A stretch of DNA of 64,000 nucleotides, from the NCBI GenBank assembly GCA_045637205.1, contig JAZTYY010000078.1, forward strand, positions 952 through 64,951, read 5' to 3'. Origin of the DNA: Eubacteriales bacterium. GTDB taxonomy: Bacteria; Bacillota; Clostridia; Oscillospirales; CAG-272. The notes below the pieces were generated by a model. That model made no database searches, was not told the DNA's origin, and was given only the letters and a program-made list of their open reading frames with translations. Of this stretch, positions 1-64,000 are shown piece by piece. Made by a program: the position numbers and the translations under genes. Within the stretch, counting starts at the first letter, position 1. Each line of letters begins with the position of its first letter.

Positions 1-72
1 GCTCTCAGCTTATCTGAAAACACAGATGAGCTGGTCCGGCAAACAGAAGAACACATGAAATCATTTTCCTAA
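1..72 (+). CDS. 3' end of an unidentified CDS entering from the left edge (...TDELVRQTEEHMKSFS*)
   Basis: Frame 1 is open from base 1 to TAA at 70-72. Followed by hairpin CGTTCAA-TTT-TTGAACG at 97-113. Too short to assign. Confidence 0.3.
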   Translation, partial: ALSLSENTDELVRQTEEHMKSFS

Positions 73-297
73 CGCCATCCGCCGCCACCTACCCAATCGT
101 TCAATTTTTGAACGACTATTTTATTCTTATTATATTTACTCAAAATAATATATAGTTATTTTACTAAAGATAATTGCTATAAAGCTTTTTAATGCTTTAT
201 AGCATAAATATTATTAACATATTATTGTTTTTATTCTTATTTATTTAATATTATTAATGTTCAATATGTCCCCCAAATACGTTCAAAAATCGCCCCT

Positions 298-363
298 CTA
301 TTGTTTGATAATTAAACTATAATTGTTTGATTTCTCAATCATAATTGTCTGATTTTTTAACTA
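298..363. repeat. three tandem 22-bp iteron-like direct repeats, core ATTGTYTGAT at 300-309, 322-331 and 344-353
   Basis: Units are CTATTGTTTGATAATTAAACTA / TAATTGTTTGATTTCTCAATCA / TAATTGTCTGATTTTTTAACTA. Exact 22-bp phasing. They lie in an ORF-free AT-rich stretch (about 115-360) next to an initiator-like gene. Confidence 0.55.
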
Positions 364-364
364 T

Positions 365-400
365 GAAAAGACATATGCCCGCGCTTTATTGACGCGGGCA
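365..400 (-). terminator. hairpin TGCCCGCG-N9-CGCGGGCA downstream of the 412-852 gene
   Basis: 8-bp GC-rich stem at 376-383/393-400. On the minus strand it is followed by a CTTTTC run. Confidence 0.45.
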
Positions 401-411
401 ATATTCATCCG

Positions 412-852
412 TTAAAACGAGAAGCCTTGAAATTTGCCTCTAGGCAAGCTCCCTTCGGACTCTAGGACAGAATTATCGGGTTCTACCTCTTCATCACCTG
501 TGTTGGAATTCAACTCAAAATCAACATACAACTTATTGAACGCCGCCGACTCAAACTTAAAGTATCTCTTCTTCGGCATGCCGTGATATTTCATCTTAAT
601 GATACCATACTCAACTAGTTCTTTACACGCTGCCAACTGCTGATGCTTACTTAAACCTGTATTATAGTACATATTATCGACCGTACTAAAGAACCAGCCA
701 CCTTGTTGAAGACCATCCCTCTCTCTCCAATATGTATATTCAGAATATATCTCCGATAACATAACTGCTGTATTCAAGTTGAATTTTCTTATAAATGGCC
801 TTGGTACTCTTATAAAGTCGCTTGTGAACATATTATCTAATTTATTTTTCAT
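412..852 (-). CDS. replication-initiator-like winged-helix protein (RepA_N / DnaD-like N-terminal domain)
   Basis: The pattern F.RVPR.F...L...A.ML.EIYSEY.YW......GWFFST.DNM...TGLS.HQQ..A.KEL.EYGII......G.PKKRYFKF matches Firmicute plasmid/phage initiators. Acidic tail. Iterons lie adjacent. Confidence 0.55.
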   Translation of the reverse strand: MKNKLDNMFTSDFIRVPRPFIRKFNLNTAVMLSEIYSEYTYWRERDGLQQGGWFFSTVDNMYYNTGLSKHQQLAACKELVEYGIIKMKYHGMPKKRYFKFESAAFNKLYVDFELNSNTGDEEVEPDNSVLESEGSLPRGKFQGFSF

Positions 853-891
853 AATTGCTCACCTCCTTTCTTAAAGGTATCATTCTATGTA

Positions 892-1194
892 TTAATGCAG
901 GTTCTTTTTGGCCTTTTCATACTCTTCCCAAGTAACGTTAGTGCCGTCGAGTAGAGTATCACACTCTCTGTAGATTTCATTAATTCTTGTACCTAAGCCA
1001 CTATAGTCAGGGCCATCATAATCGGGACAGCAACTATCAATTACCCAATTGTCATACTTAGATTCAATCTCTGCTAATTCCTGTCTCAGTTCATATTCAC
1101 GCTCATAAGCATGCCACATAGCGAGATTCTTTTCCGGGTCTTCAGAAAAGACCGGGTTTTCATAATACTCATCACAAAGAACAAATCCTATCAT
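892..1194 (-). CDS. hypothetical small acidic protein
   Basis: 100-aa ORF whose start overlaps the stop of the upstream ORF (1191-1194), i.e. translational coupling. Confidence 0.5.
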   Translation of the reverse strand: MIGFVLCDEYYENPVFSEDPEKNLAMWHAYEREYELRQELAEIESKYDNWVIDSCCPDYDGPDYSGLGTRINEIYRECDTLLDGTNVTWEEYEKAKKNLH

Positions 1195-1436
1195 ACGTAA
1201 TCCCTCCTTACGCCTCTGGTTATACTAAGAACGACGTTGATCGTTGCTTTCAAGAGTTGCATTTTTACTTCGTCTTCTGTGTAACTGGGATGCGAGACAT
1301 CCGGGTGCTCGTTGAGAAAGCCTTCAAAAGTATACTTGATGGCATACATTTCTTCTTCGGTGACCAGGATAGGGGGCATAGCGGGGTCGTAGACCATCGC
1401 GGCAAGTTCGATTTTAGGATTAATGTTTTTGTTCAT
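1191..1436 (-). CDS. hypothetical protein, paralogue of 1478-1693
   Basis: 81-aa ORF. Shares the pattern E..AI...(8-12)..HPD....E.V.M....TI.V..S.TR.....Y[VI]-end with the neighbouring ORF. Confidence 0.5.
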   Translation of the reverse strand: MNKNINPKIELAAMVYDPAMPPILVTEEEMYAIKYTFEGFLNEHPDVSHPSYTEDEVKMQLLKATINVVLSITRGVRRDYV

Positions 1437-1477
1437 CTGTTGTTCTCTCTTTCTTTTTTTATTTTTAATATATTGGC

Positions 1478-1693
1478 TTATATGTAATTAATATTAGGAT
1501 CTCGGGTGCTATGTAAGACTGCGATGGTAACCCTTCTAAGCATGTTTACCTTTTCTTCAACGGGGGTATCTGGGTGCGCGGCGGACCAGGGATTGATGAG
1601 CAAAGCGATTGCCGTGACTTCTGCAGGTTCAAGGTGGACGGTGTCAAGTTTAACCGTATTGGGGGTATACGGGAACCCAAATTTTTTAATCAT
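1478..1693 (-). CDS. hypothetical protein, paralogue of 1191-1436
   Basis: ATG at 1693 (MIKKF...) is preceded by GAAAGGA. The track start at 1708 has no RBS. Confidence 0.5.
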   Translation of the reverse strand: MIKKFGFPYTPNTVKLDTVHLEPAEVTAIALLINPWSAAHPDTPVEEKVNMLRRVTIAVLHSTRDPNINYI

Positions 1694-1857
1694 AAATAAT
1701 CCTTTCATTATTGAGTTGTTTTTTATACAAATGTAAAATACAATTTTAAATTTCTTTCGGCCTTAATATCGGCATTCAAACGGCTTTTAATCTTAATATC
1801 TTCGGTATCGGTAGGGCTACAATGTTTTATTGCAGCCCTTTGTCGTTTTCTATGTGC

Positions 1858-2361
1858 TTAGAAATTAAAGCCATCGAGTTTCAAAGGCTGTCTCGGTATA
1901 TTATTAACCGAAGGAACACTATTGCAGAAATCATATGTACCGTCATGAACATAATTGTTATCATTCTGCCATCTAGGAAGCCTGTCCTGCTGCTTGCGAC
2001 CGAGACAGAACGCTACCTGAGCTGTAATCGTTCCCATATAACCACCATGCTTTACACGAACCGCTCCATCCTTACCTACCCAACTATCATAGTTGGAAAG
2101 GTTGTAATCGCTGATAGCGAATGAATCGAAGAACATTCCCAGTCTCTGATTCGTTTTCTGACGGTCCATAGGATCAAGAACCATGTAATACCAAAGCTTG
2201 CTGTTGTGTCCGTTAACGTCAAGAGTAATCTCAAATCCCTCTTTGCCGCTGTTGAATACCTTCTCAACAACCTTAGTAATTCTCACTCTATGATCTCCCT
2301 CGGGGATAAGTGCGAACTCTCTCGCGGTGTAGTCGTTAGAATTAAAAGTCCAATTTGCCAT
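1858..2361 (-). CDS. DUF669-like phage protein (possible ssDNA-binding accessory protein)
   Basis: MANWTFNSNDYTAREFALIPEGDHRVRITKV...GKEGFEITLDV has the typical DUF669 N-terminal signature. ATG at 2361 is preferred over the longer track ORF. Confidence 0.5.
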   Translation of the reverse strand: MANWTFNSNDYTAREFALIPEGDHRVRITKVVEKVFNSGKEGFEITLDVNGHNSKLWYYMVLDPMDRQKTNQRLGMFFDSFAISDYNLSNYDSWVGKDGAVRVKHGGYMGTITAQVAFCLGRKQQDRLPRWQNDNNYVHDGTYDFCNSVPSVNNIPRQPLKLDGFNF

Positions 2362-2428
2362 AGTTTTTAAAATTCCTTTCATTTTAATTTTTTTGTGATG
2401 TTGCTTTGTTATTCTTTGTTTTTCTTGC

Positions 2429-2857
2429 TTAGAACCGAACAAAACCTTTAGGCACTATCTCAAGCTCTTCATGATACCCAGTAAAATACGGTTTTTTGAA
2501 CTGCTCAAGATTTTCGTAAATCTGCTTGGTAGCGTAATGTAGAGCTGCAGCAGTTTTTGATACCGCGAAGATAATAGTGCCATTAGAAGAAATGCAAGAG
2601 TCTTTACCGTTAAGCACAATACTGAATTTTTGATTACGATCTTTGGCATTTACGATCATACCGTTGAGAACGTCATCAACAAAGTCCTGATGCTTTACTA
2701 CTGAGATGAAACTGTACTCTTTGTTAGAACTCTTGACTACAGGGAAAATAGGATCGTAGTACTCCTGATCTCCTGCTGCTGCGAAAAGTGTGCCATTTTC
2801 AATGCTGAAAAAAGCTGTGAAATAGTGATTCTTTGCTGCCATATACTTAGCTTCCAT
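2429..2857 (-). CDS. hypothetical phage-type protein
   Basis: ATG at 2857 (MEAKYMAAK...) is preceded by AAAGGAG. No recognisable motifs. Confidence 0.5.
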   Translation of the reverse strand: MEAKYMAAKNHYFTAFFSIENGTLFAAAGDQEYYDPIFPVVKSSNKEYSFISVVKHQDFVDDVLNGMIVNAKDRNQKFSIVLNGKDSCISSNGTIIFAVSKTAAALHYATKQIYENLEQFKKPYFTGYHEELEIVPKGFVRF

Positions 2858-2990
2858 TTTTAACAATCTCCTTTTAAGCAATATTTTTAATTGTGTCTTT
2901 AACCGGGGGCGCCTCCCGACTACGCTTTAATTATATCAAATCATTTTCGTATTCCTTGGTATTTGAAATACCAATTTAAATTTATTTCAA

Positions 2991-3026
2991 AAATAAAAAA
3001 GCAAGTGAATAATCACCTGCTTTTTT
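2991..3026 (-). terminator. bidirectional-looking hairpin GCAAGTGA-ATAA-TCACCTGC flanked by an A-run and a T-run
   Basis: Stem at 3001-3008/3013-3020 with one mismatch. A10 lies upstream and T6 downstream. It sits just after the stop of the 3032-3814 gene. Confidence 0.55.
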
Positions 3027-3031
3027 GGTAT

Positions 3032-3814
3032 TCAAAATAAAACTGACTGCTTTAATTTCATTAATGTGTCGTTGACTTGACCAAATTTGTATTTGTCAGC
3101 ATTGTCCGATTTTAGAATAGCTGCTAAAGCCATATCAAATTTCAAATTGCGCCTAAAAATATATCCTGCACTAGTCATCAGCCTTTCAGCATCCATATAG
3201 TCCAACTCAAGGGCAAAACACAATTTCAAAACATTATTTTTTGAGACATTCTCGTACTTTCCTCTCTTAATAGCATAAAAAGTATTATAAGTTATACAAC
3301 ACGGACCTGATAAAAATGCTTTTAAATCTTTTTTTACCTTAGCTAACACTCCTCCTTCTCTAACCTTTTTTTGATAATATTTTTCTAGTAATTCGTCAAA
3401 CACTTCCTTAAACTCTGTTTCAAGTTCAGGAATTTCAACCTCAATGTATCGATTGTAATTTTTGGGGAATGCATTGTAAGAATTGGATATCTCTAGCGCC
3501 GAATCATCAGGGCAATAATTTTTATCAACGTAATCTTGAACCCATTTAAAAAACTTCTTATTTTTCTCATTAGAGGCAATTTGATGAATAGATTCAAGTT
3601 GCTTTGGCAAGCCTGATATACCACGTTGTTGGATTACAATCTCGCAATCGCGAGCACGTTTCTTTATGGCACCTTTGCTCCTAGGCGTAAATCCATCCTC
3701 AGCTAACAGACTGGAGAGCTCCTCTAATTCTGCATCGCTAGTATACAACCATCCGTGTTCATAGCAATAATAATACACAATTAAATCTTCGTGGTATGAC
3801 CATCTTTTTGACAT
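3032..3814 (-). CDS. hypothetical protein with a possible C-terminal HTH-like region
   Basis: ATG at 3814 (MSKRWSYHED...) is preceded by GGAGGGAG. The gene is divergent from the recombinase gene. Confidence 0.55.
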   Translation of the reverse strand: MSKRWSYHEDLIVYYYCYEHGWLYTSDAELEELSSLLAEDGFTPRSKGAIKKRARDCEIVIQQRGISGLPKQLESIHQIASNEKNKKFFKWVQDYVDKNYCPDDSALEISNSYNAFPKNYNRYIEVEIPELETEFKEVFDELLEKYYQKKVREGGVLAKVKKDLKAFLSGPCCITYNTFYAIKRGKYENVSKNNVLKLCFALELDYMDAERLMTSAGYIFRRNLKFDMALAAILKSDNADKYKFGQVNDTLMKLKQSVLF

Positions 3815-4021
3815 GATTTGCTCCCTCCAAGTTTTGGTACTGTCACAGTATACCATACTTTTGTTATTATTTCAAGTCGAGAATCAGTATTAAAACAAAG
3901 AATTGCAAACATTGTACTAATTTTTATCAAAAAGGGCTCCCAAAACGAACAAAACACGGCATAATATAAGTACCAAAGGTTACTTTAGGATCATTTAATA
4001 CAAGCCAAGGAGATTATTCAT

Positions 4022-4720
4022 ATGATTTATGCTTATTGTCGTGTTTCAACCACACACCAGAGGATTGCTCGTCAGATTACAAACATCACCGCAGTCTATC
4101 CCAATGCCACCATCATTAGAGAGTTCTACACCGGAACCAAACAGGACAGACCTAATTGGAACAAGCTTATTAATATAATTAAAAAGGAAGACACTATCGT
4201 TTTTGATAGCGTCTCCCGTATGAGCCGTAATGCTGATGAAGGCTTTAAGGATTATAAGATGCTCTATGAGTCCGGTGTCAACCTCATCTTTCTCAATGAA
4301 CCGCTTATTAACACTTCTGTCTTTGACTCCACTAAGAACAATCTTCTCAATATCAATATAGAAACCGGTAATACTGCTGTTGATGATTTCTTCAAAGGCA
4401 ACGTTCAACTCATAAATAACTTTATGATGGCATTAGCCGAGCAGCAGATTAAAGCAGCTTTTGAGCAATCAGAGAAAGAAGTTACCGACCTTCACTCGCG
4501 TATCAGCCAAGGCATGCGAGAAGCTAAGAAGAATGGTGTCAAGATTGGTCTGCCTCAAGGAACTACTCTCACTACCAAAAAAGCAGTTGAGTGTATGTCT
4601 ATCATTAAGAAGCACTCAAAAGACTTTGGTGGTAGTCTTGAAGATCCCGACGTCATCAAACTTTGTGGCTGCTCTAGAAACTCTTATTATAAATATAAAA
4701 AGGAAGCAAAGTCAAAGTAA
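4022..4720 (+). CDS. small serine recombinase (resolvase/invertase family)
   Basis: N-terminal YAYCRVSTTHQ (catalytic Ser motif), then D.VSRMSRN, and a C-terminal HTH (LCGCSRNSYYKY). RBS AAGGAGA lies upstream. Confidence 0.85.
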   Translation: MIYAYCRVSTTHQRIARQITNITAVYPNATIIREFYTGTKQDRPNWNKLINIIKKEDTIVFDSVSRMSRNADEGFKDYKMLYESGVNLIFLNEPLINTSVFDSTKNNLLNINIETGNTAVDDFFKGNVQLINNFMMALAEQQIKAAFEQSEKEVTDLHSRISQGMREAKKNGVKIGLPQGTTLTTKKAVECMSIIKKHSKDFGGSLEDPDVIKLCGCSRNSYYKYKKEAKSK

Positions 4721-4729
4721 GGAGTACTT

Positions 4730-4909
4730 ATGGATAACATCAAAATCGGCGACACTGTCAAAATCATCAAAATGGATGGCGAACCACAATACACCGACCG
4801 AGAGGGCGTTATTACCCACATCGACGATGCCGGTCAAATACACGGAACCTGGGGCGGCTGCGCTATCATTTCAGAGGTTGATACATATATCATAGTTAAA
4901 AGAGCTTGA
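4730..4909 (+). CDS. DUF4314-like small protein (59 aa; below the ORF-track cutoff)
   Basis: ATG at 4730 lies 7 nt after AAGGAG. Translation is MDNIKIGDTVKIIKMDGEPQYTDREGVITHIDDAGQIHGTWGGCAIISEVDTYIIVKRA*. The G..V.I..MD......G..G.V..IDD.G.I...W.G pattern matches DUF4314. Confidence 0.5.
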   Translation: MDNIKIGDTVKIIKMDGEPQYTDREGVITHIDDAGQIHGTWGGCAIISEVDTYIIVKRA

Positions 4910-4930
4910 CCGTCAAGGTCAAGCTCTTTT
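4898..4930. terminator. bidirectional hairpin AAAA-GAGCTTGACC-GTCAA-GGTCAAGCTC-TTTT between convergent genes
   Basis: 10-bp perfect stem at 4902-4911/4917-4926 with flanking A/T runs. The same arms recur at 19947-19971. Confidence 0.7.
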
Positions 4931-4937
4931 CTTCCTT

Positions 4938-5363
4938 TTATATTAATATACCATTGCAATGGTCTACTTCATGTTGAATGATCTGTGCCGTCCATCCTGT
5001 AAAATTCTTTACATGAGTTTTCATCTCAAGAGTTTGAAACTGAACTTTAATGGTCTTATAGCGTTTGCACTTGCGAGGTCCACCAAGAAGTGATAAGCAT
5101 CCTTCCTCTGTTTCATATAAACCGTCCTTCTTGACAATTTCAGGGTTGAGCATTACCGTGTAAGTGGGAATTCGTCCGCTCTCATCAAGAAAAGCTATGA
5201 TACGCTTTCTAACACCTATCATGTTAGCTGCCATACCAACACAGCTTTCTCTGTGCGCCATCAGCGTATCAAGCAAGTCCTGCGCGACCTGCATATCTTC
5301 TTTCGTTGCGACCTCCGACTTCCCTGCAAGGAATATCGGGTCGTGCATAAGTTCTTTTATCAT
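4938..5363 (-). CDS. def: peptide deformylase
   Basis: Motifs GMAANMIGV (G.AA.Q), EGCLS and HEVDH are present. 141 aa. Confidence 0.9.
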   Translation of the reverse strand: MIKELMHDPIFLAGKSEVATKEDMQVAQDLLDTLMAHRESCVGMAANMIGVRKRIIAFLDESGRIPTYTVMLNPEIVKKDGLYETEEGCLSLLGGPRKCKRYKTIKVQFQTLEMKTHVKNFTGWTAQIIQHEVDHCNGILI

Positions 5364-5364
5364 A

Positions 5365-5742
5365 TCACTTCTCCTGACAGAACACTGCTATTGCCTCTGA
5401 AGCAAACTCAGCAGTTCCTTCACCGTACTTGTTAATATTTTTTTCGAATCGATCATCGGCAACATACATCTTGCCAAGTCCTGCGAAGATCTCGTCGGTG
5501 CATGTATAGTAGTTGGCAGTGATGTGCGACTGAAGCTTTGCAACGAGCGATTGTACCTCGTTAGAATCGGCACTCGCACCGTTCGCCTTGCACGCGGCAA
5601 ACTCGGCAAAGATTGCCATCATGCCATCGTTCGCCTCTGCCCACTTCTCTTTTGTGTAGTTCTTTGTTTTCTGTTCGTGCTCACAATATGCTTCGGTATT
5701 TCCCCATTTTTTTGTGATTTCAGATTTATAATTTTTACCCAT
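5365..5742 (-). CDS. TipAS antibiotic-recognition domain protein
   Basis: KKWGNTEAY...YTKEKW...VQSLVAKLQSHI...YY.CT.EIFAGLGKMYVADDRF matches stand-alone TipAS domains. Confidence 0.75.
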   Translation of the reverse strand: MGKNYKSEITKKWGNTEAYCEHEQKTKNYTKEKWAEANDGMMAIFAEFAACKANGASADSNEVQSLVAKLQSHITANYYTCTDEIFAGLGKMYVADDRFEKNINKYGEGTAEFASEAIAVFCQEK

Positions 5743-5789
5743 AAATATGACCTTCCAAATTCATGTTCTTTCAATGTCATGACAAGTAT

Positions 5790-5837
5790 ACAAAAAGATC
5801 ATAGGCGCATATAGATCATATCCCATATATGCGCCTA
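5790..5837 (-). terminator. strong hairpin TAGGCGCATATA-N12-TATATGCGCCTA ending the defence operon
   Basis: 12-bp perfect stem at 5802-5813/5826-5837. On the minus strand it is followed by CTTTTTG. Confidence 0.7.
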
Positions 5838-5861
5838 CTTTGTTTCTTCGCACTTACAACG

Positions 5862-7613
5862 TTAACCTGTTGCACAGTCTGATTTTGTGAAATCAAACGG
5901 TTGGCCTATTCTTGATAAGACATTACCATATTCTTTTAATAATTCTACTGTCGATAATTCATTTAACCGAGCAACTCGTTGAATTGGATATGTCAGCAAA
6001 TTATCCTTAATATCAAAAGATCTCAGATATGTATCACACTCTGATATGTAATCATAAGCCTGTTTTATAGACTCTAAAGAGGTTGAAACATCCGAGCCAC
6101 TAAAATGGTTATCTACCAAAAGTTTTTGGCTATATATCTTCGAAATCACCGGTTTAACCATCTCATAACGAAGTCTATAGTTCGGTGTCATAGCACAATA
6201 AAAAGTTGTTTCGCTTTCAAAGGATTCAACATCTATAGACGACATTCCATCAATCGCAAAGGCACACAAATCGAGAAGTTCGAAAGGCAAAACTTCATAA
6301 TTTTGGAAAATAACCGCAGGTCTTTTCATATCTGTTTTTTCATCGCAAAAACAAGAAAGATCATACTTATATTTCACTTGAGGATTGTCCTTAATCTTTA
6401 ACAGGATTGCTTTATCAAGTTTGCGTTTTCCATCTTTTCTTAAAACAGTATCGCAACTTTGAGTGACCAATATATAATACTGATCTTTGATTTTGAAAAT
6501 ATCACCAGTCGCTATTTCAGAATATCTGGCATTAACACCGATATCATACAATTCTTTTCTGCGAACATTAGCCATAATTTCATTAATAGGATGTAGATTG
6601 CCTGGTTCCTGTGGCGCTCTTTTGCAAATTTCTTGGTATAACTGAATATGTTGGCATATTTCCTCTTGCTTATTAGTCAGTAATACACCATATTCTCTAT
6701 CATAAAAAATACTAACCAATCTTGCAATAAAATCAAAATGTGATTCTCCGTTAGCCTCAACCTTATTTGAAAATATGTAATCCAAGGTTTTTTGATCAAT
6801 TTTCCTTAGTGCAGCAATTGTCGGATCACAACTATCTCTCAAGCAGTTTATGTAAATATCCATCAGCATATAGCACTCCTTGCGCTTAAAACCAAAGGCT
6901 AGGCTTTTTGCAATTTTATCATAATTCTTCCCAAGCACTTTGTTTTTGCTGATGTAATAAATAAATGATGGCTGTTCTGCACCACTCTCAAGCAACAGTT
7001 GATCGAAATCTTTTGCTACATCCTCTTCTCTTTCCGAGGTGCTATTTATGGTTGTAAGCATGAATATATACTGTTTCACTGATTGGTAAGTTTTGACTTT
7101 GTTTTTAGCAAATTCAATTCCTGCTGTGGCAGATTCACCCACATTTATAAAGCTTTTATCTATCAACCATAAAATAGCCCCATTTGTCATGCCGGCTGAT
7201 TCAGTATCATAAACTTCAGCTTCGTGTGTGTTGGAAATCGTTACGTATTTTTCAATCATACCATCCGACTTCAGTTTTTCCAAAAAGGCCGTTATTCCCG
7301 TTCTTTCTCCTTCAAGATTCTCCTTAGCAGAAGGATATAATTTAGAGCACTCCTTAACCTGCTCAATAGTCAAGCTATCTATTAATTCTTGAACGAGTTG
7401 CGAGTGATCCATACCTAATTCTTGAAGTTCTTCAATTTCCTCCACCTTATCACTTTTTTCAAAATCGCACATCAATGCCTTAATAACATCAAACGAAACC
7501 ATGGCAGAAACAAACAATTCGTCGCGGAGTTCTTTTTCATTGGTGTCGGCGAAACAATCATCCACACTGATAACATATTTGATATTCTCTAACTCAAATA
7601 ATCTATTTAGCAT
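5862..7613 (-). CDS. receiver (REC)-like domain protein with an uncharacterised C-terminal domain of about 340 aa (candidate effector)
   Basis: YVISVDD (D18 D19), ILWLIDKSF..G..AGIEFAK (D152), YIFMLTT (T187/188) and FIYYISK (K223) give the CheY-like DD/D/T/K signature. There is an insert of about 90 aa after beta1. GGGAGG RBS lies 21 nt after the upstream stop. Confidence 0.55.
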   Translation of the reverse strand: MLNRLFELENIKYVISVDDCFADTNEKELRDELFVSAMVSFDVIKALMCDFEKSDKVEEIEELQELGMDHSQLVQELIDSLTIEQVKECSKLYPSAKENLEGERTGITAFLEKLKSDGMIEKYVTISNTHEAEVYDTESAGMTNGAILWLIDKSFINVGESATAGIEFAKNKVKTYQSVKQYIFMLTTINSTSEREEDVAKDFDQLLLESGAEQPSFIYYISKNKVLGKNYDKIAKSLAFGFKRKECYMLMDIYINCLRDSCDPTIAALRKIDQKTLDYIFSNKVEANGESHFDFIARLVSIFYDREYGVLLTNKQEEICQHIQLYQEICKRAPQEPGNLHPINEIMANVRRKELYDIGVNARYSEIATGDIFKIKDQYYILVTQSCDTVLRKDGKRKLDKAILLKIKDNPQVKYKYDLSCFCDEKTDMKRPAVIFQNYEVLPFELLDLCAFAIDGMSSIDVESFESETTFYCAMTPNYRLRYEMVKPVISKIYSQKLLVDNHFSGSDVSTSLESIKQAYDYISECDTYLRSFDIKDNLLTYPIQRVARLNELSTVELLKEYGNVLSRIGQPFDFTKSDCATG

Positions 7614-7634
7614 TTAAACGTCCTCCCAAAACAA

Positions 7635-10160
7635 TTACTTAATTGTAGCGGTAAGATCTATTTCAAACTTAAATAGATTTCCAAACTGATTTCGTTCACC
7701 TAACAAGCGAATTCTTGAAGAATGATATTTGAGATTGTTGGCAACTATATAAAGGCCGAGACCTCTGCCCTTGGCCTTTTTAGTTTCAAATGGCTCAAAA
7801 AGTCTGTTTTCTATATCCCTACTTATACCAACTCCGTTATCATATACAACCACTATTCCCTTGCCAACGCACTCGACAGTAAATGATTTCTCTTCAACAA
7901 GCTCATTTTTCTTAGAGAAGTCTAACCAATATTCGGAATTGTTGAAAAGATTATCAAATACTTGGTTTAACATGCCGCGGTTAACAGTAACCATAAAATC
8001 ATTAGGAACGTTTATTGTATAATTGATTTCATCAGCCTTGCATCTCTCATAATAAAAACTATGATGTTCTTCTATGAATTCCTTAAACGAAAATGTTTGC
8101 TTTTCAGATCTAACAAATTTCAATCCAGGATTGAAATACGACATCTGCTTTCTGAGTGAATCCAATGCATGGTTCACATAGTGGATATGCTTAACCAAGA
8201 CATCTAATGTTATACTTTGGGTGTTAGCAATAATAGAATTGTTTTTTGTCCGTATATTTCTTATGGAAGAATCAAATTCATGCGAGAACATCTCGACAGA
8301 AATTCCCAATCCTGCCAATTCAAACAAATCCTGTAATCGCACATTGACTTTTTCAAAATCATAAGTTATAGATTCCACTTGTTGAGCAAGGAATTTTTGC
8401 GTTTCCAATAGTTGAGCATACGTATCTGACAATTGCTTAATGTTTTCATACACTTGATCAAACGAAGCCTTGGTCTCAGGTAATATGAAAGGAATTTCCT
8501 CTATCTCAGCTTTTACAGATGAACATGCCTCTAAAGTTTCACTCATTAATCTCGTTTGAGCTACAGTTCTTTCATATGTCGTTTCTAATTTGTCTTTTAC
8601 TCTCACCACGGTTGGCTCAAATGATGCAGAAGGATTGCTTGGATCCGCCGTAGTGCTTATAGCCTGCTGCAAATATTCACGCATTGCAGCATTCAATTTA
8701 TTTCGATTTTTATTAATTCTCTTTATGGAATCAGTCAGTATTTTCTTAAAAGTACGGAAATAATTGTCCTCTACGAAACCTTCACGGTTAGTAGTTTCTT
8801 TCAAAACAGAATTATGATCTCCCGTTAGGTATACACAACCTATAACACTATCGTTTCTAAAATCAAAGAATGATCCGGTTGTTTTCGAAGAAGAAGACAA
8901 TCCCAGCCAGTCACCACCATCTCCTTCACCAAACCCCTGAACAATAAATCCATCTCTAACTACTTTAATACCATGGAATCTTTCTATAAACTCTTTGTAT
9001 TCCGTCTGACTTATCAGCTCGGAGTAACTTATTAAGTGATAAAAATCATCCAAAAACGTTTTGTCTAATGTGTATTCATATATTTCACATTCAAACCGAC
9101 CAGGATCTGCGGAAGATGCGTTTCCTTTCTCGCCATAAACGAGCTCCTCAAAAAGGCATTCATCAGCTGATGTGAAAACATCTTTTTCTTCCGCATGATA
9201 ATCAAAGTGCGATAAAGTTGTTTTCCATACATTCCAAAAATCATCCAACGAGGATCTATTCATAGAGAATGCATTTTGAAGAATTTGTTTAATCATATCT
9301 CTATTATAGAAAAATGATGATGTGTAGAATGAATTTAACACACTTTTTCCCGCTTCATAGGAAATAGTATGCTTAGCTCTAGCTCGCAAAAGCAGATCCT
9401 CAAAAATCGTATCTATTGGTTCTATAGATTGACCATTAACACTAGCCAATACTCTAAAACTATTCTCTTTACTTCTAAATGGGGAAACTATTTTATTTAT
9501 ACTATTGCTAAGAATATTAATCTGTTCTTGACTATTCCAAAGATCACTATTAATTAAATCCTTTATTACAATTCGCGTATACGACTTACTATCTTCTACG
9601 CTACGCTCATTTATAGTAACCGGGATTTGATCAATAGTGGTGTTCTTTAAGAAGTCACCCCAAGGAATAGTAACCGTATATTCAATATAAGAATTCTCGG
9701 ACTTGGTAATCATCTGCATATATCTACCCAGCTTTTGAACAGACAATCGTCCTAATCCTTTGTCACCAAGTGGATAGCGATGATATTTAGGTGTTGTTTT
9801 TTTCTCCTTTTTCATTTTCTTCTTGGGAGAATTGGACAACGTCAACCAGCCATTAACGATCGTCTGCAAATCCATTCCGCATCCGTTATCTGCAAGCTCT
9901 ATTTTACCCCGACATGAAATTTCGTTTATAATTTCCTCGTAGTTGGTATCAATAGTCAAGGAACAAAACTTCGCATCTGCATCGTATGCATTTTTAATCA
10001 ACTCTGATAATGCTGTAACTTCATCAGCAATCAAAGATTCTCCAAGCTTGTAAATTAGAGATGCATGAACACGAAACACCGCCGTCTTTTCATCAAACTT
10101 AGACACATCAGATTCGTAATAATCAGAGTTGCTATCAAACAATGAAAGTTGATCATTCAT
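7635..10160 (-). CDS. dual GHKL ATPase: N-terminal MORC/Hsp90/MutL-like HATPase_c_3 module plus C-terminal histidine-kinase core (H-box + HATPase_c)
   Basis: N-terminal module: ELIKNAYDA (N57), DNGCGM (91-96), GDKGLGR (132-138). C-terminal module: MFSHEF (H627), FDNLFNNSEYW (N-box), YDNGVGI (G1), FEPF (F-box), GRGLGLY (G2). The ATG overlaps the MTase stop by 8 nt. Confidence 0.65.
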   Translation of the reverse strand: MNDQLSLFDSNSDYYESDVSKFDEKTAVFRVHASLIYKLGESLIADEVTALSELIKNAYDADAKFCSLTIDTNYEEIINEISCRGKIELADNGCGMDLQTIVNGWLTLSNSPKKKMKKEKKTTPKYHRYPLGDKGLGRLSVQKLGRYMQMITKSENSYIEYTVTIPWGDFLKNTTIDQIPVTINERSVEDSKSYTRIVIKDLINSDLWNSQEQINILSNSINKIVSPFRSKENSFRVLASVNGQSIEPIDTIFEDLLLRARAKHTISYEAGKSVLNSFYTSSFFYNRDMIKQILQNAFSMNRSSLDDFWNVWKTTLSHFDYHAEEKDVFTSADECLFEELVYGEKGNASSADPGRFECEIYEYTLDKTFLDDFYHLISYSELISQTEYKEFIERFHGIKVVRDGFIVQGFGEGDGGDWLGLSSSSKTTGSFFDFRNDSVIGCVYLTGDHNSVLKETTNREGFVEDNYFRTFKKILTDSIKRINKNRNKLNAAMREYLQQAISTTADPSNPSASFEPTVVRVKDKLETTYERTVAQTRLMSETLEACSSVKAEIEEIPFILPETKASFDQVYENIKQLSDTYAQLLETQKFLAQQVESITYDFEKVNVRLQDLFELAGLGISVEMFSHEFDSSIRNIRTKNNSIIANTQSITLDVLVKHIHYVNHALDSLRKQMSYFNPGLKFVRSEKQTFSFKEFIEEHHSFYYERCKADEINYTINVPNDFMVTVNRGMLNQVFDNLFNNSEYWLDFSKKNELVEEKSFTVECVGKGIVVVYDNGVGISRDIENRLFEPFETKKAKGRGLGLYIVANNLKYHSSRIRLLGERNQFGNLFKFEIDLTATIK

Positions 10161-11532
10161 TTATCGTTTCCTCCCTTGTAAAAACTAATATATGTTCTCG
10201 AGTCATAGTCGTTTGAGATGCTTGTTCATCCCCTGTATAAGCACTTATTTCGGGCATTCTCTTGTTCAAGATTTTTCTTGAGAAACTTGTAACCGGCGCC
10301 ATATTATAGTGAGCCGCTAATTCTACCATTATATTATTCATATAAATCTCTTGTTTTGCTATTTTCCTATTTCCCAAAGTCCACACTGATACAGCTCCGG
10401 ATTTCATTCTATTAGAAATAGCTGAAAGGAAATTATCATAATCACTATAAAATGCCACCATTTTATTTACTTGCTTTTCTGCGTGTTCTCTAATATAGTC
10501 ACGCTGTTGTTTTAATGTTGCAGATCGGAGCAATACGCGTTCTCTTTCTACGGTCATTGAGCTTTTGGTTGATTTTCCTCCCAAAGATACATTATCTATA
10601 CCATAAAGCGTGGCCAAGACCGTCTCATCAAAATTATCATCTATATCCAAACAATTTATCCACCTCAAAGGCATAACTGAATATTGGCCATATGAAACGG
10701 TAGTATGATTATCCCCATATGGAGGTGATGTTAATATCAAATCAAATTTTCGTCTGGTTTTCTTCAAATATTGAATAGAATCTCCTAAAACAATCTGAAC
10801 ATCGCCCTTATATCTATTCCCTTCTTTCTTTATATATCCAGATTTATTTAATGTGTTATAAAACGAAATGTATTTTTCCACATTAAAATCTAGGGTATTA
10901 TAAAAAATTTCTATTGCATCTTTATCGTAATTCTCAATGTCCTTTTCTTCTTTTATATGCAATTTGTAAGTACAATCTCTTGAATTAGATACGATTCGAA
11001 CAACCTCGCAAAACGTTGCCCAAAAGAAACGTCTAAACACAACATCGGTTTCTTTTAATATGTTGAGACGAATCAACGACAAATCTGCTATTGCCTTTTC
11101 TGTAAACCATTTATCTATACCATTAAAGCTGTGCTTAGGAACATCATTTGCAAATGTAGCTATAGATTGTTTCAAGGCTTCTGATTTTTGCTGTAATGTC
11201 TTAATCTCAACAATCGTTGTTTTTACTTTGCACAAAAGAATCGCTAACGGATTTACATCAACACCAACTATGTCTAATCCTCGCAACATACCTTCTACTA
11301 GAATAGTTCCAGATCCTGCAAAAGGATCTAACAAACAAGGCTTTGGGTTTTCCAAATTCAAGAGACAGACATCCAATATTTCCCTTTGCATCTTTGGAAC
11401 CATCATCGCCGGATAGGTACAAAAACCATGTACATAATCTCTTTCGCTTTTACTATTGCCCCTATAATCCCAGTGATCCTCTGATTCCAGTGTTAATTGA
11501 TTGAATTTTGTTTTCAAATTTTCTATACTCAT
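10153..11532 (-). CDS. DNA methyltransferase, amino-MTase type (N6-adenine or N4-cytosine)
   Basis: TYPAMMVPKM...LLDPFAGSGT (AdoMet motif) lies about 200 aa before LILTSPPYGD (catalytic SPPY). ATG at 11532 (MSIENL) has a GGTGGA RBS. The track start at 11553 has none. Confidence 0.75.
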   Translation of the reverse strand: MSIENLKTKFNQLTLESEDHWDYRGNSKSERDYVHGFCTYPAMMVPKMQREILDVCLLNLENPKPCLLDPFAGSGTILVEGMLRGLDIVGVDVNPLAILLCKVKTTIVEIKTLQQKSEALKQSIATFANDVPKHSFNGIDKWFTEKAIADLSLIRLNILKETDVVFRRFFWATFCEVVRIVSNSRDCTYKLHIKEEKDIENYDKDAIEIFYNTLDFNVEKYISFYNTLNKSGYIKKEGNRYKGDVQIVLGDSIQYLKKTRRKFDLILTSPPYGDNHTTVSYGQYSVMPLRWINCLDIDDNFDETVLATLYGIDNVSLGGKSTKSSMTVERERVLLRSATLKQQRDYIREHAEKQVNKMVAFYSDYDNFLSAISNRMKSGAVSVWTLGNRKIAKQEIYMNNIMVELAAHYNMAPVTSFSRKILNKRMPEISAYTGDEQASQTTMTREHILVFTREETINE

Positions 11533-11669
11533 TTTTTCCACCACAAGAAACATCGACTATAGTGATGTCGATAATTCTTTTGCCTTCTCTCTATTCTTCG
11601 GGAATGTATTACAGTTGATAACCAATATATGCGCCAATCAAGAAGTTCGTTGAATAGCACACAAACACC

Positions 11670-12056
11670 TTATTTAAATATTTCTGATATAGTTCTCAAT
11701 ATTTCTTGGTCTGCCGGGCAGAACTCGAAATTCGGTATTTCACTCGCTGCGATCCATTTAATATCGTTGTGTTCTAATTTTTGCGGTTCACCTTTGGATA
11801 TGGTAGCGTTGAATAATGTTAGATGTACTGTCAAGTCGGGATACTCATGGACTACATCCATAAATATGTCACCAACAGATAGCGTCACCCGAAGCTCTTC
11901 TCTACAGTCGCGAATTAGCGCTTGCTCTTTTGTTTCTCCTGGCTCGACCTTGCCACCAACGAACTCCCAAAGAAGTCCTCTCGCCTTGTGAGCCGGACGT
12001 TGGCAAATCATAAATTTATTGTTTTTCCATATAAGAGCTGCAACAACTTCTGTCAT
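11670..12056 (-). CDS. NUDIX hydrolase, MutT/NudG-like
   Basis: Nudix box GGKVEPGETKEQALIRDCREELRV. ATG at 12056 is preceded by GGAGGTG. The longer track start is TTG. Confidence 0.85.
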   Translation of the reverse strand: MTEVVAALIWKNNKFMICQRPAHKARGLLWEFVGGKVEPGETKEQALIRDCREELRVTLSVGDIFMDVVHEYPDLTVHLTLFNATISKGEPQKLEHNDIKWIAASEIPNFEFCPADQEILRTISEIFK

Positions 12057-12092
12057 GCCAACACCTCCAAGCAAGTATTTCAAATCGTCCTA

Positions 12093-12995
12093 TCAAATCT
12101 TCTTAAAGAAATCTACATCAATTTCATATGTAGTAATCGGTTTGACTCCAATCCCATATTCAGCAATCTTATTTATGAATTCTTCTCCATCGATAAGATC
12201 AATTTGCTGCTTGCCAGGATTTGATGCCTCTTCTTTAGCTGCTTTTGAAAAAGAACCTGTAGTAATCATAACACCCTTTTCAATATCGGTCGTCAAGGAT
12301 CCACGAAAATCACGAATTTCGCCTGCTCCAACTAAACCTTTATACCTTTTGCATTGAAAAGCAACGTTAAAACTGAAAATACCGTTAATTCGCAGTTTTC
12401 CTGTTCCATCAATTCCACCGTCTCCAGACTTCTTAGTAACCTCTACCTGAGAAAAACCACATTCTCGAAGCAATCTTTGAGATAATCTTTCAAAGGCATA
12501 TGGATCCATGTTTTGAAGTACTTCTGCTAGTTGTTCTCTCCATGGCTTTGCCTCGTCAGGATATTCCGCATAATCGTTTGTAGGATCATCATCCTCAGGA
12601 ACGTTTCTTGCGACCCACGGAGCGTTTTGGGCTGCCTTATTGCCGGACTTATTTCGATTATTCTGTACTACTGAATCAACAATAACTTTGCTGTCAATTG
12701 TATCAACCGAAACATAATCCGGTCTAATTGTCCAAACGCCTCTAGCACTATTCTCAATTACTCCGTAAAGTCTAAGGTAGGTACGTGCCCAATCTGCTTG
12801 ATAGGATAGCTCAGATTTATTAGTTCGTCCCTTGTGCAAAATATCAACCACTTCATCGGGAATTTTCATGTCCAAAATAATCTGATCCAATATTTCTTCA
12901 TTCTTTCCCGATCCACCAAGCTTCTTTAAAGCAATGAAAGTGGGAAGTATAAGCTGACCATATCTAGGAATTCTTTTATCTATCTTTTGTCTCAT
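12093..12995 (-). CDS. mrr: Mrr-family type IV (modification-dependent) restriction endonuclease
   Basis: N-terminal Mrr_N-like winged helix (ILPTFIALKKLGGSG...). C-terminal Mrr_cat: FERL...LL...GF..V.VT.KSGDGGIDG.G...FQCKRY...VG..EIRDF.G. AGGAG RBS. Confidence 0.85.
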   Translation of the reverse strand: MRQKIDKRIPRYGQLILPTFIALKKLGGSGKNEEILDQIILDMKIPDEVVDILHKGRTNKSELSYQADWARTYLRLYGVIENSARGVWTIRPDYVSVDTIDSKVIVDSVVQNNRNKSGNKAAQNAPWVARNVPEDDDPTNDYAEYPDEAKPWREQLAEVLQNMDPYAFERLSQRLLRECGFSQVEVTKKSGDGGIDGTGKLRINGIFSFNVAFQCKRYKGLVGAGEIRDFRGSLTTDIEKGVMITTGSFSKAAKEEASNPGKQQIDLIDGEEFINKIAEYGIGVKPITTYEIDVDFFKKI

Positions 12996-13107
12996 ACATT
13001 ACTCCTGATTTAATAAAAAGTTATTGTGCAAATTAAACCCAAGTTACTTAAAAGCAAAATCTGTTACTTGAATTTTTATTAAAAGACACAGACCTTTTAT
13101 ATTTTCC

Positions 13108-14082
13108 TTAAAATTGATTATTTTCTCTCAACAACTCACATAGCTGATGTGCTACGTACCAAAACATTACGGGAGGAATTGCATTTCCTAACGCCCTATA
13201 CTGAGCACCTTCTACTCCAACCAACTTAAATGTTTCGGGAAAAGATTGAATCCTCGCAACCTCACGTGGTGTAAATCTTCTGTATCTGCCACCATCTAAC
13301 AATACAGGATCAGTGCTATTCAAAGACACCTTTGCTAAGTGCGAACCAACCGTATTGCAAGGTTTATTCAAGTCTTGAGCTGTGCCCTTGTTCATATCTC
13401 TCTTGGCTGCTCTCATTCCCTGAACTGCTTTTTCGCTAAAGAAGTATTTTTCGTCAACTTGGTTCTCTACCACATCGCCAAGAACAGCATAATCATATTC
13501 CACAAGCACATCCTCGGGAAATTCGTATTTAAATCCGAGATCATTTCGAATTCCAACGATAATTACACGTTCTCTCTTTTGCGGAACTCCAAAGGCAGCA
13601 GCATTGATAAGCTTATGTGTTACCTGATAACCTGATTTTTCAAATTCGCTTATAATAAGCGGAAATGCTTCACCCTTATTTGCCGACAATAATCCTTTAA
13701 CATTTTCTGCTATAAAACACTTCGGCTGCTTTTCTCTCAAAATTCTACACATTTCGAAGAACAGCATTCCACGCTCATCTTTGTATCCAAGTCTTTTAGG
13801 ATTTTGTGCAACAATCGAAAAAGATTGACACGGGAATCCGCCCGTAAGTACATCTATTTCAGGAATCTCTGATGCCGGGACAGTTCTAATATCTCGTCTA
13901 TCCGGAATCACACCAAAATTCTCCTCAAATATACGGCAGGCACTTTCCTCTATATCATTTGCATAAACAATTTCCATTGGATTCTTGGTATAATTATCGC
14001 CAAGAAAATCAAAGCCACCAAGCAATCCAACATCCGTTCCTCCGCAACCGCAGAAGAGCGATGCAACCTTTAAGCTCGCCAT
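13108..14082 (-). CDS. DNA (cytosine-5)-methyltransferase (M2)
   Basis: Motifs LFCGCGG (I), GGFPCQSFS (IV), ENVKGL (VI), QKRERVIIVG (VIII), GNAIPP (X). The ATG overlaps the endonuclease stop by 13 nt. Confidence 0.9.
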   Translation of the reverse strand: MASLKVASLFCGCGGTDVGLLGGFDFLGDNYTKNPMEIVYANDIEESACRIFEENFGVIPDRRDIRTVPASEIPEIDVLTGGFPCQSFSIVAQNPKRLGYKDERGMLFFEMCRILREKQPKCFIAENVKGLLSANKGEAFPLIISEFEKSGYQVTHKLINAAAFGVPQKRERVIIVGIRNDLGFKYEFPEDVLVEYDYAVLGDVVENQVDEKYFFSEKAVQGMRAAKRDMNKGTAQDLNKPCNTVGSHLAKVSLNSTDPVLLDGGRYRRFTPREVARIQSFPETFKLVGVEGAQYRALGNAIPPVMFWYVAHQLCELLRENNQF

Positions 14083-15539
14083 GTTAACAACTCCTCAAAC
14101 GCCCCAACAACCTTGGGATCAAATGTAATATCTGCACCATCTGTCGGAATCATATCGATCATATCCTTTTTATAAAGTCCAACGGGATCTTGCAGTAGGA
14201 ACAACTTTCTTTCGCCTTTGCTTATCATCAAACGATATACATAATAACGATCACGAGTGCTATTCGCAGTATTCCACTCGTTTTTAGTCAAATGAATCTT
14301 GTTGAAATGCAAGGGCTTTGCGCTGATTGTGGTCTTTACTTCAATATAGCGCTTTCTTTCATCAAGCTCAACAGAGCTGATATCATATCCAACTGCAAAT
14401 TGTGTAGGAATACGCTTTATCAGATGGATAAGATCTTCACGACCACCAATTTTGATTCTCATGCACTCATGGCCATGAACAAGATTCTCTCCAATATCAC
14501 CGATGTCCTTGGTAGTGAAATCATCAACGCCTGCTCTTAAGCGTTCGCCTATGATTTCTTCGCTCTTGATCTTTTCTTTTTCTATCGCCTCAGTATCACT
14601 CAATTCCTCTGCTCCGCTCTTCAAAGCGGTGAGCTCTTCGGCATCGGCTGCAATATATGCAAGAATATCCGTAGAGAAATCTGTATCAGACATGTCACGA
14701 TTCACGAAGTTAAACCAGCCGATTTTGCAATCATTTATTGCTTCGAGTGTTCCTGACTTAGCTTTGATCATAACATCATATTGATTGAACCATTCAGTCG
14801 ATTCAACAAATTTTATAATAGCATCTTCTTCAAGAGAATTGAGATAATATGTTCTGCTATCGTACGTAACCAGAAGGTTGGCAATCTCCATGTAATCGAC
14901 GATATCGCCTGCATAGCGAATCACATCGCCTGTCTGATCATATGTTAATCCCAATCTGCGGTTTTCCTTAATTCGATTCCATGTCAAAGCAACATCTTCA
15001 TTATCACGAGTGCATCTCAAATCGTTAAATACGCAATGGCAGATCTCAAATTTTGTTAGACCGATATTCTTTCCTTCTTCTGAACACGCATGCTTCAACA
15101 ATTTGAGAATATACTGTGCCGGTTTGAAATGAATTCCATGCTCAATCTGTTCTAACACAGCATGAGATTTTATATGTGCGCCGGGATATTGGAAGCTATA
15201 GAGATACGCCTTGAAAAACTCGACCAAGTCTTGTTTTTCTGCCAACTCAATAGCACGTCTGCCGGGCTTAGCGGTAGATTCATTTTGCTGAATAAAACCG
15301 AACAGGGAGGAGATTTCCGTTCTCCAGTTATTGATTGTTTTCAGTTCTCTGTGTGCGTTTCCGGGATATCTATAGATCGCAGCATTTATTTTAGAGACAA
15401 ACTCATCAACGGGCAATTCCCCTATTGCGGTCAATTCTTCTGCAAAATATATGAGTACATTTTCAATATCGCCTTTGAATCTAGGGCGGACATGATGTAT
15501 GCGAAAATAATATTCACTTGGAATACTGTATTCACTCAT
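14070..15539 (-). CDS. putative type II restriction endonuclease with a DUF3883-type PD-(D/E)xK C-terminal domain
   Basis: C-terminus GYDISSVELDE.KRYIEVKTT.....F..IHLTKNEW..A.....RYYVYRL is DUF3883-like. The gene is sandwiched between two m5C MTases with gaps of 2 nt or less, or overlaps. Confidence 0.6.
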   Translation of the reverse strand: MSEYSIPSEYYFRIHHVRPRFKGDIENVLIYFAEELTAIGELPVDEFVSKINAAIYRYPGNAHRELKTINNWRTEISSLFGFIQQNESTAKPGRRAIELAEKQDLVEFFKAYLYSFQYPGAHIKSHAVLEQIEHGIHFKPAQYILKLLKHACSEEGKNIGLTKFEICHCVFNDLRCTRDNEDVALTWNRIKENRRLGLTYDQTGDVIRYAGDIVDYMEIANLLVTYDSRTYYLNSLEEDAIIKFVESTEWFNQYDVMIKAKSGTLEAINDCKIGWFNFVNRDMSDTDFSTDILAYIAADAEELTALKSGAEELSDTEAIEKEKIKSEEIIGERLRAGVDDFTTKDIGDIGENLVHGHECMRIKIGGREDLIHLIKRIPTQFAVGYDISSVELDERKRYIEVKTTISAKPLHFNKIHLTKNEWNTANSTRDRYYVYRLMISKGERKLFLLQDPVGLYKKDMIDMIPTDGADITFDPKVVGAFEELLTWRA

Positions 15540-15541
15540 AA

Positions 15542-16591
15542 TTAATCCTCCAATGCTTTTTCAAGCTGTTTTGCGATACATTCTGCCATAAGGGGCGGAA
15601 CCGCATTACCTACTTGTCTAAACTGTTGTGTTTTGTTACCTATGAATACAAAATCATCCGGGAACGACTGTATTCTCGCACATTCTCTTACGGTAGGAAC
15701 GCGATTGTACTTGTAATGGAAATGATGTCTATGTCCTGTGTCAATAGTCGGCGCAGGCTTTTGACTTGCAAATCGAGTCCATGCCACATGGAAGTTACGG
15801 CTGCTTCTATACTCTTCAGGCAAATCACGATAATTTCCACCATCGGGAACAAGAGAGATAATATGCTGTACTTTTTCCGAATGCGTAGCTGCAACATGGT
15901 TGTATACTTTGCGTGATTTCTCTCTCATGGTTTTTTGATATGCATTCTGTGGAGCAAATACATATTCTTGTTCTTCTTCACCCAATTCATCCGTAAGAGA
16001 TGGCAAATCAGAAAGAGCCATTTCGCAAGTCACAACATAATCAAGCGCGTCAGGATAGAAGAATTCGCTCTCGCCATTCTTCATTCCAACAAACACTACT
16101 CTCTTGCGATTTTGAGGCACACCATAATCCGCAGCACAGAGTATCTGATATTTAACCGTATATCCAAGCTCAGTAAAACGCTTGATGATATTATCTTTTA
16201 CTTCTCCGTTAAACAAGCCAACCAATCCCGGAACATTTTCAATAACAAATGCTCTAGGCTTGATTTCTTCTACCAAGCGTATGTAACTCAAATAAAGCTT
16301 GTTTCTCGGATCATTGAAGTTGCGAGGACCAGAAAGAGAAAATCCCTGACAAGGAGGGCCTCCAATAATAACATCAATGGTTTTATCGCCAATTACATTC
16401 TTGATATCAGCGTATCCGATTTCTGTGATATCACCACATATAGACTTTGCGCCATTATGGTTCGCTTCAAAGGTTTCAAGTGCTTTTTTATCATTGTCTA
16501 TTCCAAGGACTATGTTAAAGCCTGCGCGTTCAAATCCACATGACAATCCGCCTGCTCCGCAGAACAAATCTAATACATTATATTTAATCAT
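15542..16591 (-). CDS. DNA (cytosine-5)-methyltransferase (M1)
   Basis: Motifs LFCGAGG (I), GGPPCQGFS (IV), ENVPGL (VI), QNRKRVVFVG (VIII), TVRECARIQSFPD, GNAVPP (X). ATG at 16591 overlaps the HTH gene stop by 8 nt. Confidence 0.9.
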   Translation of the reverse strand: MIKYNVLDLFCGAGGLSCGFERAGFNIVLGIDNDKKALETFEANHNGAKSICGDITEIGYADIKNVIGDKTIDVIIGGPPCQGFSLSGPRNFNDPRNKLYLSYIRLVEEIKPRAFVIENVPGLVGLFNGEVKDNIIKRFTELGYTVKYQILCAADYGVPQNRKRVVFVGMKNGESEFFYPDALDYVVTCEMALSDLPSLTDELGEEEQEYVFAPQNAYQKTMREKSRKVYNHVAATHSEKVQHIISLVPDGGNYRDLPEEYRSSRNFHVAWTRFASQKPAPTIDTGHRHHFHYKYNRVPTVRECARIQSFPDDFVFIGNKTQQFRQVGNAVPPLMAECIAKQLEKALED

Positions 16592-16766
16592 TTTTGCTTT
16601 CCCTCGTCGTTCTTGCATCAATTGGTTTTTCGGCATCTTCCGGGATTACCCATGCATCTCCAAGTTTGAAAACGCCTTTAATTCTTCCTTCGGCACACAA
16701 AATTTGAACTCTTCTCTGCGAAATGTTCCACTTTCGAGCAGCTTGGCTTGCAGTCATGTACTTCAT
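16584..16766 (-). CDS. small HTH_17/excisionase-family DNA-binding protein (controller or Xis-like)
   Basis: MTASQAARKWNISQRRVQILCAEGRIKGVFKLGDAWVIPEDA matches the MerR-superfamily HTH_17 pattern. GGAGGT RBS. First gene behind the promoter. Confidence 0.7.
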   Translation of the reverse strand: MKYMTASQAARKWNISQRRVQILCAEGRIKGVFKLGDAWVIPEDAEKPIDARTTRESKND

Positions 16767-16808
16767 GTTTTACCTCCATTTATTCCACGGGGCGAATAAT
16801 ACAACCCT

Positions 16809-16837
16809 AGTATACCATACATTCTCTTTTTTGACAA
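16809..16837 (-). promoter_or_regulatory. sigma-70-type promoter TTGTCA-17-TATACT (TG-extended) for the HTH/R-M operon
   Basis: Minus strand reads TTGTCAAAAAAGAGAATGTATGGTATACT. A plus-strand TTGACA-17-TATAAA (16831-16859) overlaps it divergently. Confidence 0.6.
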
Positions 16838-16890
16838 GATATAAATTAGTATTTATAAAAAATTTTAGTATTAATGAACATTCATTTCAT

Positions 16891-16932
16891 GTTACGCAAT
16901 CACTCAAGTTTTGTTACGCAGGCCGCTACGCA
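16891..16932 (+). repeat. cluster of three YTACGCA motifs (GTTACGCA 16891, GTTACGCA 16913, GCTACGCA 25 at 16925) with 22-nt and 12-nt spacing
   Basis: Same motif, order, orientation and 22/12 spacing as the cluster at 19342-19383. Lies 54-95 nt upstream of the -35 of the R-M promoter. Confidence 0.6.
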
Positions 16933-16944
16933 TCAAGTCCTGAG

Positions 16945-16988
16945 TTTAAAAAACGTACCGTCGGAATCGGCTAGATTCTCGGCGGTAC
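16945..16988 (-). terminator. imperfect 14-bp hairpin GTACCGCCGAGAATC-loop-GATTCCGACGGTAC followed by GTTTTT (minus strand)
   Basis: Stem at 16955-16968/16974-16988 with one bulge. A T-run is present on the minus strand only. Possible distal terminator of the ATPase gene. Confidence 0.4.
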
Positions 16989-17028
16989 ACTATTAAAAAA
17001 GTTATGCAATTTGTCTAAAAATACACTA

Positions 17029-17074
17029 AAATAAGGTAATACAGCTGGGAGAGCGCTACCTTGGGGTGGTAGAG
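17029..17074 (+). pseudogene. 5' portion of a tRNA-Pro(GGG)-like gene: D-loop and anticodon arm intact, acceptor and D-stem 5' strands decayed
   Basis: CAGCTGGGAGAGC is a canonical D-loop/stem. CTACC-TTGGGGT-GGTAG is an anticodon arm with U33, anticodon GGG and G37. tRNA similarity ends at 17074. Confidence 0.45.
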
Positions 17075-17170
17075 ACCCCAAGTGCAAGAATTGACCAGCT
17101 GCGCCACACCCTTATACTGTTTCCCCGCTGCTTAGAACTTATTTTATCGTGTTTTCGCAACCAATATAAT

Positions 17171-17214
17171 GGGCCTGTTCTTACCTGCTTCGAGGGTTGA
17201 ACAAGCCCGTTTTT
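17171..17214 (+). terminator. plus-strand hairpin GGGCCTGTTC-N18-GAACAAGCCC followed by GTTTTT
   Basis: 10-bp stem with one mismatch at 17171-17180/17199-17208, followed by a T-run. Would stop plus-strand transcripts from the tRNA-like region. Confidence 0.35.
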
Positions 17215-17307
17215 CGCCTTTGACCACATGTTTGACCACTTGCGGAGATTTTTGCTCTATTTACACTTAATAGTACTATTTCGAAGTTCTATATTATAAT
17301 TTAAATA

Positions 17308-19194
17308 TCAAACCTCAATGGGGTCTTTTATTCCACAAATATCCTTAATAACATCAAAGATTTTTGCAAAATTCGAAAAATCAAAGTCTGCTGCATACTC
17401 ATCTTGATCTAAGATCAATTGTGCAAAATCATCCTTAGGCAATGCAACAGAATGTTGCATTTCTGGGTCATCTGCTACCATATAAACCTTTTCATCAATC
17501 ACCCCATTTATTAACACCTTATTTTTAATGCCACTAATACGCGTTTGATACTTTGCGTCCTTACCTATACCCGTTGAGTAGAATTCTTCTCCCAAAAACA
17601 ATCTACGCCCTTGAGAATCAACCTTCAACAAATCATCTTTAGAGTAATAGTGCTCAATAGACGTGTATTTTCCATACACATCTTCATTTACCATTGGAAT
17701 AGAAAATGCATAAATGTTAGGATATAGTTCAATATACTCTACTCCTGAATCTCCAACAGTTTTTTTGCATATTTCTTCATTGTCACGATCAAACATACCG
17801 ATCAACTTTCTGCTGGGAGAAGCAATATTAAACTGTTTCAAAAGTTCCATTAATGTAGTATCGCCCATTGTATCTTCATATTCATAGATATCTATGGGCA
17901 AGTCTAGACCAAGCTTCTTAATTGCTGATTTAAGATGCTTCCAATCACTCTTTCCTTCCGTAATAATGAGAGGTCTTTGAGATTTTTCGGTTTCTGCAAA
18001 TAACAAATTGTATTTTTTTGCAAAACGTTCATTCTCACTCACCATCATATTGTATACTTCTTCGAAAAGATCATTATTGTATGGTGTACACCTTAATCCA
18101 TTGTTGTCCAAATCAAATATCGAATAACATATATCTGCACTTTGCTCAAGTCCCAAATTAAAAAACGGAGAATGCGATGTTACTACAAACTGAACATTAG
18201 GAAACAGCTTCATAAGAGAAGGTAAAACTTCCTTCTGCAGTTTAATATGTAGGTGCTTGTCTATTTCATCTATAAGAACTACTCCCGATACGCTACTGAA
18301 ATCATGCTGAATATTGTCAGCTTGTCTGGTGATTTCTCCAAACAGACTAACTAATGCTAATTCGCCGGAAGACATATTGAATATTGATGGATATAAATGT
18401 CGGCCACTAATTTTTTCAATAATTTGGATTCTTGTAAAACCAGATTGACGCGGACCTATTCCCAGTCTTACTGGCACTTTAACCTTGGATCGTAACAATT
18501 CACTAAAGATCTTGTTTAGATGTTCCCAGTTTCTCTGAGCTCCAGTTTTATACAATTCGCTATCCAAGACTATATCCATAATCCAATTCGCAATATCTGG
18601 CAAATTAGAAGTTACTTCAATCGGGTTAGTCAGATATCCTGTAAATCCCATATCCTTCTTAAATGATAAAGATACCGCATATGGATCATTAAGATAAGAG
18701 GGTTGCTCATATCTATACGCCGGGAAATAAGTCATTAAATTTGACTCAAACAAGTTTCTAATCTTTTCCTTATCAGTTATGGTAAAGTATTTAACAACAG
18801 ATGATTTATCAGACTTATTTTTTAATGTAGCATATGCAATTGGATTTGAAATTTCAACATCTTGATTATAATTACTCTCATCACTTAAGTCACGTATATC
18901 AATATAATCAATATTTTCATTATCATCAACGAACCTCAGATAGACAAACGAATGTTTGGATTTGTCTAATACTGTAATTCCAGAAGATACTCTATAAAAT
19001 TTGTTTTCAATCCCCTCAAACTGAAAAGCAAAACCTTTCTTGGCAAATTCAAAAAAAGCATCTACCACATAAGACATTATAGTTGTTTTACCAGCCCCAT
19101 TTATTCCAGACAGGACTGTAATATTGCTATCAAAATTTAACTTCAAATTTTCGAACGGCGCTCTATTGAATATTTGCATTTCCTGTAACCGCAT
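17308..19194 (-). CDS. ABC/SMC-type ATPase (AAA_15/21-like) fused to a TOPRIM/DUF4435-like domain; fused AriA-AriB (PARIS-like) or class-1 OLD-like defence protein
   Basis: Walker A GINGAGKTT. Walker B and downstream VVLIDEIDKHLH....VVTSHSPFF. C-terminal IITEGKSDW (TOPRIM Glu) and GMFDRDNE (DxD). ATG at 19194 is preceded by GAGGAG. Confidence 0.55.
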   Translation of the reverse strand: MRLQEMQIFNRAPFENLKLNFDSNITVLSGINGAGKTTIMSYVVDAFFEFAKKGFAFQFEGIENKFYRVSSGITVLDKSKHSFVYLRFVDDNENIDYIDIRDLSDESNYNQDVEISNPIAYATLKNKSDKSSVVKYFTITDKEKIRNLFESNLMTYFPAYRYEQPSYLNDPYAVSLSFKKDMGFTGYLTNPIEVTSNLPDIANWIMDIVLDSELYKTGAQRNWEHLNKIFSELLRSKVKVPVRLGIGPRQSGFTRIQIIEKISGRHLYPSIFNMSSGELALVSLFGEITRQADNIQHDFSSVSGVVLIDEIDKHLHIKLQKEVLPSLMKLFPNVQFVVTSHSPFFNLGLEQSADICYSIFDLDNNGLRCTPYNNDLFEEVYNMMVSENERFAKKYNLLFAETEKSQRPLIITEGKSDWKHLKSAIKKLGLDLPIDIYEYEDTMGDTTLMELLKQFNIASPSRKLIGMFDRDNEEICKKTVGDSGVEYIELYPNIYAFSIPMVNEDVYGKYTSIEHYYSKDDLLKVDSQGRRLFLGEEFYSTGIGKDAKYQTRISGIKNKVLINGVIDEKVYMVADDPEMQHSVALPKDDFAQLILDQDEYAADFDFSNFAKIFDVIKDICGIKDPIEV

Positions 19195-19244
19195 GTTATT
19201 TTCTCCTCGTACTGACAATTGTGCTAAATGTGTATTACATGCAT

Positions 19245-19273
19245 ATTATATCACAAAATTCGTCCTTTTTCAA
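19245..19273 (-). promoter_or_regulatory. consensus promoter TTGAAA-17-TATAAT (TG-extended) for the ATPase-TOPRIM gene
   Basis: Minus strand reads TTGAAAAAGGACGAATTTTGTGATATAAT. Confidence 0.6.
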
Positions 19274-19341
19274 CAATATTATGTAAACAAGGCGACGAAT
19301 TTCTACGCCGCCTTATCATATATAATTCCATTGTCTTCCCT

Positions 19342-19383
19342 GCTACGCAATTTGGTTATATTCGCTACGCAGTTTGTTACGCA
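19342..19383 (+). repeat. second cluster of three YTACGCA motifs (19342, 19364, 19376) with 22-nt and 12-nt spacing
   Basis: GCTACGCAATTTGGTTATATTCGCTACGCAGTTTGTTACGCA. Same architecture as 16891-16932. About 127 nt from the 14-bp core repeat, compared with 129 nt on the left. Confidence 0.6.
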
Positions 19384-19509
19384 ATGATGCTTTTAAGTTA
19401 TTTTATGATGCTAAAACGCTATTCACTTCACACAAAAAAACAGGTCAAATAATGAACTTAATGCCTCTACTCGCTGTGAGTAATGACCGAAAGTTTAAAA
19501 ATTGACCAG

Positions 19510-19554
19510 TTGGGGTGGTAGAGGCCGCAGGTTCAAGTCCTGTCACTTAGACCA
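19510..19554 (+). pseudogene. 3' portion of the tRNA-Pro(GGG)-like gene (anticodon loop through CCA)
   Basis: TTGGGGT-GGTAG-AGGCC-GCAGG-TTCAAGT-CCTGT-CACTTAG-A-CCA has a canonical T-arm and an encoded CCA. No matching 5' half lies upstream of it. Confidence 0.6.
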
Positions 19555-19586
19555 ATCGGACGTCCAAATGGGCGTCCGATTTTTCT
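19555..19586 (+). terminator. hairpin ATCGGACGTCC-AAAT-GGGCGTCCGAT followed by TTTTT, immediately after the tRNA 3' end
   Basis: 11-bp stem with one G-U pair at 19555-19580, followed by a T-run at 19581-19585. Confidence 0.65.
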
Positions 19587-19940
19587 TTATTTATCAATAT
19601 TTGATAAGCAACGTATTTGCCTGTGTCAAGAGGCTTGCCGTTTTCGTCGGTATCTCTGATAGTTCTAAAAGCAATCTTTTCCTTGTTGATTCCATCCTTT
19701 TGAGCTTGGTCGGGGGTGCGAGCGGAATTTTTATTGCCATTTTTATTTTGAGTATTGACAAACGCATTTGCTTTGTGTATAATGGTATTAGAGTCAAGAC
19801 GAGTTATAATGTTGGGAAATTGTATCCCAAGGTTCACTGACAACTCTTGACTCTTATTTTTATTCCAATAAATTTCAGTTATATCACGAAATCAACCACA
19901 AATCAACATTATTTTTTAATTGTTTCGTAAAATTACTTGC

Positions 19941-19975
19941 AAAAAAGAGCTTGACGCTATTGGTCAAGCTCTTTT
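19941..19975 (-). terminator. hairpin AAAAAA-GAGCTTGAC-GCTATTG-GTCAAGCTC-TTTT downstream of pfk
   Basis: 9-bp stem at 19947-19955/19963-19971 with A/T runs on both sides. The arms are identical to the hairpin at 4902-4926. Confidence 0.7.
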
Positions 19976-19997
19976 ATATTGTATTTGATTGTGTAAA

Positions 19998-21137
19998 TTA
20001 GTCACCAAATGAGATACCTGTATTACGAGCAGTTTTCACTACGAAGCCGTTGGGATCAACGTTGTGGCTACCACCCTTACTTGTTTCACCTGTAGCACCA
20101 CTACCAAGCACCTTTTCAAGTGATACAGTCTGAGGAATTGCATTATAAATTGTAACCATTTCACCGCTCTTACCCTCAAAGAGAGCATCTACTGCAAGTG
20201 ATCCAAGCTTTGTGCAAAGGCTTCTATCGTACTGGCATGTTTCACCACCACGCTGTGTATGACCGATATTTGTTGCACGAACTTCCTTGCCACCAAGCAA
20301 TTCTTCAAGCTGAGATGCAAGCTGATCACCAACGCCACCAAGACGAATTGTATCAGCACTGTCAGCAACGATCTTCTTAATAACAACGTCGCCATCCTTG
20401 GGCTTAGCGCCTTCAGAAACAACGATTACTGTATCATACTGTCCCTTTGCATCACGTTCCTTGATAACTTCAGCAATTTTGTTGATATCATAAGGAATTT
20501 CGGGCAAAAGAATAATATCAGCGCCACCGGAAAGACCACCTTCAAGTGCAAGCCAACCACAGTTTCTACCCATAACTTCAAGAATCTGAACTCTATCGTG
20601 TGAAAATGCTGTTGTTCTAACTCTATCAACTGCATTGCAAATTACACCAAGAGCAGTTGTAAAGCCGAATGTAATATCAGCATATGAAACGTCATTGTCA
20701 ATTGTCTTGGGAACACCAATTACCTTAACGCCCTTTCTTGCAAAGTCACGTGCACTTGTAAGAGTGCCGTCACCACCGATAACTACAAGAGCATCAATGT
20801 TGAGATTTTTAAGGTTTTGAACAGCAACGTCACTTACGTCCTTGTGCTGAATGTTTCCGTTTTCATCACGGTAAGCATAGTTGAAAAGGTTATCCTTATT
20901 TGAGTTTTTAAGGATTGTTCCCCCCTGGTTCAAGATGTGTGCTGTATTTTCAGCTGTAAGCTCCATATAATTATTTGCATATAATCCTGCATATCCCTTT
21001 TTGAAGCCAATAACCTCACAACCGTATTTGTTAATTGCAGTAAGTGTTACAGCTCTTACAACCGCATTAAGACCTGAGCAGTCGCCACCACCGGTCAAAA
21101 CGCCAATTCTTTTAATTTCAGACATATTTTTCTCCAT
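19998..21137 (-). CDS. pfkA: 6-phosphofructokinase (PfkA family; phosphoryl-donor specificity not determined)
   Basis: IGVLTGGGDCSGLNAVVRAV, VVIGGDGT, PKTIDND, MGRNCGWLA, GHTQRGG. Confidence 0.85.
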   Translation of the reverse strand: MEKNMSEIKRIGVLTGGGDCSGLNAVVRAVTLTAINKYGCEVIGFKKGYAGLYANNYMELTAENTAHILNQGGTILKNSNKDNLFNYAYRDENGNIQHKDVSDVAVQNLKNLNIDALVVIGGDGTLTSARDFARKGVKVIGVPKTIDNDVSYADITFGFTTALGVICNAVDRVRTTAFSHDRVQILEVMGRNCGWLALEGGLSGGADIILLPEIPYDINKIAEVIKERDAKGQYDTVIVVSEGAKPKDGDVVIKKIVADSADTIRLGGVGDQLASQLEELLGGKEVRATNIGHTQRGGETCQYDRSLCTKLGSLAVDALFEGKSGEMVTIYNAIPQTVSLEKVLGSGATGETSKGGSHNVDPNGFVVKTARNTGISFGD

Positions 21138-21204
21138 TCTACTATTTTCTATATAGTCAATAAAATATTATTATATCTTTCGCGATTTTTTCGCATCTTT
21201 TCGT

Positions 21205-21233
21205 ATTATATCATAAAACTTTACATTTTTCAA
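21205..21233 (-). promoter_or_regulatory. consensus promoter TTGAAA-17-TATAAT (TG-extended) for pfk
   Basis: Minus strand reads TTGAAAAATGTAAAGTTTTATGATATAAT. Confidence 0.6.
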
Positions 21234-21261
21234 TATGTTTTTTAATATATCTTTGAAAAAT

Positions 21262-21483
21262 TCATTCAAATTTGTATTCTTGGATAAAAATAATTATTTG
21301 CGCCCACTCATAAGCGGTGAGATACTTCCACGAGAGTTCTATTTTGGCTACGTCGTGTCTTACAACAGCACCCACAACCTTGCCTTGAACATTACGTCCC
21401 GAATCAACAATTGTAGATGTGGTTGCATTATACGTTGACGGCTCGGGAAAATCGAAACCACCGATTGATACTAAAGCTGCCAT
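21262..21483 (-). CDS. orphan, apparently truncated phage protein (DUF6711-like N-terminal part)
   Basis: IGGFDFPEPSTYNATTSTIVDSGRNVQGKVVGAVVRHDVAKIELSWKYLTAYEW matches the conserved N-terminal half of a Firmicute prophage family of about 110-130 aa. The ORF stops early at 73 aa. GGAGGTG RBS. Confidence 0.45.
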   Translation of the reverse strand: MAALVSIGGFDFPEPSTYNATTSTIVDSGRNVQGKVVGAVVRHDVAKIELSWKYLTAYEWAQIIIFIQEYKFE

Positions 21484-21582
21484 AAGTTCACCTCCAAAAT
21501 ATTTTTAAAAATAAAAGAGCGCCTATCATAAAAGATAGACGCTCTTTGGCGTTCAATATTAAGTGCATTTTATCCTATTATC

Positions 21583-21611
21583 ATTATACTAGGATAATTA
21601 TGGTAAGTCAA
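21583..21611 (-). promoter_or_regulatory. promoter TTGACT-17-TATAAT driving the orphan phage-like ORF
   Basis: Minus strand reads TTGACTTACCATAATTATCCTAGTATAAT. Confidence 0.55.
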
Positions 21612-21646
21612 TATACCTATTCTATATATGAGTGGCAGCATAAAGA

Positions 21647-21672
21647 AAAGGAGCGCAGAAGCGCTCCTTTTT
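21647..21672. terminator. hairpin AAAAGGAGCGC-AGAA-GCGCTCC-TTTTT after the giant gene
   Basis: GC-rich 7-bp stem with A/T runs on both sides. Confidence 0.7.
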
Positions 21673-21719
21673 ATTATTTGTTTTTATTATTTACTAATAA
21701 AAAATTTGCTTTTAATCAG

Positions 21720-24700
21720 CTATCTAGTCCAAGTAGCAGTCCAAGGATTCAAATATGCGCTACTTCCACCGCTTTTGGGTGCTATACTCTCTTCCTCTGA
21801 GTAATATGTTGAAGAAAGTGTTCTTGAAGAAAAATTTCTTTTGCCTTTATCAACCACAGATCCGCCAAAATACTCTGCCCAAGAAGCCCCTGTACCAGAC
21901 CAACTATTCGTTCCCATGACTATGATAGTTTTAACATTGTATAAAGCTTCAGGTTTAATAGTTTTTATGGATTCTGGAACGGTTATTTCTAACATCGTAC
22001 ATCCACAAAAAGTAAAATCTTCTATACATGTTATAGATTCTGGAATTGTTACGCTTGTAAGTGATGTACAATATGCGAATGCCCTCTCTCCAATGCTCGA
22101 TACGGAGTCGGGGATTGTTACACTTGTGAGAGATTTGCATTGATAAAATGCTCTATTGCCAATGCTTGTTACAGGCAAGCCATTATAGATGCTTGGAATA
22201 ATAAGATTGGAATCAGTACAAGTACCAACACCTGTTACTGAATAACTTTCGCCATCGTCATTGAGCGTATATTCAAGACCTTCGGAGGGATAATAAGTAA
22301 CCGTATCATCTTTAGCAATCTCACCGTCGGTGCAATAAATTGTATATTCTTCTGTATTAGTGTCCCAACGTTCGTGAAGCAAAATGGCTTTCCACTGCTC
22401 AACTGTACCTTCAAAATTAATTCTAGTAAGCAAGGTGCAATTACCGAATGTAGAAAAACCAATACTTGTCACTGAGTCTGGTATTACTATACTTGTGAGC
22501 GATGTGCAATCCCCGAATACACGATTACCAATACTCGTTACCGAGTCAGGGATTACTATACTTGTGAGCGATGTGCAATCACGGAATGCATAATCATCAA
22601 TACCCGTCACGGAATTGCCTATCACCACACTTGCGAGTGATGCACAACCCGAGAATGCAGAATGTCCAACACTCGTTACCGAGTCAGGGATTACTATACT
22701 TGCGAGTGATGCACAACCCGAGAATGCAGAAATTCCAATACTCGTTACGGAGTCTGGGATTACTATACTTGTGAGCGATGTGCAACCAGAGAATGCAGAA
22801 TTTCCAATACTCGTTACGGAATCTGGGATTATTATGCCCGCAAGCGATTTACAATATTCGAACGCACCATCACCAATGCTCGTCACGGAATTGCCTATCA
22901 CTACACTTGTGAGCGATGTACAATCGTTGAATGCACCCTTACCAATACTTGTCACAGAGTCAGGTATTGTTACACTTGTGAGCGATTTGCAAAAATAGAA
23001 TGCATACTCGCCAATACTTGTTACAGATTTGCCAATCGTTAAATTTGTGAGCGACTCGCACCAAAAGAATGCAGCCTCGCCAATACTTGCCACAGAGTCG
23101 CCTATAACTGCACTTGTGAGCGACTGGCACCCATAGAATGCATAATTACCAATGCTCGTCACAAAGTCTGGGATTGTTATGCTCTCAATTTTGTTTTCAT
23201 TATAGAAAGCATATTGATAGATACCATACTCTTTGCCGTCTTCATATTCGGGAAGAGTTAATGTAACATCATTGCCTGCATATTTTACAAGATATACATC
23301 TGTACCATCATCGTAGAATATATAGTCTCCAACGTATTTAATATAGGACTCTGACTCATCAGTAATAATATGCTTTGCGTAATAACCAATACGTCCATTA
23401 TCCTCGGAACCTGCAGTGATATTCAATGACGATTTGTCGCAAACTTCAATAAGTGAGTAGCAACCCGAGAATGCAGAATCACCAATACTCGTCACGGAGT
23501 CGGGGATAACTATGCTTGCAAGGGATGAGCAACTGAAGAATGCATCCTCACCAATATCTGTTACAGAATCGGGGATTATTACACTTATAAGAGAATTACA
23601 TCCATAGAATGCAGAATTACCAATACTCGTCACAGAATCAGGAATTACTATACTTGTAAAATCACATCCTGAAAATGCAGAATCACCAATAGTTGTCACA
23701 GAGTTGCCAATTGTTATATCTGTAAGTGCATAACACCTAGAGAATACACGCACGCCAATGCTTGTCACAGAGTCACCTATGACTACAGTTGTGAGCGATT
23801 CGCAACCTTCAAATGCATACTCACCAATACTCGTTACCGAGTCAGGTATTGTTACACTTATAATCGAATGACATTCTCGGAATGCAGAATTACCAATGGT
23901 AATCACAGAATCACCAATCGTTACACTTTCGAGAGAATTGCACCAATAGAACGCAGAATCACCAATGGTAATCACAGAATCACCAATCGTTACACTTTCG
24001 AGAGAATCGCACCCATAGAATGCAGAATCACCAATGGTAATCATAGAATCACCAATCGTTACACTTTCGAGAGAATCGCACCTATAGAACGCAGAATCAC
24101 CAATACTTGTTACAGATTTGCCAATCGTTAAATTTGTGAGCGACTCGCACCAATAGAATGCAGAATCACCAATACTCGTCACAGAGTTGCCTATCGTAAC
24201 GCTTACGAGACTATCACAATCTGAAAATGCGTTATCAGGTATGGATGTTGCTCCATCTTTTATTATAATCGTAGTAAGGTCACCAAGATCATCATAAGCA
24301 TATGGGAGTATTTCTCCTTCGAAAGTTATACTTTCAACATCAGAACCAGAACCATAATAAGTATCAAACGCCGAATCGGCTATAAATTTTGTATCTTTGT
24401 GAACAACACAATGCTCGTCCTTGAAATTATCTAACTTGATCAATGCATAATAAGGGTTGTTTGCATTACCAAGGTAATAAGTATCATAATATTTGTTAAA
24501 CACAAGCGAGTCGCAATCCTTAAACGCATTCTTTCCGATACTTGTTACAAAATCGGGAATCATTACACTAATAATTTTGTAATTACCATAAAATGCATAT
24601 TGATAAATACCATACTCTTTTCCACCCTCATATTCGGGAAGAGTTAATGTAACATCATTGCCTGCATATTTTACAAGATATACATCTGTACCGTCATCGT

Positions 24701-27700
24701 AGAATACATAGTCTCCAACGTATTTAATATAGGATTCTGACTCATCAGTAATTATATGCTTCGCATAATAACCAATATATCCATTATCCTCGGAACCTGC
24801 AACGATATTCAATGACGATTTGTTGCAAACTTCAACAAGTGAGTAGCATTCCCAAAACGCTGAGTCATGAATAGCCTTCACAAACTCAGGGATCGTTATA
24901 TTTGTTATCTTGCTATTATTACGGAATGCACAGTAATAAATTTCATAGTCTTTAAGCTCTTTATGTTCAGGTGAAGTTGCTTCAGTGTCGATACCTTCAT
25001 AATATTCAGGAAGAACTATTTCATTATCATTTCCAGTATATTTTACAAGATATACATCTGTACCATCATCATAGAATATATAGTCACCTACATATTTCAA
25101 ATATGATTCAGATTCATCAGTAATAATATGCTTTGCATAATAACCAATATATCCATTATCCTCGGAACCTGCAGTGATATTCAATGACGATTTGTCGCAA
25201 ATTTCAATAAGTGAGTAGCAACCCGAGAATGCAGAATCACCAATACTCGTCACGGAATTGCCTAATGTTACACTTGTGAGCGATTCACAATCCCAGAATG
25301 CACTCTCACCAACACTTGTCACGGAGTCGGGGATTATTATGCTTGTGAGAGATGTACAACCTTCGAATGCCCCATAACCAATGTATGTTACAGAATTGCC
25401 CATAGTTACATTTGTGAGAGAAATACAATCCCAGAATGCTAAATCACCAATACTTGTCACGGTGTCGGGGATTATCATGCTTGTGAGAGATGTACAATCG
25501 TCGAATGCCAATCCGTCAATAATCGTAACGGGAAGCCTATTGTACATATTCGGAATTACAATATCAGTATCTGTGCAAGTTCCAATTCCAATTACAGAAT
25601 AACTTTTTCCATCACTGTTTAACAAATATTCCAATCCAATAGAACCCGTTGCATACAAAATTCCACCTTCCACCAATACTTCTCCGCACACCGCACAGAG
25701 AGAATGATATTTACCATCTTCGGTTATAGTCGGTTCCAAATCAACAATCCATTCGCCTTCTGTATGTCCAAGTGCAGAAACTACTCGCTGTGCAACGAAA
25801 ACTTCATTACATCTTGAACAATGCTTACCCTGTGTAAGACCTGTCTCTGTACATGTGGGGGCTACCGCATTATCAATCACCGTAGCATGACCGAGAGCTT
25901 TAACTGTAATTTTTTTACGACTAAGTTCTTCGCCACACACTGTACAATATACGACACTATCATATGAACCTGATTCCGTACATGTAGGATCTATGTTGTT
26001 TTCTACAACCACACCGCTACGTGAATGGCCGAGTGCAGAAACAACCTTCTGAGCAACGAGAACTTCGTTACATCTTGAACAATGCTTTCCTTCGGTAAGA
26101 CCTGTTTCTGTACATGTTGGAGCTACTGCACTATCTATTACTTCGACATGTCCAAGTTCAGGAACTACTTCCTGTGCAACAAGAACTTCTCTACATCTTG
26201 AGCAATGCTTACCTTCTGTAAGACCTGTTGCTGTACATGTGGGTGCTACTGCTTTATCTATTACTTCTTTATGTCCAAGCGCTGGAACTACTTCCTGTGC
26301 AACAAGAACTTCGTTACATCTTGAACAGTGCTTACCCTGTGTAAGACCTGTTGCTGTACATGTAGGTGCTACTGCTCTATCTGTTACTTCAACATGACCG
26401 AGGGCAGAAACAACCTTCTGATCAACAAGAACTGCATTACATCTCGAACAATGCTTACCCTGTGTAAGACCTGTTTTTGTACATGTTGGAGATACTGCAC
26501 TATCTATTACTTCGACATGTCCAAGCGCAGGAACAACCTTCTGAGCAACAATGACTTTATTACAAACTGAGCAGCGCTTTCCTTCTGTAAGACCCGTTTC
26601 AGTACATGTGGGTGCTACTGCATTGTCTATTACTTCTGTATGAGGAAGTTTAGAAACGGTTTGCTGCGCTACTGTAACAGTTCCACAAACTGAGCAGTGC
26701 TTACCTTCGGTAAGGCCCGTTGCTGTACATGTGGGAGCTACTGCTTTATCTATTACTTCTGTATGAGGAAGTTTAGAAACGGTTTGTTGTGCAACTGTAA
26801 TAGCACCACAAACGGAGCAGTGCTTACCTTCTGTAAGACCCGTCTTTGTACATGTGGGAGCTACTGCTTTGTCTATTACTTCTGTATGAGGAAGTTTAGA
26901 AACGATTTGCTGCTCGACAAGAACTTCTCCACATCTCGAACAATGCTTACCTTCTGTAAGACCTGTCTTTGTACAAGTAGGTGCTACCGCCTTATCGATG
27001 ACCTCACTATGTCCAAGCGCGGGAATTACCGTCTGTGCAACTGTAACAGTGCCACAAACTGAGCAATGTTTGCCTGCTGTCAATCCAGTATTTGTACATG
27101 TTGCAGCTACCGCTTTATCAGCAACTTGAGTATGTGCCTTCATAGAAACGGTATTCTGCTTAACAGTAACTGTACCACAAACACTACAATGTTTACCTTC
27201 GGTAAGCCCTGTACTTGTACAAGTTGCTTCAACTGCGGGATCAACAACTTCGGTATGTGCTTTCATAGAAACTGTAGTCTGCTTAACGGTAACTGTACCA
27301 CAAACAGAACAATGCTTACCTTCGGTAAGCCCTGTACTTGTACAAGTTGATGCAACCGCGGGATCTGTAACTTCGGTATGTCCAAGAGCAGGAAGCGTTG
27401 TAGCTGAAACCAAAGTTTTACCACAATGTGAACAAGTCTGGCTTTCTGTTTTACCTGCTTTAGTACAGGTGGGGGCAACTGCGGGGTGTGTTACAGGTGT
27501 ATGGTCAGTTTTAGACACACGCTCTTGTCTTACAATAGTTCTATTACAAACCGAGCAATGTGAACCCTCTGTATATCCATATGTTGTACAAGTTGGTTCT
27601 ACCGCAGGATCAATCACTTCGGTATGACCAAGAGCAGGAATAACTTCTTGCTCAACAAAAGTTGTATAACATCTTGAACAATGAGAACCTTCGGTATAAC

Positions 27701-28235
27701 CCTTAGCTGTACATGTGGGCGCTCTAGCAGAGTCAATCACTTCGACATGTCCAAGCGCGGGAATGAGATTGGATTCAACAACAAGTTCATTACAGGTTTT
27801 ACATGATGCAAATTCTGAAAAACCGTCTTCAGTACAAGTTGCAGGTGTTCCCGGATAATACTCTAAAGTGTGTCCAATTTCAGGGATTTTTTCTTGGGGA
27901 ACAAGATCTTCTCCACACGTGGAGCATCTCTTACCTTCGGTAAGACCTTCCACTGTACATGTTGGAGCTATACCTTCAACAACTTCTTCTGTGTGCTGTG
28001 CGGGAAGAACCTCTTGTGAAACAATGATTTCTCCACAAGTAGCACAGTGCTTACCTTCTGTAAGACCTGTTTTAGTACAAGTGGGCACTACTGCTTCATC
28101 AATCACTATAACATGCTCGTGAGCAGGAGGCTCTTGCTTCGTTGTAGTTTGAGTATTATTGCTTTTACATGCACTCAAGATGAGTAAAAACGTTAATACT
28201 ACTACTAGAAATAATAGCTTTAAAAACTTTTTCAT
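21720..28235 (-). CDS. giant cell-surface lipoprotein: about 18 Cys-rich 43-aa repeats followed by BspA-type leucine-rich repeats (LRR_5)
   Basis: [23 protein letters not shown] has a lipobox. Cys-rich repeats read [23 protein letters not shown]...V.Q. There are dozens of 23-aa units [22 protein letters not shown] at 28235 is preferred over the track start. Confidence 0.85.
21960..25720 (-). repeat. coding LRR region (69-bp / 23-aa periodicity) interrupted by three near-identical blocks of about 200-260 bp
   Basis: The block [55 protein letters not shown] occurs three times, at approximately 23200-23465, 24590-24850 and 25010-25215. Confidence 0.7.
23886..24092 (-). repeat. three nearly perfect 69-bp tandem repeats inside the LRR region
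   Basis: The unit AGAATCACCAATGGTAATCACAGAATCACCAATCGTTACACTTTCGAGAGAATCGCACCCATAGAATGC is repeated with only a few substitutions per copy. Confidence 0.8.
25800..28115 (-). repeat. about 18 tandem 129-bp coding repeats (Cys-rich C-x9-11-C-x2-C modules)
   Basis: Periodic [15 protein letters not shown] in the translation. Antisense track ORFs show the same periodicity. Confidence 0.75.
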
Positions 28236-28387
28236 AACTTTTTCTTCTTTCACGTTTAAGCCCGTCGGCATTTCTACCTTAAATTTTACCACTTTTTGAA
28301 ATTATTGTCAAATAATATTATTATATAATAATATTTTCAGTAAAAACGACAAATTTAGGGACTATATTTTATAGACAATAGACAACA

Positions 28388-28412
28388 AAAAGGAGCGCTT
28401 GTGCGCTCCTTT
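28388..28412. terminator. hairpin AAAGGAGCGC-TTGT-GCGCTCC-TTT after the WYL gene
   Basis: Same stem sequence GGAGCGC/GCGCTCC as the hairpin at 21647-21672. Confidence 0.6.
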
Positions 28413-28480
28413 AAGAATATTTTGTGAAATTAGTATGAATAAACTTCGTTACCCATAATGTATGGTAAGTCAATACTCCT

Positions 28481-29473
28481 TTAAATATATATTTCGTTAA
28501 TAGTTTCCATATAATTTTTAAAACCATTTACAACCGATATTGGCGCAAGCAACTTTACCTTTTCCCCAAATGAAGAACACCACCCGAAGAAGAGGTCACT
28601 AACTTGAACGTTCACGGTGAAACGAACGGTATTTTCTCCACTTGTTACCATCTTCGTGTGTTCTCCAAAAAGGTCGAACACGGCATCAACAAGAGATCTG
28701 TCGATGTCAATCGTCACCGCAGTAGCTTCACCTGAAAACATACCAAAAAGCTGCTTTTTGTATTGTGCAATATCAAAATGCATATCTTCTGGTGGAAGCT
28801 CAACGTCTTTTGTCCACTCGATCTCGACCTTTTCCATACGGTCGATACGGTAGTTTGATATCTTATTATATCGAGAGTCGAAGGTTACAAGGTAGTAATG
28901 CCCGTCGGCAAATACTGTACCAATGGGATTTACAATATAGTGATGGTGATCCCTTCTATACACCTTGTTGTGATTAATATCGTAGTCGAAATAATAGAAA
29001 ATAATCTTTTTGCCAACGTTAATCGCATTGATTATGGTGTCAACACTGTAATAAATGCTTTCGTTGGTGTTTTTTTGCGTATTGAACTTTACAATATTGT
29101 TCTGCAAGATTAGTCCCTTTTGGCTACCTGCAAGATCCGCTATTTTTTGTATAAGCTCGGCACTCTTTTTCTCGGTGATAAACGATGCCGCCTGCACCGC
29201 GTCCATCAAGATATGTAACTCGGGCGCGTTAAAGCTACGGTCTTCAACATAATAAAGATTACTTCTTCCACGTCGGCACATTATCTCATATCCGTGCTCG
29301 TTGAGAAGTTTGATATCATCATAAATTGTCGTTCTGTGCGCCTCAATTCCACTTTCCAAAAGCTTCGCACGTAGCTCCTCGGTACCCATCGGGTGCTCCT
29401 CGTCAGTCTCCCTCTTGAGAATTTCGTATATCTTTAAAGGTCTTATTCTATTGTATTTTTCAGTTGATTTCAT
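28481..29473 (-). CDS. WYL-domain transcriptional regulator (HTH + WYL + C-terminal extension)
   Basis: N-terminal wHTH (LKIYEILKRETDEEHPMGTEELRAKL...TIYDDIKLL). WYL-type core HHYIVNPIGTVFADGHYYLVTFDSRYNKISNYRIDRM. ATG at 29473 has a GAGGA RBS. Confidence 0.75.
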   Translation of the reverse strand: MKSTEKYNRIRPLKIYEILKRETDEEHPMGTEELRAKLLESGIEAHRTTIYDDIKLLNEHGYEIMCRRGRSNLYYVEDRSFNAPELHILMDAVQAASFITEKKSAELIQKIADLAGSQKGLILQNNIVKFNTQKNTNESIYYSVDTIINAINVGKKIIFYYFDYDINHNKVYRRDHHHYIVNPIGTVFADGHYYLVTFDSRYNKISNYRIDRMEKVEIEWTKDVELPPEDMHFDIAQYKKQLFGMFSGEATAVTIDIDRSLVDAVFDLFGEHTKMVTSGENTVRFTVNVQVSDLFFGWCSSFGEKVKLLAPISVVNGFKNYMETINEIYI

Positions 29474-29477
29474 AAAC

Positions 29478-30728
29478 TTATTCCTCTTTTTCAAACACAG
29501 GTTTTTGAATAGAAAAATGGTATCTTGGGTTAGTGCTTGTCACAATTTTGCATATATTCCAATCCTCATCAAAATCTAAAAATGCAATTGATTCATAATT
29601 GGTTTCTTCCTTTGATGCCAATATCAAGCATCTCTTGCCAACCGAATATTCTAATTCTTCCTCTCCATCATCTATTGATTTAATCACTGCAAAATGTACA
29701 AAATACTGGTCGGGGTTAGCACTTTTAACATATTTAAATTGATTTATAACTGCATCTATACCTACATATTTATTACCACTTTGAGATAAATAAACTACGT
29801 CTTCAGCAAGTATTGATTTTATACGGTCGGCATCATTTCCCGCAAACATATAGCGCATTGCAGCAAGATTATTTTCCTCGTTCTTCACTATACCTTTTTC
29901 GTATTCATATATAGCTACATCTGCCGAAAGTGTACCATACATAACAACTGTTGAACCAACTTCCATATTGCAACGAAGCTCCTCATCTACTTGATCTACT
30001 GTATGAACAATCTCAAGTTCACCATAATCAGTATTTATACCGCATAAAATAAATGCATTGTGAGACTCACCCTCAAATGTAATTTTACCACAATACAAAT
30101 GCTTGACTGTGCCTCTTATAACTGTAATATCGTCAATATTTTCGTCTTTTTCAAACTCTTCGGAATTAGGGTCACGATTTCTCATAAGTCCTGCAGGCAT
30201 AACCGTACCTTCACCTATTAACCACTTGTGACCATCTTTAGATACCGGTTGATGTTCTGTATATTCCTCTTCATCTTTGTAGTATTCAATAATTTGTGGA
30301 TATGCAGCAACTTGCATTCTCACAACATCATCTTCCATAAAACTTGGCAAAACATCGGCATTTACAATATTAACAACCGCCATTCCTTCTCTGTTCATTC
30401 GAGTAACTGCTACTCGCCTTTCAAGAAGATCAGCATCTTTTCTATTGATATTCATTCCGTGTAACCTGACTTGCCAAACTGAGTGGCCCGAAATGTGTGT
30501 ATCCAAACCAAGTCCTTGGTAAGCTGTGCCATTCACTTCGTCGGTTTGATCACGAAACCCCGTACGCATTATGAGCTGTGCAGCGCCTAAATGATGATTT
30601 ATGTACGGTAATTTATAGTAACCATATATTGCTTTTCCTTCGCTTGCTACCAATCCCATTAATGAGCCAAAATCTTCTTCACTTTTTCGAAAGAAATCCA
30701 TATTCAAATTTTCCAAATAAAGTCCCAT
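29478..30728 (-). CDS. hypothetical 416-aa protein; C-terminal about 120 aa resembles a SnoaL/NTF2-like fold
   Basis: GGAGGT RBS. No catalytic motifs recognised. C-terminus reads MRYMFAGNDADRIKSILAEDVVYLSQSGNKYVGIDAVINQFKYV. Confidence 0.6.
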   Translation of the reverse strand: MGLYLENLNMDFFRKSEEDFGSLMGLVASEGKAIYGYYKLPYINHHLGAAQLIMRTGFRDQTDEVNGTAYQGLGLDTHISGHSVWQVRLHGMNINRKDADLLERRVAVTRMNREGMAVVNIVNADVLPSFMEDDVVRMQVAAYPQIIEYYKDEEEYTEHQPVSKDGHKWLIGEGTVMPAGLMRNRDPNSEEFEKDENIDDITVIRGTVKHLYCGKITFEGESHNAFILCGINTDYGELEIVHTVDQVDEELRCNMEVGSTVVMYGTLSADVAIYEYEKGIVKNEENNLAAMRYMFAGNDADRIKSILAEDVVYLSQSGNKYVGIDAVINQFKYVKSANPDQYFVHFAVIKSIDDGEEELEYSVGKRCLILASKEETNYESIAFLDFDEDWNICKIVTSTNPRYHFSIQKPVFEKEE

Positions 30729-30754
30729 ATTTAACCTCCATCATTTTTATCAAC

Positions 30755-30940
30755 TTAGAATTCTTTAACGATATCAAGCACCATAATCGGTGTTGTTTCA
30801 ACGCTAATTGTATCGTTCTTGTAGTCGAAATACTCAACTTCAAACAAGTGGTCCGTATATTTCTGCACAATAGTTCCTAATGTTCCTGCAGGAATTTCTT
30901 CATAATCAGCCGTTAACATTACTACATCAAATTCTTTCAT
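30755..30940 (-). CDS. DUF4926-like small protein
   Basis: FDVVMLTADYEEIPAGTLGTIVQKY.DHLFEVEYFD..NDTISV.T matches the DUF4926 pattern. Confidence 0.55.
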   Translation of the reverse strand: MKEFDVVMLTADYEEIPAGTLGTIVQKYTDHLFEVEYFDYKNDTISVETTPIMVLDIVKEF

Positions 30941-30989
30941 AATCTTCTCCTTTTCGGATTAATCATCTATTATGTCACCATTATACACC

Positions 30990-31018
30990 TTTATTTTCCT
31001 TTTGTAAAGTCTGAGTTG
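30990..31018 (-). promoter_or_regulatory. promoter TTTACA-17-TATAAT for the DUF4926 / 416-aa / WYL operon
   Basis: Minus strand reads TTTACAAAAGGAAAATAAAGGTGTATAAT. Confidence 0.55.
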
Positions 31019-31061
31019 TCACTTTTTCACTTCACCTTAACAAAAGTTGTCGGTTTTTAGA

Positions 31062-31087
31062 GACAATATAGAAAAAGTCGGCTAAAG
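31062..31087. terminator. hairpin AAAAA-GTCGGC-TAAA-GCCGAC-TTTTT after the glycan cluster
   Basis: Perfect 6-bp stem with symmetric A/T runs. Confidence 0.6.
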
Positions 31088-31115
31088 CCGACTTTTTCAA
31101 ATTTTGAAATATTCA

Positions 31116-32174
31116 TTAGTTTTCAAAATATCTCTTATATTCCATTGCAGCAAAAATGAGTGCTGCTATACCATAGCTCCAATTCTTGTCGCGTGGAATA
31201 AGTGTATATCCCAATTTTGGGAATATGGGCAGTGGGATGGTTGGGCCGCTTATTTCAGGCATATACGTACCATGTTCATCACTCTCCATAGCATTGACGC
31301 AAGCTTCAAATGCCTTTATTGCAGGTTCAAGGAATTTCTTATCCAAGTAACCACATCTTATGCCATGAAGCCATCCGGCACTGATAAGTGCAGTTGCGGA
31401 AAGCTCACGATATGAATCATACTTTAACAAGGTAGAAAAGGTATAGTCATCTCTCATACAAGAAAGAAGTGCCTCACTCGTCTTTTGAAAAAGATCAATA
31501 ATTGTGGAAGATTCCTTGTGCTCCAAACCAATATTATCAAGTATCATTGGGAATGCGCAAATTACCCATCCGTTTCCTCTACCCCAAAACAAATTATTTT
31601 GAGGAAATGCGCGTTTTTGCTTTACCCAATATGAATGTGCCCAAAGATTTTGCTCCTTGTCCATCATCATGGATGCATATTGCTTGGGCTGGCGCGCAGC
31701 AAAATCAATTAATTCCATGTCCCCACTCTCCCTTGCATAAAGAGATGTGAAAACCGAAAACATCATTACACTATCAACCCAGACACTCTTAGGATAGAGC
31801 TTTCCTTTTTTACTATTGCCCAGGTGATTGAGGCAATCGAGATAAAGTCTTGGCTCATTGCGAATATAATTTATAACCTTGTTTGTAAGTCTTTCGTATT
31901 CGGGATTGCCTGTGCGCTTATACATAGCATAGGTAATAAGACCGGGGGCTGCAGTATCGGATTGATCAACAGCAGGGTCTACCTTTGCCCAATAATCACA
32001 GTAATCGCAAAGAAATTTAGTATAATCTTCTCTTCCGTTTTCCTTGTCGAATTCATCAAGGGCATATCCCAAAAGCGCTTCTCCCCACATCCATTTCATT
32101 TTGGGCTCCCAAGTGGATGCTACAAAATCAGCAAGCTTTTTAACCTTTAAATAATTATTCTCATTATATTTCAT
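31116..32174 (-). CDS. glycoside hydrolase family 88/105 (unsaturated glucuronyl/rhamnogalacturonyl hydrolase-like)
   Basis: WMWGEALLGYAL, DSVMM, LFWGRGNGWV motifs. ATG at 32174. Confidence 0.7.
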   Translation of the reverse strand: MKYNENNYLKVKKLADFVASTWEPKMKWMWGEALLGYALDEFDKENGREDYTKFLCDYCDYWAKVDPAVDQSDTAAPGLITYAMYKRTGNPEYERLTNKVINYIRNEPRLYLDCLNHLGNSKKGKLYPKSVWVDSVMMFSVFTSLYARESGDMELIDFAARQPKQYASMMMDKEQNLWAHSYWVKQKRAFPQNNLFWGRGNGWVICAFPMILDNIGLEHKESSTIIDLFQKTSEALLSCMRDDYTFSTLLKYDSYRELSATALISAGWLHGIRCGYLDKKFLEPAIKAFEACVNAMESDEHGTYMPEISGPTIPLPIFPKLGYTLIPRDKNWSYGIAALIFAAMEYKRYFEN

Positions 32175-32181
32175 ATTTTTC

Positions 32182-33609
32182 TCAAGCAATAGTACGTTTA
32201 AGAGTATCAAGCTCTATTTTTTCTTCATCAGTCAAATTATCGAGTTTACCTTCTCTTTGCAAGGCAAGATATTTTTCAACCTTTTGGTTATTATCCTTTG
32301 ACAATACGTATCTCCTTGCCATTATAAATCCAAACAACATAAAGATTATACACGTGATTGACATAACATATTTTATACCGTTAGAGGCAGAAGAAAGCTG
32401 AACTTCAGCATCAGCATTATAGCCTGTAAGCTCAAGCACTTCAGTAAACACAGCAATAACTATAGCCGCTCCTGTTTTGCGCGCAAAGGTCATCAATGCA
32501 CTACATGCGCCACTCATTCGATTTCCACTGACTAGCTCACCTGCATCAACAACGTGTGGGAACATAATCCAGCTTGTAAGCTGCGCACCTGCAAAGCCGA
32601 TTGCAACGAAAAATACGCAAGCATAGGCAACGTAAAGATTTGAGCCGAAAAGTCCAAACGCCGACATTGCAACAATAGAAAGTGGCAATCCAAAGCCGTA
32701 AATACGATTGATGTCAACTTTCTTAATTAACTTATTAATCAACGGGAATGCAAGAAGTTGAACTGCGATAAATATACCAAGGAAGATAGTGCTGCTACCC
32801 TTGGGTTTGGTTACGTATTCTGCAAACATAATAATGCCTGCGGAAAATACTTCCATACAAACAGCCTGACCAAGATACATGCCCAAAAGCTGTCTAAAGG
32901 GCTTAATTTTGAGGGGAGCAACAAATTCAGTAACTTTAAAACGAGTTTTTTCTCTTGGAAGCTCCACTCTCTCACGAACAAAAATTGCACAAAGTATTAC
33001 GGGCAATGCAAAAAGTATTCCAAATCCAAATCCGAGGATAAGATAAAGAATTGTCAAATTAATTTGACCCTTACCATACATACCTGTAAAGATAGAAGGA
33101 AGAAGCGTGCATGCTGCAGTACCAACGGTTGAAACAACCAATCTAAGCACGTTAGCTTTATCACGTTCAGCACTTATAGCACTTATTTCAGCCGACATAC
33201 TACTATAGGAAACGTTTATTACTGTTGATACGGTATTATAGAAAAGATATGTAATTGTGCAGTAAATAAATTTTGCAATTTTACTTTCAAAACCAACAGG
33301 AAGAAATACAAGCGCAAAGGCAACAATCAAAAGAATTCCACCTGCCAAAATATATGGACGGCGTCTGCCCATCTTAGTTCTTGTATTATCACAAATTATT
33401 CCCATAAGTGGGTCGCTAATGGCATCCCATACTTCAGAAATAAGAATTACGTATCCCGCATATCTTGGGGAAAGTCCAACTATATTTATCAAGAAGAAAA
33501 GAGGATAAACTACGCTTATAAGAGCTTGTCCACCACCACCGTAAAAATCGGCAAGGGCAAAAAATGCCTTTTCTCCTTTTCTCATACTTTTCGTTATATT
33601 ATTTTGCAT
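32182..33609 (-). CDS. GPH-family (glycoside-pentoside-hexuronide) cation symporter, MFS
   Basis: DAISDPLMGIICDNTRTKMGRRRPYIL signature. About 12 hydrophobic segments. Confidence 0.8.
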   Translation of the reverse strand: MQNNITKSMRKGEKAFFALADFYGGGGQALISVVYPLFFLINIVGLSPRYAGYVILISEVWDAISDPLMGIICDNTRTKMGRRRPYILAGGILLIVAFALVFLPVGFESKIAKFIYCTITYLFYNTVSTVINVSYSSMSAEISAISAERDKANVLRLVVSTVGTAACTLLPSIFTGMYGKGQINLTILYLILGFGFGILFALPVILCAIFVRERVELPREKTRFKVTEFVAPLKIKPFRQLLGMYLGQAVCMEVFSAGIIMFAEYVTKPKGSSTIFLGIFIAVQLLAFPLINKLIKKVDINRIYGFGLPLSIVAMSAFGLFGSNLYVAYACVFFVAIGFAGAQLTSWIMFPHVVDAGELVSGNRMSGACSALMTFARKTGAAIVIAVFTEVLELTGYNADAEVQLSSASNGIKYVMSITCIIFMLFGFIMARRYVLSKDNNQKVEKYLALQREGKLDNLTDEEKIELDTLKRTIA

Positions 33610-33613
33610 AATT

Positions 33614-34387
33614 TTACTCCTTGATATCAGAAATTATCGAATTAAGATATTTATAGCTTTTATCAATATCAGCATATGGAGTTTTGGTCTTTTGCTCAAT
33701 TACATAATAGCTACAACCAACCTCTTTTGCAGCTTTGAGCACATTGGTAAAGTCAATAACACCATCTCCAACCGAGGTATCAACACTTAACACGTCAATA
33801 CCGCGCTTTTTGAAAGTCAGATCGCGAAGGTGTATTCCAAGAAGTCTATTACCGAATTCTTTTATTTGAACGGATGGCTCCTTGCCACTTCGAGCAGTCC
33901 AATACGTGTCATGTACAAATTTAATTTTATTGGTCTTTGACAAAAGCTCTGCCATTCTCGTTTTTTCATTTGAAAGCTTAATATACTCCCAATTATGATG
34001 ATGATATGCAAGGGTTATTCCCTTTTTTGCATAGACGTCAGTTATCTCATCAAGTGAATCAACGAATTTATAAAACTCGTTTTCACTACCTAAAATGCAT
34101 TTGAATGGTAGCATTGAAATTACAACGTTCTTACATCCTGTAATATTGCAAAACTCAACAATATCATCCACATCACCATAAACATTTTTTGGCTTCACCT
34201 GGATAGAGCTTATTTGGATGCCAAATTCATCAATCAATTCTTTAAGTGCTTTGGCATTTTTAAAATTAAAATCAATTCTTGCCACCTCAAAGCTTTTGAT
34301 TCCAAGCTCTATCAACGGAAGGTAGGAAGCGCGAATATTCTTTTTTTGTGCTTTTCTAATAGTAAAGGTCTGAACTCCAAAATTCAT
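33614..34387 (-). CDS. sugar phosphate isomerase/epimerase (xylose-isomerase-like TIM barrel)
   Basis: 257 aa. AYHHHNWE and IHLRD-type metal-ligand motifs are typical of the AP_endonuc_2 family. Confidence 0.65.
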   Translation of the reverse strand: MNFGVQTFTIRKAQKKNIRASYLPLIELGIKSFEVARIDFNFKNAKALKELIDEFGIQISSIQVKPKNVYGDVDDIVEFCNITGCKNVVISMLPFKCILGSENEFYKFVDSLDEITDVYAKKGITLAYHHHNWEYIKLSNEKTRMAELLSKTNKIKFVHDTYWTARSGKEPSVQIKEFGNRLLGIHLRDLTFKKRGIDVLSVDTSVGDGVIDFTNVLKAAKEVGCSYYVIEQKTKTPYADIDKSYKYLNSIISDIKE

Positions 34388-34389
34388 AG

Positions 34390-36531
34390 TCAGTTTTCTC
34401 TTGTCCCTTCGTTATAATTAAGAGTAAGCTTCTTACCGTTGAAAGAGAGCTCAATTATGTCAGCGCCCCTCTCAACCTTTCCGTTTACGTAATCATTTTC
34501 GTATCTTGCATAATTAGTATCAACAATTTCACCGTTAAGCTTAAAATATTCATCATATTTTACGTCAAATACCTTGCCGACACTTTCATAATGCACTGTC
34601 ATATCACTATACTCGCATCTATTTGCGAGCATTGTGCTAACAAATTGCTCAAATGCTCCATTATCCTTTAAGCAACCGAGCTCTGTAATCCAAGCGTGAG
34701 TACTTCCTCCCTCAAAAATGAGGTCATATCTAAGATCTCCGCTCGCTTCAATCAACTCTCTAACGTTATCCTTAATCTTGCTACGGTCACTTTCCAAATC
34801 CTCAGCAGTAACACCAGACATATCGTTTTTAAACATAAGCTTGCCATCACCATCGGAAATTGCATGAAGCATGATATATGTTTCACCTTTGCGACCAAAG
34901 ATATAGCCTTGATCAAGATAGTCCGTAATTACTTCATCGAAAAGTCCGACAGGAAAATATGCGTGGGTATATCCTACAACGTGAGGCTCAAGCATCCCTG
35001 CCTTATCCGGAATTGTATAAATAGAAATATTAATATTTTCATCCTGTACAGAATAAGGGAGACGGCCGTATCCAACCCAATACTGTCCTCTTGAGCTATT
35101 TCTCATAGGTTGAGCCGTATAGATAGAAAGATTGCCTGCAAGGGTGGATACATGAATTTGATGCTGATCAGCATAATCCCCCGCAAAATGCTCTTGAGAA
35201 GTACTCATAGAATAATACGGTGTTTGATACGTATAAACATTGGCTCTTTGAATTGCTTTACCATCAGTTGAAGGGTTGAGCATTCCTGAAAGACCACCAA
35301 GGGTATTAGTAACTGTTAAAGGCCAAAGATTAACAATCTTGAAATCATTAAGAAACTCATTATTGAAAAGCTTGTTCTTATTGAGATAGTCGATGGAGTT
35401 ATCAATAACCTCTTCATTTGAAAAGGCCTCCATGCCCATTTGCATCATAATTTGTTCAACATCTTGACCAACAAACCCATCAGCCACCAATTCGGAAAGT
35501 GTAATGCCGTTTGATGACTTAACTATTTGCTTTTCGGAGGTATCATTAAATATTTCCTTAATAACCTGAGGAACTTGATAAATGGGCTCGCCGTTCACCT
35601 TTGTTTCATACATTCTTCTAAAGCAAACAAAGAATCTATTACTTTCGGTTTTATATGCATCCCCGTTTTCAAGCACAAGATTAATATATGGACGAAGTCT
35701 ATTTCCCGTATCATCACTTGACTTGTTATCCATATACATTCTTCCACTTGCTGAAACGAATGCATACTGAACGTTGCCTTCAGCGTCCACATACTTATAT
35801 GACTGTGTTGCAATATCTATCCATATAAGGTCCATTACTATCTTCATACGAGCAACCATATCAGAATCCTCTTCCCTTGCAAACTGAATAAAGTTTGCCA
35901 TGGGTGCAATGTCTTCGGGATAGTAGTTATTTGAATAGTATTCGTTAAATCCATAGTAATATCTTTGGCTCATCCAAGCATTGATTCTCTCCTTAGCCAT
36001 GGAGATATGCTCCTCTCCGCTTTTTCCGTCAGCAAAGGTGACAGCAGGCCATTCGCATCCAACAAGATATTCCGTTACGGCAAATAGAATTTGATGATTT
36101 TCACTCCAATGGCACATACTATCGGATCTACCATCATATTGGTCCATCCAATATTTAAAGCCAATTAGACAGTTTTTAATTTCTTCTTTATTTTCTTCAG
36201 CCAAACGATGCTCGTTTTCTATGTAAAATCTTATAAGACCACATGCTGTAAAATCCGCACAGTCCTCTCTAACATCGATACGTTCAATCGCACCCTCAAG
36301 ATTTTTAGAAATAAGTGCTGTGTCTTCAAAATATGAATCATCAAGAAATTCTGATTGATACAACATCTCGGTAAGCTTGCCGTCTCCTCCCTTAGTGGTT
36401 TCACCCACTACCGGATTTACAAACAACATATTGTAACCAAATTGTATTAACACACTTAACAAAAATGCACCTATCAAGCTTAGAGAAATTATTATTATCC
36501 ATTTCTTGATCTTCTTCTTTTTATCCATCAT
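34390..36531 (-). CDS. membrane-anchored 713-aa protein of unknown function, possibly polysaccharide-acting by context
   Basis: N-terminal TM helix (WIIIISLSLIGAFLLSVLIQF). Embedded in a glycan-utilisation operon. No motif confidently recognised. Confidence 0.6.
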   Translation of the reverse strand: MMDKKKKIKKWIIIISLSLIGAFLLSVLIQFGYNMLFVNPVVGETTKGGDGKLTEMLYQSEFLDDSYFEDTALISKNLEGAIERIDVREDCADFTACGLIRFYIENEHRLAEENKEEIKNCLIGFKYWMDQYDGRSDSMCHWSENHQILFAVTEYLVGCEWPAVTFADGKSGEEHISMAKERINAWMSQRYYYGFNEYYSNNYYPEDIAPMANFIQFAREEDSDMVARMKIVMDLIWIDIATQSYKYVDAEGNVQYAFVSASGRMYMDNKSSDDTGNRLRPYINLVLENGDAYKTESNRFFVCFRRMYETKVNGEPIYQVPQVIKEIFNDTSEKQIVKSSNGITLSELVADGFVGQDVEQIMMQMGMEAFSNEEVIDNSIDYLNKNKLFNNEFLNDFKIVNLWPLTVTNTLGGLSGMLNPSTDGKAIQRANVYTYQTPYYSMSTSQEHFAGDYADQHQIHVSTLAGNLSIYTAQPMRNSSRGQYWVGYGRLPYSVQDENINISIYTIPDKAGMLEPHVVGYTHAYFPVGLFDEVITDYLDQGYIFGRKGETYIMLHAISDGDGKLMFKNDMSGVTAEDLESDRSKIKDNVRELIEASGDLRYDLIFEGGSTHAWITELGCLKDNGAFEQFVSTMLANRCEYSDMTVHYESVGKVFDVKYDEYFKLNGEIVDTNYARYENDYVNGKVERGADIIELSFNGKKLTLNYNEGTREN

Positions 36532-36690
36532 AATTCTCCTTTTTTGATTTTATTGGAAAAATGTTGATAAATTATACCACATAAAATATAATACTGCAAT
36601 AGTTTTGCATAAATATTAACTTTATTAATATAAAATTAATAATTTAAATAAGCCCTAAAAACACAATGATTTTAGGGCTTTGTTCTTTTG

Positions 36691-38997
36691 TTAATTTCTC
36701 AATGATAGGCAATAGAGGTCATTTTTTTCAAATGCTTGATTTACGTCACAATTTGGACCTGCTATTGTGATAGTAAAACGGTTTTCATAAAATCCTGCAC
36801 AACTTATTCGAAAGTTAGTTTCCCATTTGTTGTTGAGCAGCCATGCAAATACCGTTCCTCTTGGATCGATTTCGGTTGTATAATCCCAAAGCTTTATTCC
36901 ACCAATAGTCATAAGAGGGACATCCTTAGAGTTTACAACCACGGTTTCATCAGCACCCTTGCTGAAAAACCCTCTATCAAAGGCAAAATAGTCACAGCAT
37001 GTTTTAGGCAAATTAGTACCTGCCTTAAATGTGCAACCTGCCTTATCCAAATACCAATTGCCTTCGTATGCTTGAATGGGCAATGCCATATACATTCCCT
37101 CAGGGTCCATAACAAGATCCTTTGCCATATTGATATTGACTTCAATTTCGGGACGATTTTTATACAATACAATTTCAGTAAAGCATTTCTTTGTCGATTC
37201 AATACTATATTCAACCTGCAAAATGGTCTTTACGGCACCGTTGGATTTGACACTTAAGCCTAAGGATTTACCGTAAAAGATTTCATCCTTTGGCTTTTTT
37301 CTTGAACTATAGCCAAAGCCTGCGGCATCCGATCTTATACCTCCCTTAAACACCTGGTAAACGGGTTGACCAAGGGCAAGGGCATCATCACACAAGAGCT
37401 CATGACCTGTCTTCTTGTTTTTTACGGAGGTAATATTATATTCATTCCACTCAACTGAGTAAAATTCATTTTCAAAGGAGTTAATATCCAAATTTTCTTC
37501 TGGCGCTTCCCCATTTTCAAAACAAATTTTCACGTTAAGTCTTTCGTTTGCCTTTAAATCCAAGTCAAATGCTACAAAAGCTCCCCTTAAAGTATATATT
37601 CTTTGAGCAGAGTATTTCTTACAATTTTCGTCTTCAACGTGGAAAATCATATTTTCAAAATGGCCTTCCTCCCAAAAGTCCGTTGACAAATATATGGTTT
37701 CACAAACGTCAAAATCATGTGGATTGACAATTGTATAGCTCATCGGACGGTTAACGGTAAACTCACCCTCTCCAAGCGCTCTTGTCAGTTTATCTAATGC
37801 TGTGCTTGATAAAATGTCAGCGTCGGTAGCATGCTTGTCTTTTCTTAAATCAAGCTGTTGAACTAAAAGCTTATATGGGTCGGTATACGTTTGAGAATGT
37901 CCCCACGTATGCTCGGCATAAAGGCAAAGCTTGTTAACAATTTTGTCACGCTCGGATTTATCAATGATTTTGTATTCCTTATCAAGCTTGTCAATCATTT
38001 TAAGATTTCTTTGCGCGTTACGGAATACTCTTGTTTGCATTGGTGAGCAAAGACATCCGTCAGTCCACCAGTCGGGCCAGTCACCCTCATATTCGGGAAT
38101 ATCTTTAACGTTTTCTCTCAAATATGCGAAGAATTCATCCAAGGTAGCACAACAAATTTCAATTTGATCACCGTATTTCTCATTAAATTGATCAATTATT
38201 TCACAGTGATTGTCAGAAATGGGATTGTTATCAGTATAAAGACCTCCTCCCATAATTGGCATAAAATCATACTGATATCCGTTCTTTTTTACGCCCTCCA
38301 CCATGTCGAAAATTCGACGCGCTGCATAGCTATCGCAATCAACGACGTTAACAAATTGACTCTTATCAGGAAGCATTCCGGGAATACCAGGATCACCGCA
38401 AGGAGTTGAGCCCGGAATAAGACCAAGCAAATTTGCCTTGTGATATGTCAAACCGTTCCAAACTAAGATTCTATTGCCGTTTGGCGTTTTCCACCAAAAA
38501 GGAATCAACGGTTTCATAAAAGGCGCACCACCGTGGTGAGTATTAATACAAGTCATTAAGTTTTCGACACCAATATCGTACAAAAGCTGAGCATATCCCC
38601 AGCCGAAGCCGTTAATGTCAGATGCCATTGCAATTTTTGGAGATGCAATTTCGTTATTTTTAGCAAAATCGAGACTATAATTCAAGCTTTTGCGCAAATT
38701 ATCATAATTTAAGAGTTCAGCAAAATGTAAATAGTTTGCCACAAACTCAAAGCGACCTGTTTTGATTGCCTTAATCAAGCGCTCTTTTCCCTGTTCACCG
38801 TATTTATTCAAATATTGCTCAATTGCCCAAAAGCCCTCGGCAGTAAATTTGAATGGGCAAGCTCTTTGTTGCTTATCAAGAATGCAATCAACCGCTTGTC
38901 TTATGAAATCAGCTTGATAAACTGCAATTTTCTCTTGACGCTCCGTGTATCCAATATCAATATGCGAATGATATATCAAAAAAACCTTGAAAGCCAT
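36691..38997 (-). CDS. glycoside hydrolase family 38-like (alpha-mannosidase family)
   Basis: N-terminal VFLIYHSHIDIGYT (H.H.D metal motif) and large size. ATG at 38997 (MAFKVF...). Confidence 0.55.
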   Translation of the reverse strand: MAFKVFLIYHSHIDIGYTERQEKIAVYQADFIRQAVDCILDKQQRACPFKFTAEGFWAIEQYLNKYGEQGKERLIKAIKTGRFEFVANYLHFAELLNYDNLRKSLNYSLDFAKNNEIASPKIAMASDINGFGWGYAQLLYDIGVENLMTCINTHHGGAPFMKPLIPFWWKTPNGNRILVWNGLTYHKANLLGLIPGSTPCGDPGIPGMLPDKSQFVNVVDCDSYAARRIFDMVEGVKKNGYQYDFMPIMGGGLYTDNNPISDNHCEIIDQFNEKYGDQIEICCATLDEFFAYLRENVKDIPEYEGDWPDWWTDGCLCSPMQTRVFRNAQRNLKMIDKLDKEYKIIDKSERDKIVNKLCLYAEHTWGHSQTYTDPYKLLVQQLDLRKDKHATDADILSSTALDKLTRALGEGEFTVNRPMSYTIVNPHDFDVCETIYLSTDFWEEGHFENMIFHVEDENCKKYSAQRIYTLRGAFVAFDLDLKANERLNVKICFENGEAPEENLDINSFENEFYSVEWNEYNITSVKNKKTGHELLCDDALALGQPVYQVFKGGIRSDAAGFGYSSRKKPKDEIFYGKSLGLSVKSNGAVKTILQVEYSIESTKKCFTEIVLYKNRPEIEVNINMAKDLVMDPEGMYMALPIQAYEGNWYLDKAGCTFKAGTNLPKTCCDYFAFDRGFFSKGADETVVVNSKDVPLMTIGGIKLWDYTTEIDPRGTVFAWLLNNKWETNFRISCAGFYENRFTITIAGPNCDVNQAFEKNDLYCLSLRN

Positions 38998-39156
38998 TTT
39001 GCACCTCACTAAATTTTGTAAATTTGGAACTATCCATAACCATTGTAGCATTTTTCACTTTGAAATGCAAGAAATTTCGCAAAATGCCACCCACTTTATT
39101 TTCTCGACGCAAAAAAATCCCCCACCACGAGGGTGGGGGATGGGAAAATTATGGGA

Positions 39157-42100
39157 TTATTTGTAGAATTTGATATATTCAGTTTTTCCTAATACTGAAC
39201 CAACAGAAATCTTAATTTGTCCAGTAAGACCAGTCAAATCATATGTTGTTACACCATTAGTTGTTGTACCAGTAACGGTTTTGCCACCAACAGTAACAGT
39301 AAATGTACCAGCTGTTGATTTCAATTCGAGTTTTACAAATTCATTAGAGGAAATAGTAATATAACCATTGCTCTTTTGCCATTGCATTATATTGGATTGA
39401 AGCATTACTTGATTTGATGTGTAACTGTAACCATTTTCTGCCTTTGTATTGTTATTTGCAGCATAACTTGTACCATTGAAATCACTTGGTGTAATTTCAA
39501 GAACTACACTGGGTTCTGTGACTGATTCATGTCCTGGACACTGATTATTTACACAGACACTTTCAGTGCATAATGTGTCAGTACACTTTCCACAGTTATC
39601 ACATATACTTGTACATGTATGTTCGGGAGTAGGTGTTTCGCCACCTTCGGAGCCACCATTGTCGCCTGTAGTATATGTTACCTCAATGTTGTTAAGTCTA
39701 AATTGTGCAGTTGCCTTAGCAGTAACGGTGTCCACTGGTGTTTCAAAAGTAATAGTTACTACTGAACCACTTATGGTAGCAGTACAACCATTAACACTCG
39801 AGAATGTATTTTTACAAGCGGTTGCATAAGAACTGCTTGTACAAGTAATTACAATTTTTGAAATATTCGGAGCAGAGATAGTGAAGGTGCTATTTGCGTA
39901 AACTCTAAAGAGATTTGTATCAGTCGTTAATATAGCACTTGTTGAACTACCTTGTGCATTAGATACCTTTATATCGCCACTTGTCCATGTGATTACTTTG
40001 TTTTCAAGTGAACCTTGGTCAGCAAATATATTCATGGAAACTGTTGTTTCAACAGGTGCTTCAGGATCGGGTTCAACTGTACCACCAATTGTTGTTCCAC
40101 AGTAATCGCAAGTGCCGTCTTCGTTAGTATCAAGGTGGGCAGCAAGCCATGTTTCACGGAGCTGTGCTTCACTGGAGTCATTCTTTGCAATCTTAGCAGA
40201 AACTGTAATTTCGTCACCGTTTTTAATCTTGGTTATGAAGTCTTTATAACCAACAGAACCATCTATATTATGAATGTTTGTAATATAAATGGAGTGCTCA
40301 CCAACTGTAATAGTGGTTGCACCAGTGTTAGAAGGATGGTCTTTATCATCAATTACACCAGTAATTACATACTTGTTAGATGTTTCTTTACCGTTTTCAA
40401 GTGTTTCTGCAATCCAAAGTGCTTCCTGAATTGTGATTGTTGAACCAGCTTCGGGCAAGTTGTGTACACCACAGTTATTCATACAGATATAGGGGTTTGT
40501 ACCACTATAATTATGTCTGTATGCGTCAAGATTAGTAGTTACAATATTGCCACATTCTGTACATTGTTCATTTACATATCCATCTTCCAAACAAGTAGGA
40601 TTCTGTCTATTAATTTCTTCCATTGTACATACTGCGCAGATTTCTTGAATTCTCTGAACGTAGATGTTAATGTCTTGCTGACCAGATGCATAACAAGAGA
40701 AAAGAGAATTTGTACTATTATATCTCAATAAGTTGCGAGTATTAGAGCCCTTGGCCGTGATTGTGGCTACACCATCTTCAATAGTAATTGTCCAGCTACT
40801 GTTATTGGATAACGTGGTTTCGGTTCTTAAATAGTTATCACTTGAACTTGCAGCATAAAGGTAACCATCTCCAACATTAAATGCAAATGTTCCGTCAACA
40901 TTGCCCGCTTCAAGAGTGATAATTTGTACATCTGCACCAAATGTGATAACATTTTCGGATTTTTTAACTGATGCTTGACCTCTATTGTTTTTGTTTTGAG
41001 TTGTACTTAAGGCAACATTACTATTTGTAGCAACAATAATGATGCTATCACCAACTTTGATATTGGAAGCATCAGTTACTAATTCCCACTTGGTTGTTGA
41101 TTTAGCACCACAATCACAATTGCCTTCTGCATCCCATTCGTGTACATGTTCTTCACCGCCAACTGTATAGGTGTTGTTTTCTGCCAATTCAGAAAGATCA
41201 AATTCAATTTCCTTGTCGCCATCTGCTACAATCTTGAAGCCATCAACGTAAATAGGAAGATTAAGTTTGTATATACCATTTTCAAGGAGCATTGTGCTCA
41301 TATCAATACCGTCAATGGTTGTTGTCCAAGTATCATCACCATTTGCGAACCAATACTGAAGCTTAAGATTTGTCCAGTCGAGGTTATTATGGATATAAAT
41401 TGTCTTTGATGTCTTACTGTGTGTAATTATTCCACCGGTTTTGTGTTCGGCAGTACCATAAACACCCTGGCCGCCGCCGTAGAGCTGGTTGAATGTGATT
41501 GCTGCGAAGCCGGTTTTATTTGCTTCTGCAAGTTCGATAGTGTTGATTTTAACTCCGTTAATTACGGGGTTACCGTATCTAACGTTACTGAAAGGACCAT
41601 TATAGTCACTTTCTTGTGCTCTTACCCAAGGGTAATTGCTCTGCCAAGAGCTATCCTGATTTGCAAACTGATAATATGTATAATTTACCCAGTCACCATA
41701 GTAAACGTTAACGTTTACGCATGTTAAGAAGTCAGCGGCTGCGTTTGTTGCCTGCTTTGGACTATTCTGTCCTGTGTAGCCAACAAGCATACCACAACGA
41801 CGGTATGCATACCACTGATAAGCAGCAGTAACGTCGGAGAATGCATCGATTTCGGCTGCAACGATTACGTTTTGCATCAAAACCTTTGCAGAACCATATT
41901 TACCACCGATAACGCCACCGTTACCTGTGTCGAAATCACCCCACATGGATGAAAGCTTAACTGTGGAGTCAACTACGATATTTGTGAATGTGTGTGAATA
42001 TTCGTTTTCGGGAACGTTATCACTTTCGATAACGTAAATATCACCAACGATACCACCGTTACGCATCTGGTAGTTGCCAATGGTTGCATCGGAAACGATG

Positions 42101-43227
42101 ATATTTTCGAATGTGCATTTACCCTGCGCGCAACCAGCGATGATACCGATAGAAGTTGTTTCAACTATGAGTTCAGAGCCAACTACTGCAATATTTTGGA
42201 TTGTCGCATTATGAATGGATGAGAACAAGCCTGCGCCCATGCTTGTGCCAGAATGCTTATCTGTTGCATCAAGTTCCCAACCATTAACACGGAGGTTATA
42301 GATTGTGTGGTTTCCACCATCGAAAGTACCATTGAATGTCTTACCACCGTTATATGCCCAACCTCCACCGATGGGGTTGAAGAGTTTATTATCAAGGTCA
42401 ATGTCAGTAGCGAGAGTTACTGTCTTACCTTCGAATTTATTGCCTCCATCAACAAGGTCTCTAAAACCAAGGAAGTCTGCAACATCATTAAGTGTAAATT
42501 GAGTATCATTTTCGTTGTACCAAGATGTATTTGCTACAGTATCATTTTCCCACTTACTTACATTAGTCTGTCTTGCTGAGAAAACTGAGAAGGATGAAAC
42601 GTGAATTGTTACGTCACCCGTTTCTTCGTTATACACGTACTGATTATGAATAGCAAAATCAGCCACGCTATTAACTCTCATCATAAGAACGGGTACGCCG
42701 TTTTCAAGATGATAGAATTTAAGTTCAGTATTTTTAAGTCCAATGGGAAGAATTGCACCAAGCTTAACAGTGATTGGTGTTTTGTTATCAAGCGCAACGC
42801 CTGAAATATGAACATCCAAATCTGTGAGGACTTCACCGTCAAGTGCTGCTTCCTCTTCTACATTTTTGATTGAGAGTGCAAGAGATGATGCACCAAGCTC
42901 AACCTTAACGTCCGCGGGAATTAAAGCTGTAACGCCCTCTTCTCCGCCAATTACAACGTCACTTGAAAGTGCGCCGTAAATAAGTGCATCATTAGAAATC
43001 TCTGTTGATGCGGAATACACCTCGTTAGGATCCTTTGCATCCTCAACTGAGGGCTTTGTTACAGTGCCAGGCTGAATAACAGTGATGAAATCGTCTTTTT
43101 GACCTTCATTTACACCATCTTCGTGGCTATGCTGACTCTGGAAGCAAGAGGTCATAAGACCAACTACCATAATCATGCAAAGCACAAGCGCAAGCACTCT
43201 TGTGAAAATAGAGTTGTTTGTTTTCAT
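39157..43227 (-). CDS. large secreted/surface lipoprotein (about 1356 aa) with repetitive beta-rich regions and Cys-rich C-x2-C modules
   Basis: MKTNNSIFTRVLALVLCMIMVVGLMTSC has a lipobox. AGGAAAGGA RBS. NPTCLEDGYVNEQCTECG module. GGIVG/GGVIGG repeats. Confidence 0.8.
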   Translation of the reverse strand: MKTNNSIFTRVLALVLCMIMVVGLMTSCFQSQHSHEDGVNEGQKDDFITVIQPGTVTKPSVEDAKDPNEVYSASTEISNDALIYGALSSDVVIGGEEGVTALIPADVKVELGASSLALSIKNVEEEAALDGEVLTDLDVHISGVALDNKTPITVKLGAILPIGLKNTELKFYHLENGVPVLMMRVNSVADFAIHNQYVYNEETGDVTIHVSSFSVFSARQTNVSKWENDTVANTSWYNENDTQFTLNDVADFLGFRDLVDGGNKFEGKTVTLATDIDLDNKLFNPIGGGWAYNGGKTFNGTFDGGNHTIYNLRVNGWELDATDKHSGTSMGAGLFSSIHNATIQNIAVVGSELIVETTSIGIIAGCAQGKCTFENIIVSDATIGNYQMRNGGIVGDIYVIESDNVPENEYSHTFTNIVVDSTVKLSSMWGDFDTGNGGVIGGKYGSAKVLMQNVIVAAEIDAFSDVTAAYQWYAYRRCGMLVGYTGQNSPKQATNAAADFLTCVNVNVYYGDWVNYTYYQFANQDSSWQSNYPWVRAQESDYNGPFSNVRYGNPVINGVKINTIELAEANKTGFAAITFNQLYGGGQGVYGTAEHKTGGIITHSKTSKTIYIHNNLDWTNLKLQYWFANGDDTWTTTIDGIDMSTMLLENGIYKLNLPIYVDGFKIVADGDKEIEFDLSELAENNTYTVGGEEHVHEWDAEGNCDCGAKSTTKWELVTDASNIKVGDSIIIVATNSNVALSTTQNKNNRGQASVKKSENVITFGADVQIITLEAGNVDGTFAFNVGDGYLYAASSSDNYLRTETTLSNNSSWTITIEDGVATITAKGSNTRNLLRYNSTNSLFSCYASGQQDINIYVQRIQEICAVCTMEEINRQNPTCLEDGYVNEQCTECGNIVTTNLDAYRHNYSGTNPYICMNNCGVHNLPEAGSTITIQEALWIAETLENGKETSNKYVITGVIDDKDHPSNTGATTITVGEHSIYITNIHNIDGSVGYKDFITKIKNGDEITVSAKIAKNDSSEAQLRETWLAAHLDTNEDGTCDYCGTTIGGTVEPDPEAPVETTVSMNIFADQGSLENKVITWTSGDIKVSNAQGSSTSAILTTDTNLFRVYANSTFTISAPNISKIVITCTSSSYATACKNTFSSVNGCTATISGSVVTITFETPVDTVTAKATAQFRLNNIEVTYTTGDNGGSEGGETPTPEHTCTSICDNCGKCTDTLCTESVCVNNQCPGHESVTEPSVVLEITPSDFNGTSYAANNNTKAENGYSYTSNQVMLQSNIMQWQKSNGYITISSNEFVKLELKSTAGTFTVTVGGKTVTGTTTNGVTTYDLTGLTGQIKISVGSVLGKTEYIKFYK

Positions 43228-43499
43228 AACATTTCCTTTCCTAAATAAGCTCAATTTTCGGTAACGAAAGGACACAAAATTTATATCCTTTCGTTACCGC
43301 CACACACAACTCGGTGTGGAAATGTTACTATATATAGTAAAAAATTCATTAACAGTGCTAATTATAGCACAAGATATATAACAAATCAACCCATTTTTTT
43401 ACAACTTTTTTACCAAATTGTAAATTTTTCCAAAATGGAATATTAGATACGCGAGTTTTGAATATAATTTCATAATGATGTTTCTTGGGAGGATTTTTT

Positions 43500-44024
43500 A
43501 TGAAGCATTCATTTAAATCTTGGCAATTTTTGGGCTTTGCCTTCACGTCATTAATGGGCACAATTTTGCATTTTTTATATGATTGGCTTGATATGTCCAC
43601 GTGGATTGCACCCTTTTCTGCCGTTAATGAATCCACGTGGGAGCATATGAAGATACTATTTTGGCCAATGCTTTTATTTGCCTTTTTTGAATGGTTTTTC
43701 TTTAAGGAGCGCACTGATTTTTGGTGTATCAAGCTACGCGGAATTCTTTTGGGATTGATATTAATTCCAACTATATTTTACACACTAAAGGGGGTTATTG
43801 GCGGCTATCCCGATTGGCTAAACATTGCTATTTTCTTTATTGCCGCTGCCCTTTCATATCGTTATGAGGCAAAGCTATTCGATCCGATGAAGATAGGGTG
43901 TAAATCCCCTAAATTGTCACTATCATTTCTTGTGATTATTTCCCTTCTATTCATAATTTTTACGTTTGAAGCTCCCGAAATTGCCATTTTTAAAGACCCC
44001 TTGACAGGCACATATGGAATATAA
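43500..44024 (+). CDS. small integral membrane protein (DUF6512-like)
   Basis: GGGAGGA RBS. HFLYDW....SAVNESTWEHMKILFWP motif. 4-5 TM segments. Confidence 0.65.
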   Translation: MKHSFKSWQFLGFAFTSLMGTILHFLYDWLDMSTWIAPFSAVNESTWEHMKILFWPMLLFAFFEWFFFKERTDFWCIKLRGILLGLILIPTIFYTLKGVIGGYPDWLNIAIFFIAAALSYRYEAKLFDPMKIGCKSPKLSLSFLVIISLLFIIFTFEAPEIAIFKDPLTGTYGI

Positions 44025-44060
44025 AAAAGATGGGGAATCCGTGATTCCCCATCAAATTTT

Positions 44061-46823
44061 TTATTGTCTTTCCCATCTAGCCTGGAGTGTTACGTTACCC
44101 GCAATATTCCAAACGCCTGATTCGATTTTTTGGTTACCGTAGTACCAACCAAGGAAAGTATATCCTGAACGTGTAATTTCAGGAAGTGTATATGTTTCAC
44201 CATATCCAACACGCTCAACGTATGTTGAAGTGCTGCTATACATCAATCCTGAAACTTCAGAGCATTGTGCTGTAGCTACACTTGTTGGCTTTAGTGTACC
44301 ACTGATATATACAGTAGCTGAACCCGATGTAGAGTATGAATAAGCTCTTACACCAATATAGTAAAGAGTTCCTGCTGTTACATTGTAAGTATATGAGAAA
44401 TTGCCCCCTGAACCACCATCATCATTATATGTAAGTGTTGAAAATGAGGAATCATATAAGTAACCATAAGTATCATAGTTACTTGAGCTATAAACAGTAA
44501 TACTTCCACTTACCAACGGAACAAATGCATAATAACGAACTGATGTTCCATTTAAAGATACAGAAGCAGAGGAACCAACGCTAATTGTATTATATGTACA
44601 GCTTACCCACTTAGCATACAAAGTAATATCTTGTGTCAAAGTGCCACTAAAGGAATATCTATTAGTGCAACTGCTATCAGTATACCAACCAGCAAATATA
44701 TATCCACTACGTGTAGGAATTGAAGGATATGACAACGTTTGACCGTTGCTAAGTTCAACAACTGAGTTTGTTAATCCTGAATAATTATAGTTATATGTCA
44801 CCTTAATTGTTTTATAAGCTTCAGTAGCATTATTAAAGGTTACGTTATAATACACTATTTCTTCCCATCTAGGAGTCAAGATAACGTTATCTTCAGCAAT
44901 TGTCCATCTTCCGGATTCAACCTTTGTATTACCCATATACCAGCCAAGGAATCTATAACCCGGTCTTGTAGGTGTGGGCAATGTGAATGTAGAATCATAT
45001 GTAGCCTCCAATTTATATGTGGAGTATGCTTGATGTACAAGTCCTGAAACTGATGCAGTAGCGCTTGACGTGGATTTAAATCCATTGAAATAGAAGTATG
45101 CTGTTGAATAGTAAGAGGATGATGTGCTGTATTTATAAATAGAAATAACAATTACGTCACCTGCAGAGCATTCAAAATTAATATAATCATAGTATGTGGA
45201 AGAAACATAACTGTTGCTTCTAATTGTTGTACCCTTAGTCAAGTTATAAACCTGGAGATAGTAACTATATGAAGAACTTGAATAAGAGTTCTTGTAATAG
45301 ATTTTATGTGTTCCAGTTTCATTAGCTACAAGATAGATATGCTTTTTGTCACTTGAATCTGTGTATCTGGTTGACAAGCTATAAGCATTAGAGCTTGATG
45401 TATAATCACTGGGATTAATTTGAACTTCAGTATATGCACTAGACATAGACATCTGTGTCCAACCGGCATACAATGTCATATCAGCAGTAATTGTACCTGT
45501 GAAATTATATCTTGTTGTGCAATTACTATCTGTGTACCAGCCTGTGAATACGTAATCACTTCTTGTAGGAATGCTGGGGTAAGACAATGTATTGCCGTTT
45601 CTAATAGTTACTTGAGAATTCTTTGATCCACTATAGTTGTAGTTATATGTAACAACCAAGCTACTCTTTGTAGTAACGTCATCAAAAGTAACGTCATATT
45701 TATTAGGAGACCACTGAGCCACGAATGTTATTGGTTCGTCTTCATTTTCTATAGTATCCCATTTACCGTTTTGCGCAATCTTTTTATAATTTCTATACCA
45801 ACCATCAAAAGTATAACCTGTTTTTGTAGGTCTGGGTAATTCATAGTAAGAACCATATTCTACACTAAATGTTGAATCAACACCTACGCCACCGTTAGCA
45901 TTTAATGTTATTGTATAATCATCAGCGTCCCACTTAGCTGTAATTTGTTTATCACCAAAGCTAAATTGAGGAATAGTTGCATTAGAAGAAACTTCACCAT
46001 CAATTTCCCAACCGATGAAATCATAACCATCTCTTGTGGGGTTATTCAACACAATATCCCCAGTCAACATTGTGTAACTGTCGGGATTGGGATTTGCAAG
46101 TGTACCACCATCAAGGTTATATGTAATATCGTGTGACATTGTTACCAAAATGATGCCTGTTACAATAAGAGCTAATGCAACAAATGCAATTGAACAAATA
46201 AGAATTATCTTCTTTGCCTTTGCTTTTGCCTTTGCCTTGCGAATTCTTTCAGCCTCTTCCCATGCTGCCTTATCCTTATACCATTTATCAAGGCGAGCTT
46301 CAGCTTCTGTTACCTTCTTGGGAGCATCCTTAAATTCACCAATTGACTTGAGTGCGGCAATTGCCTCTTTAATTTGAACGTCTGTTACTGATTGCGCAAC
46401 AATAACTGATGTTGCTCGACCATAAACGAATTCCTTGCGCGCCAATTCCTTAGCTTCCATGCACTCCTTAGCCTTTGCCTTAGAATCAGCATAATCACCC
46501 AATTTTTGGAAGATAGCCAACGCTTGATCAAAGTGCTTTGCTTCAAGCATTTTTACAGCACTGTCATACTCGCGCTTATCCATCTCCTCCTTTGTCAATA
46601 CAGGAGTAGGAGCCTGTGCTGTGCTCTTGCCACAGTTTTGACAGAACTTATCACCTACAGGATACTTACTTCCGCAATGAACACAAAATTCAAATGCGGG
46701 TGCCTGTGGTTTTGTGGGAGCTGCCTTAGGAACAGGAGTTCCGCACGTAGTACAAAACGCACTATCAGGTGTCAAGGGAGCACCGCACTTTGTACATTTT
46801 CTTACTTGATTTTGATTATCCAT
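44061..46823 (-). CDS. zinc-ribbon / TM / InlB-type B-repeat surface protein
   Basis: N-terminal CTKCGAPL...CTTCG and CVHCG...CQNCG zinc ribbons. One TM segment. Repeated GY.F.GWY....Y.F.G.I..D..LYA.W (Listeria-Bacteroides repeat). GAAGGAG RBS at ATG 46823. Confidence 0.8.
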   Translation of the reverse strand: MDNQNQVRKCTKCGAPLTPDSAFCTTCGTPVPKAAPTKPQAPAFEFCVHCGSKYPVGDKFCQNCGKSTAQAPTPVLTKEEMDKREYDSAVKMLEAKHFDQALAIFQKLGDYADSKAKAKECMEAKELARKEFVYGRATSVIVAQSVTDVQIKEAIAALKSIGEFKDAPKKVTEAEARLDKWYKDKAAWEEAERIRKAKAKAKAKKIILICSIAFVALALIVTGIILVTMSHDITYNLDGGTLANPNPDSYTMLTGDIVLNNPTRDGYDFIGWEIDGEVSSNATIPQFSFGDKQITAKWDADDYTITLNANGGVGVDSTFSVEYGSYYELPRPTKTGYTFDGWYRNYKKIAQNGKWDTIENEDEPITFVAQWSPNKYDVTFDDVTTKSSLVVTYNYNYSGSKNSQVTIRNGNTLSYPSIPTRSDYVFTGWYTDSNCTTRYNFTGTITADMTLYAGWTQMSMSSAYTEVQINPSDYTSSSNAYSLSTRYTDSSDKKHIYLVANETGTHKIYYKNSYSSSSYSYYLQVYNLTKGTTIRSNSYVSSTYYDYINFECSAGDVIVISIYKYSTSSSYYSTAYFYFNGFKSTSSATASVSGLVHQAYSTYKLEATYDSTFTLPTPTRPGYRFLGWYMGNTKVESGRWTIAEDNVILTPRWEEIVYYNVTFNNATEAYKTIKVTYNYNYSGLTNSVVELSNGQTLSYPSIPTRSGYIFAGWYTDSSCTNRYSFSGTLTQDITLYAKWVSCTYNTISVGSSASVSLNGTSVRYYAFVPLVSGSITVYSSSNYDTYGYLYDSSFSTLTYNDDGGSGGNFSYTYNVTAGTLYYIGVRAYSYSTSGSATVYISGTLKPTSVATAQCSEVSGLMYSSTSTYVERVGYGETYTLPEITRSGYTFLGWYYGNQKIESGVWNIAGNVTLQARWERQ

Positions 46824-46877
46824 AACTTCTCCTTCTTTCAATTTTTTATAATGTAATAATCAATAAAACTAATTAAA

Positions 46878-47477
46878 TCAACCGATTGACTTTTCCCAAA
46901 GAATCTTCTTTTCTTCGACGGTTCTTAATTCTAAATATACACTTCTCTCAGTTTCCTCGTTATTTGGCAACGTGCCTCGAAGCACTCTTTGAATTTTAGG
47001 AAAAGCAATATCATACATATGATTCAACTCAACCCAAGCATCAGCATCCTGTGCAAACACAGGCTCCATAACGTCAAGCAGAGGCTGATATATTGCCTTT
47101 CTTTTCTCTTCAAAATTGTTTGAGTAGTATGAAGAATAATAATATTGGATAAAAAATGAGCATTTATCCTTGTTTGAAAGTGTAAATCTCCAAAAATCAT
47201 GGAACACTGCCTTAAAGCCAAGGTTTACACCGTCATTTTTAGTTGCATCAATTTTACTCCAAGATTCCTTCATCACAAACATCAGCTCTTTATCCAAGGT
47301 ATCAAACGTTTGCTTTAGCAAGTCGTCCTTGCTTTCAAAATAGCGATAGATATATACCTCACTAAGACCTGAATCGTTTGAGAGTGCCTTGGTGGTTGCA
47401 TTAGAAATTCCCTGAGCAGATACTACGCGAATTGCACTTTGCATTAGTGCTTGACGCACCTCATTACCTCTGTTCAT
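46878..47477 (-). CDS. TetR/AcrR-family transcriptional regulator
   Basis: N-terminal HTH: AIRVVSAQGISNATTKALSNDSGLSEVYIYRYFESKDDLL. Confidence 0.8.
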   Translation of the reverse strand: MNRGNEVRQALMQSAIRVVSAQGISNATTKALSNDSGLSEVYIYRYFESKDDLLKQTFDTLDKELMFVMKESWSKIDATKNDGVNLGFKAVFHDFWRFTLSNKDKCSFFIQYYYSSYYSNNFEEKRKAIYQPLLDVMEPVFAQDADAWVELNHMYDIAFPKIQRVLRGTLPNNEETERSVYLELRTVEEKKILWEKSIG

Positions 47478-47680
47478 TCTTTATCCTCACCAAATTTACA
47501 ATGTAAGTAATCACTTACAAATCGTTAAAAAATTAAGTTATATGACCTGATTTTCAACGGAAATATAACTTTACATACATTATAATACCTAAAACGACGC
47601 TTGTCAATAGTAATTGACATAATATTACCCTATTATTTACACAAAAAAGCCAACGGCTAAAAAAGTCGTTGGCTTATCTT

Positions 47681-49906
47681 TTAGAAGAGTGCGGCAATTT
47701 CATCAAGTGCCTCTTTTACGAATTTGGGGTATTTATTACTAAATGCCTTTCCCTTCCACAAATTAGGCTTTTGAACGCGAGTTAAAAGGTTGTTTTTAAG
47801 CTCACTTGCATCAACGTTTGATTTGTGCTTAGGAGATTTAAATGAGATTTCTATCGGCTCATTACCAAGGGTAATTTGCACGTCTTCAACCTCCAAATCT
47901 CTAAATTTAATGCAAAATTCTCTTGTTTTAGGCAAGAAGCTAAAGGTATTTGCAGGTGGCGTGATTTTCAAGCTAAGCTCATCCTCAGTTTCCTCAAGCT
48001 CAAACTTAGTTATCGCATACTCACCCTTTTCAAATGCCTTAGTTTCGCCATCATCATCGTACAATTCATATGTACCGTTCCCTCTCCAAACGTGAATTTC
48101 AAGAGGCTGGTCGAGAGAAAGACTATTTGTCTTGCCATCCTTATACATTGGCACGATTGCACCTTCTTTGGCAAGGACGGGAATGGAATCAAGATCGCGA
48201 TACATCTTCACCCATTTGCCACCCTGATATATTCTTCCATTGAAAATATCAGTCCATCTACCCTCGGGCAACCAAACGTCAACGCTTGAAAGGTTGAGGC
48301 GCTTATCCTGTGGCTTAGTTATGGGGCAAACCATAAGCTGTCCACCAAAGATATACTGATTTTTCACTTTATATGCGTCGGGTGAATTATATCTATAATA
48401 CATCGGCATACAAATCGGCTCACCGTATGTATGTGTGCGGTAATTGGCAGTATAGAGATATGGAATCAACTTGTGGCGCAAACGAAGAAAGTCTTCAGAG
48501 ATTTTATTTACAGCATAGCTTCTCTTCCAAGGCTCTTTACCCATATAATCTGAGTTTGACGAGTGCAATCTATTTATTGGGCTGAACACTCCATATTGCA
48601 ACCAACGAAGGTATAATTCATCGTCTTGAATACCCTTCATATGACCGCCAATATCATGACTCCACCACGTGTAGCCTGCATTTGCAGCACAGTTTGTAAA
48701 GTAGGGTTGGAAATCAAGGCTCTTCCAAGTAACTATTGTATCACCCGAAAAACCAAGTGGGTATCTATGGCTTCCAAGCCCTGAATAACGAGAAAGGATG
48801 AGTGGACGCTTTTCACCTCTATCAGCATTTTGCGTATGGTAGTGATTAAGCGCCCAAAGGGGATCAAGCCCCTCAATTTTAGAGCGTTTTCCCTGTTGCC
48901 AGTCTATCCACCAAAAATCAACTCCGTCATTTTCTAAAGGATTATGCAACACTTCAAAATAAGCGCGCATAAACTCGGGGTCAGTTACGTCAAACGAGAT
49001 AATTTCCTTATCCTCGGGATTTTTACCAAGCTTCTTGCACATCTCTGTATAAGCATCTTCAAAGAAGCGTACGCCTTGAGATGGGTGAACATTTAGTGTG
49101 ATTTTAAATCCATTTTCGTGAAGCCAATTCAAAAGTTCTTTGTAGTCGGGGAAAAGCTCGGTATTCCAAGAATAACCCGTCCAACCTTGAAGAAAATGAT
49201 AATATATAACTTCTTCAGGGCATTTGGGCTTTTCACTTCTCGCCTCTTCGCCAAAGCGATTTATTACATCGGTCCAGTGCCAATCCATATCAATTGTGGC
49301 AACGGTAATCGGAATTTCGCGATTGATAAACTCTTTCATAAGGGTGCGATATTCCTCTTGAGTATATGCCTTATATCTACTCCACCAGTTGCCAAGCGCG
49401 TATTTGGGGATAAGTGGCACTTTGCCTGTTAACGAGAAAAAGTCCTTAAGTTGTTCAAGATAATTTTGACCGTAGGCAAACCAATATCTATCTTTACATT
49501 TTTCGCGCAAAGAGATTGTGCCGTCGGCATTGATAATCAAGCTTTTACTATCATCAAGGACGGACGTTCCATATTTTGAGGTAATGCCATCTTGAAGCTT
49601 TACAGCACCATTAGCCATATCAAGTGTTCTTGCGGTGCCTGGCAATGATTTTTGTGAGAAATTATGGCATTTTTCATCAAATTTCGCACAAATTACGTCT
49701 CCGCTATTTTTATCAACCTTGAATTCAACTTCATCGGTAGTTATTTTGAGATTTTTACTGTCATCCTTGACAGAATAGTTAATTTTTCCCAAATCTCTAT
49801 TTTGAACTACTTGAGTTGGCAAATCGCAAAAAGCACCCTTCTCAGTTCTCAAAATTCGAGGGGTTATTAAGGATATTCGAAGATCTTTTTCTTGATAAAT
49901 AATCAT
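47681..49906 (-). CDS. glycoside hydrolase family 31 (alpha-glucosidase/alpha-xylosidase-like)
   Basis: IDMDWHW, DFWWIDWQQG (nucleophile region), GFSGDT, WSHDIGGH. Confidence 0.8.
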   Translation of the reverse strand: MIIYQEKDLRISLITPRILRTEKGAFCDLPTQVVQNRDLGKINYSVKDDSKNLKITTDEVEFKVDKNSGDVICAKFDEKCHNFSQKSLPGTARTLDMANGAVKLQDGITSKYGTSVLDDSKSLIINADGTISLREKCKDRYWFAYGQNYLEQLKDFFSLTGKVPLIPKYALGNWWSRYKAYTQEEYRTLMKEFINREIPITVATIDMDWHWTDVINRFGEEARSEKPKCPEEVIYYHFLQGWTGYSWNTELFPDYKELLNWLHENGFKITLNVHPSQGVRFFEDAYTEMCKKLGKNPEDKEIISFDVTDPEFMRAYFEVLHNPLENDGVDFWWIDWQQGKRSKIEGLDPLWALNHYHTQNADRGEKRPLILSRYSGLGSHRYPLGFSGDTIVTWKSLDFQPYFTNCAANAGYTWWSHDIGGHMKGIQDDELYLRWLQYGVFSPINRLHSSNSDYMGKEPWKRSYAVNKISEDFLRLRHKLIPYLYTANYRTHTYGEPICMPMYYRYNSPDAYKVKNQYIFGGQLMVCPITKPQDKRLNLSSVDVWLPEGRWTDIFNGRIYQGGKWVKMYRDLDSIPVLAKEGAIVPMYKDGKTNSLSLDQPLEIHVWRGNGTYELYDDDGETKAFEKGEYAITKFELEETEDELSLKITPPANTFSFLPKTREFCIKFRDLEVEDVQITLGNEPIEISFKSPKHKSNVDASELKNNLLTRVQKPNLWKGKAFSNKYPKFVKEALDEIAALF

Positions 49907-49915
49907 ATTTTTCTC

Positions 49916-50473
49916 TTAATTAATTTTCTTTCCATCGGCAAAGGCTTTACCTGCGGCTTCGCCAATTTTCCAATATGTGTGAGTTGAACTATCATAAGTA
50001 ATGGGATCAAGCTTATGTACGTCGATTTGTCCCTTTTCATTAAGGATTTCTTCATTGGCGCTAACGTTTACAATTTCACCTATGCAAATTTCGTCCTCGT
50101 TGAATTTAAGCAAACGACATTCAACGGTCATTGGAAGTTCCTCAATAATTGGAGCATTGACAAATTCACTCTTTGTTGCATGAAATCCCGCCCTTGCAAA
50201 TTTATCGGGCACGTCGTTGGCGGAAACAATACCAACGTAGTCGCATTCAGCAACCATTTGGGCAGTTGCAAAGCTTAGTGTAAAAGCACCTGTTTTCTTT
50301 ATATTTTCAGTTGTTTTATGCTCGTGAGCAAGACAAACCATAACCTGATTCGTATCATATATTCCACCCCACGCAGCATTCATTGCATTAGGATTGCCAT
50401 TTTCATCATATGTGCCAACAATAAGCACGGGCATTGGATAAAGCCATGATTTAGGTCCAAAATTCTTTCTCAT
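49916..50473 (-). CDS. flavin reductase-like FMN-binding protein
   Basis: LYPMPVLIVGTYDENGNPNAMNAAWGG is typical of the split-barrel flavin reductase family. GGAGGT RBS. Confidence 0.75.
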   Translation of the reverse strand: MRKNFGPKSWLYPMPVLIVGTYDENGNPNAMNAAWGGIYDTNQVMVCLAHEHKTTENIKKTGAFTLSFATAQMVAECDYVGIVSANDVPDKFARAGFHATKSEFVNAPIIEELPMTVECRLLKFNEDEICIGEIVNVSANEEILNEKGQIDVHKLDPITYDSSTHTYWKIGEAAGKAFADGKKIN

Positions 50474-50590
50474 TTTATGTACCTCCAAGATTCATTAAAT
50501 TTATTATACCATTTAAAAAATAAAATTGCAACAACAATTGAAATTAATTCCAAAATGTGATATAATTTTAAAAAAGTAGGTGATTTATTA

Positions 50591-50971
50591 ATGAATAAAT
50601 ATGAATTTGCATCCTATATTGAGGATTTTTATGGAATAAAATATGATTGCCCGTTTGAAGATGAGCTTGACGCTTGGGTCTTTCGTCACCCTGACAACAA
50701 AAAGTGGTTTGCGCTTGTTATGACTATCAAAAAGTCCAAATTAGGCATTGACAGCAATGAGTATATTGATGTCGTAAACCTTAAATGTGCCCCGGAAATT
50801 ATGGATGACCTTTGGCAAGAAAAAGGTATTTTCCCTGCCTATCACATGAACAAAAAGCACTGGTTAACACTTTGTCTTGATGGCTCATGCGATGATGAAA
50901 CCATAAAGTTCGTTACAAACATTAGCCATACATTAACTAAAAATAAAATAAAACAGATTAAAAGCAGGTAA
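50591..50971 (+). CDS. MmcQ/YjbR-family protein
   Basis: F.....WVFRH..NKKWFALVM...........YIDVVNLKC.P........GI.PAYHMNKKHW.T matches the family signature. Confidence 0.75.
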   Translation: MNKYEFASYIEDFYGIKYDCPFEDELDAWVFRHPDNKKWFALVMTIKKSKLGIDSNEYIDVVNLKCAPEIMDDLWQEKGIFPAYHMNKKHWLTLCLDGSCDDETIKFVTNISHTLTKNKIKQIKSR

Positions 50972-51086
50972 GCATCATATTTATCCACTTTTGTCAACAA
51001 TTGTTGATAAATGTCGAAATGTATTGAAATATTGAAAAAAATGTTGTATCATTATCGTAACTAATTTTAAAAGGATGTTTTGTATT

Positions 51087-51932
51087 ATGATTTACATTTT
51101 GTATAACCCACATTCCGGACAAAAACAAAATTGGACAAATGAAAAGTTACTCAATTTAGAAAATCAATTCAAGGGAAAATTATATGACATAACAACAATA
51201 AAGAGTTACTTGGAGTTTTGCTCAACAATGTGTGAAGATGATGCGATTATTATTTGTGGTGGTGACGGCACAATAAATCAATTCGTAAATCGCACAAAGG
51301 ATATTGATATCAAAGCCGATATTCTTTACTTCTCAAACGGTTCAGGTAATGACTTTGCGCGTGATTTGAATCACGAAAAGGCAGACAAGCCCTTTTCAAT
51401 CAAACCCTATTTGAAGGATTTGCCAATAGTTGAGGTTAAGGGCAAGACCTATCATTTCTTGAACAACGTAGGCTTTGGTATTGATGGATACTGCTGTGAG
51501 CAGGGTGATATTCAAAAGGCTAAGGGTAAAACTGCAATAAATTACACTGCAATTGCTATAACAGGTCTTCTCTTCCACTTCAAGCCAAGAAATGCTAAGA
51601 TTAGTGTTGACGGTGTTACAAGTGAATATCGCAAGGTTTGGTTAGCGCCAACCATGAAAGGTAGATATTACGGCGGTGGTATGATGCCTACTCCTAAACA
51701 AGATAGATCAAATCCCGACAAATCTTTGAGCATACTCTTGTATCACAATGCAGGTAAATTAAAAGCTTTAATGGTATTCCCAAAAATTTTCAAGGGAGAG
51801 CACGTTAAACATGCAAATATGGTCACAATTAAAACAGGCCACGAAATTACTGTTACCTTTGACCGTCCAACACCATTGCAAATTGACGGTGAAACAATTC
51901 TTGACGTAACTACATATACTGCTAAAGCATAA
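51087..51932 (+). CDS. diacylglycerol/lipid kinase family protein (YegS/BmrU-like)
   Basis: ILYNPHSG, IIICGGDGTINQFVN, GSGNDFAR. Confidence 0.8.
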   Translation: MIYILYNPHSGQKQNWTNEKLLNLENQFKGKLYDITTIKSYLEFCSTMCEDDAIIICGGDGTINQFVNRTKDIDIKADILYFSNGSGNDFARDLNHEKADKPFSIKPYLKDLPIVEVKGKTYHFLNNVGFGIDGYCCEQGDIQKAKGKTAINYTAIAITGLLFHFKPRNAKISVDGVTSEYRKVWLAPTMKGRYYGGGMMPTPKQDRSNPDKSLSILLYHNAGKLKALMVFPKIFKGEHVKHANMVTIKTGHEITVTFDRPTPLQIDGETILDVTTYTAKA

Positions 51933-51967
51933 ATAAAAGCCGAGAAGCACAAGCTTCTCGGCTTATT

Positions 51968-52519
51968 TTATTTGAGCATTCCATAGCCGCCTGCATATTT
52001 GCTGACGTCACTTGCAACAACGAAAACCTTATTGTCACAAATCTTTCTGATTTCCTTTAATACTTTAGTTGATTCCTTTCTTGCAAGAACAATGAAAATC
52101 ATGTTCATCTTATCCTTTGATCCATATCCGTCAAGCACTGTATACCCCATATTTCTCTCTTTGAGATATGTGGTTATAAGCTCAGTATTTTCATCATTTG
52201 CAAAAAGCTCAAGGTTGCTTGTACCAATTGCCAACTTACTTTCAATAGTTGAACCAAGGAAAAGTCCTACCGCATAACCAAAGCAATAAAAAACAAGTAA
52301 CAAATAATCATCACCAAGCGTGCTTACAAGCGTTGATATTACAAGTCCCCATATCATACACTCAACAAAGCCAAGCATTGCTGCCTTTAATCTTTGCCCT
52401 TTAACCATCATACAGGTTTTAAGTGCCTGTATACTTATTTCAACTATTTTAGCGCCACATACCATAAGACAAACCAAAATTGGATGTATATTGCGCAACG
52501 TATCCAAAAATGCTGACAT
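51968..52519 (-). CDS. UPF0316/DUF2179 membrane protein (YebE-like)
   Basis: Three N-terminal TM helices plus a C-terminal DUF2179-like GYTVLDGYG....M..IF.V..RKE domain. Confidence 0.7.
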   Translation of the reverse strand: MSAFLDTLRNIHPILVCLMVCGAKIVEISIQALKTCMMVKGQRLKAAMLGFVECMIWGLVISTLVSTLGDDYLLLVFYCFGYAVGLFLGSTIESKLAIGTSNLELFANDENTELITTYLKERNMGYTVLDGYGSKDKMNMIFIVLARKESTKVLKEIRKICDNKVFVVASDVSKYAGGYGMLK

Positions 52520-52564
52520 ATCCTTCTCTCCTCCATTATAATTTTATAAACTATTTCATTTAAA

Positions 52565-53530
52565 TTAGCTTTCAAGACAATCAAAAATCTCGTTCCAAAC
52601 TCTATCGTCCTGCTTGGTCATCAAATCCCAATCAAATGAATTAAGAAATTCCTTTTTCTGTTCATCGGTAGTGAGCTTTTTTTGTTTGGTAAGCTTGTTT
52701 TTTGCATTTATATACTCACCAAGGTGTGCAACCGCATCAGTTGTATAGTTTGGATTATGTCCCTTACCGTGTTCAAGAATGAACTTTATATTTTCTTTAC
52801 CATCAAGCGCATTTTTCAATGTGTTATAATGCACCTTTGCGCTGCAAAGCATATCGTTATCTGAATATATAAGCAACACCTTAGCCTTAGTATTTGCCAG
52901 TGTTTCAACGGCACTATATTTCACAAATTCAGGGTTGGTTGACTCTTCAAGCTCCATAATTACCCTTCTATATGGCTTAAGTATTCCACCAAAGAAGGCA
53001 TTAACAAGAAGATTCACTGAAACGAAGCCCGAAAGTACGACCACATGTGAAATTTCAGGATGAAGTGCTGAAATATTCAATGTCGAAAATCCACCCCAGC
53101 TATGTCCCATTACTGAAAAATCATATCCTGCAAAACGGCTGTCCCCTTTAAGTGTTAAAAGACAATCGTTAAGATCGCACAACGATTGAGACATTCCATT
53201 AGGTGTCTCACCACCGGACTCCATACAGCCTGTGTGGTCATATGCAAACACAAGATATCCGTGACGACAAAGTATCTCAATTTCCTTCATATATGAGGTG
53301 TGTCCACCACCAAAGCCGTGGTCGAATACAACTATTCTTTTTTCAATGGGATTCTCATAGGAATAAAGGTATCCTGAAAGCTTATGTCCTTTAGATGAGT
53401 TGAAATTATAGCTTTCACAATTAAGTCCCGTAAAATCCTTAGCAGTAAAATAAAATGCCGTACCATTGTCATCGCAACGGGTATATGCCATTGCTCTATA
53501 TCCATTAACTATTTGTTTTTCAAAAATCAT
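52565..53530 (-). CDS. alpha/beta hydrolase
   Basis: VVFDHGFGGGH oxyanion region and nucleophile elbow GHSWGG. ATG at 53530. Confidence 0.75.
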   Translation of the reverse strand: MIFEKQIVNGYRAMAYTRCDDNGTAFYFTAKDFTGLNCESYNFNSSKGHKLSGYLYSYENPIEKRIVVFDHGFGGGHTSYMKEIEILCRHGYLVFAYDHTGCMESGGETPNGMSQSLCDLNDCLLTLKGDSRFAGYDFSVMGHSWGGFSTLNISALHPEISHVVVLSGFVSVNLLVNAFFGGILKPYRRVIMELEESTNPEFVKYSAVETLANTKAKVLLIYSDNDMLCSAKVHYNTLKNALDGKENIKFILEHGKGHNPNYTTDAVAHLGEYINAKNKLTKQKKLTTDEQKKEFLNSFDWDLMTKQDDRVWNEIFDCLES

Positions 53531-53730
53531 ATTTTTTCTCCAATCCAAATTAGCATCTTCATTACAAATTAGTATAACATATAAACAATAATTTTGCAAT
53601 AATTATTGCAAATTTCGAGCTTTATTTACCAAAAAATAAAAATTTGTACTTTTTTTGAAAAAGGTCTTTAATTATTCATAAATATGTGATATAATTAAAT
53701 TGAAAAAATTTGTGCAAATGGAGATTTGAT

Positions 53731-55506
53731 ATGAAAAACACCATCAAATTACTTACTTTATTGCTCTTGCTTGTAATGCTTTTGCAATCAACAGTGCTCC
53801 CTGCACTTGCGTTAACTCCCCTCGACGCTTCTGTCGATTATTACGCAGCTGCAGCTCAGCCATCTAAATATTCAAGCCAATACAACTCAGGTCAGCGTGA
53901 CGTTGTAGCAACAACCCTCAACGGCACAAGCGCTGATTCCTATTACTCAGGAAACTATGAATATGACGTGCTTTCAGAAAAGAGCGCTACTGAAATCAAG
54001 AATGCTCTTGCAACTCTTATGAAGAGCACACATTCTCGCACATCCTCTTATGATGATTGTCACTACAAAGCAAATCGTACTGACTGTGAAAATGAGGACG
54101 GCAGAGTTTCTCTTATCTACACAAGCTACTCCGCTACCATGAATCAGTGGAATGGTTGGAACCGTGAACACGTTTGGCCTAAATCACTTGGTGGAGATAC
54201 AACAACTGGCGGTGGTGCTGACTTGCATCATATTCGTCCCTCCGACGCAAGTGTAAATAGCAGCCGTGGTAACAAAAAATACGGAAATGCTCCTAGTGGC
54301 ACAGCAAAATACGGTTCAAACCCCGCAAGTGGTGTACTTGGCGGACATTATAACAGCACATACTTTGAACCCCTTGACAACGTTAAAGGTGACGTTGCAA
54401 GAATCTGTCTTTACGTTTACGTAAGATGGGGCTCTTCTTGGGGTGCAACTGATATTACTAAGGTATTCCAAAGCGTTGACGTTCTTCTTGAATGGTGCGA
54501 GCTCGACCCAGTAGATACTTGGGAGCTCGGTAGAAACGAAGTAGTTCAGGATATTCAGGGTAACAGAAACATTTTCATTGACTATCCCGAATATGCATGG
54601 CTCATTTTTGGTCGTGAGGTTCCTGCCGATATGACTACTCCCTCAGGTGAAGCTCAGTCTAATTCTCACCATTGGAACAATGGCACTATCACAACTCAAG
54701 CTACATGTACAACAGCAGGCGTTAAGACATACACTTGCACAGACAGTGGCTGTGGAGAAACAAAAACTGAAACAATAGCTGCTCTTGGCCACTCATACGG
54801 CACAGCTTCTATCACAACAAATGCAACATGTACAACATCCGGTGTGAAAACGTATACTTGCTCACGTTGTGGAACAACAAAAACCGAAACAATTAAGGCT
54901 ACAGGTCACTCATACGGAGATTGGATTATCGACGTTGAAGCAACTGAAACCTCCACAGGCTCAAAGCACAGAATTTGTGCAACCTGTAATTACAACGACA
55001 CAGCTACAATTCCGATTGTAGGACATGAGCATCAGTACACCAACGCAGTGACTCCTCCCACATGTGAGGACGAAGGATTTACAACTCATACTTGTCGTTG
55101 TGGTGATAGTTATATAGACAATTATAAGGATAAGCTTGACCACTCATATAGCAACGGTACTTGCTCAAGATGTGGTAAAGTTGACCCCTCTCTTCCCACT
55201 TTCACAACCGATGATTTCTCAAATATTGTAACAAAGCTTCTTTCAGGTGTTTACACAGGAAGGGACAAGTATATCAAGATTTGCGAAGCAATCAATATAT
55301 ACAACACTCTCACAGATTCTCAGAAATCTTCTGTAAGTGGCAAATACAACACACTTAAAACAATCGTTTCACAATACAATAATGAAGTTGAGGCAGTAAA
55401 TGAAGAAGCAGATGCAGTTGGATATCACTACGTTGTAGTAGACGTTGTTTCAGCAGACGAGCTTTGCTTTGCTATCTATTCTCTTCTTAACAAAAAGTAT
55501 CTTTGA
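53731..55506 (+). CDS. secreted endonuclease I-family nuclease with C-terminal Cys-rich repeat modules
   Basis: Signal peptide MKNTIKLLTLLLLLVMLLQ. NREHVWPKSLGG...DLHHIRPSD.SVNSSRGN (Endonuclease_1 motifs). Three TCTT.GVKTYTC..CG.TKTE modules. Confidence 0.8.
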   Translation: MKNTIKLLTLLLLLVMLLQSTVLPALALTPLDASVDYYAAAAQPSKYSSQYNSGQRDVVATTLNGTSADSYYSGNYEYDVLSEKSATEIKNALATLMKSTHSRTSSYDDCHYKANRTDCENEDGRVSLIYTSYSATMNQWNGWNREHVWPKSLGGDTTTGGGADLHHIRPSDASVNSSRGNKKYGNAPSGTAKYGSNPASGVLGGHYNSTYFEPLDNVKGDVARICLYVYVRWGSSWGATDITKVFQSVDVLLEWCELDPVDTWELGRNEVVQDIQGNRNIFIDYPEYAWLIFGREVPADMTTPSGEAQSNSHHWNNGTITTQATCTTAGVKTYTCTDSGCGETKTETIAALGHSYGTASITTNATCTTSGVKTYTCSRCGTTKTETIKATGHSYGDWIIDVEATETSTGSKHRICATCNYNDTATIPIVGHEHQYTNAVTPPTCEDEGFTTHTCRCGDSYIDNYKDKLDHSYSNGTCSRCGKVDPSLPTFTTDDFSNIVTKLLSGVYTGRDKYIKICEAINIYNTLTDSQKSSVSGKYNTLKTIVSQYNNEVEAVNEEADAVGYHYVVVDVVSADELCFAIYSLLNKKYL

Positions 55507-55519
55507 TTAGGAGGTTATT

Positions 55520-56107
55520 ATGAAAAGAATTTTAATAGTAGTACTTTTATTAATATCAATCGTCATTTGCCTCCCTTCATGCTTTGATGATAACACAAAC
55601 AATACACCTACAATTGAAGAAAACGTAGATTTTGCATCATACAATTCAATGTTTGAAAAAGAATTTACTGATTACACAATTGAGGTTTCCATAATCGGAA
55701 CAAACAACGAAGTAATTAACGAAACATATAACGTTTCTCTTGAAAACGGTGTTAGAGTAGTTACATATCGCATTGAACGTCTTAATCAATTTACTATTGA
55801 AGGTGATCAAATATCCATCCCCGAAGGTTACATTTCTATTGAAGAAGGTACTTACACCGAAAATACTGAAAGATTTAACGTTCCGAAATTCAACTTTTCT
55901 TACACATGTCTTGGTACATCCGACGTAACATTGCCTACCTCATATTCATCCAGCATAACAAACATTGCAAGTTTCATGGGCTCAAGCCTTAGTGTTACTG
56001 ATGCTTCTGTTAAGCTTGAATTTAAAGGCAGCTCAGCACAAGCAATTTCAATTTCATATGTTACTGAATCGGAAAACACAGTTAGTATCAAATACATTTT
56101 CAACTAA
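55520..56107 (+). CDS. hypothetical lipoprotein
   Basis: MKRILIVVLLLISIVICLPSC has a lipobox. AGGAGG RBS. 13 nt after the nuclease stop. Confidence 0.7.
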   Translation: MKRILIVVLLLISIVICLPSCFDDNTNNTPTIEENVDFASYNSMFEKEFTDYTIEVSIIGTNNEVINETYNVSLENGVRVVTYRIERLNQFTIEGDQISIPEGYISIEEGTYTENTERFNVPKFNFSYTCLGTSDVTLPTSYSSSITNIASFMGSSLSVTDASVKLEFKGSSAQAISISYVTESENTVSIKYIFN

Positions 56108-56114
56108 TAAACTA

Positions 56115-56146
56115 AAAAACAGGAGCAATTTTGCTCCTGTTTTTTA
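56115..56146 (+). terminator. hairpin AAAAAA-CAGGAGCA-ATTT-TGCTCCTG-TTTTTT
   Basis: Perfect 8-bp stem followed by T6. Confidence 0.75.
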
Positions 56147-56157
56147 TACTTATGTGC

Positions 56158-56186
56158 TTGAAAATATCCTTTATTTATGGTATAAT
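56158..56186 (+). promoter_or_regulatory. consensus promoter TTGAAA-17-TATAAT (TG-extended)
   Basis: TTGAAAATATCCTTTATTTATGGTATAAT, 28 nt upstream of the GTPase ATG. Confidence 0.65.
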
Positions 56187-56213
56187 AACAAAAAATTAGG
56201 AAAGGAGAAAAAT

Positions 56214-58802
56214 ATGAAAAAGAAGTTGACTATTGGTATTTTGGCACACGTTGACGCAGGCAAAACTACTCTTTCAGAGGCTTTGCTTTATATTTCAGGC
56301 AAGATAAGAACGCTTGGCAGAGTTGACCACAAAAACACCTTTCTTGACACAAATGACGTTGAACGTGAGCGTGGTATAACTATCTTTTCAAAGCAGGCTC
56401 GTTTTAGTAGCGAGAACTGTGATTTTATTCTCCTTGACACACCCGGGCACGTGGACTTTTCAGCTGAAACTGAGCGTGTTCTTTCCCTTTTGGATTATGC
56501 AATTTTAGTTATAAGTGCCGCGGACGGTGTGCAAAACCACACTCGAACACTTTGGAATTTGCTTGAATTTTATAACGTTCCCACATTTATTTTCGTTAAC
56601 AAAAGTGACATTGCAATAAAAACCAAGGACGAGCTTGAAGCCGAGATTTCTTCAACCCTTTCACCTAATTGCGTTGCGTTTTTTGACACTCAATCAAAGC
56701 ATGAGCTTGACGAAAAATTGGCACTTGTTAACGAAGCTTTTTTAGAGGATTTTCTTTCCGAAGAGCCCATTGATGAGGGTGCGATTGCAACTCTTATTTC
56801 AGATAGGGCTTTATTCCCCATTGTATTCGGATCTGCCCTTAGAATGCACGGCATTGATTTTTTACTTGAAACCATCGACAAATATTCACTTTCACCCCTT
56901 TATGAGAGTGAAAAATTCGGTGCGAAGGTATATAAAATTTCACGCGTTGGAAACACTCGTCTTTCATATATGAAGGTTACAAGTGGCTCACTTGCTGCCC
57001 GTGATGAGATTTCATATTTGAGTGCTGATGGCAAGAAGATTTGCGAAAAAATTAGTCAAATCCGTCTTTACTCAGGTGACAAATTTGAGCAAGTAGATTC
57101 GGTTTTTGCAGGTGAAATTTGTGCAATTATCGGGCTTTCTTCAACCTTTGCAGGACAAGGGCTCGGCATTGAAAGTGACACTTGTAAGCCCGTGCTTGAG
57201 CCTGTATTATCATATAGAATAATTTTACCCGAGGGATGCGACCAAAACCTTTATTTTCCCAAACTCAAAGAACTTGAGGAGGAAGAGCCTTCCCTTCATC
57301 TTTACTGGAACGAGGAGCTTTCGCAAATTGAGGCGCGCCTTATGGGTGAGATTCAAATTGATCTTATCAAACGACTTATTTTCGATAGATTCAATATTGA
57401 ATGCGAGTTTGGTGCAGGCAATATTTTGTACAAGGAAAAAATCAAATCAAGGGCCATAGGTATTGGACATTTTGAGCCGCTTCGTCACTATGCTGAGGTG
57501 CAGCTCTTACTCGAGCCGCAACCGAAAGGCACGGGCTTGATTTTCGATAGCAAAATTCCCGAAAATATGCTTGCAACTAACTGGCAACGCCTCATTTTAT
57601 CCCATTTGTATGAGAAAAATCACCGTGGTGTACTTACGGGTGCATTGCTTACCGATACGAAGATTACTATCGTTGCAGGCAAATCACATCTCAAGCATAC
57701 CGAGGGTGGAGATTTTAGAGAAGCAACCTTGCGTGCAGTGCGTCATGGGCTTATGGTGGGTGGTTGCACTTTGCTTGAACCATATTACAAGTTTAGACTT
57801 GAAATTCCCTCCTCTTTGGTGGGACGTGCAATGAACGATTTGCAAATGCGCTCGGCTGAATTTGAGGTTGAAAGCACAACCGAAGATTTCACAAATATCG
57901 TAGGTAGAGCACCTGTTGCCACACTTCACGATTACATTAGTGAGGTTATTTCCTACACTCGCGGACTTGGTCGTCTTTCTTGTGTAAGTGACGGCTATGA
58001 CGAGTGCCACAATCAAGATGAAATTGTTGCTAAAACGGGTTACGACCCCGAAAGTGACATGGAGAATTCTCCCCATTCCGTTTTTTGCGCCCACGGTGCA
58101 GGATTTGTTGTAAATTGGAGAGAGGTTGAACAGTACAAGCATCTTGAAGCAGGTATTTCCCTCTCCCAAAATGCTGTAACCGTTATTCCAAGAGTAGCTT
58201 CCCTTGCCAAGAATTTCTCACTTTCAGATGAGGAAGTTGAGGCAATTATGATGCGCACCTTCGGTCCTATAAGACGAAAGAAATACAGTGAGCCAAAGGT
58301 CATTTCAGCAGGCAAGTCAAGGCCCAGCAAAAAAGCTCAAATCAAGCAAGAAAGTATGATAATCATTGATGGTTATAACCTTATCTATGCGTGGGATTCT
58401 TTGAAGGAAATATCGGATTATTCACTTGAAAAAGCACGAGAAACCTTGATGGACATTTTATCAAATTACGTTGCATTTACAAAGGAAAATTTGGTATTGG
58501 TTTTTGATGCCTACTTAGTTAAAGAGGGTGTTGGCTCGGAGTTTGAGCACGACGGCTACAAGGTGGTTTTCACTAAGGAAAATCAAACGGCAGATGCCTA
58601 CATTGAACGTATGATGCACGAGCTTGGTCCTAACTACAGAATTAGAGTTGTCACGGGTGACCGCCTTGTTCAGTTTGCCGCTGTGCATTCGGGAATTTCG
58701 CGAATGACAGTTAAGGAGTTCATTGATGAGCTTATCACAGTTGGCAATGAAATTACTGATTTTGTAAAAAAACTAACCGAAAACCAAGAATATATAAAAT
58801 AA
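56214..58802 (+). CDS. translational GTPase (EF-G/TetM-like, five-domain) fused to a C-terminal Rae1/YacP-type NYN ribonuclease domain
   Basis: ILAHVDAGKTTL (G1), DTPGH (G3), NKSD (G4), plus TetM-like domains II-V. C-terminal MIIIDGYNLIYAW...LVFDAYLVK....VVFTKENQTADAYIE...VVTGDRLVQ is collinear with B. subtilis Rae1. AAAGGAG RBS at ATG 56214. Confidence 0.8.
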   Translation: MKKKLTIGILAHVDAGKTTLSEALLYISGKIRTLGRVDHKNTFLDTNDVERERGITIFSKQARFSSENCDFILLDTPGHVDFSAETERVLSLLDYAILVISAADGVQNHTRTLWNLLEFYNVPTFIFVNKSDIAIKTKDELEAEISSTLSPNCVAFFDTQSKHELDEKLALVNEAFLEDFLSEEPIDEGAIATLISDRALFPIVFGSALRMHGIDFLLETIDKYSLSPLYESEKFGAKVYKISRVGNTRLSYMKVTSGSLAARDEISYLSADGKKICEKISQIRLYSGDKFEQVDSVFAGEICAIIGLSSTFAGQGLGIESDTCKPVLEPVLSYRIILPEGCDQNLYFPKLKELEEEEPSLHLYWNEELSQIEARLMGEIQIDLIKRLIFDRFNIECEFGAGNILYKEKIKSRAIGIGHFEPLRHYAEVQLLLEPQPKGTGLIFDSKIPENMLATNWQRLILSHLYEKNHRGVLTGALLTDTKITIVAGKSHLKHTEGGDFREATLRAVRHGLMVGGCTLLEPYYKFRLEIPSSLVGRAMNDLQMRSAEFEVESTTEDFTNIVGRAPVATLHDYISEVISYTRGLGRLSCVSDGYDECHNQDEIVAKTGYDPESDMENSPHSVFCAHGAGFVVNWREVEQYKHLEAGISLSQNAVTVIPRVASLAKNFSLSDEEVEAIMMRTFGPIRRKKYSEPKVISAGKSRPSKKAQIKQESMIIIDGYNLIYAWDSLKEISDYSLEKARETLMDILSNYVAFTKENLVLVFDAYLVKEGVGSEFEHDGYKVVFTKENQTADAYIERMMHELGPNYRIRVVTGDRLVQFAAVHSGISRMTVKEFIDELITVGNEITDFVKKLTENQEYIK

Positions 58803-58830
58803 ACCTGCGGAAAAATCCGCAGGTTTTTTA
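58803..58830. terminator. hairpin ACCTGCGG-AAAAAT-CCGCAGGT-TTTTT between convergent genes
   Basis: Perfect 8-bp stem followed by a T-run. Confidence 0.7.
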
Positions 58831-59511
58831 TCGTTTATATGTTTTTAGTAAAGCTTTTTTATCCTCACTTACGCGATAGCTTTCAAGTGCTTTTTGAATT
58901 GCTTTATTATGTGTCCATTTATCTTCTATAGTGTGGTTTTCGATGAATGGCAGGGTCTCATCGTATTGCTTTGCTAATGCAGTTGCAAAATACCACGCGA
59001 CCATCATTTTAAGATAATAATCTTCTCCTTGGGTTTTTGAAACAAGTTCAAGATATTCGGTTTTAAAATCATCGCCAAGATAATGTACCATAAGCATTTC
59101 AATGCCAAATCTTTGTGTGTAAATATGCTCACTTTTAAGCCACTTTTTAATGTAAATTAAAGCTTTTTCTTTGTTTTTTACAAAGGACTTTGGACGAAGT
59201 GAATCACACACTGACCAATTATCAATATATGGTAACAGCTTTTCAATTTCTTCTATGAAAATATCAAAATCTTTTATCTCTGAGAGAATATAAGAATGAA
59301 GATGATATTCCTCAAAATATGTGTGAGGTAGAATATTGATAAATTCAATATATTCACCACTTTTATATAACTCTTTGGCAAGCTTTTTAATACCAGGTAA
59401 TCTTACGCCAATCATATTTTCTTTTGACACATTTGGAATAAGCGGAGATGTAAAATCGCGATATTTTAAATCCTGCATTTCTATAAGCTTTTGAGTAATA
59501 TCCATAGCCAC
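58828..59511 (-). CDS. DNA alkylation repair protein (AlkD-like HEAT-repeat family)
   Basis: Y.DF.S.LIPN......IGVR.P.IKKLAKE...DNWSVCDSL matches the family pattern. Confidence 0.7.
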   Translation of the reverse strand: MAMDITQKLIEMQDLKYRDFTSPLIPNVSKENMIGVRLPGIKKLAKELYKSGEYIEFINILPHTYFEEYHLHSYILSEIKDFDIFIEEIEKLLPYIDNWSVCDSLRPKSFVKNKEKALIYIKKWLKSEHIYTQRFGIEMLMVHYLGDDFKTEYLELVSKTQGEDYYLKMMVAWYFATALAKQYDETLPFIENHTIEDKWTHNKAIQKALESYRVSEDKKALLKTYKR

Positions 59512-59514
59512 TCC

Positions 59515-60042
59515 TTAAATATCTCTAACTAATCTTTTTAGCGCCTGGCTAACGGGATAGATCAATAATCCCACGGCAAAGTTGCCTATCATATGCACAA
59601 TATCAAAGGTCAATCCTGCGGCAATCCAAGTTAAAGTTTGTTCAAAGGTAAATCCAAACATCAGCGCTTGAACAGGTGCATATAAAGCACCGAAAAACAG
59701 ACCGTGCAATGCACAAATTATGGGGTAAACTACAAGTGCAACTACCTTTGGCATATTCTTTGGCAAAAGCATTGTTATTCCCCAAAGAATTGTCCAAATG
59801 TAAAGATAAGGCACCCACCACGAATTAAAGCCCGCAAAAAGTCCGTTAAGCAATACGTAAACATAAATTGGTATCAATGCTTTTTTTCTAAAAACTATTG
59901 TGTAAGTCACCGTCAACATTCCAAGTAGGTGGATATTGGGTAACGCTTCCATTACTATTTTAGAAACAAACATTAACGCGCCAAGTATCGCAAAAAGACA
60001 TATTTCAGTAATTGAAAGATTCCTTTTGTTTCTTTTTGACAT
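59515..60042 (-). CDS. ECF-transporter S-component-like membrane protein (cobalamin-type by context)
   Basis: 175 aa with 5-6 TM segments. Lies 2 nt downstream of a DUF4430 lipoprotein gene. Confidence 0.5.
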   Translation of the reverse strand: MSKRNKRNLSITEICLFAILGALMFVSKIVMEALPNIHLLGMLTVTYTIVFRKKALIPIYVYVLLNGLFAGFNSWWVPYLYIWTILWGITMLLPKNMPKVVALVVYPIICALHGLFFGALYAPVQALMFGFTFEQTLTWIAAGLTFDIVHMIGNFAVGLLIYPVSQALKRLVRDI

Positions 60043-60044
60043 AA

Positions 60045-60509
60045 TTATTTAGTACGAACGAAAGAATATGTATATCCTTCTGTTACGTTGGTAGCATCAA
60101 CACCATTTGCATACTCGCCGTTCTCATAGAACGCCCAGTAGGTTTGGTCGATATCCCAATCTGCAAGCATTCCATTTACTGTTTTAACGTAAAGTCCGTA
60201 TTGGCTATCTTCACCTTCAATAAGACCAAGAGCAAGAAGTGCAGCACCAACAGTTGTTTCATTTGTATGAATGGTAAATGTGATGGCATACCCATCTGCA
60301 TCAACCTTGAACATAAAGGTTTTTGCGCCTTCACCAAGCTCTGTGTCCATTGTGTACTTAGCAGTATTCCAAAAAGCAGGAACTTTAGATTCTTCACTTG
60401 GAACGAAGGTTGTTGTGGTTGTTTGTTTAATCAAATCGCAAGAGCAGAGTGATATCATCATTACGATGATTAAAACGAGGGATAATTTTGTAATAATTTT
60501 GGTTTTCAT
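60045..60509 (-). CDS. DUF4430 (transcobalamin-like) lipoprotein
   Basis: Lipobox ISLCSC. C-terminal Y..TVNG...D.....YW.FYENGEYA..G.....V.EG.TY.F is the DUF4430 signature. Confidence 0.65.
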   Translation of the reverse strand: MKTKIITKLSLVLIIVMMISLCSCDLIKQTTTTTFVPSEESKVPAFWNTAKYTMDTELGEGAKTFMFKVDADGYAITFTIHTNETTVGAALLALGLIEGEDSQYGLYVKTVNGMLADWDIDQTYWAFYENGEYANGVDATNVTEGYTYSFVRTK

Positions 60510-60544
60510 TTTTGTTTCTTCCTTTCTTTTTCAAAAGGATAAAA

Positions 60545-60775
60545 TAAAAGCGCCCTTTCCCAAGAAAAGCGCGCGAAAACAAGAGTACCCTGCCGTACCC
60601 ATTTTTTACACCGTCTTCCCTATTTGCCCGAAAGTCCTTTTACGTGTCACAGAACGATAAGCATTCCGACTTATTATCTAATGATAAAATACGGTAATGG
60701 CTGTTGCTACGGATTCACACCGTGATTTCCTTATCCCCGAATAACGCCGTCTAGCAGCGCACCCGACTAAATGAA
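60545..60775 (-). promoter_or_regulatory. riboswitch-like 5' leader with its own terminator (weak cobalamin-riboswitch resemblance)
   Basis: Minus strand contains AGGAAATCACGGTGTGAATCCGTAGCAACAGCC...ACCGTA, a second GGGAAGACGGTG, and then the hairpin GCGCGCTTTTC-TTGG-GAAAGGGCGC followed by TTTTATTTT, about 35 nt before the start codon. Confidence 0.4.
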
Positions 60776-60872
60776 CTGTGTTTATTCTTTTGTCGATACA
60801 TAATAACACATTTCTACACGTTTTTCAATAGCAAAAAAGAAAAATCCCTGCATTTTTGCAGGGATTTATTCA

Positions 60873-63302
60873 TTATTTAGGCAATTTAACGCATTTTTCG
60901 CCCTTAATCAATCTAAATATTGCCTTAAATGGCTTATTATTTGCAAGATCGACAAGTGCCCATGCCATATTGTGTGAAAGCATTCCTTCACTTGCATAGG
61001 ACATTGAGCGCAAGCTCATAGTCTTCATAATCTGCCAACCAAAGTATGCATTCTTAACCTTTGTCTCTTTATCGGGAGTTTCCTTACTGTTAGATTCAAG
61101 TGTGTATATTGTCTTAAATGCAAACATTATGAGATTATATATGAATTTGCCACCCCAAGTTTTGTATTCTCTAATGGGGGTATTCAAATCATAAGGTCTT
61201 TTAACCTCGGGTTCATCAATCTTTCTACCGATAAGGTTATCAAATTGGAAATCCTGCATATTCAAAAACTTTTCCTTAGAAACGTTATAAAGCTTTGTAT
61301 ATGCGGCATTTTCTTTGATTTCTTCTCCCTCTTCAACAGTAACGTTTGATGAAAGAAGCACTGTATTAACGTCGGAGCAAACACAGAACTTATATTCACC
61401 GTTTTCAAGAGACCATTTACCGTCAATATAGTATCTTAAGTCATTAACGGGAACGTTAACACATACTGTTTTTGTTTCACCTGCCTCAAGCTGAACCTTT
61501 TCAAAGCCACGAAGCTCGCGAAGGGGCTTAACCACATTGGTTTTGGGCGCTTCAACAAAAATTTCAACAACCGCTGAACCATTTACGTCACCTGTATTCT
61601 TAACGTCAACGTAAACGTTAATCTCACCGTTTTCTTTTTCAACTCTCATATTGCTATATGAGAAGCTGGTATATGAAAGTCCATAGCCAAAGGGATATTT
61701 TACAGGAACACCGAAGCTTGAATAATATCTATATCCAACAAAGATGCTCTCTTTATATCTATCGTTAGTTGTTGCTGTAAATTCATCATGGAAAGGTACA
61801 TCCTCGTATTTTACAGGCCATGTTTCACAAAGACGACCTGAAGGACAAGCCTTACCGAAAAGAAGCTCGTATGCTGCTTCTCCACCCTCTTCACCGGGAA
61901 GATACATATTCAAAACGGCATCAACGTTAGCTTCAAATGACATATCCATAGGGCTTCCACCGAACATTACGAATATAACCTTTTTATTGAGCTTTGCAAT
62001 CCTCTTCAAAAGATTAAGCTGATTTTGAGGAAGTGACAGTGTTTGTCTATCAAAGCCCTCACTTTCAGCATATTCGGAAAGTCCACCGAAGAAAATAACT
62101 GTATCAGTTCTTTCAACTCTAAGCATTGCCTGCTCAATTAAAGCAAGATCATCCTCAAAAGAGTTGAGCTTATATCCCATTTCGTATGTGTAGCTTACTT
62201 TATTATCATCAAATGCCTGCTTGGGTGTGGTAAGCTTATATGGACGAAGAAGTGATGAGCCTGCGCCCTGATAACGCATCTTTTCGAACATCTCACCAAT
62301 AACAAGATATTTTCTTCCCTCTTCCAAGGGCAAAATATTATCCTTGTTCTTAAGCAAAACTGCACTGTCAACTGCAATTTCCTTAGCAAGCTCAGCATGC
62401 TCATTAAATTTAGCAGGAACTTCACCTTCAACTAAGCTTGTATTATAAATCATATTGAGAACGCGTCTTACTGCTTGGTCAACAACATCAATTGAAAGTG
62501 TGCCGTTGTTAACTGCATCTACTATTACCTGACGGTTATGTCCAATATCTCCAGGCATTTCAAGGTCAAGACCTGCCTTAAGACCTTCAACTCTATCATT
62601 TACTGCACCCCAGTCGGACATAACAAGACCCTCAAAGCCCCAATCGTCACGAAGAACTCCGTTAAGAAGCTCCGGATTTTCAGATGCATACTTTCCGTTA
62701 ACCTTATTATAAGCACACATAACCGTTTGAGGCTTACCCTCTTTAATTATAGGCTCAAATGCTTTAAGATATATTTCACGGTAAGCGCGCTCATCAACAA
62801 TTGAATCACCAAAATAACGGTTCTTTTCATTATTATTACAAGCATAGTGCTTAACACTTGTGCCAACGCCCATGTCCTCAATTCCTCGAGTAAGGCGCGC
62901 ACCAAGCTTACCTGCAATGTGGGGATCCTCACTAAAGTATTCAAAGTTTCTTCCGCAAAGAGGATTTCTTTTAATATTTACAGCGGGACCAAGAATGAGA
63001 TTTACGTTATAATGACGGCACTCCTCACCCATCGCAACACCCATTTTATAAAGAAGCTCTTTATTCCATGAGGTGCCCGTTGTACAAGCAGCAGGAAAAC
63101 ATGTTGAAAGCTCAGTCTGACCAAGACCTGCAACCTTATCCCCTTCCTTTTTCTTTCTAAGACCGTGTGGGCCGTCAGTCAAAAAGATGGAGGGCAATCC
63201 AACTCTTGTAACCTTATTAGTGTGCCAAGATTTATGCCCAGAAAGAAGGCAAACCTTTTCTTCCAATGTCAAATTGTTCATGATTTCGTTAACGTTAATC
63301 AT
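60873..63302 (-). CDS. glycoside hydrolase family 3 beta-glucosidase-like enzyme
   Basis: LTDGPHGLRK, GLVMSDWGA (nucleophile Asp), and C-terminal Fn3-like and additional domains. Confidence 0.85.
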   Translation of the reverse strand: MINVNEIMNNLTLEEKVCLLSGHKSWHTNKVTRVGLPSIFLTDGPHGLRKKKEGDKVAGLGQTELSTCFPAACTTGTSWNKELLYKMGVAMGEECRHYNVNLILGPAVNIKRNPLCGRNFEYFSEDPHIAGKLGARLTRGIEDMGVGTSVKHYACNNNEKNRYFGDSIVDERAYREIYLKAFEPIIKEGKPQTVMCAYNKVNGKYASENPELLNGVLRDDWGFEGLVMSDWGAVNDRVEGLKAGLDLEMPGDIGHNRQVIVDAVNNGTLSIDVVDQAVRRVLNMIYNTSLVEGEVPAKFNEHAELAKEIAVDSAVLLKNKDNILPLEEGRKYLVIGEMFEKMRYQGAGSSLLRPYKLTTPKQAFDDNKVSYTYEMGYKLNSFEDDLALIEQAMLRVERTDTVIFFGGLSEYAESEGFDRQTLSLPQNQLNLLKRIAKLNKKVIFVMFGGSPMDMSFEANVDAVLNMYLPGEEGGEAAYELLFGKACPSGRLCETWPVKYEDVPFHDEFTATTNDRYKESIFVGYRYYSSFGVPVKYPFGYGLSYTSFSYSNMRVEKENGEINVYVDVKNTGDVNGSAVVEIFVEAPKTNVVKPLRELRGFEKVQLEAGETKTVCVNVPVNDLRYYIDGKWSLENGEYKFCVCSDVNTVLLSSNVTVEEGEEIKENAAYTKLYNVSKEKFLNMQDFQFDNLIGRKIDEPEVKRPYDLNTPIREYKTWGGKFIYNLIMFAFKTIYTLESNSKETPDKETKVKNAYFGWQIMKTMSLRSMSYASEGMLSHNMAWALVDLANNKPFKAIFRLIKGEKCVKLPK

Positions 63303-63843
63303 AGCAAATCATCCTTGTTTTTGAATTTTTTGCGCTATATGTCAATATAGCATCACATACAAATTTATTATAACACTTATATTTAACTCTGTCAATTTTT
63401 AATTTCTATTTTTTCCTTATAAATAATAAATTCACAAATTGTTCACTTGGAATAATTATTAAATTCATAAATTGATTTAATAAAAAGCCAAATTTCTTTG
63501 CTTTTTTGATATGTATTGCCTATTTTTTCCTTATATTCACGGTGATTATTGGAGTTTACTATTCTATTTCAGCATATAAGAACAGCCTTGAAATAATGTA
63601 AAATCAATCGAAATCACTTGTTTTTCGTCATTTTGCACAAAATCGCCCCTTGTATTTTTACACTCATAAGCACTATTTTAAAAACACATCAAAAAATCAA
63701 AGATAAGTTCAATTTCTTATCAAAAAAATCAAGGACAGTATTTTCACTTTGTAATACAATAATTTTGAATAGTGGGTTATTGTACCTTTTACAATATTAC
63801 ACATAAATTACTACTTAATAAAAACAAAAAAACGGAACTTTTC

Positions 63844-64000
63844 ATGAAACAAATTACTTTTAAACAATATCGCGCGATTGACCTTTCAATTCTTTGCATT
63901 TTAACTGCGGTTTTTGAAGCAATTGCCTCCTGGGCATCTGACAATGCGTTTCAGTTACAGGCAATGACGGTTTCTGTTACGCTTGCCTTAACGTGCATAA
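63844..64000 (+). CDS. 5' end of a membrane-protein gene running off the right edge
   Basis: ATG at 63844. MKQITFKQYRAIDLSILCILTAVFEAIASWASD... is open to the window end. Hydrophobic. Confidence 0.4.
   Translation, partial: MKQITFKQYRAIDLSILCILTAVFEAIASWASDNAFQLQAMTVSVTLALTCI

Follow-up and report, generated by a model that had tools for sequence, protein, structure and literature searches.

The window analyzed here is the whole 64,000-nucleotide stretch of contig JAZTYY010000078.1 from a Eubacteriales bacterium. On its minus strand, the ORF list places three adjacent genes encoding a DNA methyltransferase of 466 aa (positions 10153 to 11553), a dual-GHKL histidine kinase of 841 aa (7635 to 10160), and a protein of 583 aa, here called protein 3 (5862 to 7613). 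An earlier note, made from the sequence alone, had described these ORFs as an operon, and the ORFs, gene junctions, hairpin, and motifs that it quoted were all located in the sequence. An 8-nt overlap joins the methyltransferase stop to the kinase ATG (ATGAATGA), and a 21-nt gap containing GGGAGG lies upstream of the protein 3 gene. The operon ends at an intrinsic-terminator-like hairpin (5802 to 5837, minus strand) with a stem of 13 bp, against the 12 bp first described (−20.6 kcal/mol; z = −4.45; 0 of 200 shuffles equally stable), and UCUUUUU follows the hairpin. Its loop is longer than 8 nt, which is why a simple terminator scan missed it. Between the Nudix gene and the terminator, the ORF list holds these three ORFs only. 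The three genes are co-transcribed as one unit.

The first gene product is, by its motifs and profile matches, an amino-type (N6-A or N4-C) DNA methyltransferase, in agreement with the earlier assignment. Motif I (DPFAGSGT) is at residues 76 to 83 and motif IV (SPPY) is at residues 276 to 279, with about 190 aa between them. The protein matched PADLOC MTase_II (2e-82) and Pfam N6_N4_Mtase (30 bits) and UPF0020 (33 bits). Since alignments with homologues begin at residue 6 to 8 and GGTGGA precedes the second ATG, translation probably starts at M8 (position 11532). At every locus examined, the methyltransferase accompanied the kinase and protein 3, and it is the only partner methyltransferase constantly present.

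The second gene encodes a putatively soluble dual-GHKL histidine kinase, in which a paraMORC-type GHKL sensor is followed by a middle region, a coiled coil, a DHp region with H627, and a CA (catalytic ATP-binding) domain. The N-terminal MORC/MutL-like GHKL ATPase module (residues 49 to 194; 9579 to 10016, minus strand; HATPase_c_3, 1.1e-14) carries ELIKNAYDA (53 to 61), DNGCGM (91 to 96), and GDKGLGR (132 to 138). The DHp region (residues ~614 to 680; 8121 to 8321, minus strand) was placed by an HEF_HK match and by the alignment of H627 (codon 8280 to 8282), which lies in MFSHEF (624 to 629). The CA domain (residues 731 to 836; 7653 to 7970, minus strand; HATPase_c, 1.8e-15) contains the N (737 to 742), G1 (774 to 779), F (788 to 791), and G2 (798 to 803) boxes. 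Weak coiled-coil-type matches from Pfam and PADLOC, the latter to JetC, DruC, and DruG, span residues 474 to 650. Among 18 sequences at 23 to 75% identity, invariant residues were found in the N-terminal GHKL module (E53, N57, D60, D91/G93/G95, and G132/K134/G135/G137/R138) and in the CA domain (N737, N741, D774, G776, G778, F788, P790, G798, G800, and G802); H627 and both GHKL sites were invariant from Firmicutes through the Campylobacter and Acinetobacter versions. By sequence comparison, the DHp/CA region is homologous to solved histidine kinases: H627 aligned on the phospho-acceptor H-box His of 9p6i, the alignment with HK853 (2c2a) starts at residue 626, and the best PDB match reached 1.3e-8 with the residue 600 to 841 fragment and 6.4e-8 with the full protein. 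Two ATPase modules had been claimed for this protein; both are intact, and the DHp/CA core is genuine.

The kinase also resembles two known groups. Pfam HEF_HK (PF19191) matched residues 618 to 644 below threshold (20.9 bits versus a cutoff of 24.1), the SHEF motif is present, and homologues 64 to 73% identical to the kinase (P0138 to P0141 and P0143) bear precomputed PF19191 annotation. The order of HATPase_c_3 (49 to 194), H box (618 to 644), and HATPase_c (731 to 836) is that of group 1 HEF_HK proteins. The N-terminal ~200 residues matched the GHKL part of the BbrUII/HgiDII type II restriction enzymes (NCBIfam, 1.3e-19; PADLOC REase_II, 1.4e-14), but the NCBIfam match covers only profile positions 4 to 204 of 659, at 70 bits versus a 550-bit cutoff, and the remainder of these enzymes is absent.

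Protein 3 had no match in Pfam, PADLOC, NCBIfam, or PDB sequences; its homologues match over the full length and form a family without Pfam annotation. In an AlphaFold model (pLDDT 85.5), residues 1 to 230 (6924 to 7613, minus strand) form a (βα)5 domain with five β-α units in receiver order and a helical insert of ~90 residues (26 to 116; 7266 to 7538, minus strand). The CheY-like DD/D/T/K signature noticed earlier falls in the correct strands of this model: D18/D19 close β1, and D152 (codon 7158 to 7160), T188, and K223 lie at the ends of β3, β4, and β5, respectively. Relatives at 17 to 45% identity all keep D19, D152, and K223, and nearly all keep D18; the T188 position is Ser in most. Foldseek matched the Sln1 receiver (probability 0.90, target TM 0.57, E 0.3 to 0.4). 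Sequence profiles gave no such match. PF00072 and PF19192 matched 0 of 62 family members scanned, with no PF00072 (Response_reg) match at E <= 10 among 40 members. PF19192, for which a positive control was never obtained, was not found in protein 3, the 39 other alignment-A1 members, or 10 distant relatives, nor in the third-gene proteins of loci L012, L016, L018, L019, L020, L021, and L022. A profile comparison with CheY was not significant. The assignment of a receiver-like domain to the N terminus is based on the predicted structure and on where the key residues fall.

The remaining ~340 aa of protein 3 had been described as lacking any placeable motif. No sequence model matches them, as described, but the structural model now places them as an all-helical linker (residues 231 to 355; 6549 to 6923, minus strand) and a C-terminal output domain (residues 356 to 567; 5913 to 6548, minus strand; pLDDT 88.1, pTM 0.84). 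The latter is predicted to have a β-barrel core (~370 to 461) and a variable helical/hairpin subdomain (462 to 567). It carries a GD...Q-x-C-D motif; D371, Q385, C387, R392, and D448 are invariant in the core, and D388 is invariant among closer relatives only. In a Foldseek search of the PDB, MazF, YdcE, and CcdB made up 22 of the 23 top matches (probability 0.35 to 0.97, target TM 0.39 to 0.52, rmsd 2.9 to 12.5 Å, E 0.067 to 1.0), and PemK-like and endoribonuclease entries of a viral library were weakly matched. A correspondence in strand order with the MazF barrel can be traced by eye, and, also by eye, the β1-β2 loop with the MazF catalytic Arg seems to be replaced by a tight hairpin. The combination of a MazF catalytic Arg/Thr pair or a CcdB gyrase-binding C terminus with a cognate antitoxin gene was not found. 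The modeled core thus weakly resembles the MazF/CcdB toxin fold. It differs from MazF/PemK/Kid and CcdB, its nearest structural neighbors, in its own set of invariant residues, in the lack of significant sequence similarity (including in a profile comparison with YdcE), and in its fusion to a receiver in place of a separate antitoxin; the ORF list holds no antitoxin-sized ORF within the operon.

In a variant on Campylobacter plasmids, a kinase of this kind has a 340-aa partner, the C terminus of which shares a GD...SCD motif with protein 3 (hhalign E 1.5e-4; 18.8 bits, where the best of 1000 shuffles scored 12.8). The output domain appears to define an unannotated family common to protein 3 and these shorter receiver proteins.

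The three genes were found as a unit elsewhere, with unrelated flanking genes. Among loci that hold enough upstream DNA, all 9 from genomes and all 27 from metagenomes carry the complete trio, as do 8 from distant relatives (two representing the same protein, P0364), the last on Bacteroidota-like contigs, a Hymenobacter plasmid, and a Rhizobium etli megaplasmid, with protein 3 ~17 to 27% identical. Gene order differs at locus L016. Across loci, identity was 24 to 53% for protein 3, 41 to 75% for the kinase, and 40 to 75% for the methyltransferase; protein 3 changes at roughly double the rate of the other two, with conservation maintained in its barrel core. The protein 3 profile matches at least 1133 clusters at 50% identity (758 of these at E <= 1e-10), from Firmicutes (including human-gut samples), Bacteroidota, and Proteobacteria plasmids. 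This large and taxonomically broad family is missing from PADLOC 2.0, which has no system-specific model for the kinase or protein 3 (0 matches for protein 3) and no system model that fits the trio. The cassette is host-encoded, and no copies were found in phage records or viral contigs.

In the window, the trio is located in a defense island: immediately upstream are a Nudix gene (PADLOC PDC-S07), Mrr, a BpuJI-type system with two C5 methyltransferases, and an OLD-like ATPase-Toprim protein, and a resolvase gene is nearby. At other loci the flanking genes differ, with no conserved neighbors, and are often conflict systems (TOTE, McrB-like AAA_5 ATPase, and AAA_21 ATPase). The trio is a real conserved unit that moves between bacterial defense islands.

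Detocs, reportedly described by Rousset et al. in 2023, is said to consist of a kinase (DtcA), a buffer receiver (DtcB), and a receiver-PNP effector (DtcC). It shares with the trio, as predicted here, a His-Asp phosphorelay as an immune switch and a receiver fused to an effector. The distinction from Detocs drawn in the earlier note stood: the trio has no PNP and no stand-alone buffer receiver, a GHKL sensor replaces the TPR sensor, and a DNA methyltransferase is obligatory. Detocs was rejected as an identification on the absence of a PNP in protein 3, the GHKL N terminus of the kinase, the presence of three ORFs only, and the absence of a Detocs match in PADLOC.

A further precedent is the work of Bellieny-Rabelo, Pretorius, and Moleleki (2021; PMC8011034), who predicted computationally that HEF_HK kinases (HATPase_c_3+HEF_HK+HATPase_c), receiver-like proteins, and upstream methyltransferases form restriction-modification (R-M)-linked two-component-like systems, and who also remarked on N6/N4 methyltransferases and paraMORC ancestry. 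The trio shares with these systems the group 1 architecture of a putatively soluble kinase, an adjoining partner of ~600 aa with receiver residues and long insertions, an upstream methyltransferase, and R-M/defense contexts, and Firmicutes are in the published set. In protein 3, Response_reg_2-type residues and a long insertion are present, and its gene is beside the kinase at every locus. The Acinetobacter partner of an HEF_HK-type kinase showed, by eye, the same layout of receiver residues, but gave no significant HMM score. [quoted passage not shown] The earlier interpretation holds for the unit, the dual GHKL modules, the receiver-like fold, and the defense island, but the novelty that it implied for the trio was overstated, because this kind of association was already published. 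For the same reason, the value of further work lies in experimental validation, of which we found none in the literature searched, and in identification of the effector rather than in discovery of the association.

MORC/paraMORC GHKL ATPases occur in R-M systems (Iyer, Abhiman, and Aravind 2008, PMC2292703), and for the GHKL-Shedu protein VcSduA, control of a fused effector by the GHKL ATPase has been proposed (PMC12137116). Like these, the trio has an N-terminal MORC/MutL-type GHKL with intact ATP-binding motifs, methyltransferase neighbors, and defense contexts. Unlike these, its GHKL is fused to a full histidine-kinase transmitter, its effector is a separate receiver protein, and it has no helicase or PD-(D/E)xK nuclease.

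Gene unit and strict conservation, catalytic and His/receiver residues, fold predictions, and defense-island context are results of the analysis. We consider the trio a self-contained, R-M-linked two-component-like cassette built on an HEF_HK-type dual-GHKL kinase, with a proposed phosphorelay mechanism, at a probability of about one half; its likeliest role is that of a methylation-gated phosphorelay defense or addiction module. In the proposed mechanism, the methyltransferase would mark host DNA, and the paraMORC-type GHKL module could act as an ATP-driven sensor engaging unmodified or foreign DNA. The signal would reach the DHp/CA core by way of the coiled coil and lead to autophosphorylation of H627, from which the phosphoryl group would be transferred to D152 of protein 3. 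Phosphorylation, probably via dimerization, would switch on the MazF/CcdB-like domain, which would stop the infection or the cell. Such a mechanism would join R-M self-marking, MORC-type DNA-sensing ATPases, and two-component phosphotransfer, three subjects that until now have been investigated apart from one another. A bolder reading, which we regard as rather doubtful, is a widespread immune system that reads methylation as self or nonself through a His-Asp phosphorelay, with a paraMORC DNA-clamping sensor and a new MazF/CcdB-like Gln-x-Cys-Asp effector. If true, both the effector family and the way in which DNA methylation status is coupled to cell fate would be new. H627, D152, E53/N57, and C387 are suited to clean point mutants.

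Protein 3 might instead be a restriction subunit, with a novel phospho-activated C-terminal DNA nuclease that cuts unmethylated DNA, making the trio a kinase-licensed R-M system rather than one acting by a toxin or abortive infection. The methyltransferase partnership is typical of R-M, the kinase GHKL resembles BbrUII/HgiDII enzymes, and the five invariant acidic and polar core residues, with D388 in closer relatives, could bind metal or substrate. However, although the trio has the clear methyltransferase of a type II system, neither the kinase nor protein 3 has an identified endonuclease domain, as the earlier note had stated; for protein 3, no known nuclease motif or fold was matched in Pfam, PADLOC, PDB-sequence, or Foldseek searches, and the sole consistent structural neighbors are MazF (an RNase) and CcdB (a gyrase poison). 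We judge a nuclease unlikely.

Type II R-M systems are known to behave as selfish addiction modules. The same circuit could serve this end if loss of the cassette diluted methylation, the kinase fired, and a toxin-like protein 3 killed segregants, anti-phage protection being absent or incidental. The cassette is mobile, with plasmid copies, variable flanks, and the resolvase in the window, the methyltransferase is strictly retained, and the predicted output fold is toxin-like. Purely selfish addiction is quite unlikely, however, given that the cassette is usually among dedicated defense genes and that a decayed copy exists (locus L009, with all three genes frameshifted), so that its loss is survivable at least stepwise. 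Addiction and defense roles are not mutually exclusive.

Phosphorylated protein 3 could also be a regulator of the expression or activity of neighboring R-M genes rather than an effector, the role proposed by the authors of PMC8011034, and R-M genes are enriched nearby, in the window included. We find this improbable: no helix-turn-helix or DNA-binding output was detectable in protein 3 by Pfam or Foldseek, and the trio has no conserved target operon, since its flanks differ completely between loci and the constant methyltransferase is its own.

Very improbably, the N terminus of protein 3 is a pseudo-receiver or capped HAD-like phosphatase held in a purely structural complex with a kinase that does not phosphorylate it: capped HAD phosphatases appeared in Foldseek at E-values similar to that of Sln1 (3qut, E 0.14), the helical insert right after β1 resembles a HAD C1 cap, and no receiver HMM matched, but the acidic motif is DD rather than the HAD DxD, the invariant residues sit at β1, β3, β4, and β5 exactly as in receivers, the partner kinase has an invariant phospho-acceptor His and an intact CA domain, and the N terminus of the 340-aa Campylobacter protein gave a weak, sub-threshold Response_reg match (24.9 bits versus a cutoff of 30.2).

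The trio consists of three consecutive ORFs, all on the minus strand, encoding a DNA methyltransferase (466 aa; 10153-11553), a dual-GHKL kinase (841 aa; 7635-10160), and protein 3 (583 aa; 5862-7613). The methyltransferase and kinase genes are joined by an 8-nt overlap between the stop of the first and the ATG of the second (ATGAATGA), and a 21-nt spacer containing GGGAGG precedes the third gene. A hairpin with a 13-bp stem lies at 5802-5837, with a U-run after it (-20.6 kcal/mol, z = -4.45); 0 of 200 shuffled sequences were equally stable. The coupled ORFs, their junctions, the terminator, and every motif quoted in the earlier note, H627 of the kinase and D152 of protein 3 included, were found at the positions assigned to them. 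The sole correction concerns the methyltransferase, whose true start is probably M8. Profile searches agreed with this anatomy for the first two genes, and the methyltransferase hit PADLOC models of type II methyltransferases at 2e-82.

The three genes, proposed from sequence to form one system, were conserved as a unit across genomes. The 11 loci of a genome scan came from Clostridia, related MAGs, and Desulfosporosinus lacus; nine of them had enough upstream DNA, and all nine carried methyltransferase, kinase, and protein 3 in the same order. Among 32 metagenome loci, the kinase was present wherever enough upstream DNA was available, as was the methyltransferase (27/27); the exceptions to the full trio were contig ends. 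The trio was found again around five distant protein 3 relatives (~17 to 27% identical, one of them on two contigs), with one of these loci ordered kinase, protein 3, methyltransferase. Plasmids carry it too: one from Hymenobacter and the Rhizobium etli megaplasmid pRetMIM1f. These plasmid copies were reached via the kinase; tblastn with protein 3 detected no copy in phage records, viral contigs, or plasmids. The protein 3 family is itself well defined, with full-length homologs and at least 1133 clusters at 50% identity in an exhaustive profile search (758 at E ≤ 1e-10). A third database search, with the broad alignment as the query, returned the same close relatives, and that alignment lacked any stretch with sufficient conservation for scanning genomes. 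The rate of divergence of protein 3 is about double that of the kinase and the methyltransferase.

Some copies of the trio are altered. All three genes carry frameshifts in an Oscillospiraceae MAG (locus L009, 4030-9727), reflecting either a decaying copy or assembly errors. On one metagenome contig (locus L046, 2226-4688), the N-terminal portion of the kinase is joined directly to protein 3 residues 229-576, apparently through an internal deletion or a fusion, and three database proteins of 646 to 839 aa (P0104, P0117, and P0119) may be similar fusions.

Pfam placed HATPase_c_3 at kinase residues 49-194, HATPase_c at residues 731-836, and a HEF_HK (PF19191) H box at residues 618-644, the last below threshold (20.9 bits versus 24.1). 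The two ATPase modules described earlier, an N-terminal GHKL and a C-terminal histidine-kinase core, were thereby recovered. Homologs 64 to 73% identical to the window kinase pass the PF19191 threshold, and by its own score the window kinase appears to be a borderline member. We aligned 18 kinases (23 to 75% identity) from Firmicutes, Bacteroidota-like contigs, Rhizobium, Campylobacter, Acinetobacter, and Polaromonas. Invariant residues were E53, N57, D60, D91/G93/G95, and G132/K134/G135/G137/R138 in the sensor GHKL module; the phospho-acceptor H627; and N737/N741, D774/G776/G778, F788/P790, and G798/G800/G802 in the CA domain. Homology to solved histidine kinases spans residues 606-837 (best E 1.3e-8, with residues 600-841 as the lone query); the H-box His of 9p6i aligns on H627, and the HK853 alignment begins at residue 626. 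Because the catalytic residues are invariant and homology to solved kinases was found, both ATPase modules and H627 look functional. The N-terminal ~200 residues are similar to the GHKL portion of BbrUII/HgiDII restriction enzymes, at a score far under the family cutoff, and weak coiled-coil-type matches cover residues 474-650.

The CheY-like start attributed to protein 3 is supported by its predicted fold and by the placement of the DD/D/T/K residues, but not by sequence models. The AlphaFold model (pLDDT 85.5) has five β-α units, with D18/D19 after β1, D152 after β3, T188 after β4, and K223 after β5, all at strand ends; a helical insert of ~90 residues (26-116) immediately follows β1. Even in relatives at 17 to 22% identity, D19, D152, and K223 never vary and D18 almost never does; position 188 is Ser in most relatives. 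Foldseek matched the Sln1 receiver (probability 0.90, target TM 0.57, E 0.3-0.4). Protein 3 had no match in Pfam, PADLOC, NCBIfam, or PDB sequences, the last searched with both the protein and its family profile, and across 40 family members and 10 distant relatives, Pfam scans turned up neither PF19192 nor PF00072 nor any other credible match. The hhalign comparison of the broad family profile with CheY was not significant. Since none of these sequence models supports a receiver, we regard the assignment as moderately supported.

The ~340 aa of protein 3 that had been left unplaced resolve in structural models into a helical linker (residues 231-355) and a domain (residues 356-567; separate model pLDDT 88.1, pTM 0.84) that weakly resembles MazF/CcdB and has no sequence match. 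Its top PDB neighbors in Foldseek were nearly all MazF/YdcE/PemK endoribonucleases and CcdB (probability up to 0.97, target TM 0.39-0.52, E 0.07-1), and these recurred with the full protein 3 model. On visual inspection, residues ~370-461 have strands whose order can be aligned with that of the MazF barrel, and the MazF loop with the catalytic Arg looks absent. An hhalign comparison of the broad family profile with Bacillus subtilis YdcE was not significant. The output domain has a core motif, GDIF...YILV(S/T)Q(S/P)CD, and the invariant residues D371, Q385, C387, R392, D448, G456, R546, and R568. Within protein 3, conservation is highest in the receiver core and the barrel and lowest in the insert and the last subdomain.

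Some relatives of protein 3 form a subfamily (locus L011, 6359-8596; P0259-P0288) of proteins 741 to 815 aa long, with an extra C-terminal extension of ~200 aa. These extensions were considered as a possible missing nuclease and rejected: their conservation is poor, their composition is rich in Lys, Glu, Asn, and Ile, and no catalytic motif is visible. Pfam found nothing in two of these relatives.

Related kinases also occur in variant systems. A compact variant on Campylobacter jejuni plasmid CP132133.1 (locus L020, 4998-9463) combines a dual-GHKL kinase of 736 aa with a receiver protein of 340 aa and, in convergent orientation, a dcm C5 methyltransferase; it is carried on conjugative plasmids. 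The N terminus of the 340-aa "response regulator" matched Response_reg weakly, below threshold (2e-5, 24.9 bits versus 30.2). Its C terminus shares the GD...SCD motif and aligned to the protein 3 profile by hhalign (E 1.5e-4, 18.8 bits, against 12.8 for the best of 1000 shuffled controls). The 637-aa partner of an Acinetobacter baumannii HEF_HK-type kinase has, by eye, the layout seen in protein 3 (DD, a long insert, D, LLTSH, K, and TQPCDL, the last recalling the output-domain motif); its HMM comparison with the protein 3 family was not significant. On Polaromonas plasmid pPNAP02 (locus L021, 4989-12322), a related dual-GHKL kinase has a 675-aa partner that showed no detectable homology to protein 3. 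In place of a methyltransferase, this pair is flanked by a giant FtsK/SpoIIIE-domain protein and by a PAPS-reductase-family gene, which might represent a different DNA-modification partner.

The earlier note implied a new kind of system, but this kind has already been predicted computationally (Bellieny-Rabelo et al. 2021, PMC8011034). In that study, HEF_HK kinases were mostly HATPase_c_3 + HEF_HK + HATPase_c, the same architecture as the window kinase, and 91.6% were linked to receiver-like partners (PF19192). Upstream methyltransferases were mainly C5, with N6/N4 also shown, and restriction-modification genes were enriched nearby. The authors proposed descent of the kinases from paraMORC ATPases and suggested a regulatory tie to restriction-modification systems, leaving the partner C terminus uncharacterized (PMC8011034). 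Their partners belong to PF19192, whereas protein 3, a possible member of the published "OG_4" group, was unmatched by that model, which also matched none of the Campylobacter, Polaromonas, and Acinetobacter kinase partners sought as positive controls. PADLOC 2.0 has no model for the kinase-protein 3 pair. A DefensePredictor figure legend lists a predicted, unvalidated system with HATPase and REC domains, and our literature search found no experimental characterization of such systems. Given the existing prediction, the trio is a further case of a known, experimentally unvalidated kind. Two elements may be new: an output domain that is toxin-like and has a conserved motif of its own, and the strict grouping of the three genes in a cassette whose methyltransferase is amino-type.

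We favor, with a probability of about one half, a methylation-gated phosphorelay module, and infer all steps beyond the anatomy. The methyltransferase would mark self DNA, and the paraMORC-type GHKL module of the kinase would sense unmodified DNA. A coiled coil would carry the signal to the DHp/CA core, the phosphoryl group would pass from H627~P to D152 of protein 3, and the MazF/CcdB-like domain would be turned on, plausibly via receiver-driven dimerization. That protein 3 is instead a novel phospho-licensed DNA nuclease seems unlikely, and it is a little less probable that the identical circuit serves as an addiction module. A purely regulatory two-component system is more doubtful still. 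Least credible is a pseudo-receiver or HAD-like N-terminal domain: capped HAD phosphatases were among the Foldseek matches at E values similar to that of the Sln1 receiver, but a receiver is favored because the motif is DD rather than DxD and the residues sit at β1/β3/β4/β5.

One end of a defense island, with all its genes on the minus strand, is occupied by the trio. A small Nudix hydrolase (11670-12056; NUDIX_4 1e-21, PADLOC candidate defense family PDC-S07 9e-44) lies between the trio and an Mrr type IV restriction enzyme (12093-12995; Mrr_N + Mrr_cat, PADLOC PDC-S02 1e-31). Both were rejected as trio members despite their immediate upstream position: neither occurs in the 11 genome-scan loci, where none of the window's flanking genes recurs. 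Neighbors of the trio in those loci are often conflict or mobility genes (TOTE, a McrB-like AAA_5 ATPase, an AAA_21 ATPase, and a MobL relaxase). Farther along the island, a BpuJI-like endonuclease between two C5 cytosine methyltransferases (13108-16636; BpuJI_N 4e-103 + NOV_C) looks like a complete type II system. A 636-aa ATPase (17308-19218), whose N-terminal part hits PtuA/AAA_21 models and whose C-terminal part hits the Toprim region of retron-type "RT-Toprim" models, is probably an OLD-family nuclease. A 2190-aa protein composed largely of BspA-type leucine-rich repeats (21720-28292; LRR_5 2.5e-252) is followed by a WYL-domain protein (28481-29494), both encoded on the minus strand. Downstream of the terminator (4022-5742) are a TipAS antibiotic-recognition-domain protein, a peptide deformylase, and an opposite-strand serine resolvase, the last of which hints that the region is mobile.

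What the first reader, a model, noticed from the sequence alone, without database searches (positions are those of the whole stretch)
17029..19586. tRNA-Pro(GGG)-like gene split by a 2.4-kb recombinase-less cassette; a tyrosine-recombinase-style attP can be reconstructed
Seen:
- 17041-17074 carries a canonical D-loop (CAGCTGGGAGAGC) and anticodon arm (CTACC-TTGGGGT-GGTAG).
- 19510-19554 carries the anticodon loop, 3' stem, variable loop, T-arm (GCAGG-TTCAAGT-CCTGT), acceptor 3' strand and CCA, followed by a terminator.
- The two pieces share the 14-bp direct repeat TTGGGGTGGTAGAG. Joining them restores most of a cloverleaf.
- Joining the cassette ends gives AATTGACCAG-TTGGGGT-GGTAGAG-ACCCCAA-N7-AATTGACCAG. 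This is two 7-bp inverted half-sites around a 7-bp spacer, flanked by 10-bp direct repeats. That is the classic core layout of tyrosine-recombinase sites.
- No integrase lies in the cassette or the window, apart from a small serine recombinase 13 kb away.
- The acceptor and D-stem 5' strands (about 17029-17040) no longer pair, so the tRNA is probably dead.

Inference: this is a defence-gene cassette mobilised in trans into a tRNA anticodon-loop site.
Basis: partly seen in the sequence, partly recalled or inferred. Interest (0 to 1): 0.65.

Follow-up and report, generated by a model that had tools for sequence, protein, structure and literature searches.

The report
Integrase-less defence cassette in tRNA-Pro site
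A 2.4-kb one-gene anti-phage-type cassette with no recombinase of its own sits in the anticodon-loop attachment site of a dead tRNA-Pro(GGG) copy; it belongs to an apparently undescribed family of gut-Clostridia elements but to a well-known kind of mobile element.

Summary
Window 17042-17074 and 19510-19554 match positions 13-45 and 32-76 of a genuine tRNA-Pro(GGG) that is intact in 34 related Clostridia genomes. The two pieces share a 14-bp repeat found nowhere else in the window.

A related genome (L026) carries the same 5'-truncated tRNA copy, uninterrupted. This is an empty site.

The 2.4 kb in between is an integrase-less integrative cassette. It has a left arm, one cargo gene with its own promoter, and a right arm.
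- **Left arm:** a decayed tRNA 3' half plus a ~95-nt module that is very abundant in gut metagenomes.
- **Cargo:** a PtuA-like ATPase fused to a Toprim domain.
- **Right arm:** a hairpin, three GYTACGCA repeats and a second decayed tRNA copy.

Two relatives show where it comes from. L081 has the same cassette in tandem with a second cassette. L082 has the homologous module and cargo next to an intact tRNA-Pro(GGG) and two adjacent tyrosine-recombinase genes.

In at least 8 other loci, partial tRNA copies start at the same base, TTGGGGT.

Verdict: a CIME-like (cis-mobilizable element) cassette in a tandem array at a tRNA integration hotspot. Mobilisation in trans is inferred, not shown. It is a new member of a known kind, of moderate interest.

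The parts
16891..16932 (+). T1: three GYTACGCA direct repeats (starts 16891, 16913, 16925; spacing 22 and 12 nt) upstream of the truncated tRNA copy
   Evidence: 8 matches in the window against 2.4 expected, 6 of them in two clusters with identical spacing. The same triple with the same spacing occurs in L001, L002, L011, L026 and L034, with partial copies in L020 and L023. The T1 region is homologous in L026 and L081.
16933..17041 (+). Spacer between T1 and the tRNA piece. It holds a hairpin (16955-16988) and a 19-nt patch that replaces the tRNA's first 12 nt.
   Evidence: 90% identical to L026 7830-7959. Aligned with L026 and L081 in A2, where L081 has the full 5' end CTGGGTGTGGCG at this position.
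17042..17074 (+). tRNA-Pro(GGG) positions 13-45: D-loop, D-stem 3' strand, anticodon arm
   Evidence: Exact 33-mer present in 37 genome loci, 34 of them with an ARAGORN-called intact tRNA-Pro(GGG).
17061..17074 (+). Left copy of the 14-bp core TTGGGGTGGTAGAG (anticodon loop plus 3' anticodon stem)
   Evidence: only two copies in the window.
17075..17146 (+). psi-a: a decayed tRNA 3' half (ACCCCAAGTGCAAGAATTGACCAG). It is followed at 17097-17112 by a 16-nt inverted complement of the 5' end of a tRNA-Pro variant (GGGTGTGGCGCAGCTG), then a spacer.
   Evidence: Alignment A1. A near-identical segment in L081 lies in front of a different cargo, and a homologue is present in L075. The hairpin potential was folded.
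17147..17262 (+). Module M (left arm): terminator-like hairpin 17171-17208 with a T-run, then two TTGACCAC repeats (17220, 17232), ending in CGGAGATTTTTG. The cargo slot begins after about 17255-17262.
   Evidence: Contig word depth is 500-5000 here against 4-22 in the cargo, in four gut metagenomes. 38 metagenome loci hold it, directly downstream of full or partial tRNA-Pro(GGG) copies and upstream of variable genes. Also in L035 and L082. Terminator scan. TTGACCAS clustering.
17308..19194 (-). Cargo gene: a 628-aa PtuA-like ABC-type ATPase (about residues 1-373) fused to a Toprim-type C-terminal domain (about 381-628)
   Evidence: Pfam AAA_21, AAA_15 and AAA_23. PADLOC PtuA 5e-32 and RT-Toprim_I-C 1e-20 on residues 381-628. 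NCBIfam PtuA and retron Ec67 fusion, both below cut-off. PDB PtuA, retron Ec78/Ec83 ATPases and AriA. More than 1700 homologues.
19244..19316 (-). H: conserved block holding the cargo promoter (-35 TTGAAA at 19273, TG-extended -10 TATAAT ending at 19245) and a hairpin at about 19289-19314
   Evidence: The promoter scores 11 of 12. H homologues lie upstream of different cargo genes in L047, L062, L064, L072, L074, L081 (twice) and L082.
19342..19383 (+). T2: second set of three GYTACGCA repeats (19342, 19364, 19376; same 22 and 12 spacing)
   Evidence: Window 19341-19509 matches L026 at 70-72%. Also present in L081.
19462..19509 (+). psi-b: decayed copy of tRNA positions ~22-72, ending in AATTGACCAG and abutting the right core
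   Evidence: Alignment A1. A 43-nt stretch ending in TTGGGGTGG is identical in L026. The repeat family D1, 17069-17101 against 19480-19512, is 76% identical.
19510..19554 (+). tRNA-Pro(GGG) positions 32-76, including the right copy of the 14-bp core (19510-19523), variable loop, T arm, acceptor 3' strand and CCA
   Evidence: 100% identical to the intact tRNA in 7 loci. It is the only match in the window.
19554..19591 (+). Terminator of the tRNA gene. The flank leading to the PFK gene follows.
   Evidence: 12 pairs, 7 of them G-C, with a T-run. The flank is 83-84% similar to L019, L025 and L030.

Best explanation
Window 17075-19509, plus one copy of the 14-bp core, is a non-autonomous integrative cassette of the CIME kind (a cis-mobilizable element: att sites kept, integrase lost). 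It belongs to a family of elements in ruminant- and gut-associated Clostridia that integrate at the anticodon loop of tRNA-Pro(GGG).

**Anatomy**
- Left arm: a decayed tRNA 3' half plus module M (a terminator hairpin and two TTGACCAC repeats).
- Cargo: one defence-type gene (PtuA-like ATPase fused to Toprim), driven by a conserved promoter block H.
- Right arm: three GYTACGCA repeats plus a decayed tRNA copy ending in TTGACCAG.

**Proposed mechanism (inferred)**
A tyrosine recombinase, or a pair of them, supplied by a related autonomous element recombines a circular cassette with the tRNA-derived site. L082 is such an element: intact tRNA, M, the homologous cargo, H, then two integrase genes. 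The cassette's attP is right arm-TTGGGGTGGTAGAG-left arm. Strand exchange falls at or just 3' of TTGGGGT. The result is the 14-bp direct repeat.

Here the recipient was not the working tRNA gene. It was a copy that already lacked its first 12 nt, as L026 shows. The cassette's own tRNA 3' half is decayed, so no functional tRNA is restored or needed.

**Shown**
- The identity of the tRNA pieces and the exact repeat.
- The empty site in L026.
- The same cassette in a tandem array in L081.
- An integrase-linked homologue in L082.
- The shared boundary of partial tRNA copies at TTGGGGT.

**Inferred**
- Which recombinase acts on it.
- Which arm repeats that recombinase binds.
- Whether the cassette still moves.
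For: 1. The pieces are exact parts of a real tRNA-Pro(GGG) that is intact in 34 of 37 related loci.
2. The 14-bp repeat is unique to the two junctions.
3. L026 has the same upstream flank (90% over 170 nt) and the same 5'-truncated tRNA running straight through GGTAGAG-GCCGCAGG. This is an empty site.
4. L081 carries the cargo at 85% aa identity with the same H-T-psi right arm. At its right core, however, it is joined to psi-a, M and a different cargo followed by another H. That is a tandem array of cassettes with shared arms.
5. L082 reads intact tRNA-Pro(GGG), terminator, M, cargo (78% aa), H, then two Phage_integrase genes and an HTH_17 gene. Nucleotide homology to the window covers 17148-19312.
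6. Partial tRNA copies start exactly at TTGGGGT in L021 (inside a 2.9-kb element with a 317-aa integrase) and in L042, L048, L051, L055, L062, L064 and L065. L064 has integrase pairs on both sides.
7. M and H flank different, mostly defence-like genes in dozens of contigs. M is 20-200 times deeper than the cargo in four metagenomes, and contigs break at M and H.
8. Four of the six TTGACCAS sites in 64 kb lie in the cassette arms, all in one orientation. The GYTACGCA triples keep identical spacing.
9. The window has no tyrosine recombinase.
10. The CIME and tandem-accretion model is established for tRNA-integrating elements (PMC5704250). Serial integration with partial tRNAs is also described for tycheposons (bioRxiv 10.1101/2020.12.28.424599).
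Against: - No circular or excised form, and no empty site in the same species, could be examined. All the public runs found are assembled contigs and none holds the whole locus.
- The right end of the autonomous relative L082 lies beyond its contig. It is therefore not shown that the window's right arm (T2-S-psi-b) belongs to an integrase-bearing element.
- Integrase-bearing elements whose right arms are visible (L021, L064) have right arms with different sequences.
- The identity with the tRNA is only 14 bp, and the arm next to it is decayed, so the site could be a fossil.
- L081 links the cargo to a different left arm that lacks M. Some reshuffling therefore happens at places other than the core.
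- The exact crossover position and the proteins that bind the arm repeats are untested.
Confidence: 0.72

Rival explanations
1. Fossil in place. An L082-type element with its own integrases integrated here, then lost its integrase genes and the rest of its body by internal deletion. The cassette has never moved as an integrase-less unit and is now immobile. The differences from L026 and L081 come from separate integrations and deletions in each lineage.
For: - L082 shows the autonomous arrangement, with homology that ends at 19312, exactly where the integrase genes begin.
- The flanking tRNA-like sequences are decayed.
- Only 14 bp of identity remain.
- The tRNA copy is dead.
- Decay of integrated elements to CIMEs is the usual route (PMC5704250).
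Against: - L081 has the same integrase-less cassette with the same right arm, and a further cassette with the same arm types beside it. This points to a propagating unit rather than a one-off deletion.
- The 5'-truncated recipient allele exists with the cassette (window) and without it (L026). The cassette also exists with a full tRNA 5' half (L081).
- The arm motifs are conserved well above the surrounding sequence.
Confidence: 0.2
2. Cargo exchange by homologous recombination. The conserved blocks (the tRNA copies, M, H and the GYTACGCA region) act only as homology arms of a defence hotspot. Genes are swapped between them by general recombination after DNA uptake. No site-specific recombination acts on this cassette.
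For: - M and H flank many different genes.
- The cargo gene is also found in unrelated backbones: L077-L080 and L083-L085.
- L081 pairs the cargo with another left arm.
- Some metagenome contigs join M directly to H, though the overlaps are only 20-27 nt.
Against: - This does not explain the exact 14-bp direct repeat at the cassette ends.
- It does not explain why partial tRNA copies in at least 8 loci begin at the same base next to integrases.
- It does not explain the precise empty site in L026.
- It may well account for turnover of the cargo inside the M-H slot. In that role it complements the main explanation rather than replacing it.
Confidence: 0.06
3. A functional split or intron-containing tRNA gene, or a chance resemblance to a tRNA.
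For: The two pieces together carry positions 13-76 of a tRNA.
Against: - The first 12 nt are missing, so there is no acceptor or D stem.
- The intervening 2.4 kb carries an opposite-strand gene with its own promoter and terminators.
- No Rfam intron or RNA family matches.
- Chance is excluded by the exact 33-nt and 45-nt identities to a tRNA conserved in 37 loci.
Confidence: 0.01

Closest known systems
CIMEs (cis-mobilizable elements) and tandem accretion at tRNA genes, as in the ICESt1/ICESt3 family and the Streptococcus agalactiae tRNA-Lys islands
   Same: The element is flanked by attL and attR, derives from an integrative element, lacks integration genes and sits in tandem with other elements at the 3' part of a tRNA gene. 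Movement would need a related element's integrase. This matches the definition in PMC5704250.
   Different: - It is very small (2.4 kb) with a single cargo gene.
- No conjugation-related relative was seen; the autonomous relative L082 shows only two integrases plus small HTH genes within the 9 kb available.
- The arms are shared by several cassettes with different cargo (L081).
- The element's tRNA 3' half is decayed, so integration would not restore the tRNA.
- Cis-mobilisation is untested.
Tyrosine-integrase genomic islands and prophages that target the anticodon loop of tRNA genes. The sublocation classes come from Williams 2002, Nucleic Acids Res, cited from my own knowledge and not read here.
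   Same: The direct repeat begins in the anticodon loop, whose stem gives a natural dyad (CTACC/GGTAG around TTGGGGT). Partial tRNA copies run from the loop to the 3' end in relatives that carry integrases (L021, L064).
   Different: There is no integrase in the cassette or in the 64-kb window. The identity is only 14 bp instead of extending to the tRNA 3' end.
Tycheposons of Prochlorococcus (bioRxiv 10.1101/2020.12.28.424599)
   Same: tRNA-targeting elements whose serial integration at one site pushes older elements inward. Full and partial tRNAs and degenerate remnants accumulate in an island.
   Different: The host phylum is different. No relation between the recombinases was tested. Tycheposons are defined by their own integrases, and this cassette has none.
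Integron gene cassettes
   Same: An array of small, mostly single-gene units separated by conserved recombination sequences, acted on by a tyrosine recombinase encoded elsewhere. The junctions can form strong hairpins.
   Different: - No IntI, attI or Pc platform.
- The sites are tRNA-derived and about 470 bp when both arms are counted, not 60-140-nt attC palindromes.
- The cassette brings its own promoter.
- Integrase hits to the integron-integrase models are far below cut-off.
Septu PtuA, retron Ec78/Ec83 ATPases, the retron type I-C RT-Toprim and OLD-type ATPase-Toprim nucleases (for the cargo only)
   Same: The N-terminal ABC-type ATPase matches PtuA models and structures. The C-terminal 250 aa match the Toprim part of the retron Ec67-type RT-Toprim. 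L035 has an RT-Toprim-like gene (truncated at its N-terminus as read) in the same slot.
   Different: There is no PtuB HNH partner, no reverse transcriptase and no ncRNA. All curated cut-offs are missed (100 bits against a cut-off of 500 for PtuA). The ATPase-Toprim order recalls OLD nucleases, but no OLD model was hit.

Membership tests
Functional tRNA-Pro gene | A complete cloverleaf with acceptor and D stems, detectable by tRNA finders | tested here: not met
   ARAGORN finds 0 genes and Rfam 0 hits in the window. The joined pieces are called only at a lowered threshold. Positions 1-12 are replaced.
Functional tRNA-Pro gene | Sequence identity to a bona fide tRNA of related organisms | tested here: met
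   Positions 13-45 and 32-76 are identical to the tRNA-Pro(GGG) of related MAGs.
Site-specifically integrated element at a tRNA gene (tyrosine-recombinase type) | Direct repeats derived from the tRNA at both ends | tested here: met
   The 14-bp TTGGGGTGGTAGAG is found at 17061 and 19510 only.
Site-specifically integrated element at a tRNA gene (tyrosine-recombinase type) | A precise empty site in a relative | tested here: met
   L026 has the same flank and an uninterrupted truncated tRNA. It is a different species-level MAG. Only 8 nt beyond the repeat are visible before the stored block ends.
Site-specifically integrated element at a tRNA gene (tyrosine-recombinase type) | An integrase encoded in the element | tested here: not met
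   The only ORF over 100 aa is the ATPase-Toprim gene. No integrase homologue is present in the window.
Site-specifically integrated element at a tRNA gene (tyrosine-recombinase type) | The element restores the displaced tRNA 3' part | tested here: not met
   The sequence after the left core is a decayed copy, ACCCCAAGTGCAAGAATTGACCAG.
CIME (cis-mobilizable element; definition in PMC5704250) | Retains attL and attR but lacks integration and transfer genes | tested here: met
   Definition read.
CIME (cis-mobilizable element; definition in PMC5704250) | Derived by decay from an ICE or IME | tested here: inconclusive
   A homologue with two integrases exists (L082). No conjugation or mobilisation genes were seen in the 9 kb available, and its right end is off the contig.
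CIME (cis-mobilizable element; definition in PMC5704250) | Excises or transfers with the help of a related element's integrase | not testable with these tools
   Only assembled contigs were available, with no run holding the whole locus.
Integron cassette | An IntI/attI/Pc platform and attC sites; promoterless cassettes | tested here: not met
   No IntI in the window. Relatives' integrases score 26-56 bits against cut-offs of 265-435. The cassette has its own 11/12 promoter. The sites are tRNA-derived.
Septu (PtuAB) defence system | A PtuA ATPase together with a PtuB HNH nuclease | tested here: not met
   PtuA-like domain only (PADLOC 5e-32; NCBIfam 100 bits against a cut-off of 500). No second gene is present; a Toprim domain is fused instead.

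The most novel reading that the evidence does not exclude
The tRNA-Pro(GGG) locus of these gut Clostridia may work as an integron-like platform. It would be an array of small, promoter-equipped, mostly single-gene defence cassettes that share about 470 bp of split, tRNA-derived att arms (psi-a plus M on one side, H, T and psi-b on the other).

The cassettes would be shuffled in trans by a tandem pair of tyrosine recombinases carried by only some elements. The long hairpins formed at the junctions would be part of the recombination or expression control. The left arm carries a 13-16-nt inverted complement of the tRNA 5' end.
Probability: 0.2. Interest if true: 0.7.

Novelty: new member of a known kind. 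Interest (0 to 1): 0.42.

Why it matters
The finding gives a concrete, testable example of how single defence genes travel in uncultured gut Clostridia. They move as minimal cassettes that keep only attachment arms and borrow an integrase.

It defines reusable sequence landmarks: the TTGGGGT boundary, module M, promoter block H and the GYTACGCA triple. These mark a variable slot holding many different candidate anti-phage genes in ruminant and human gut metagenomes. The landmarks could be used to mine new defence genes. They could also be used to test whether paired tyrosine recombinases service integrase-less cassettes.

For annotation, it explains why no tRNA is called here and why the tRNA-like fragments are att remnants rather than a decaying gene.

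Tried and rejected
- **Same-species contexts via the flanking PFK gene.** Exact-protein look-ups with two start codons found nothing on record.
- **Rfam.** The gathering threshold on the window and E<=10 on 16700-19800 gave no tRNA, intron or other RNA family, only three chance-level hits. On 10 related loci Rfam found only the tRNA. Neither module M nor the ~185-nt units downstream of the tRNA in L010, L037, L014, L016 and L011 belongs to a known family.
- **Other copies in the window.** A search for further copies of the arms or of the tRNA 5' end found none.
- **Right-arm 34-mer** (GACCGAAAGTTTAAAAATTGACCAGTTGGGGTGG): no hit in metagenome contigs or in IMG/VR.
- **Module M 24-mer in IMG/VR:** no hit, so there is no sign that the family is phage-borne.
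- **GYTACGCA pair in IMG/VR:** one hit inside a phage coding region, judged to be chance.
- **Is the 60-aa HTH_17 protein at 16584-16766 the excisionase of an L082-type element?** No similarity to the L082 HTH_17 protein. Its N-terminus resembles HTH_17 N-termini of ~295-299-aa proteins in L019 and L042 (in L042 next to a large gene cluster). It is more likely a truncated gene of that kind.
- **Other cargo homologues** (L077-L080, L083-L085) share only the coding region and sit in unrelated backbones, one next to a tRNA-Cys and another integrase.
- **GC content** of the cassette is 33-36% against 38-42% nearby. This is suggestive only.
- **An inversion model** for the head-to-head tRNA 5' sequences was considered. 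It was set aside because the cassette ends are direct repeats and the inverted 13-16-mer recurs inside the left arm of relatives.
- **CtsR-operator reading** of GGTCAAA-N5-GGTCAAA in module M was considered, from my own knowledge of the consensus, and rejected. The spacing is 5 nt, not 3.

Full report
**1.

Window 17042-17074 is CAGCTGGGAGAGCGCTACCTTGGGGTGGTAGAG. Window 19510-19554 is TTGGGGTGGTAGAGGCCGCAGGTTCAAGTCCTGTCACTTAGACCA, followed by a 12-pair terminator.

The shared 14-mer occurs only at these two places in 64 kb, even with 2 mismatches allowed. ARAGORN and Rfam find no tRNA anywhere in the window. The joined sequence is called tRNA-Pro(GGG) only at a lowered ARAGORN threshold.

**2. 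The pieces come from a real tRNA**

The left 33-mer was scanned against one genome per species. It returned 37 loci, all Clostridia, Eubacteriales or Oscillospiraceae MAGs, most of them from ruminant guts.

In 34 loci ARAGORN calls a complete tRNA-Pro(GGG). Rfam scores it at 60-61 bits in the eight loci where it was listed. Its sequence is CTAGGTGTAGCT + the left piece + GCCGCAGGTTCAAGTCCTGTCACTTAGACCA. Two more loci are cut by the end of the stored block.

The window's right piece is 100% identical to the tRNA in 7 loci. The only defect of the joined sequence is therefore that tRNA positions 1-12 are replaced by unrelated AT-rich sequence (alignment A2).

**3. An empty site exists**

L026 (JAZRFY010000018.1) is the one other locus with the 5'-truncated form. 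Its upstream 130 nt are 90% identical to window 16911-17041. The tRNA part runs uninterrupted through ...GGTAGAG-GCCGCAGG.

The same MAG has an intact tRNA-Pro(GGG) on another contig (L024). The recipient of the cassette was thus already a dead, extra copy, and the 2.4 kb is an insertion relative to L026. One caveat: the stored block of L026 ends 8 nt after the repeat.

**4. Anatomy of the insert**

From left to right:
- **psi-a (17075-17146).** A decayed tRNA 3' half. It ends in a 16-nt inverted complement of the 5' end of a tRNA-Pro variant (GGGTGTGGCGCAGCTG).
- **Module M (about 17147-17262).** A terminator-like hairpin followed by TTGACCAC twice.
- **Cargo gene (17308-19194, minus strand).**
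- **Block H (19244-19316).** An 11/12 TG-extended promoter facing the gene, plus a hairpin.
- **T2 (19342-19383).** Three GYTACGCA repeats. Their 22 and 12 spacing is the same as in a second triple, T1 (16891-16932), upstream of the left tRNA piece.
- **psi-b (19462-19509).** A second decayed copy of tRNA positions ~22-72, ending in AATTGACCAG and abutting the right core.

The 10-bp repeats AATTGACCAG occupy the place of GTCCTGTCAC (T stem and acceptor). The inverted half-site ACCCCAA occupies the place of GCCGCAA (variable loop and T stem).

The homologous decayed tRNA copies in relatives differ at these positions: ACCACAA or ACCGCAA, and TTTTGACACG or AGTTGACCAC, in L081 and L062. The 'classic core layout' is therefore two tandem decayed tRNA copies around the live 14-mer, not demonstrated half-sites. 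The natural dyad at this site is the anticodon stem (CTACC/GGTAG) around the 7-nt loop.

**5. The cargo**

The 628-aa protein has a PtuA-like ABC ATPase in its N-terminal part:
- Pfam AAA_21, AAA_15 and AAA_23.
- PADLOC PtuA at 5e-32.
- NCBIfam PtuA at 100 bits against a cut-off of 500.
- PDB hits to PtuA, the retron Ec78/Ec83 ATPases and, weakly, AriA.

Its C-terminal 250 aa match the Toprim part of the retron type I-C/Ec67 RT-Toprim proteins (PADLOC 1e-20).

There is no PtuB, reverse transcriptase or second gene. It is a plausible single-gene defence protein of the ATPase-Toprim type, but it is not a member of a characterised system. It has more than 1700 homologues, mostly about 625 aa, from gut Firmicutes.

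**6. The family**

*Abundance of module M.* Laying contigs of four gut and bovine-gut metagenomes on the region gives word depths of 500-5000 on the tRNA parts and on 17168-17263. The depth is only 4-22 on the cargo. Contigs break at M and H.

*Where M sits.* A 24-mer of M found 38 metagenome contigs. In these, M lies directly downstream of one of two things, separated only by a terminator:
- a full tRNA-Pro(GGG) (L046, L056, L060; also L047 by ARAGORN);
- a partial copy that begins exactly at TTGGGGT (L042, L048, L051, L055, L062, L064, L065).

*What follows M.* M is followed by different minus-strand genes. Among them are an AbiH-like N-terminal motif (by eye), a 1310-aa protein and an RT-Toprim-like gene in L035. 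H recurs upstream of these different genes. M and H thus frame a variable cargo slot.

**7. Relatives that link the cassette to recombinases**

- **L021.** A 2.9-kb element reading intact tRNA, a 317-aa tyrosine integrase, two more ORFs, then a partial tRNA copy starting at TTGGGGT.
- **L064.** Pairs of tyrosine-recombinase genes on both sides of a partial tRNA, M, cargo and H unit.
- **L076/L082 (JAZMVC010000004.1).** Reads intact tRNA-Pro(GGG), terminator, M, a 78%-identical cargo, H, a 482-aa and a 399-aa Phage_integrase protein, then small HTH genes. Nucleotide homology to the window covers 17148-19312 and stops where the integrase genes begin.
- **L081.** Carries the 85%-identical cargo with the same H, T and psi right arm and a T1-type left flank. 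It differs from the window in two ways. It has a full tRNA 5' half. At its right core (TTGGGGTAGTAGAG) it continues into psi-a, M, a different 370-aa gene and another H. This is a tandem array of cassettes with shared arms.

The truncated recipient allele occurs with the cassette (window) and without it (L026). The cassette occurs with truncated and with full 5' halves. That pattern fits movement at the core better than a single ancestral arrangement.

**8. No recombinase here**

Four integrase seeds from the related loci find nothing among the window ORFs of 60 aa or more, even at E<=10. Pfam on most of the large ORFs shows restriction-modification and other defence genes on the left. On the right it shows housekeeping and carbohydrate genes. 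The only recombinase is a 232-aa protein with a resolvase N-terminal domain at 4022-4720.

**9. Interpretation**

The best reading is a CIME-like, integrase-less cassette of a tRNA-Pro(GGG) anticodon-loop-specific element family. It lies in a tandem (accretion) arrangement next to a restriction-modification island. It would be mobilisable only by a related element's tyrosine recombinase or recombinases.

This matches the definitions and three-step model reviewed in PMC5704250. It also resembles the serial integrations with partial tRNAs described for tycheposons.

What remains inferred:
- the acting integrase;
- the roles of the TTGACCA(C/G) repeats, four of six window sites being in the arms, and of the GYTACGCA triples as protein-binding arm sites;
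- whether the cassette is still mobile.

The main rival is a fossil produced in place by deletion. General recombination between M and H probably contributes to cargo turnover, but it does not explain the core repeat.

**10. Unexplained features**

- *Inverted complement of the tRNA 5' end.* The left arm's 13-16-nt inverted complement makes the L081 junction fold into a 14-17-bp hairpin (z = -7.0). The window junction would reach z = -8.8 if its 5' end were intact; as it stands it is -3.3. Its role is unknown. It could block read-through from the tRNA promoter into the antisense of the cargo, act as a folded recombination substrate, or be a relic.
- *The GYTACGCA triple.* It lies in left-arm-like positions in some loci (after the tRNA 3' end and terminator in L001, L002, L011, L020, L034, L050). 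In others it lies in right-arm-like positions (window, L026, L081).

**11. Novelty and score**

The kind is known: tRNA-targeting integrative elements, CIMEs and accretion arrays. I found no description of this particular family. Its features are:
- the tRNA-Pro(GGG) anticodon loop as target;
- the M/H cargo slot;
- paired tyrosine recombinases in some members;
- single-gene defence cassettes in uncultured gut Clostridia.

My literature check was limited to two searches. A specialist would find the result tidy and useful for mining defence genes, but not surprising. Interest: 0.42.

Noticed in passing
window 17168-17263 (module M); L038-L075: A ~95-nt block (hairpin GGGCYTGTTC...GAACAAGCCC, a T-run, then TTTGACCACATGTTTGACCAC) reaches a contig depth of up to about 5000 in gut metagenomes, against 22 for the neighbouring gene. 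It matches no Rfam family. It also occurs away from tRNA-Pro(GGG): in L052 it lies upstream of a tRNA-Pro(TGG) promoter, next to an integrase pair.
   Followed up: partly
window 16891-16932 and 19342-19383; L001, L002, L011, L020, L023, L026, L034, L050, L081: Three GYTACGCA direct repeats with a fixed 22 and 12 nt spacing recur near tRNA-Pro att sites in many loci, on either side of the cargo. The binding protein is unknown.
   Followed up: partly
window 17097-17112; L081 (reverse strand) 385-403: A 13-16-nt perfect inverted complement of the tRNA-Pro 5' end (GGGTGTGGCGCAG) lies inside the cassette's left arm. With a full 5' half it closes a very stable hairpin (z = -7 to -8.8).
   Followed up: partly
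L010, L037, L014, L016, L011 (about 100-260 nt downstream of the tRNA); L026 7715-7806: Units of about 185 nt follow the intact tRNA, once or twice in tandem. Each ends in a partial tRNA copy and holds a hairpin, CCCTGCGC-GAAA-GCGCAGAGGG. L016 shows a compensatory change in that hairpin (CTGTGC/GCACAG). They may be cargo-less att remnants or a small structured RNA. They match no Rfam family.
   Followed up: partly
window 5862-11553: A three-gene block lies between the TipAS and NUDIX genes, which are adjacent in relative L024. It comprises a 583-aa protein with no family, an 841-aa protein with an N-terminal HATPase_c_3/BbrUII-like region and a C-terminal histidine-kinase-type ATPase, and a 466-aa type II-like methyltransferase. 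It looks like an inserted, unusual restriction-modification or defence module.
   Followed up: no
window 12093-16766: An Mrr-type restriction enzyme is followed by a BpuJI-like endonuclease flanked by two C5-cytosine methyltransferases. A 60-aa HTH_17 ORF follows; it overlaps the methylase start and looks like the N-terminal remnant of a longer HTH_17 protein of the kind seen in L019 and L042.
   Followed up: partly
window 4022-4720: A 232-aa protein has only a resolvase N-terminal domain (residues 2-99) and no recognisable DNA-binding C-terminus. It is the only recombinase in the window. No link to the cassette was found.
   Followed up: partly
window 21720-28292: A 2190-aa predicted surface protein has about 20 Cys-rich ~33-aa repeats (…TCT..G.TEGKHCS.CG…) followed by many leucine-rich-repeat-like units.
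   Followed up: no
L035 3758-4939 (reverse strand of the stored locus): A retron Ec67-like RT-Toprim gene, truncated at its N-terminus as read, occupies the same slot after module M. It shares the PLIITEGK(S/T)D Toprim motif with the window's cargo.
   Followed up: partly
window:15000-21500 laid on runs X2 and X3: A few metagenome contigs join M directly to H (17246/17255 to 19244/19245) or M directly to the core (17241 to 19510). These may be cargo-less versions of the cassette. The overlaps are only 20-27 nt, so they could be assembly artefacts.
   Followed up: no
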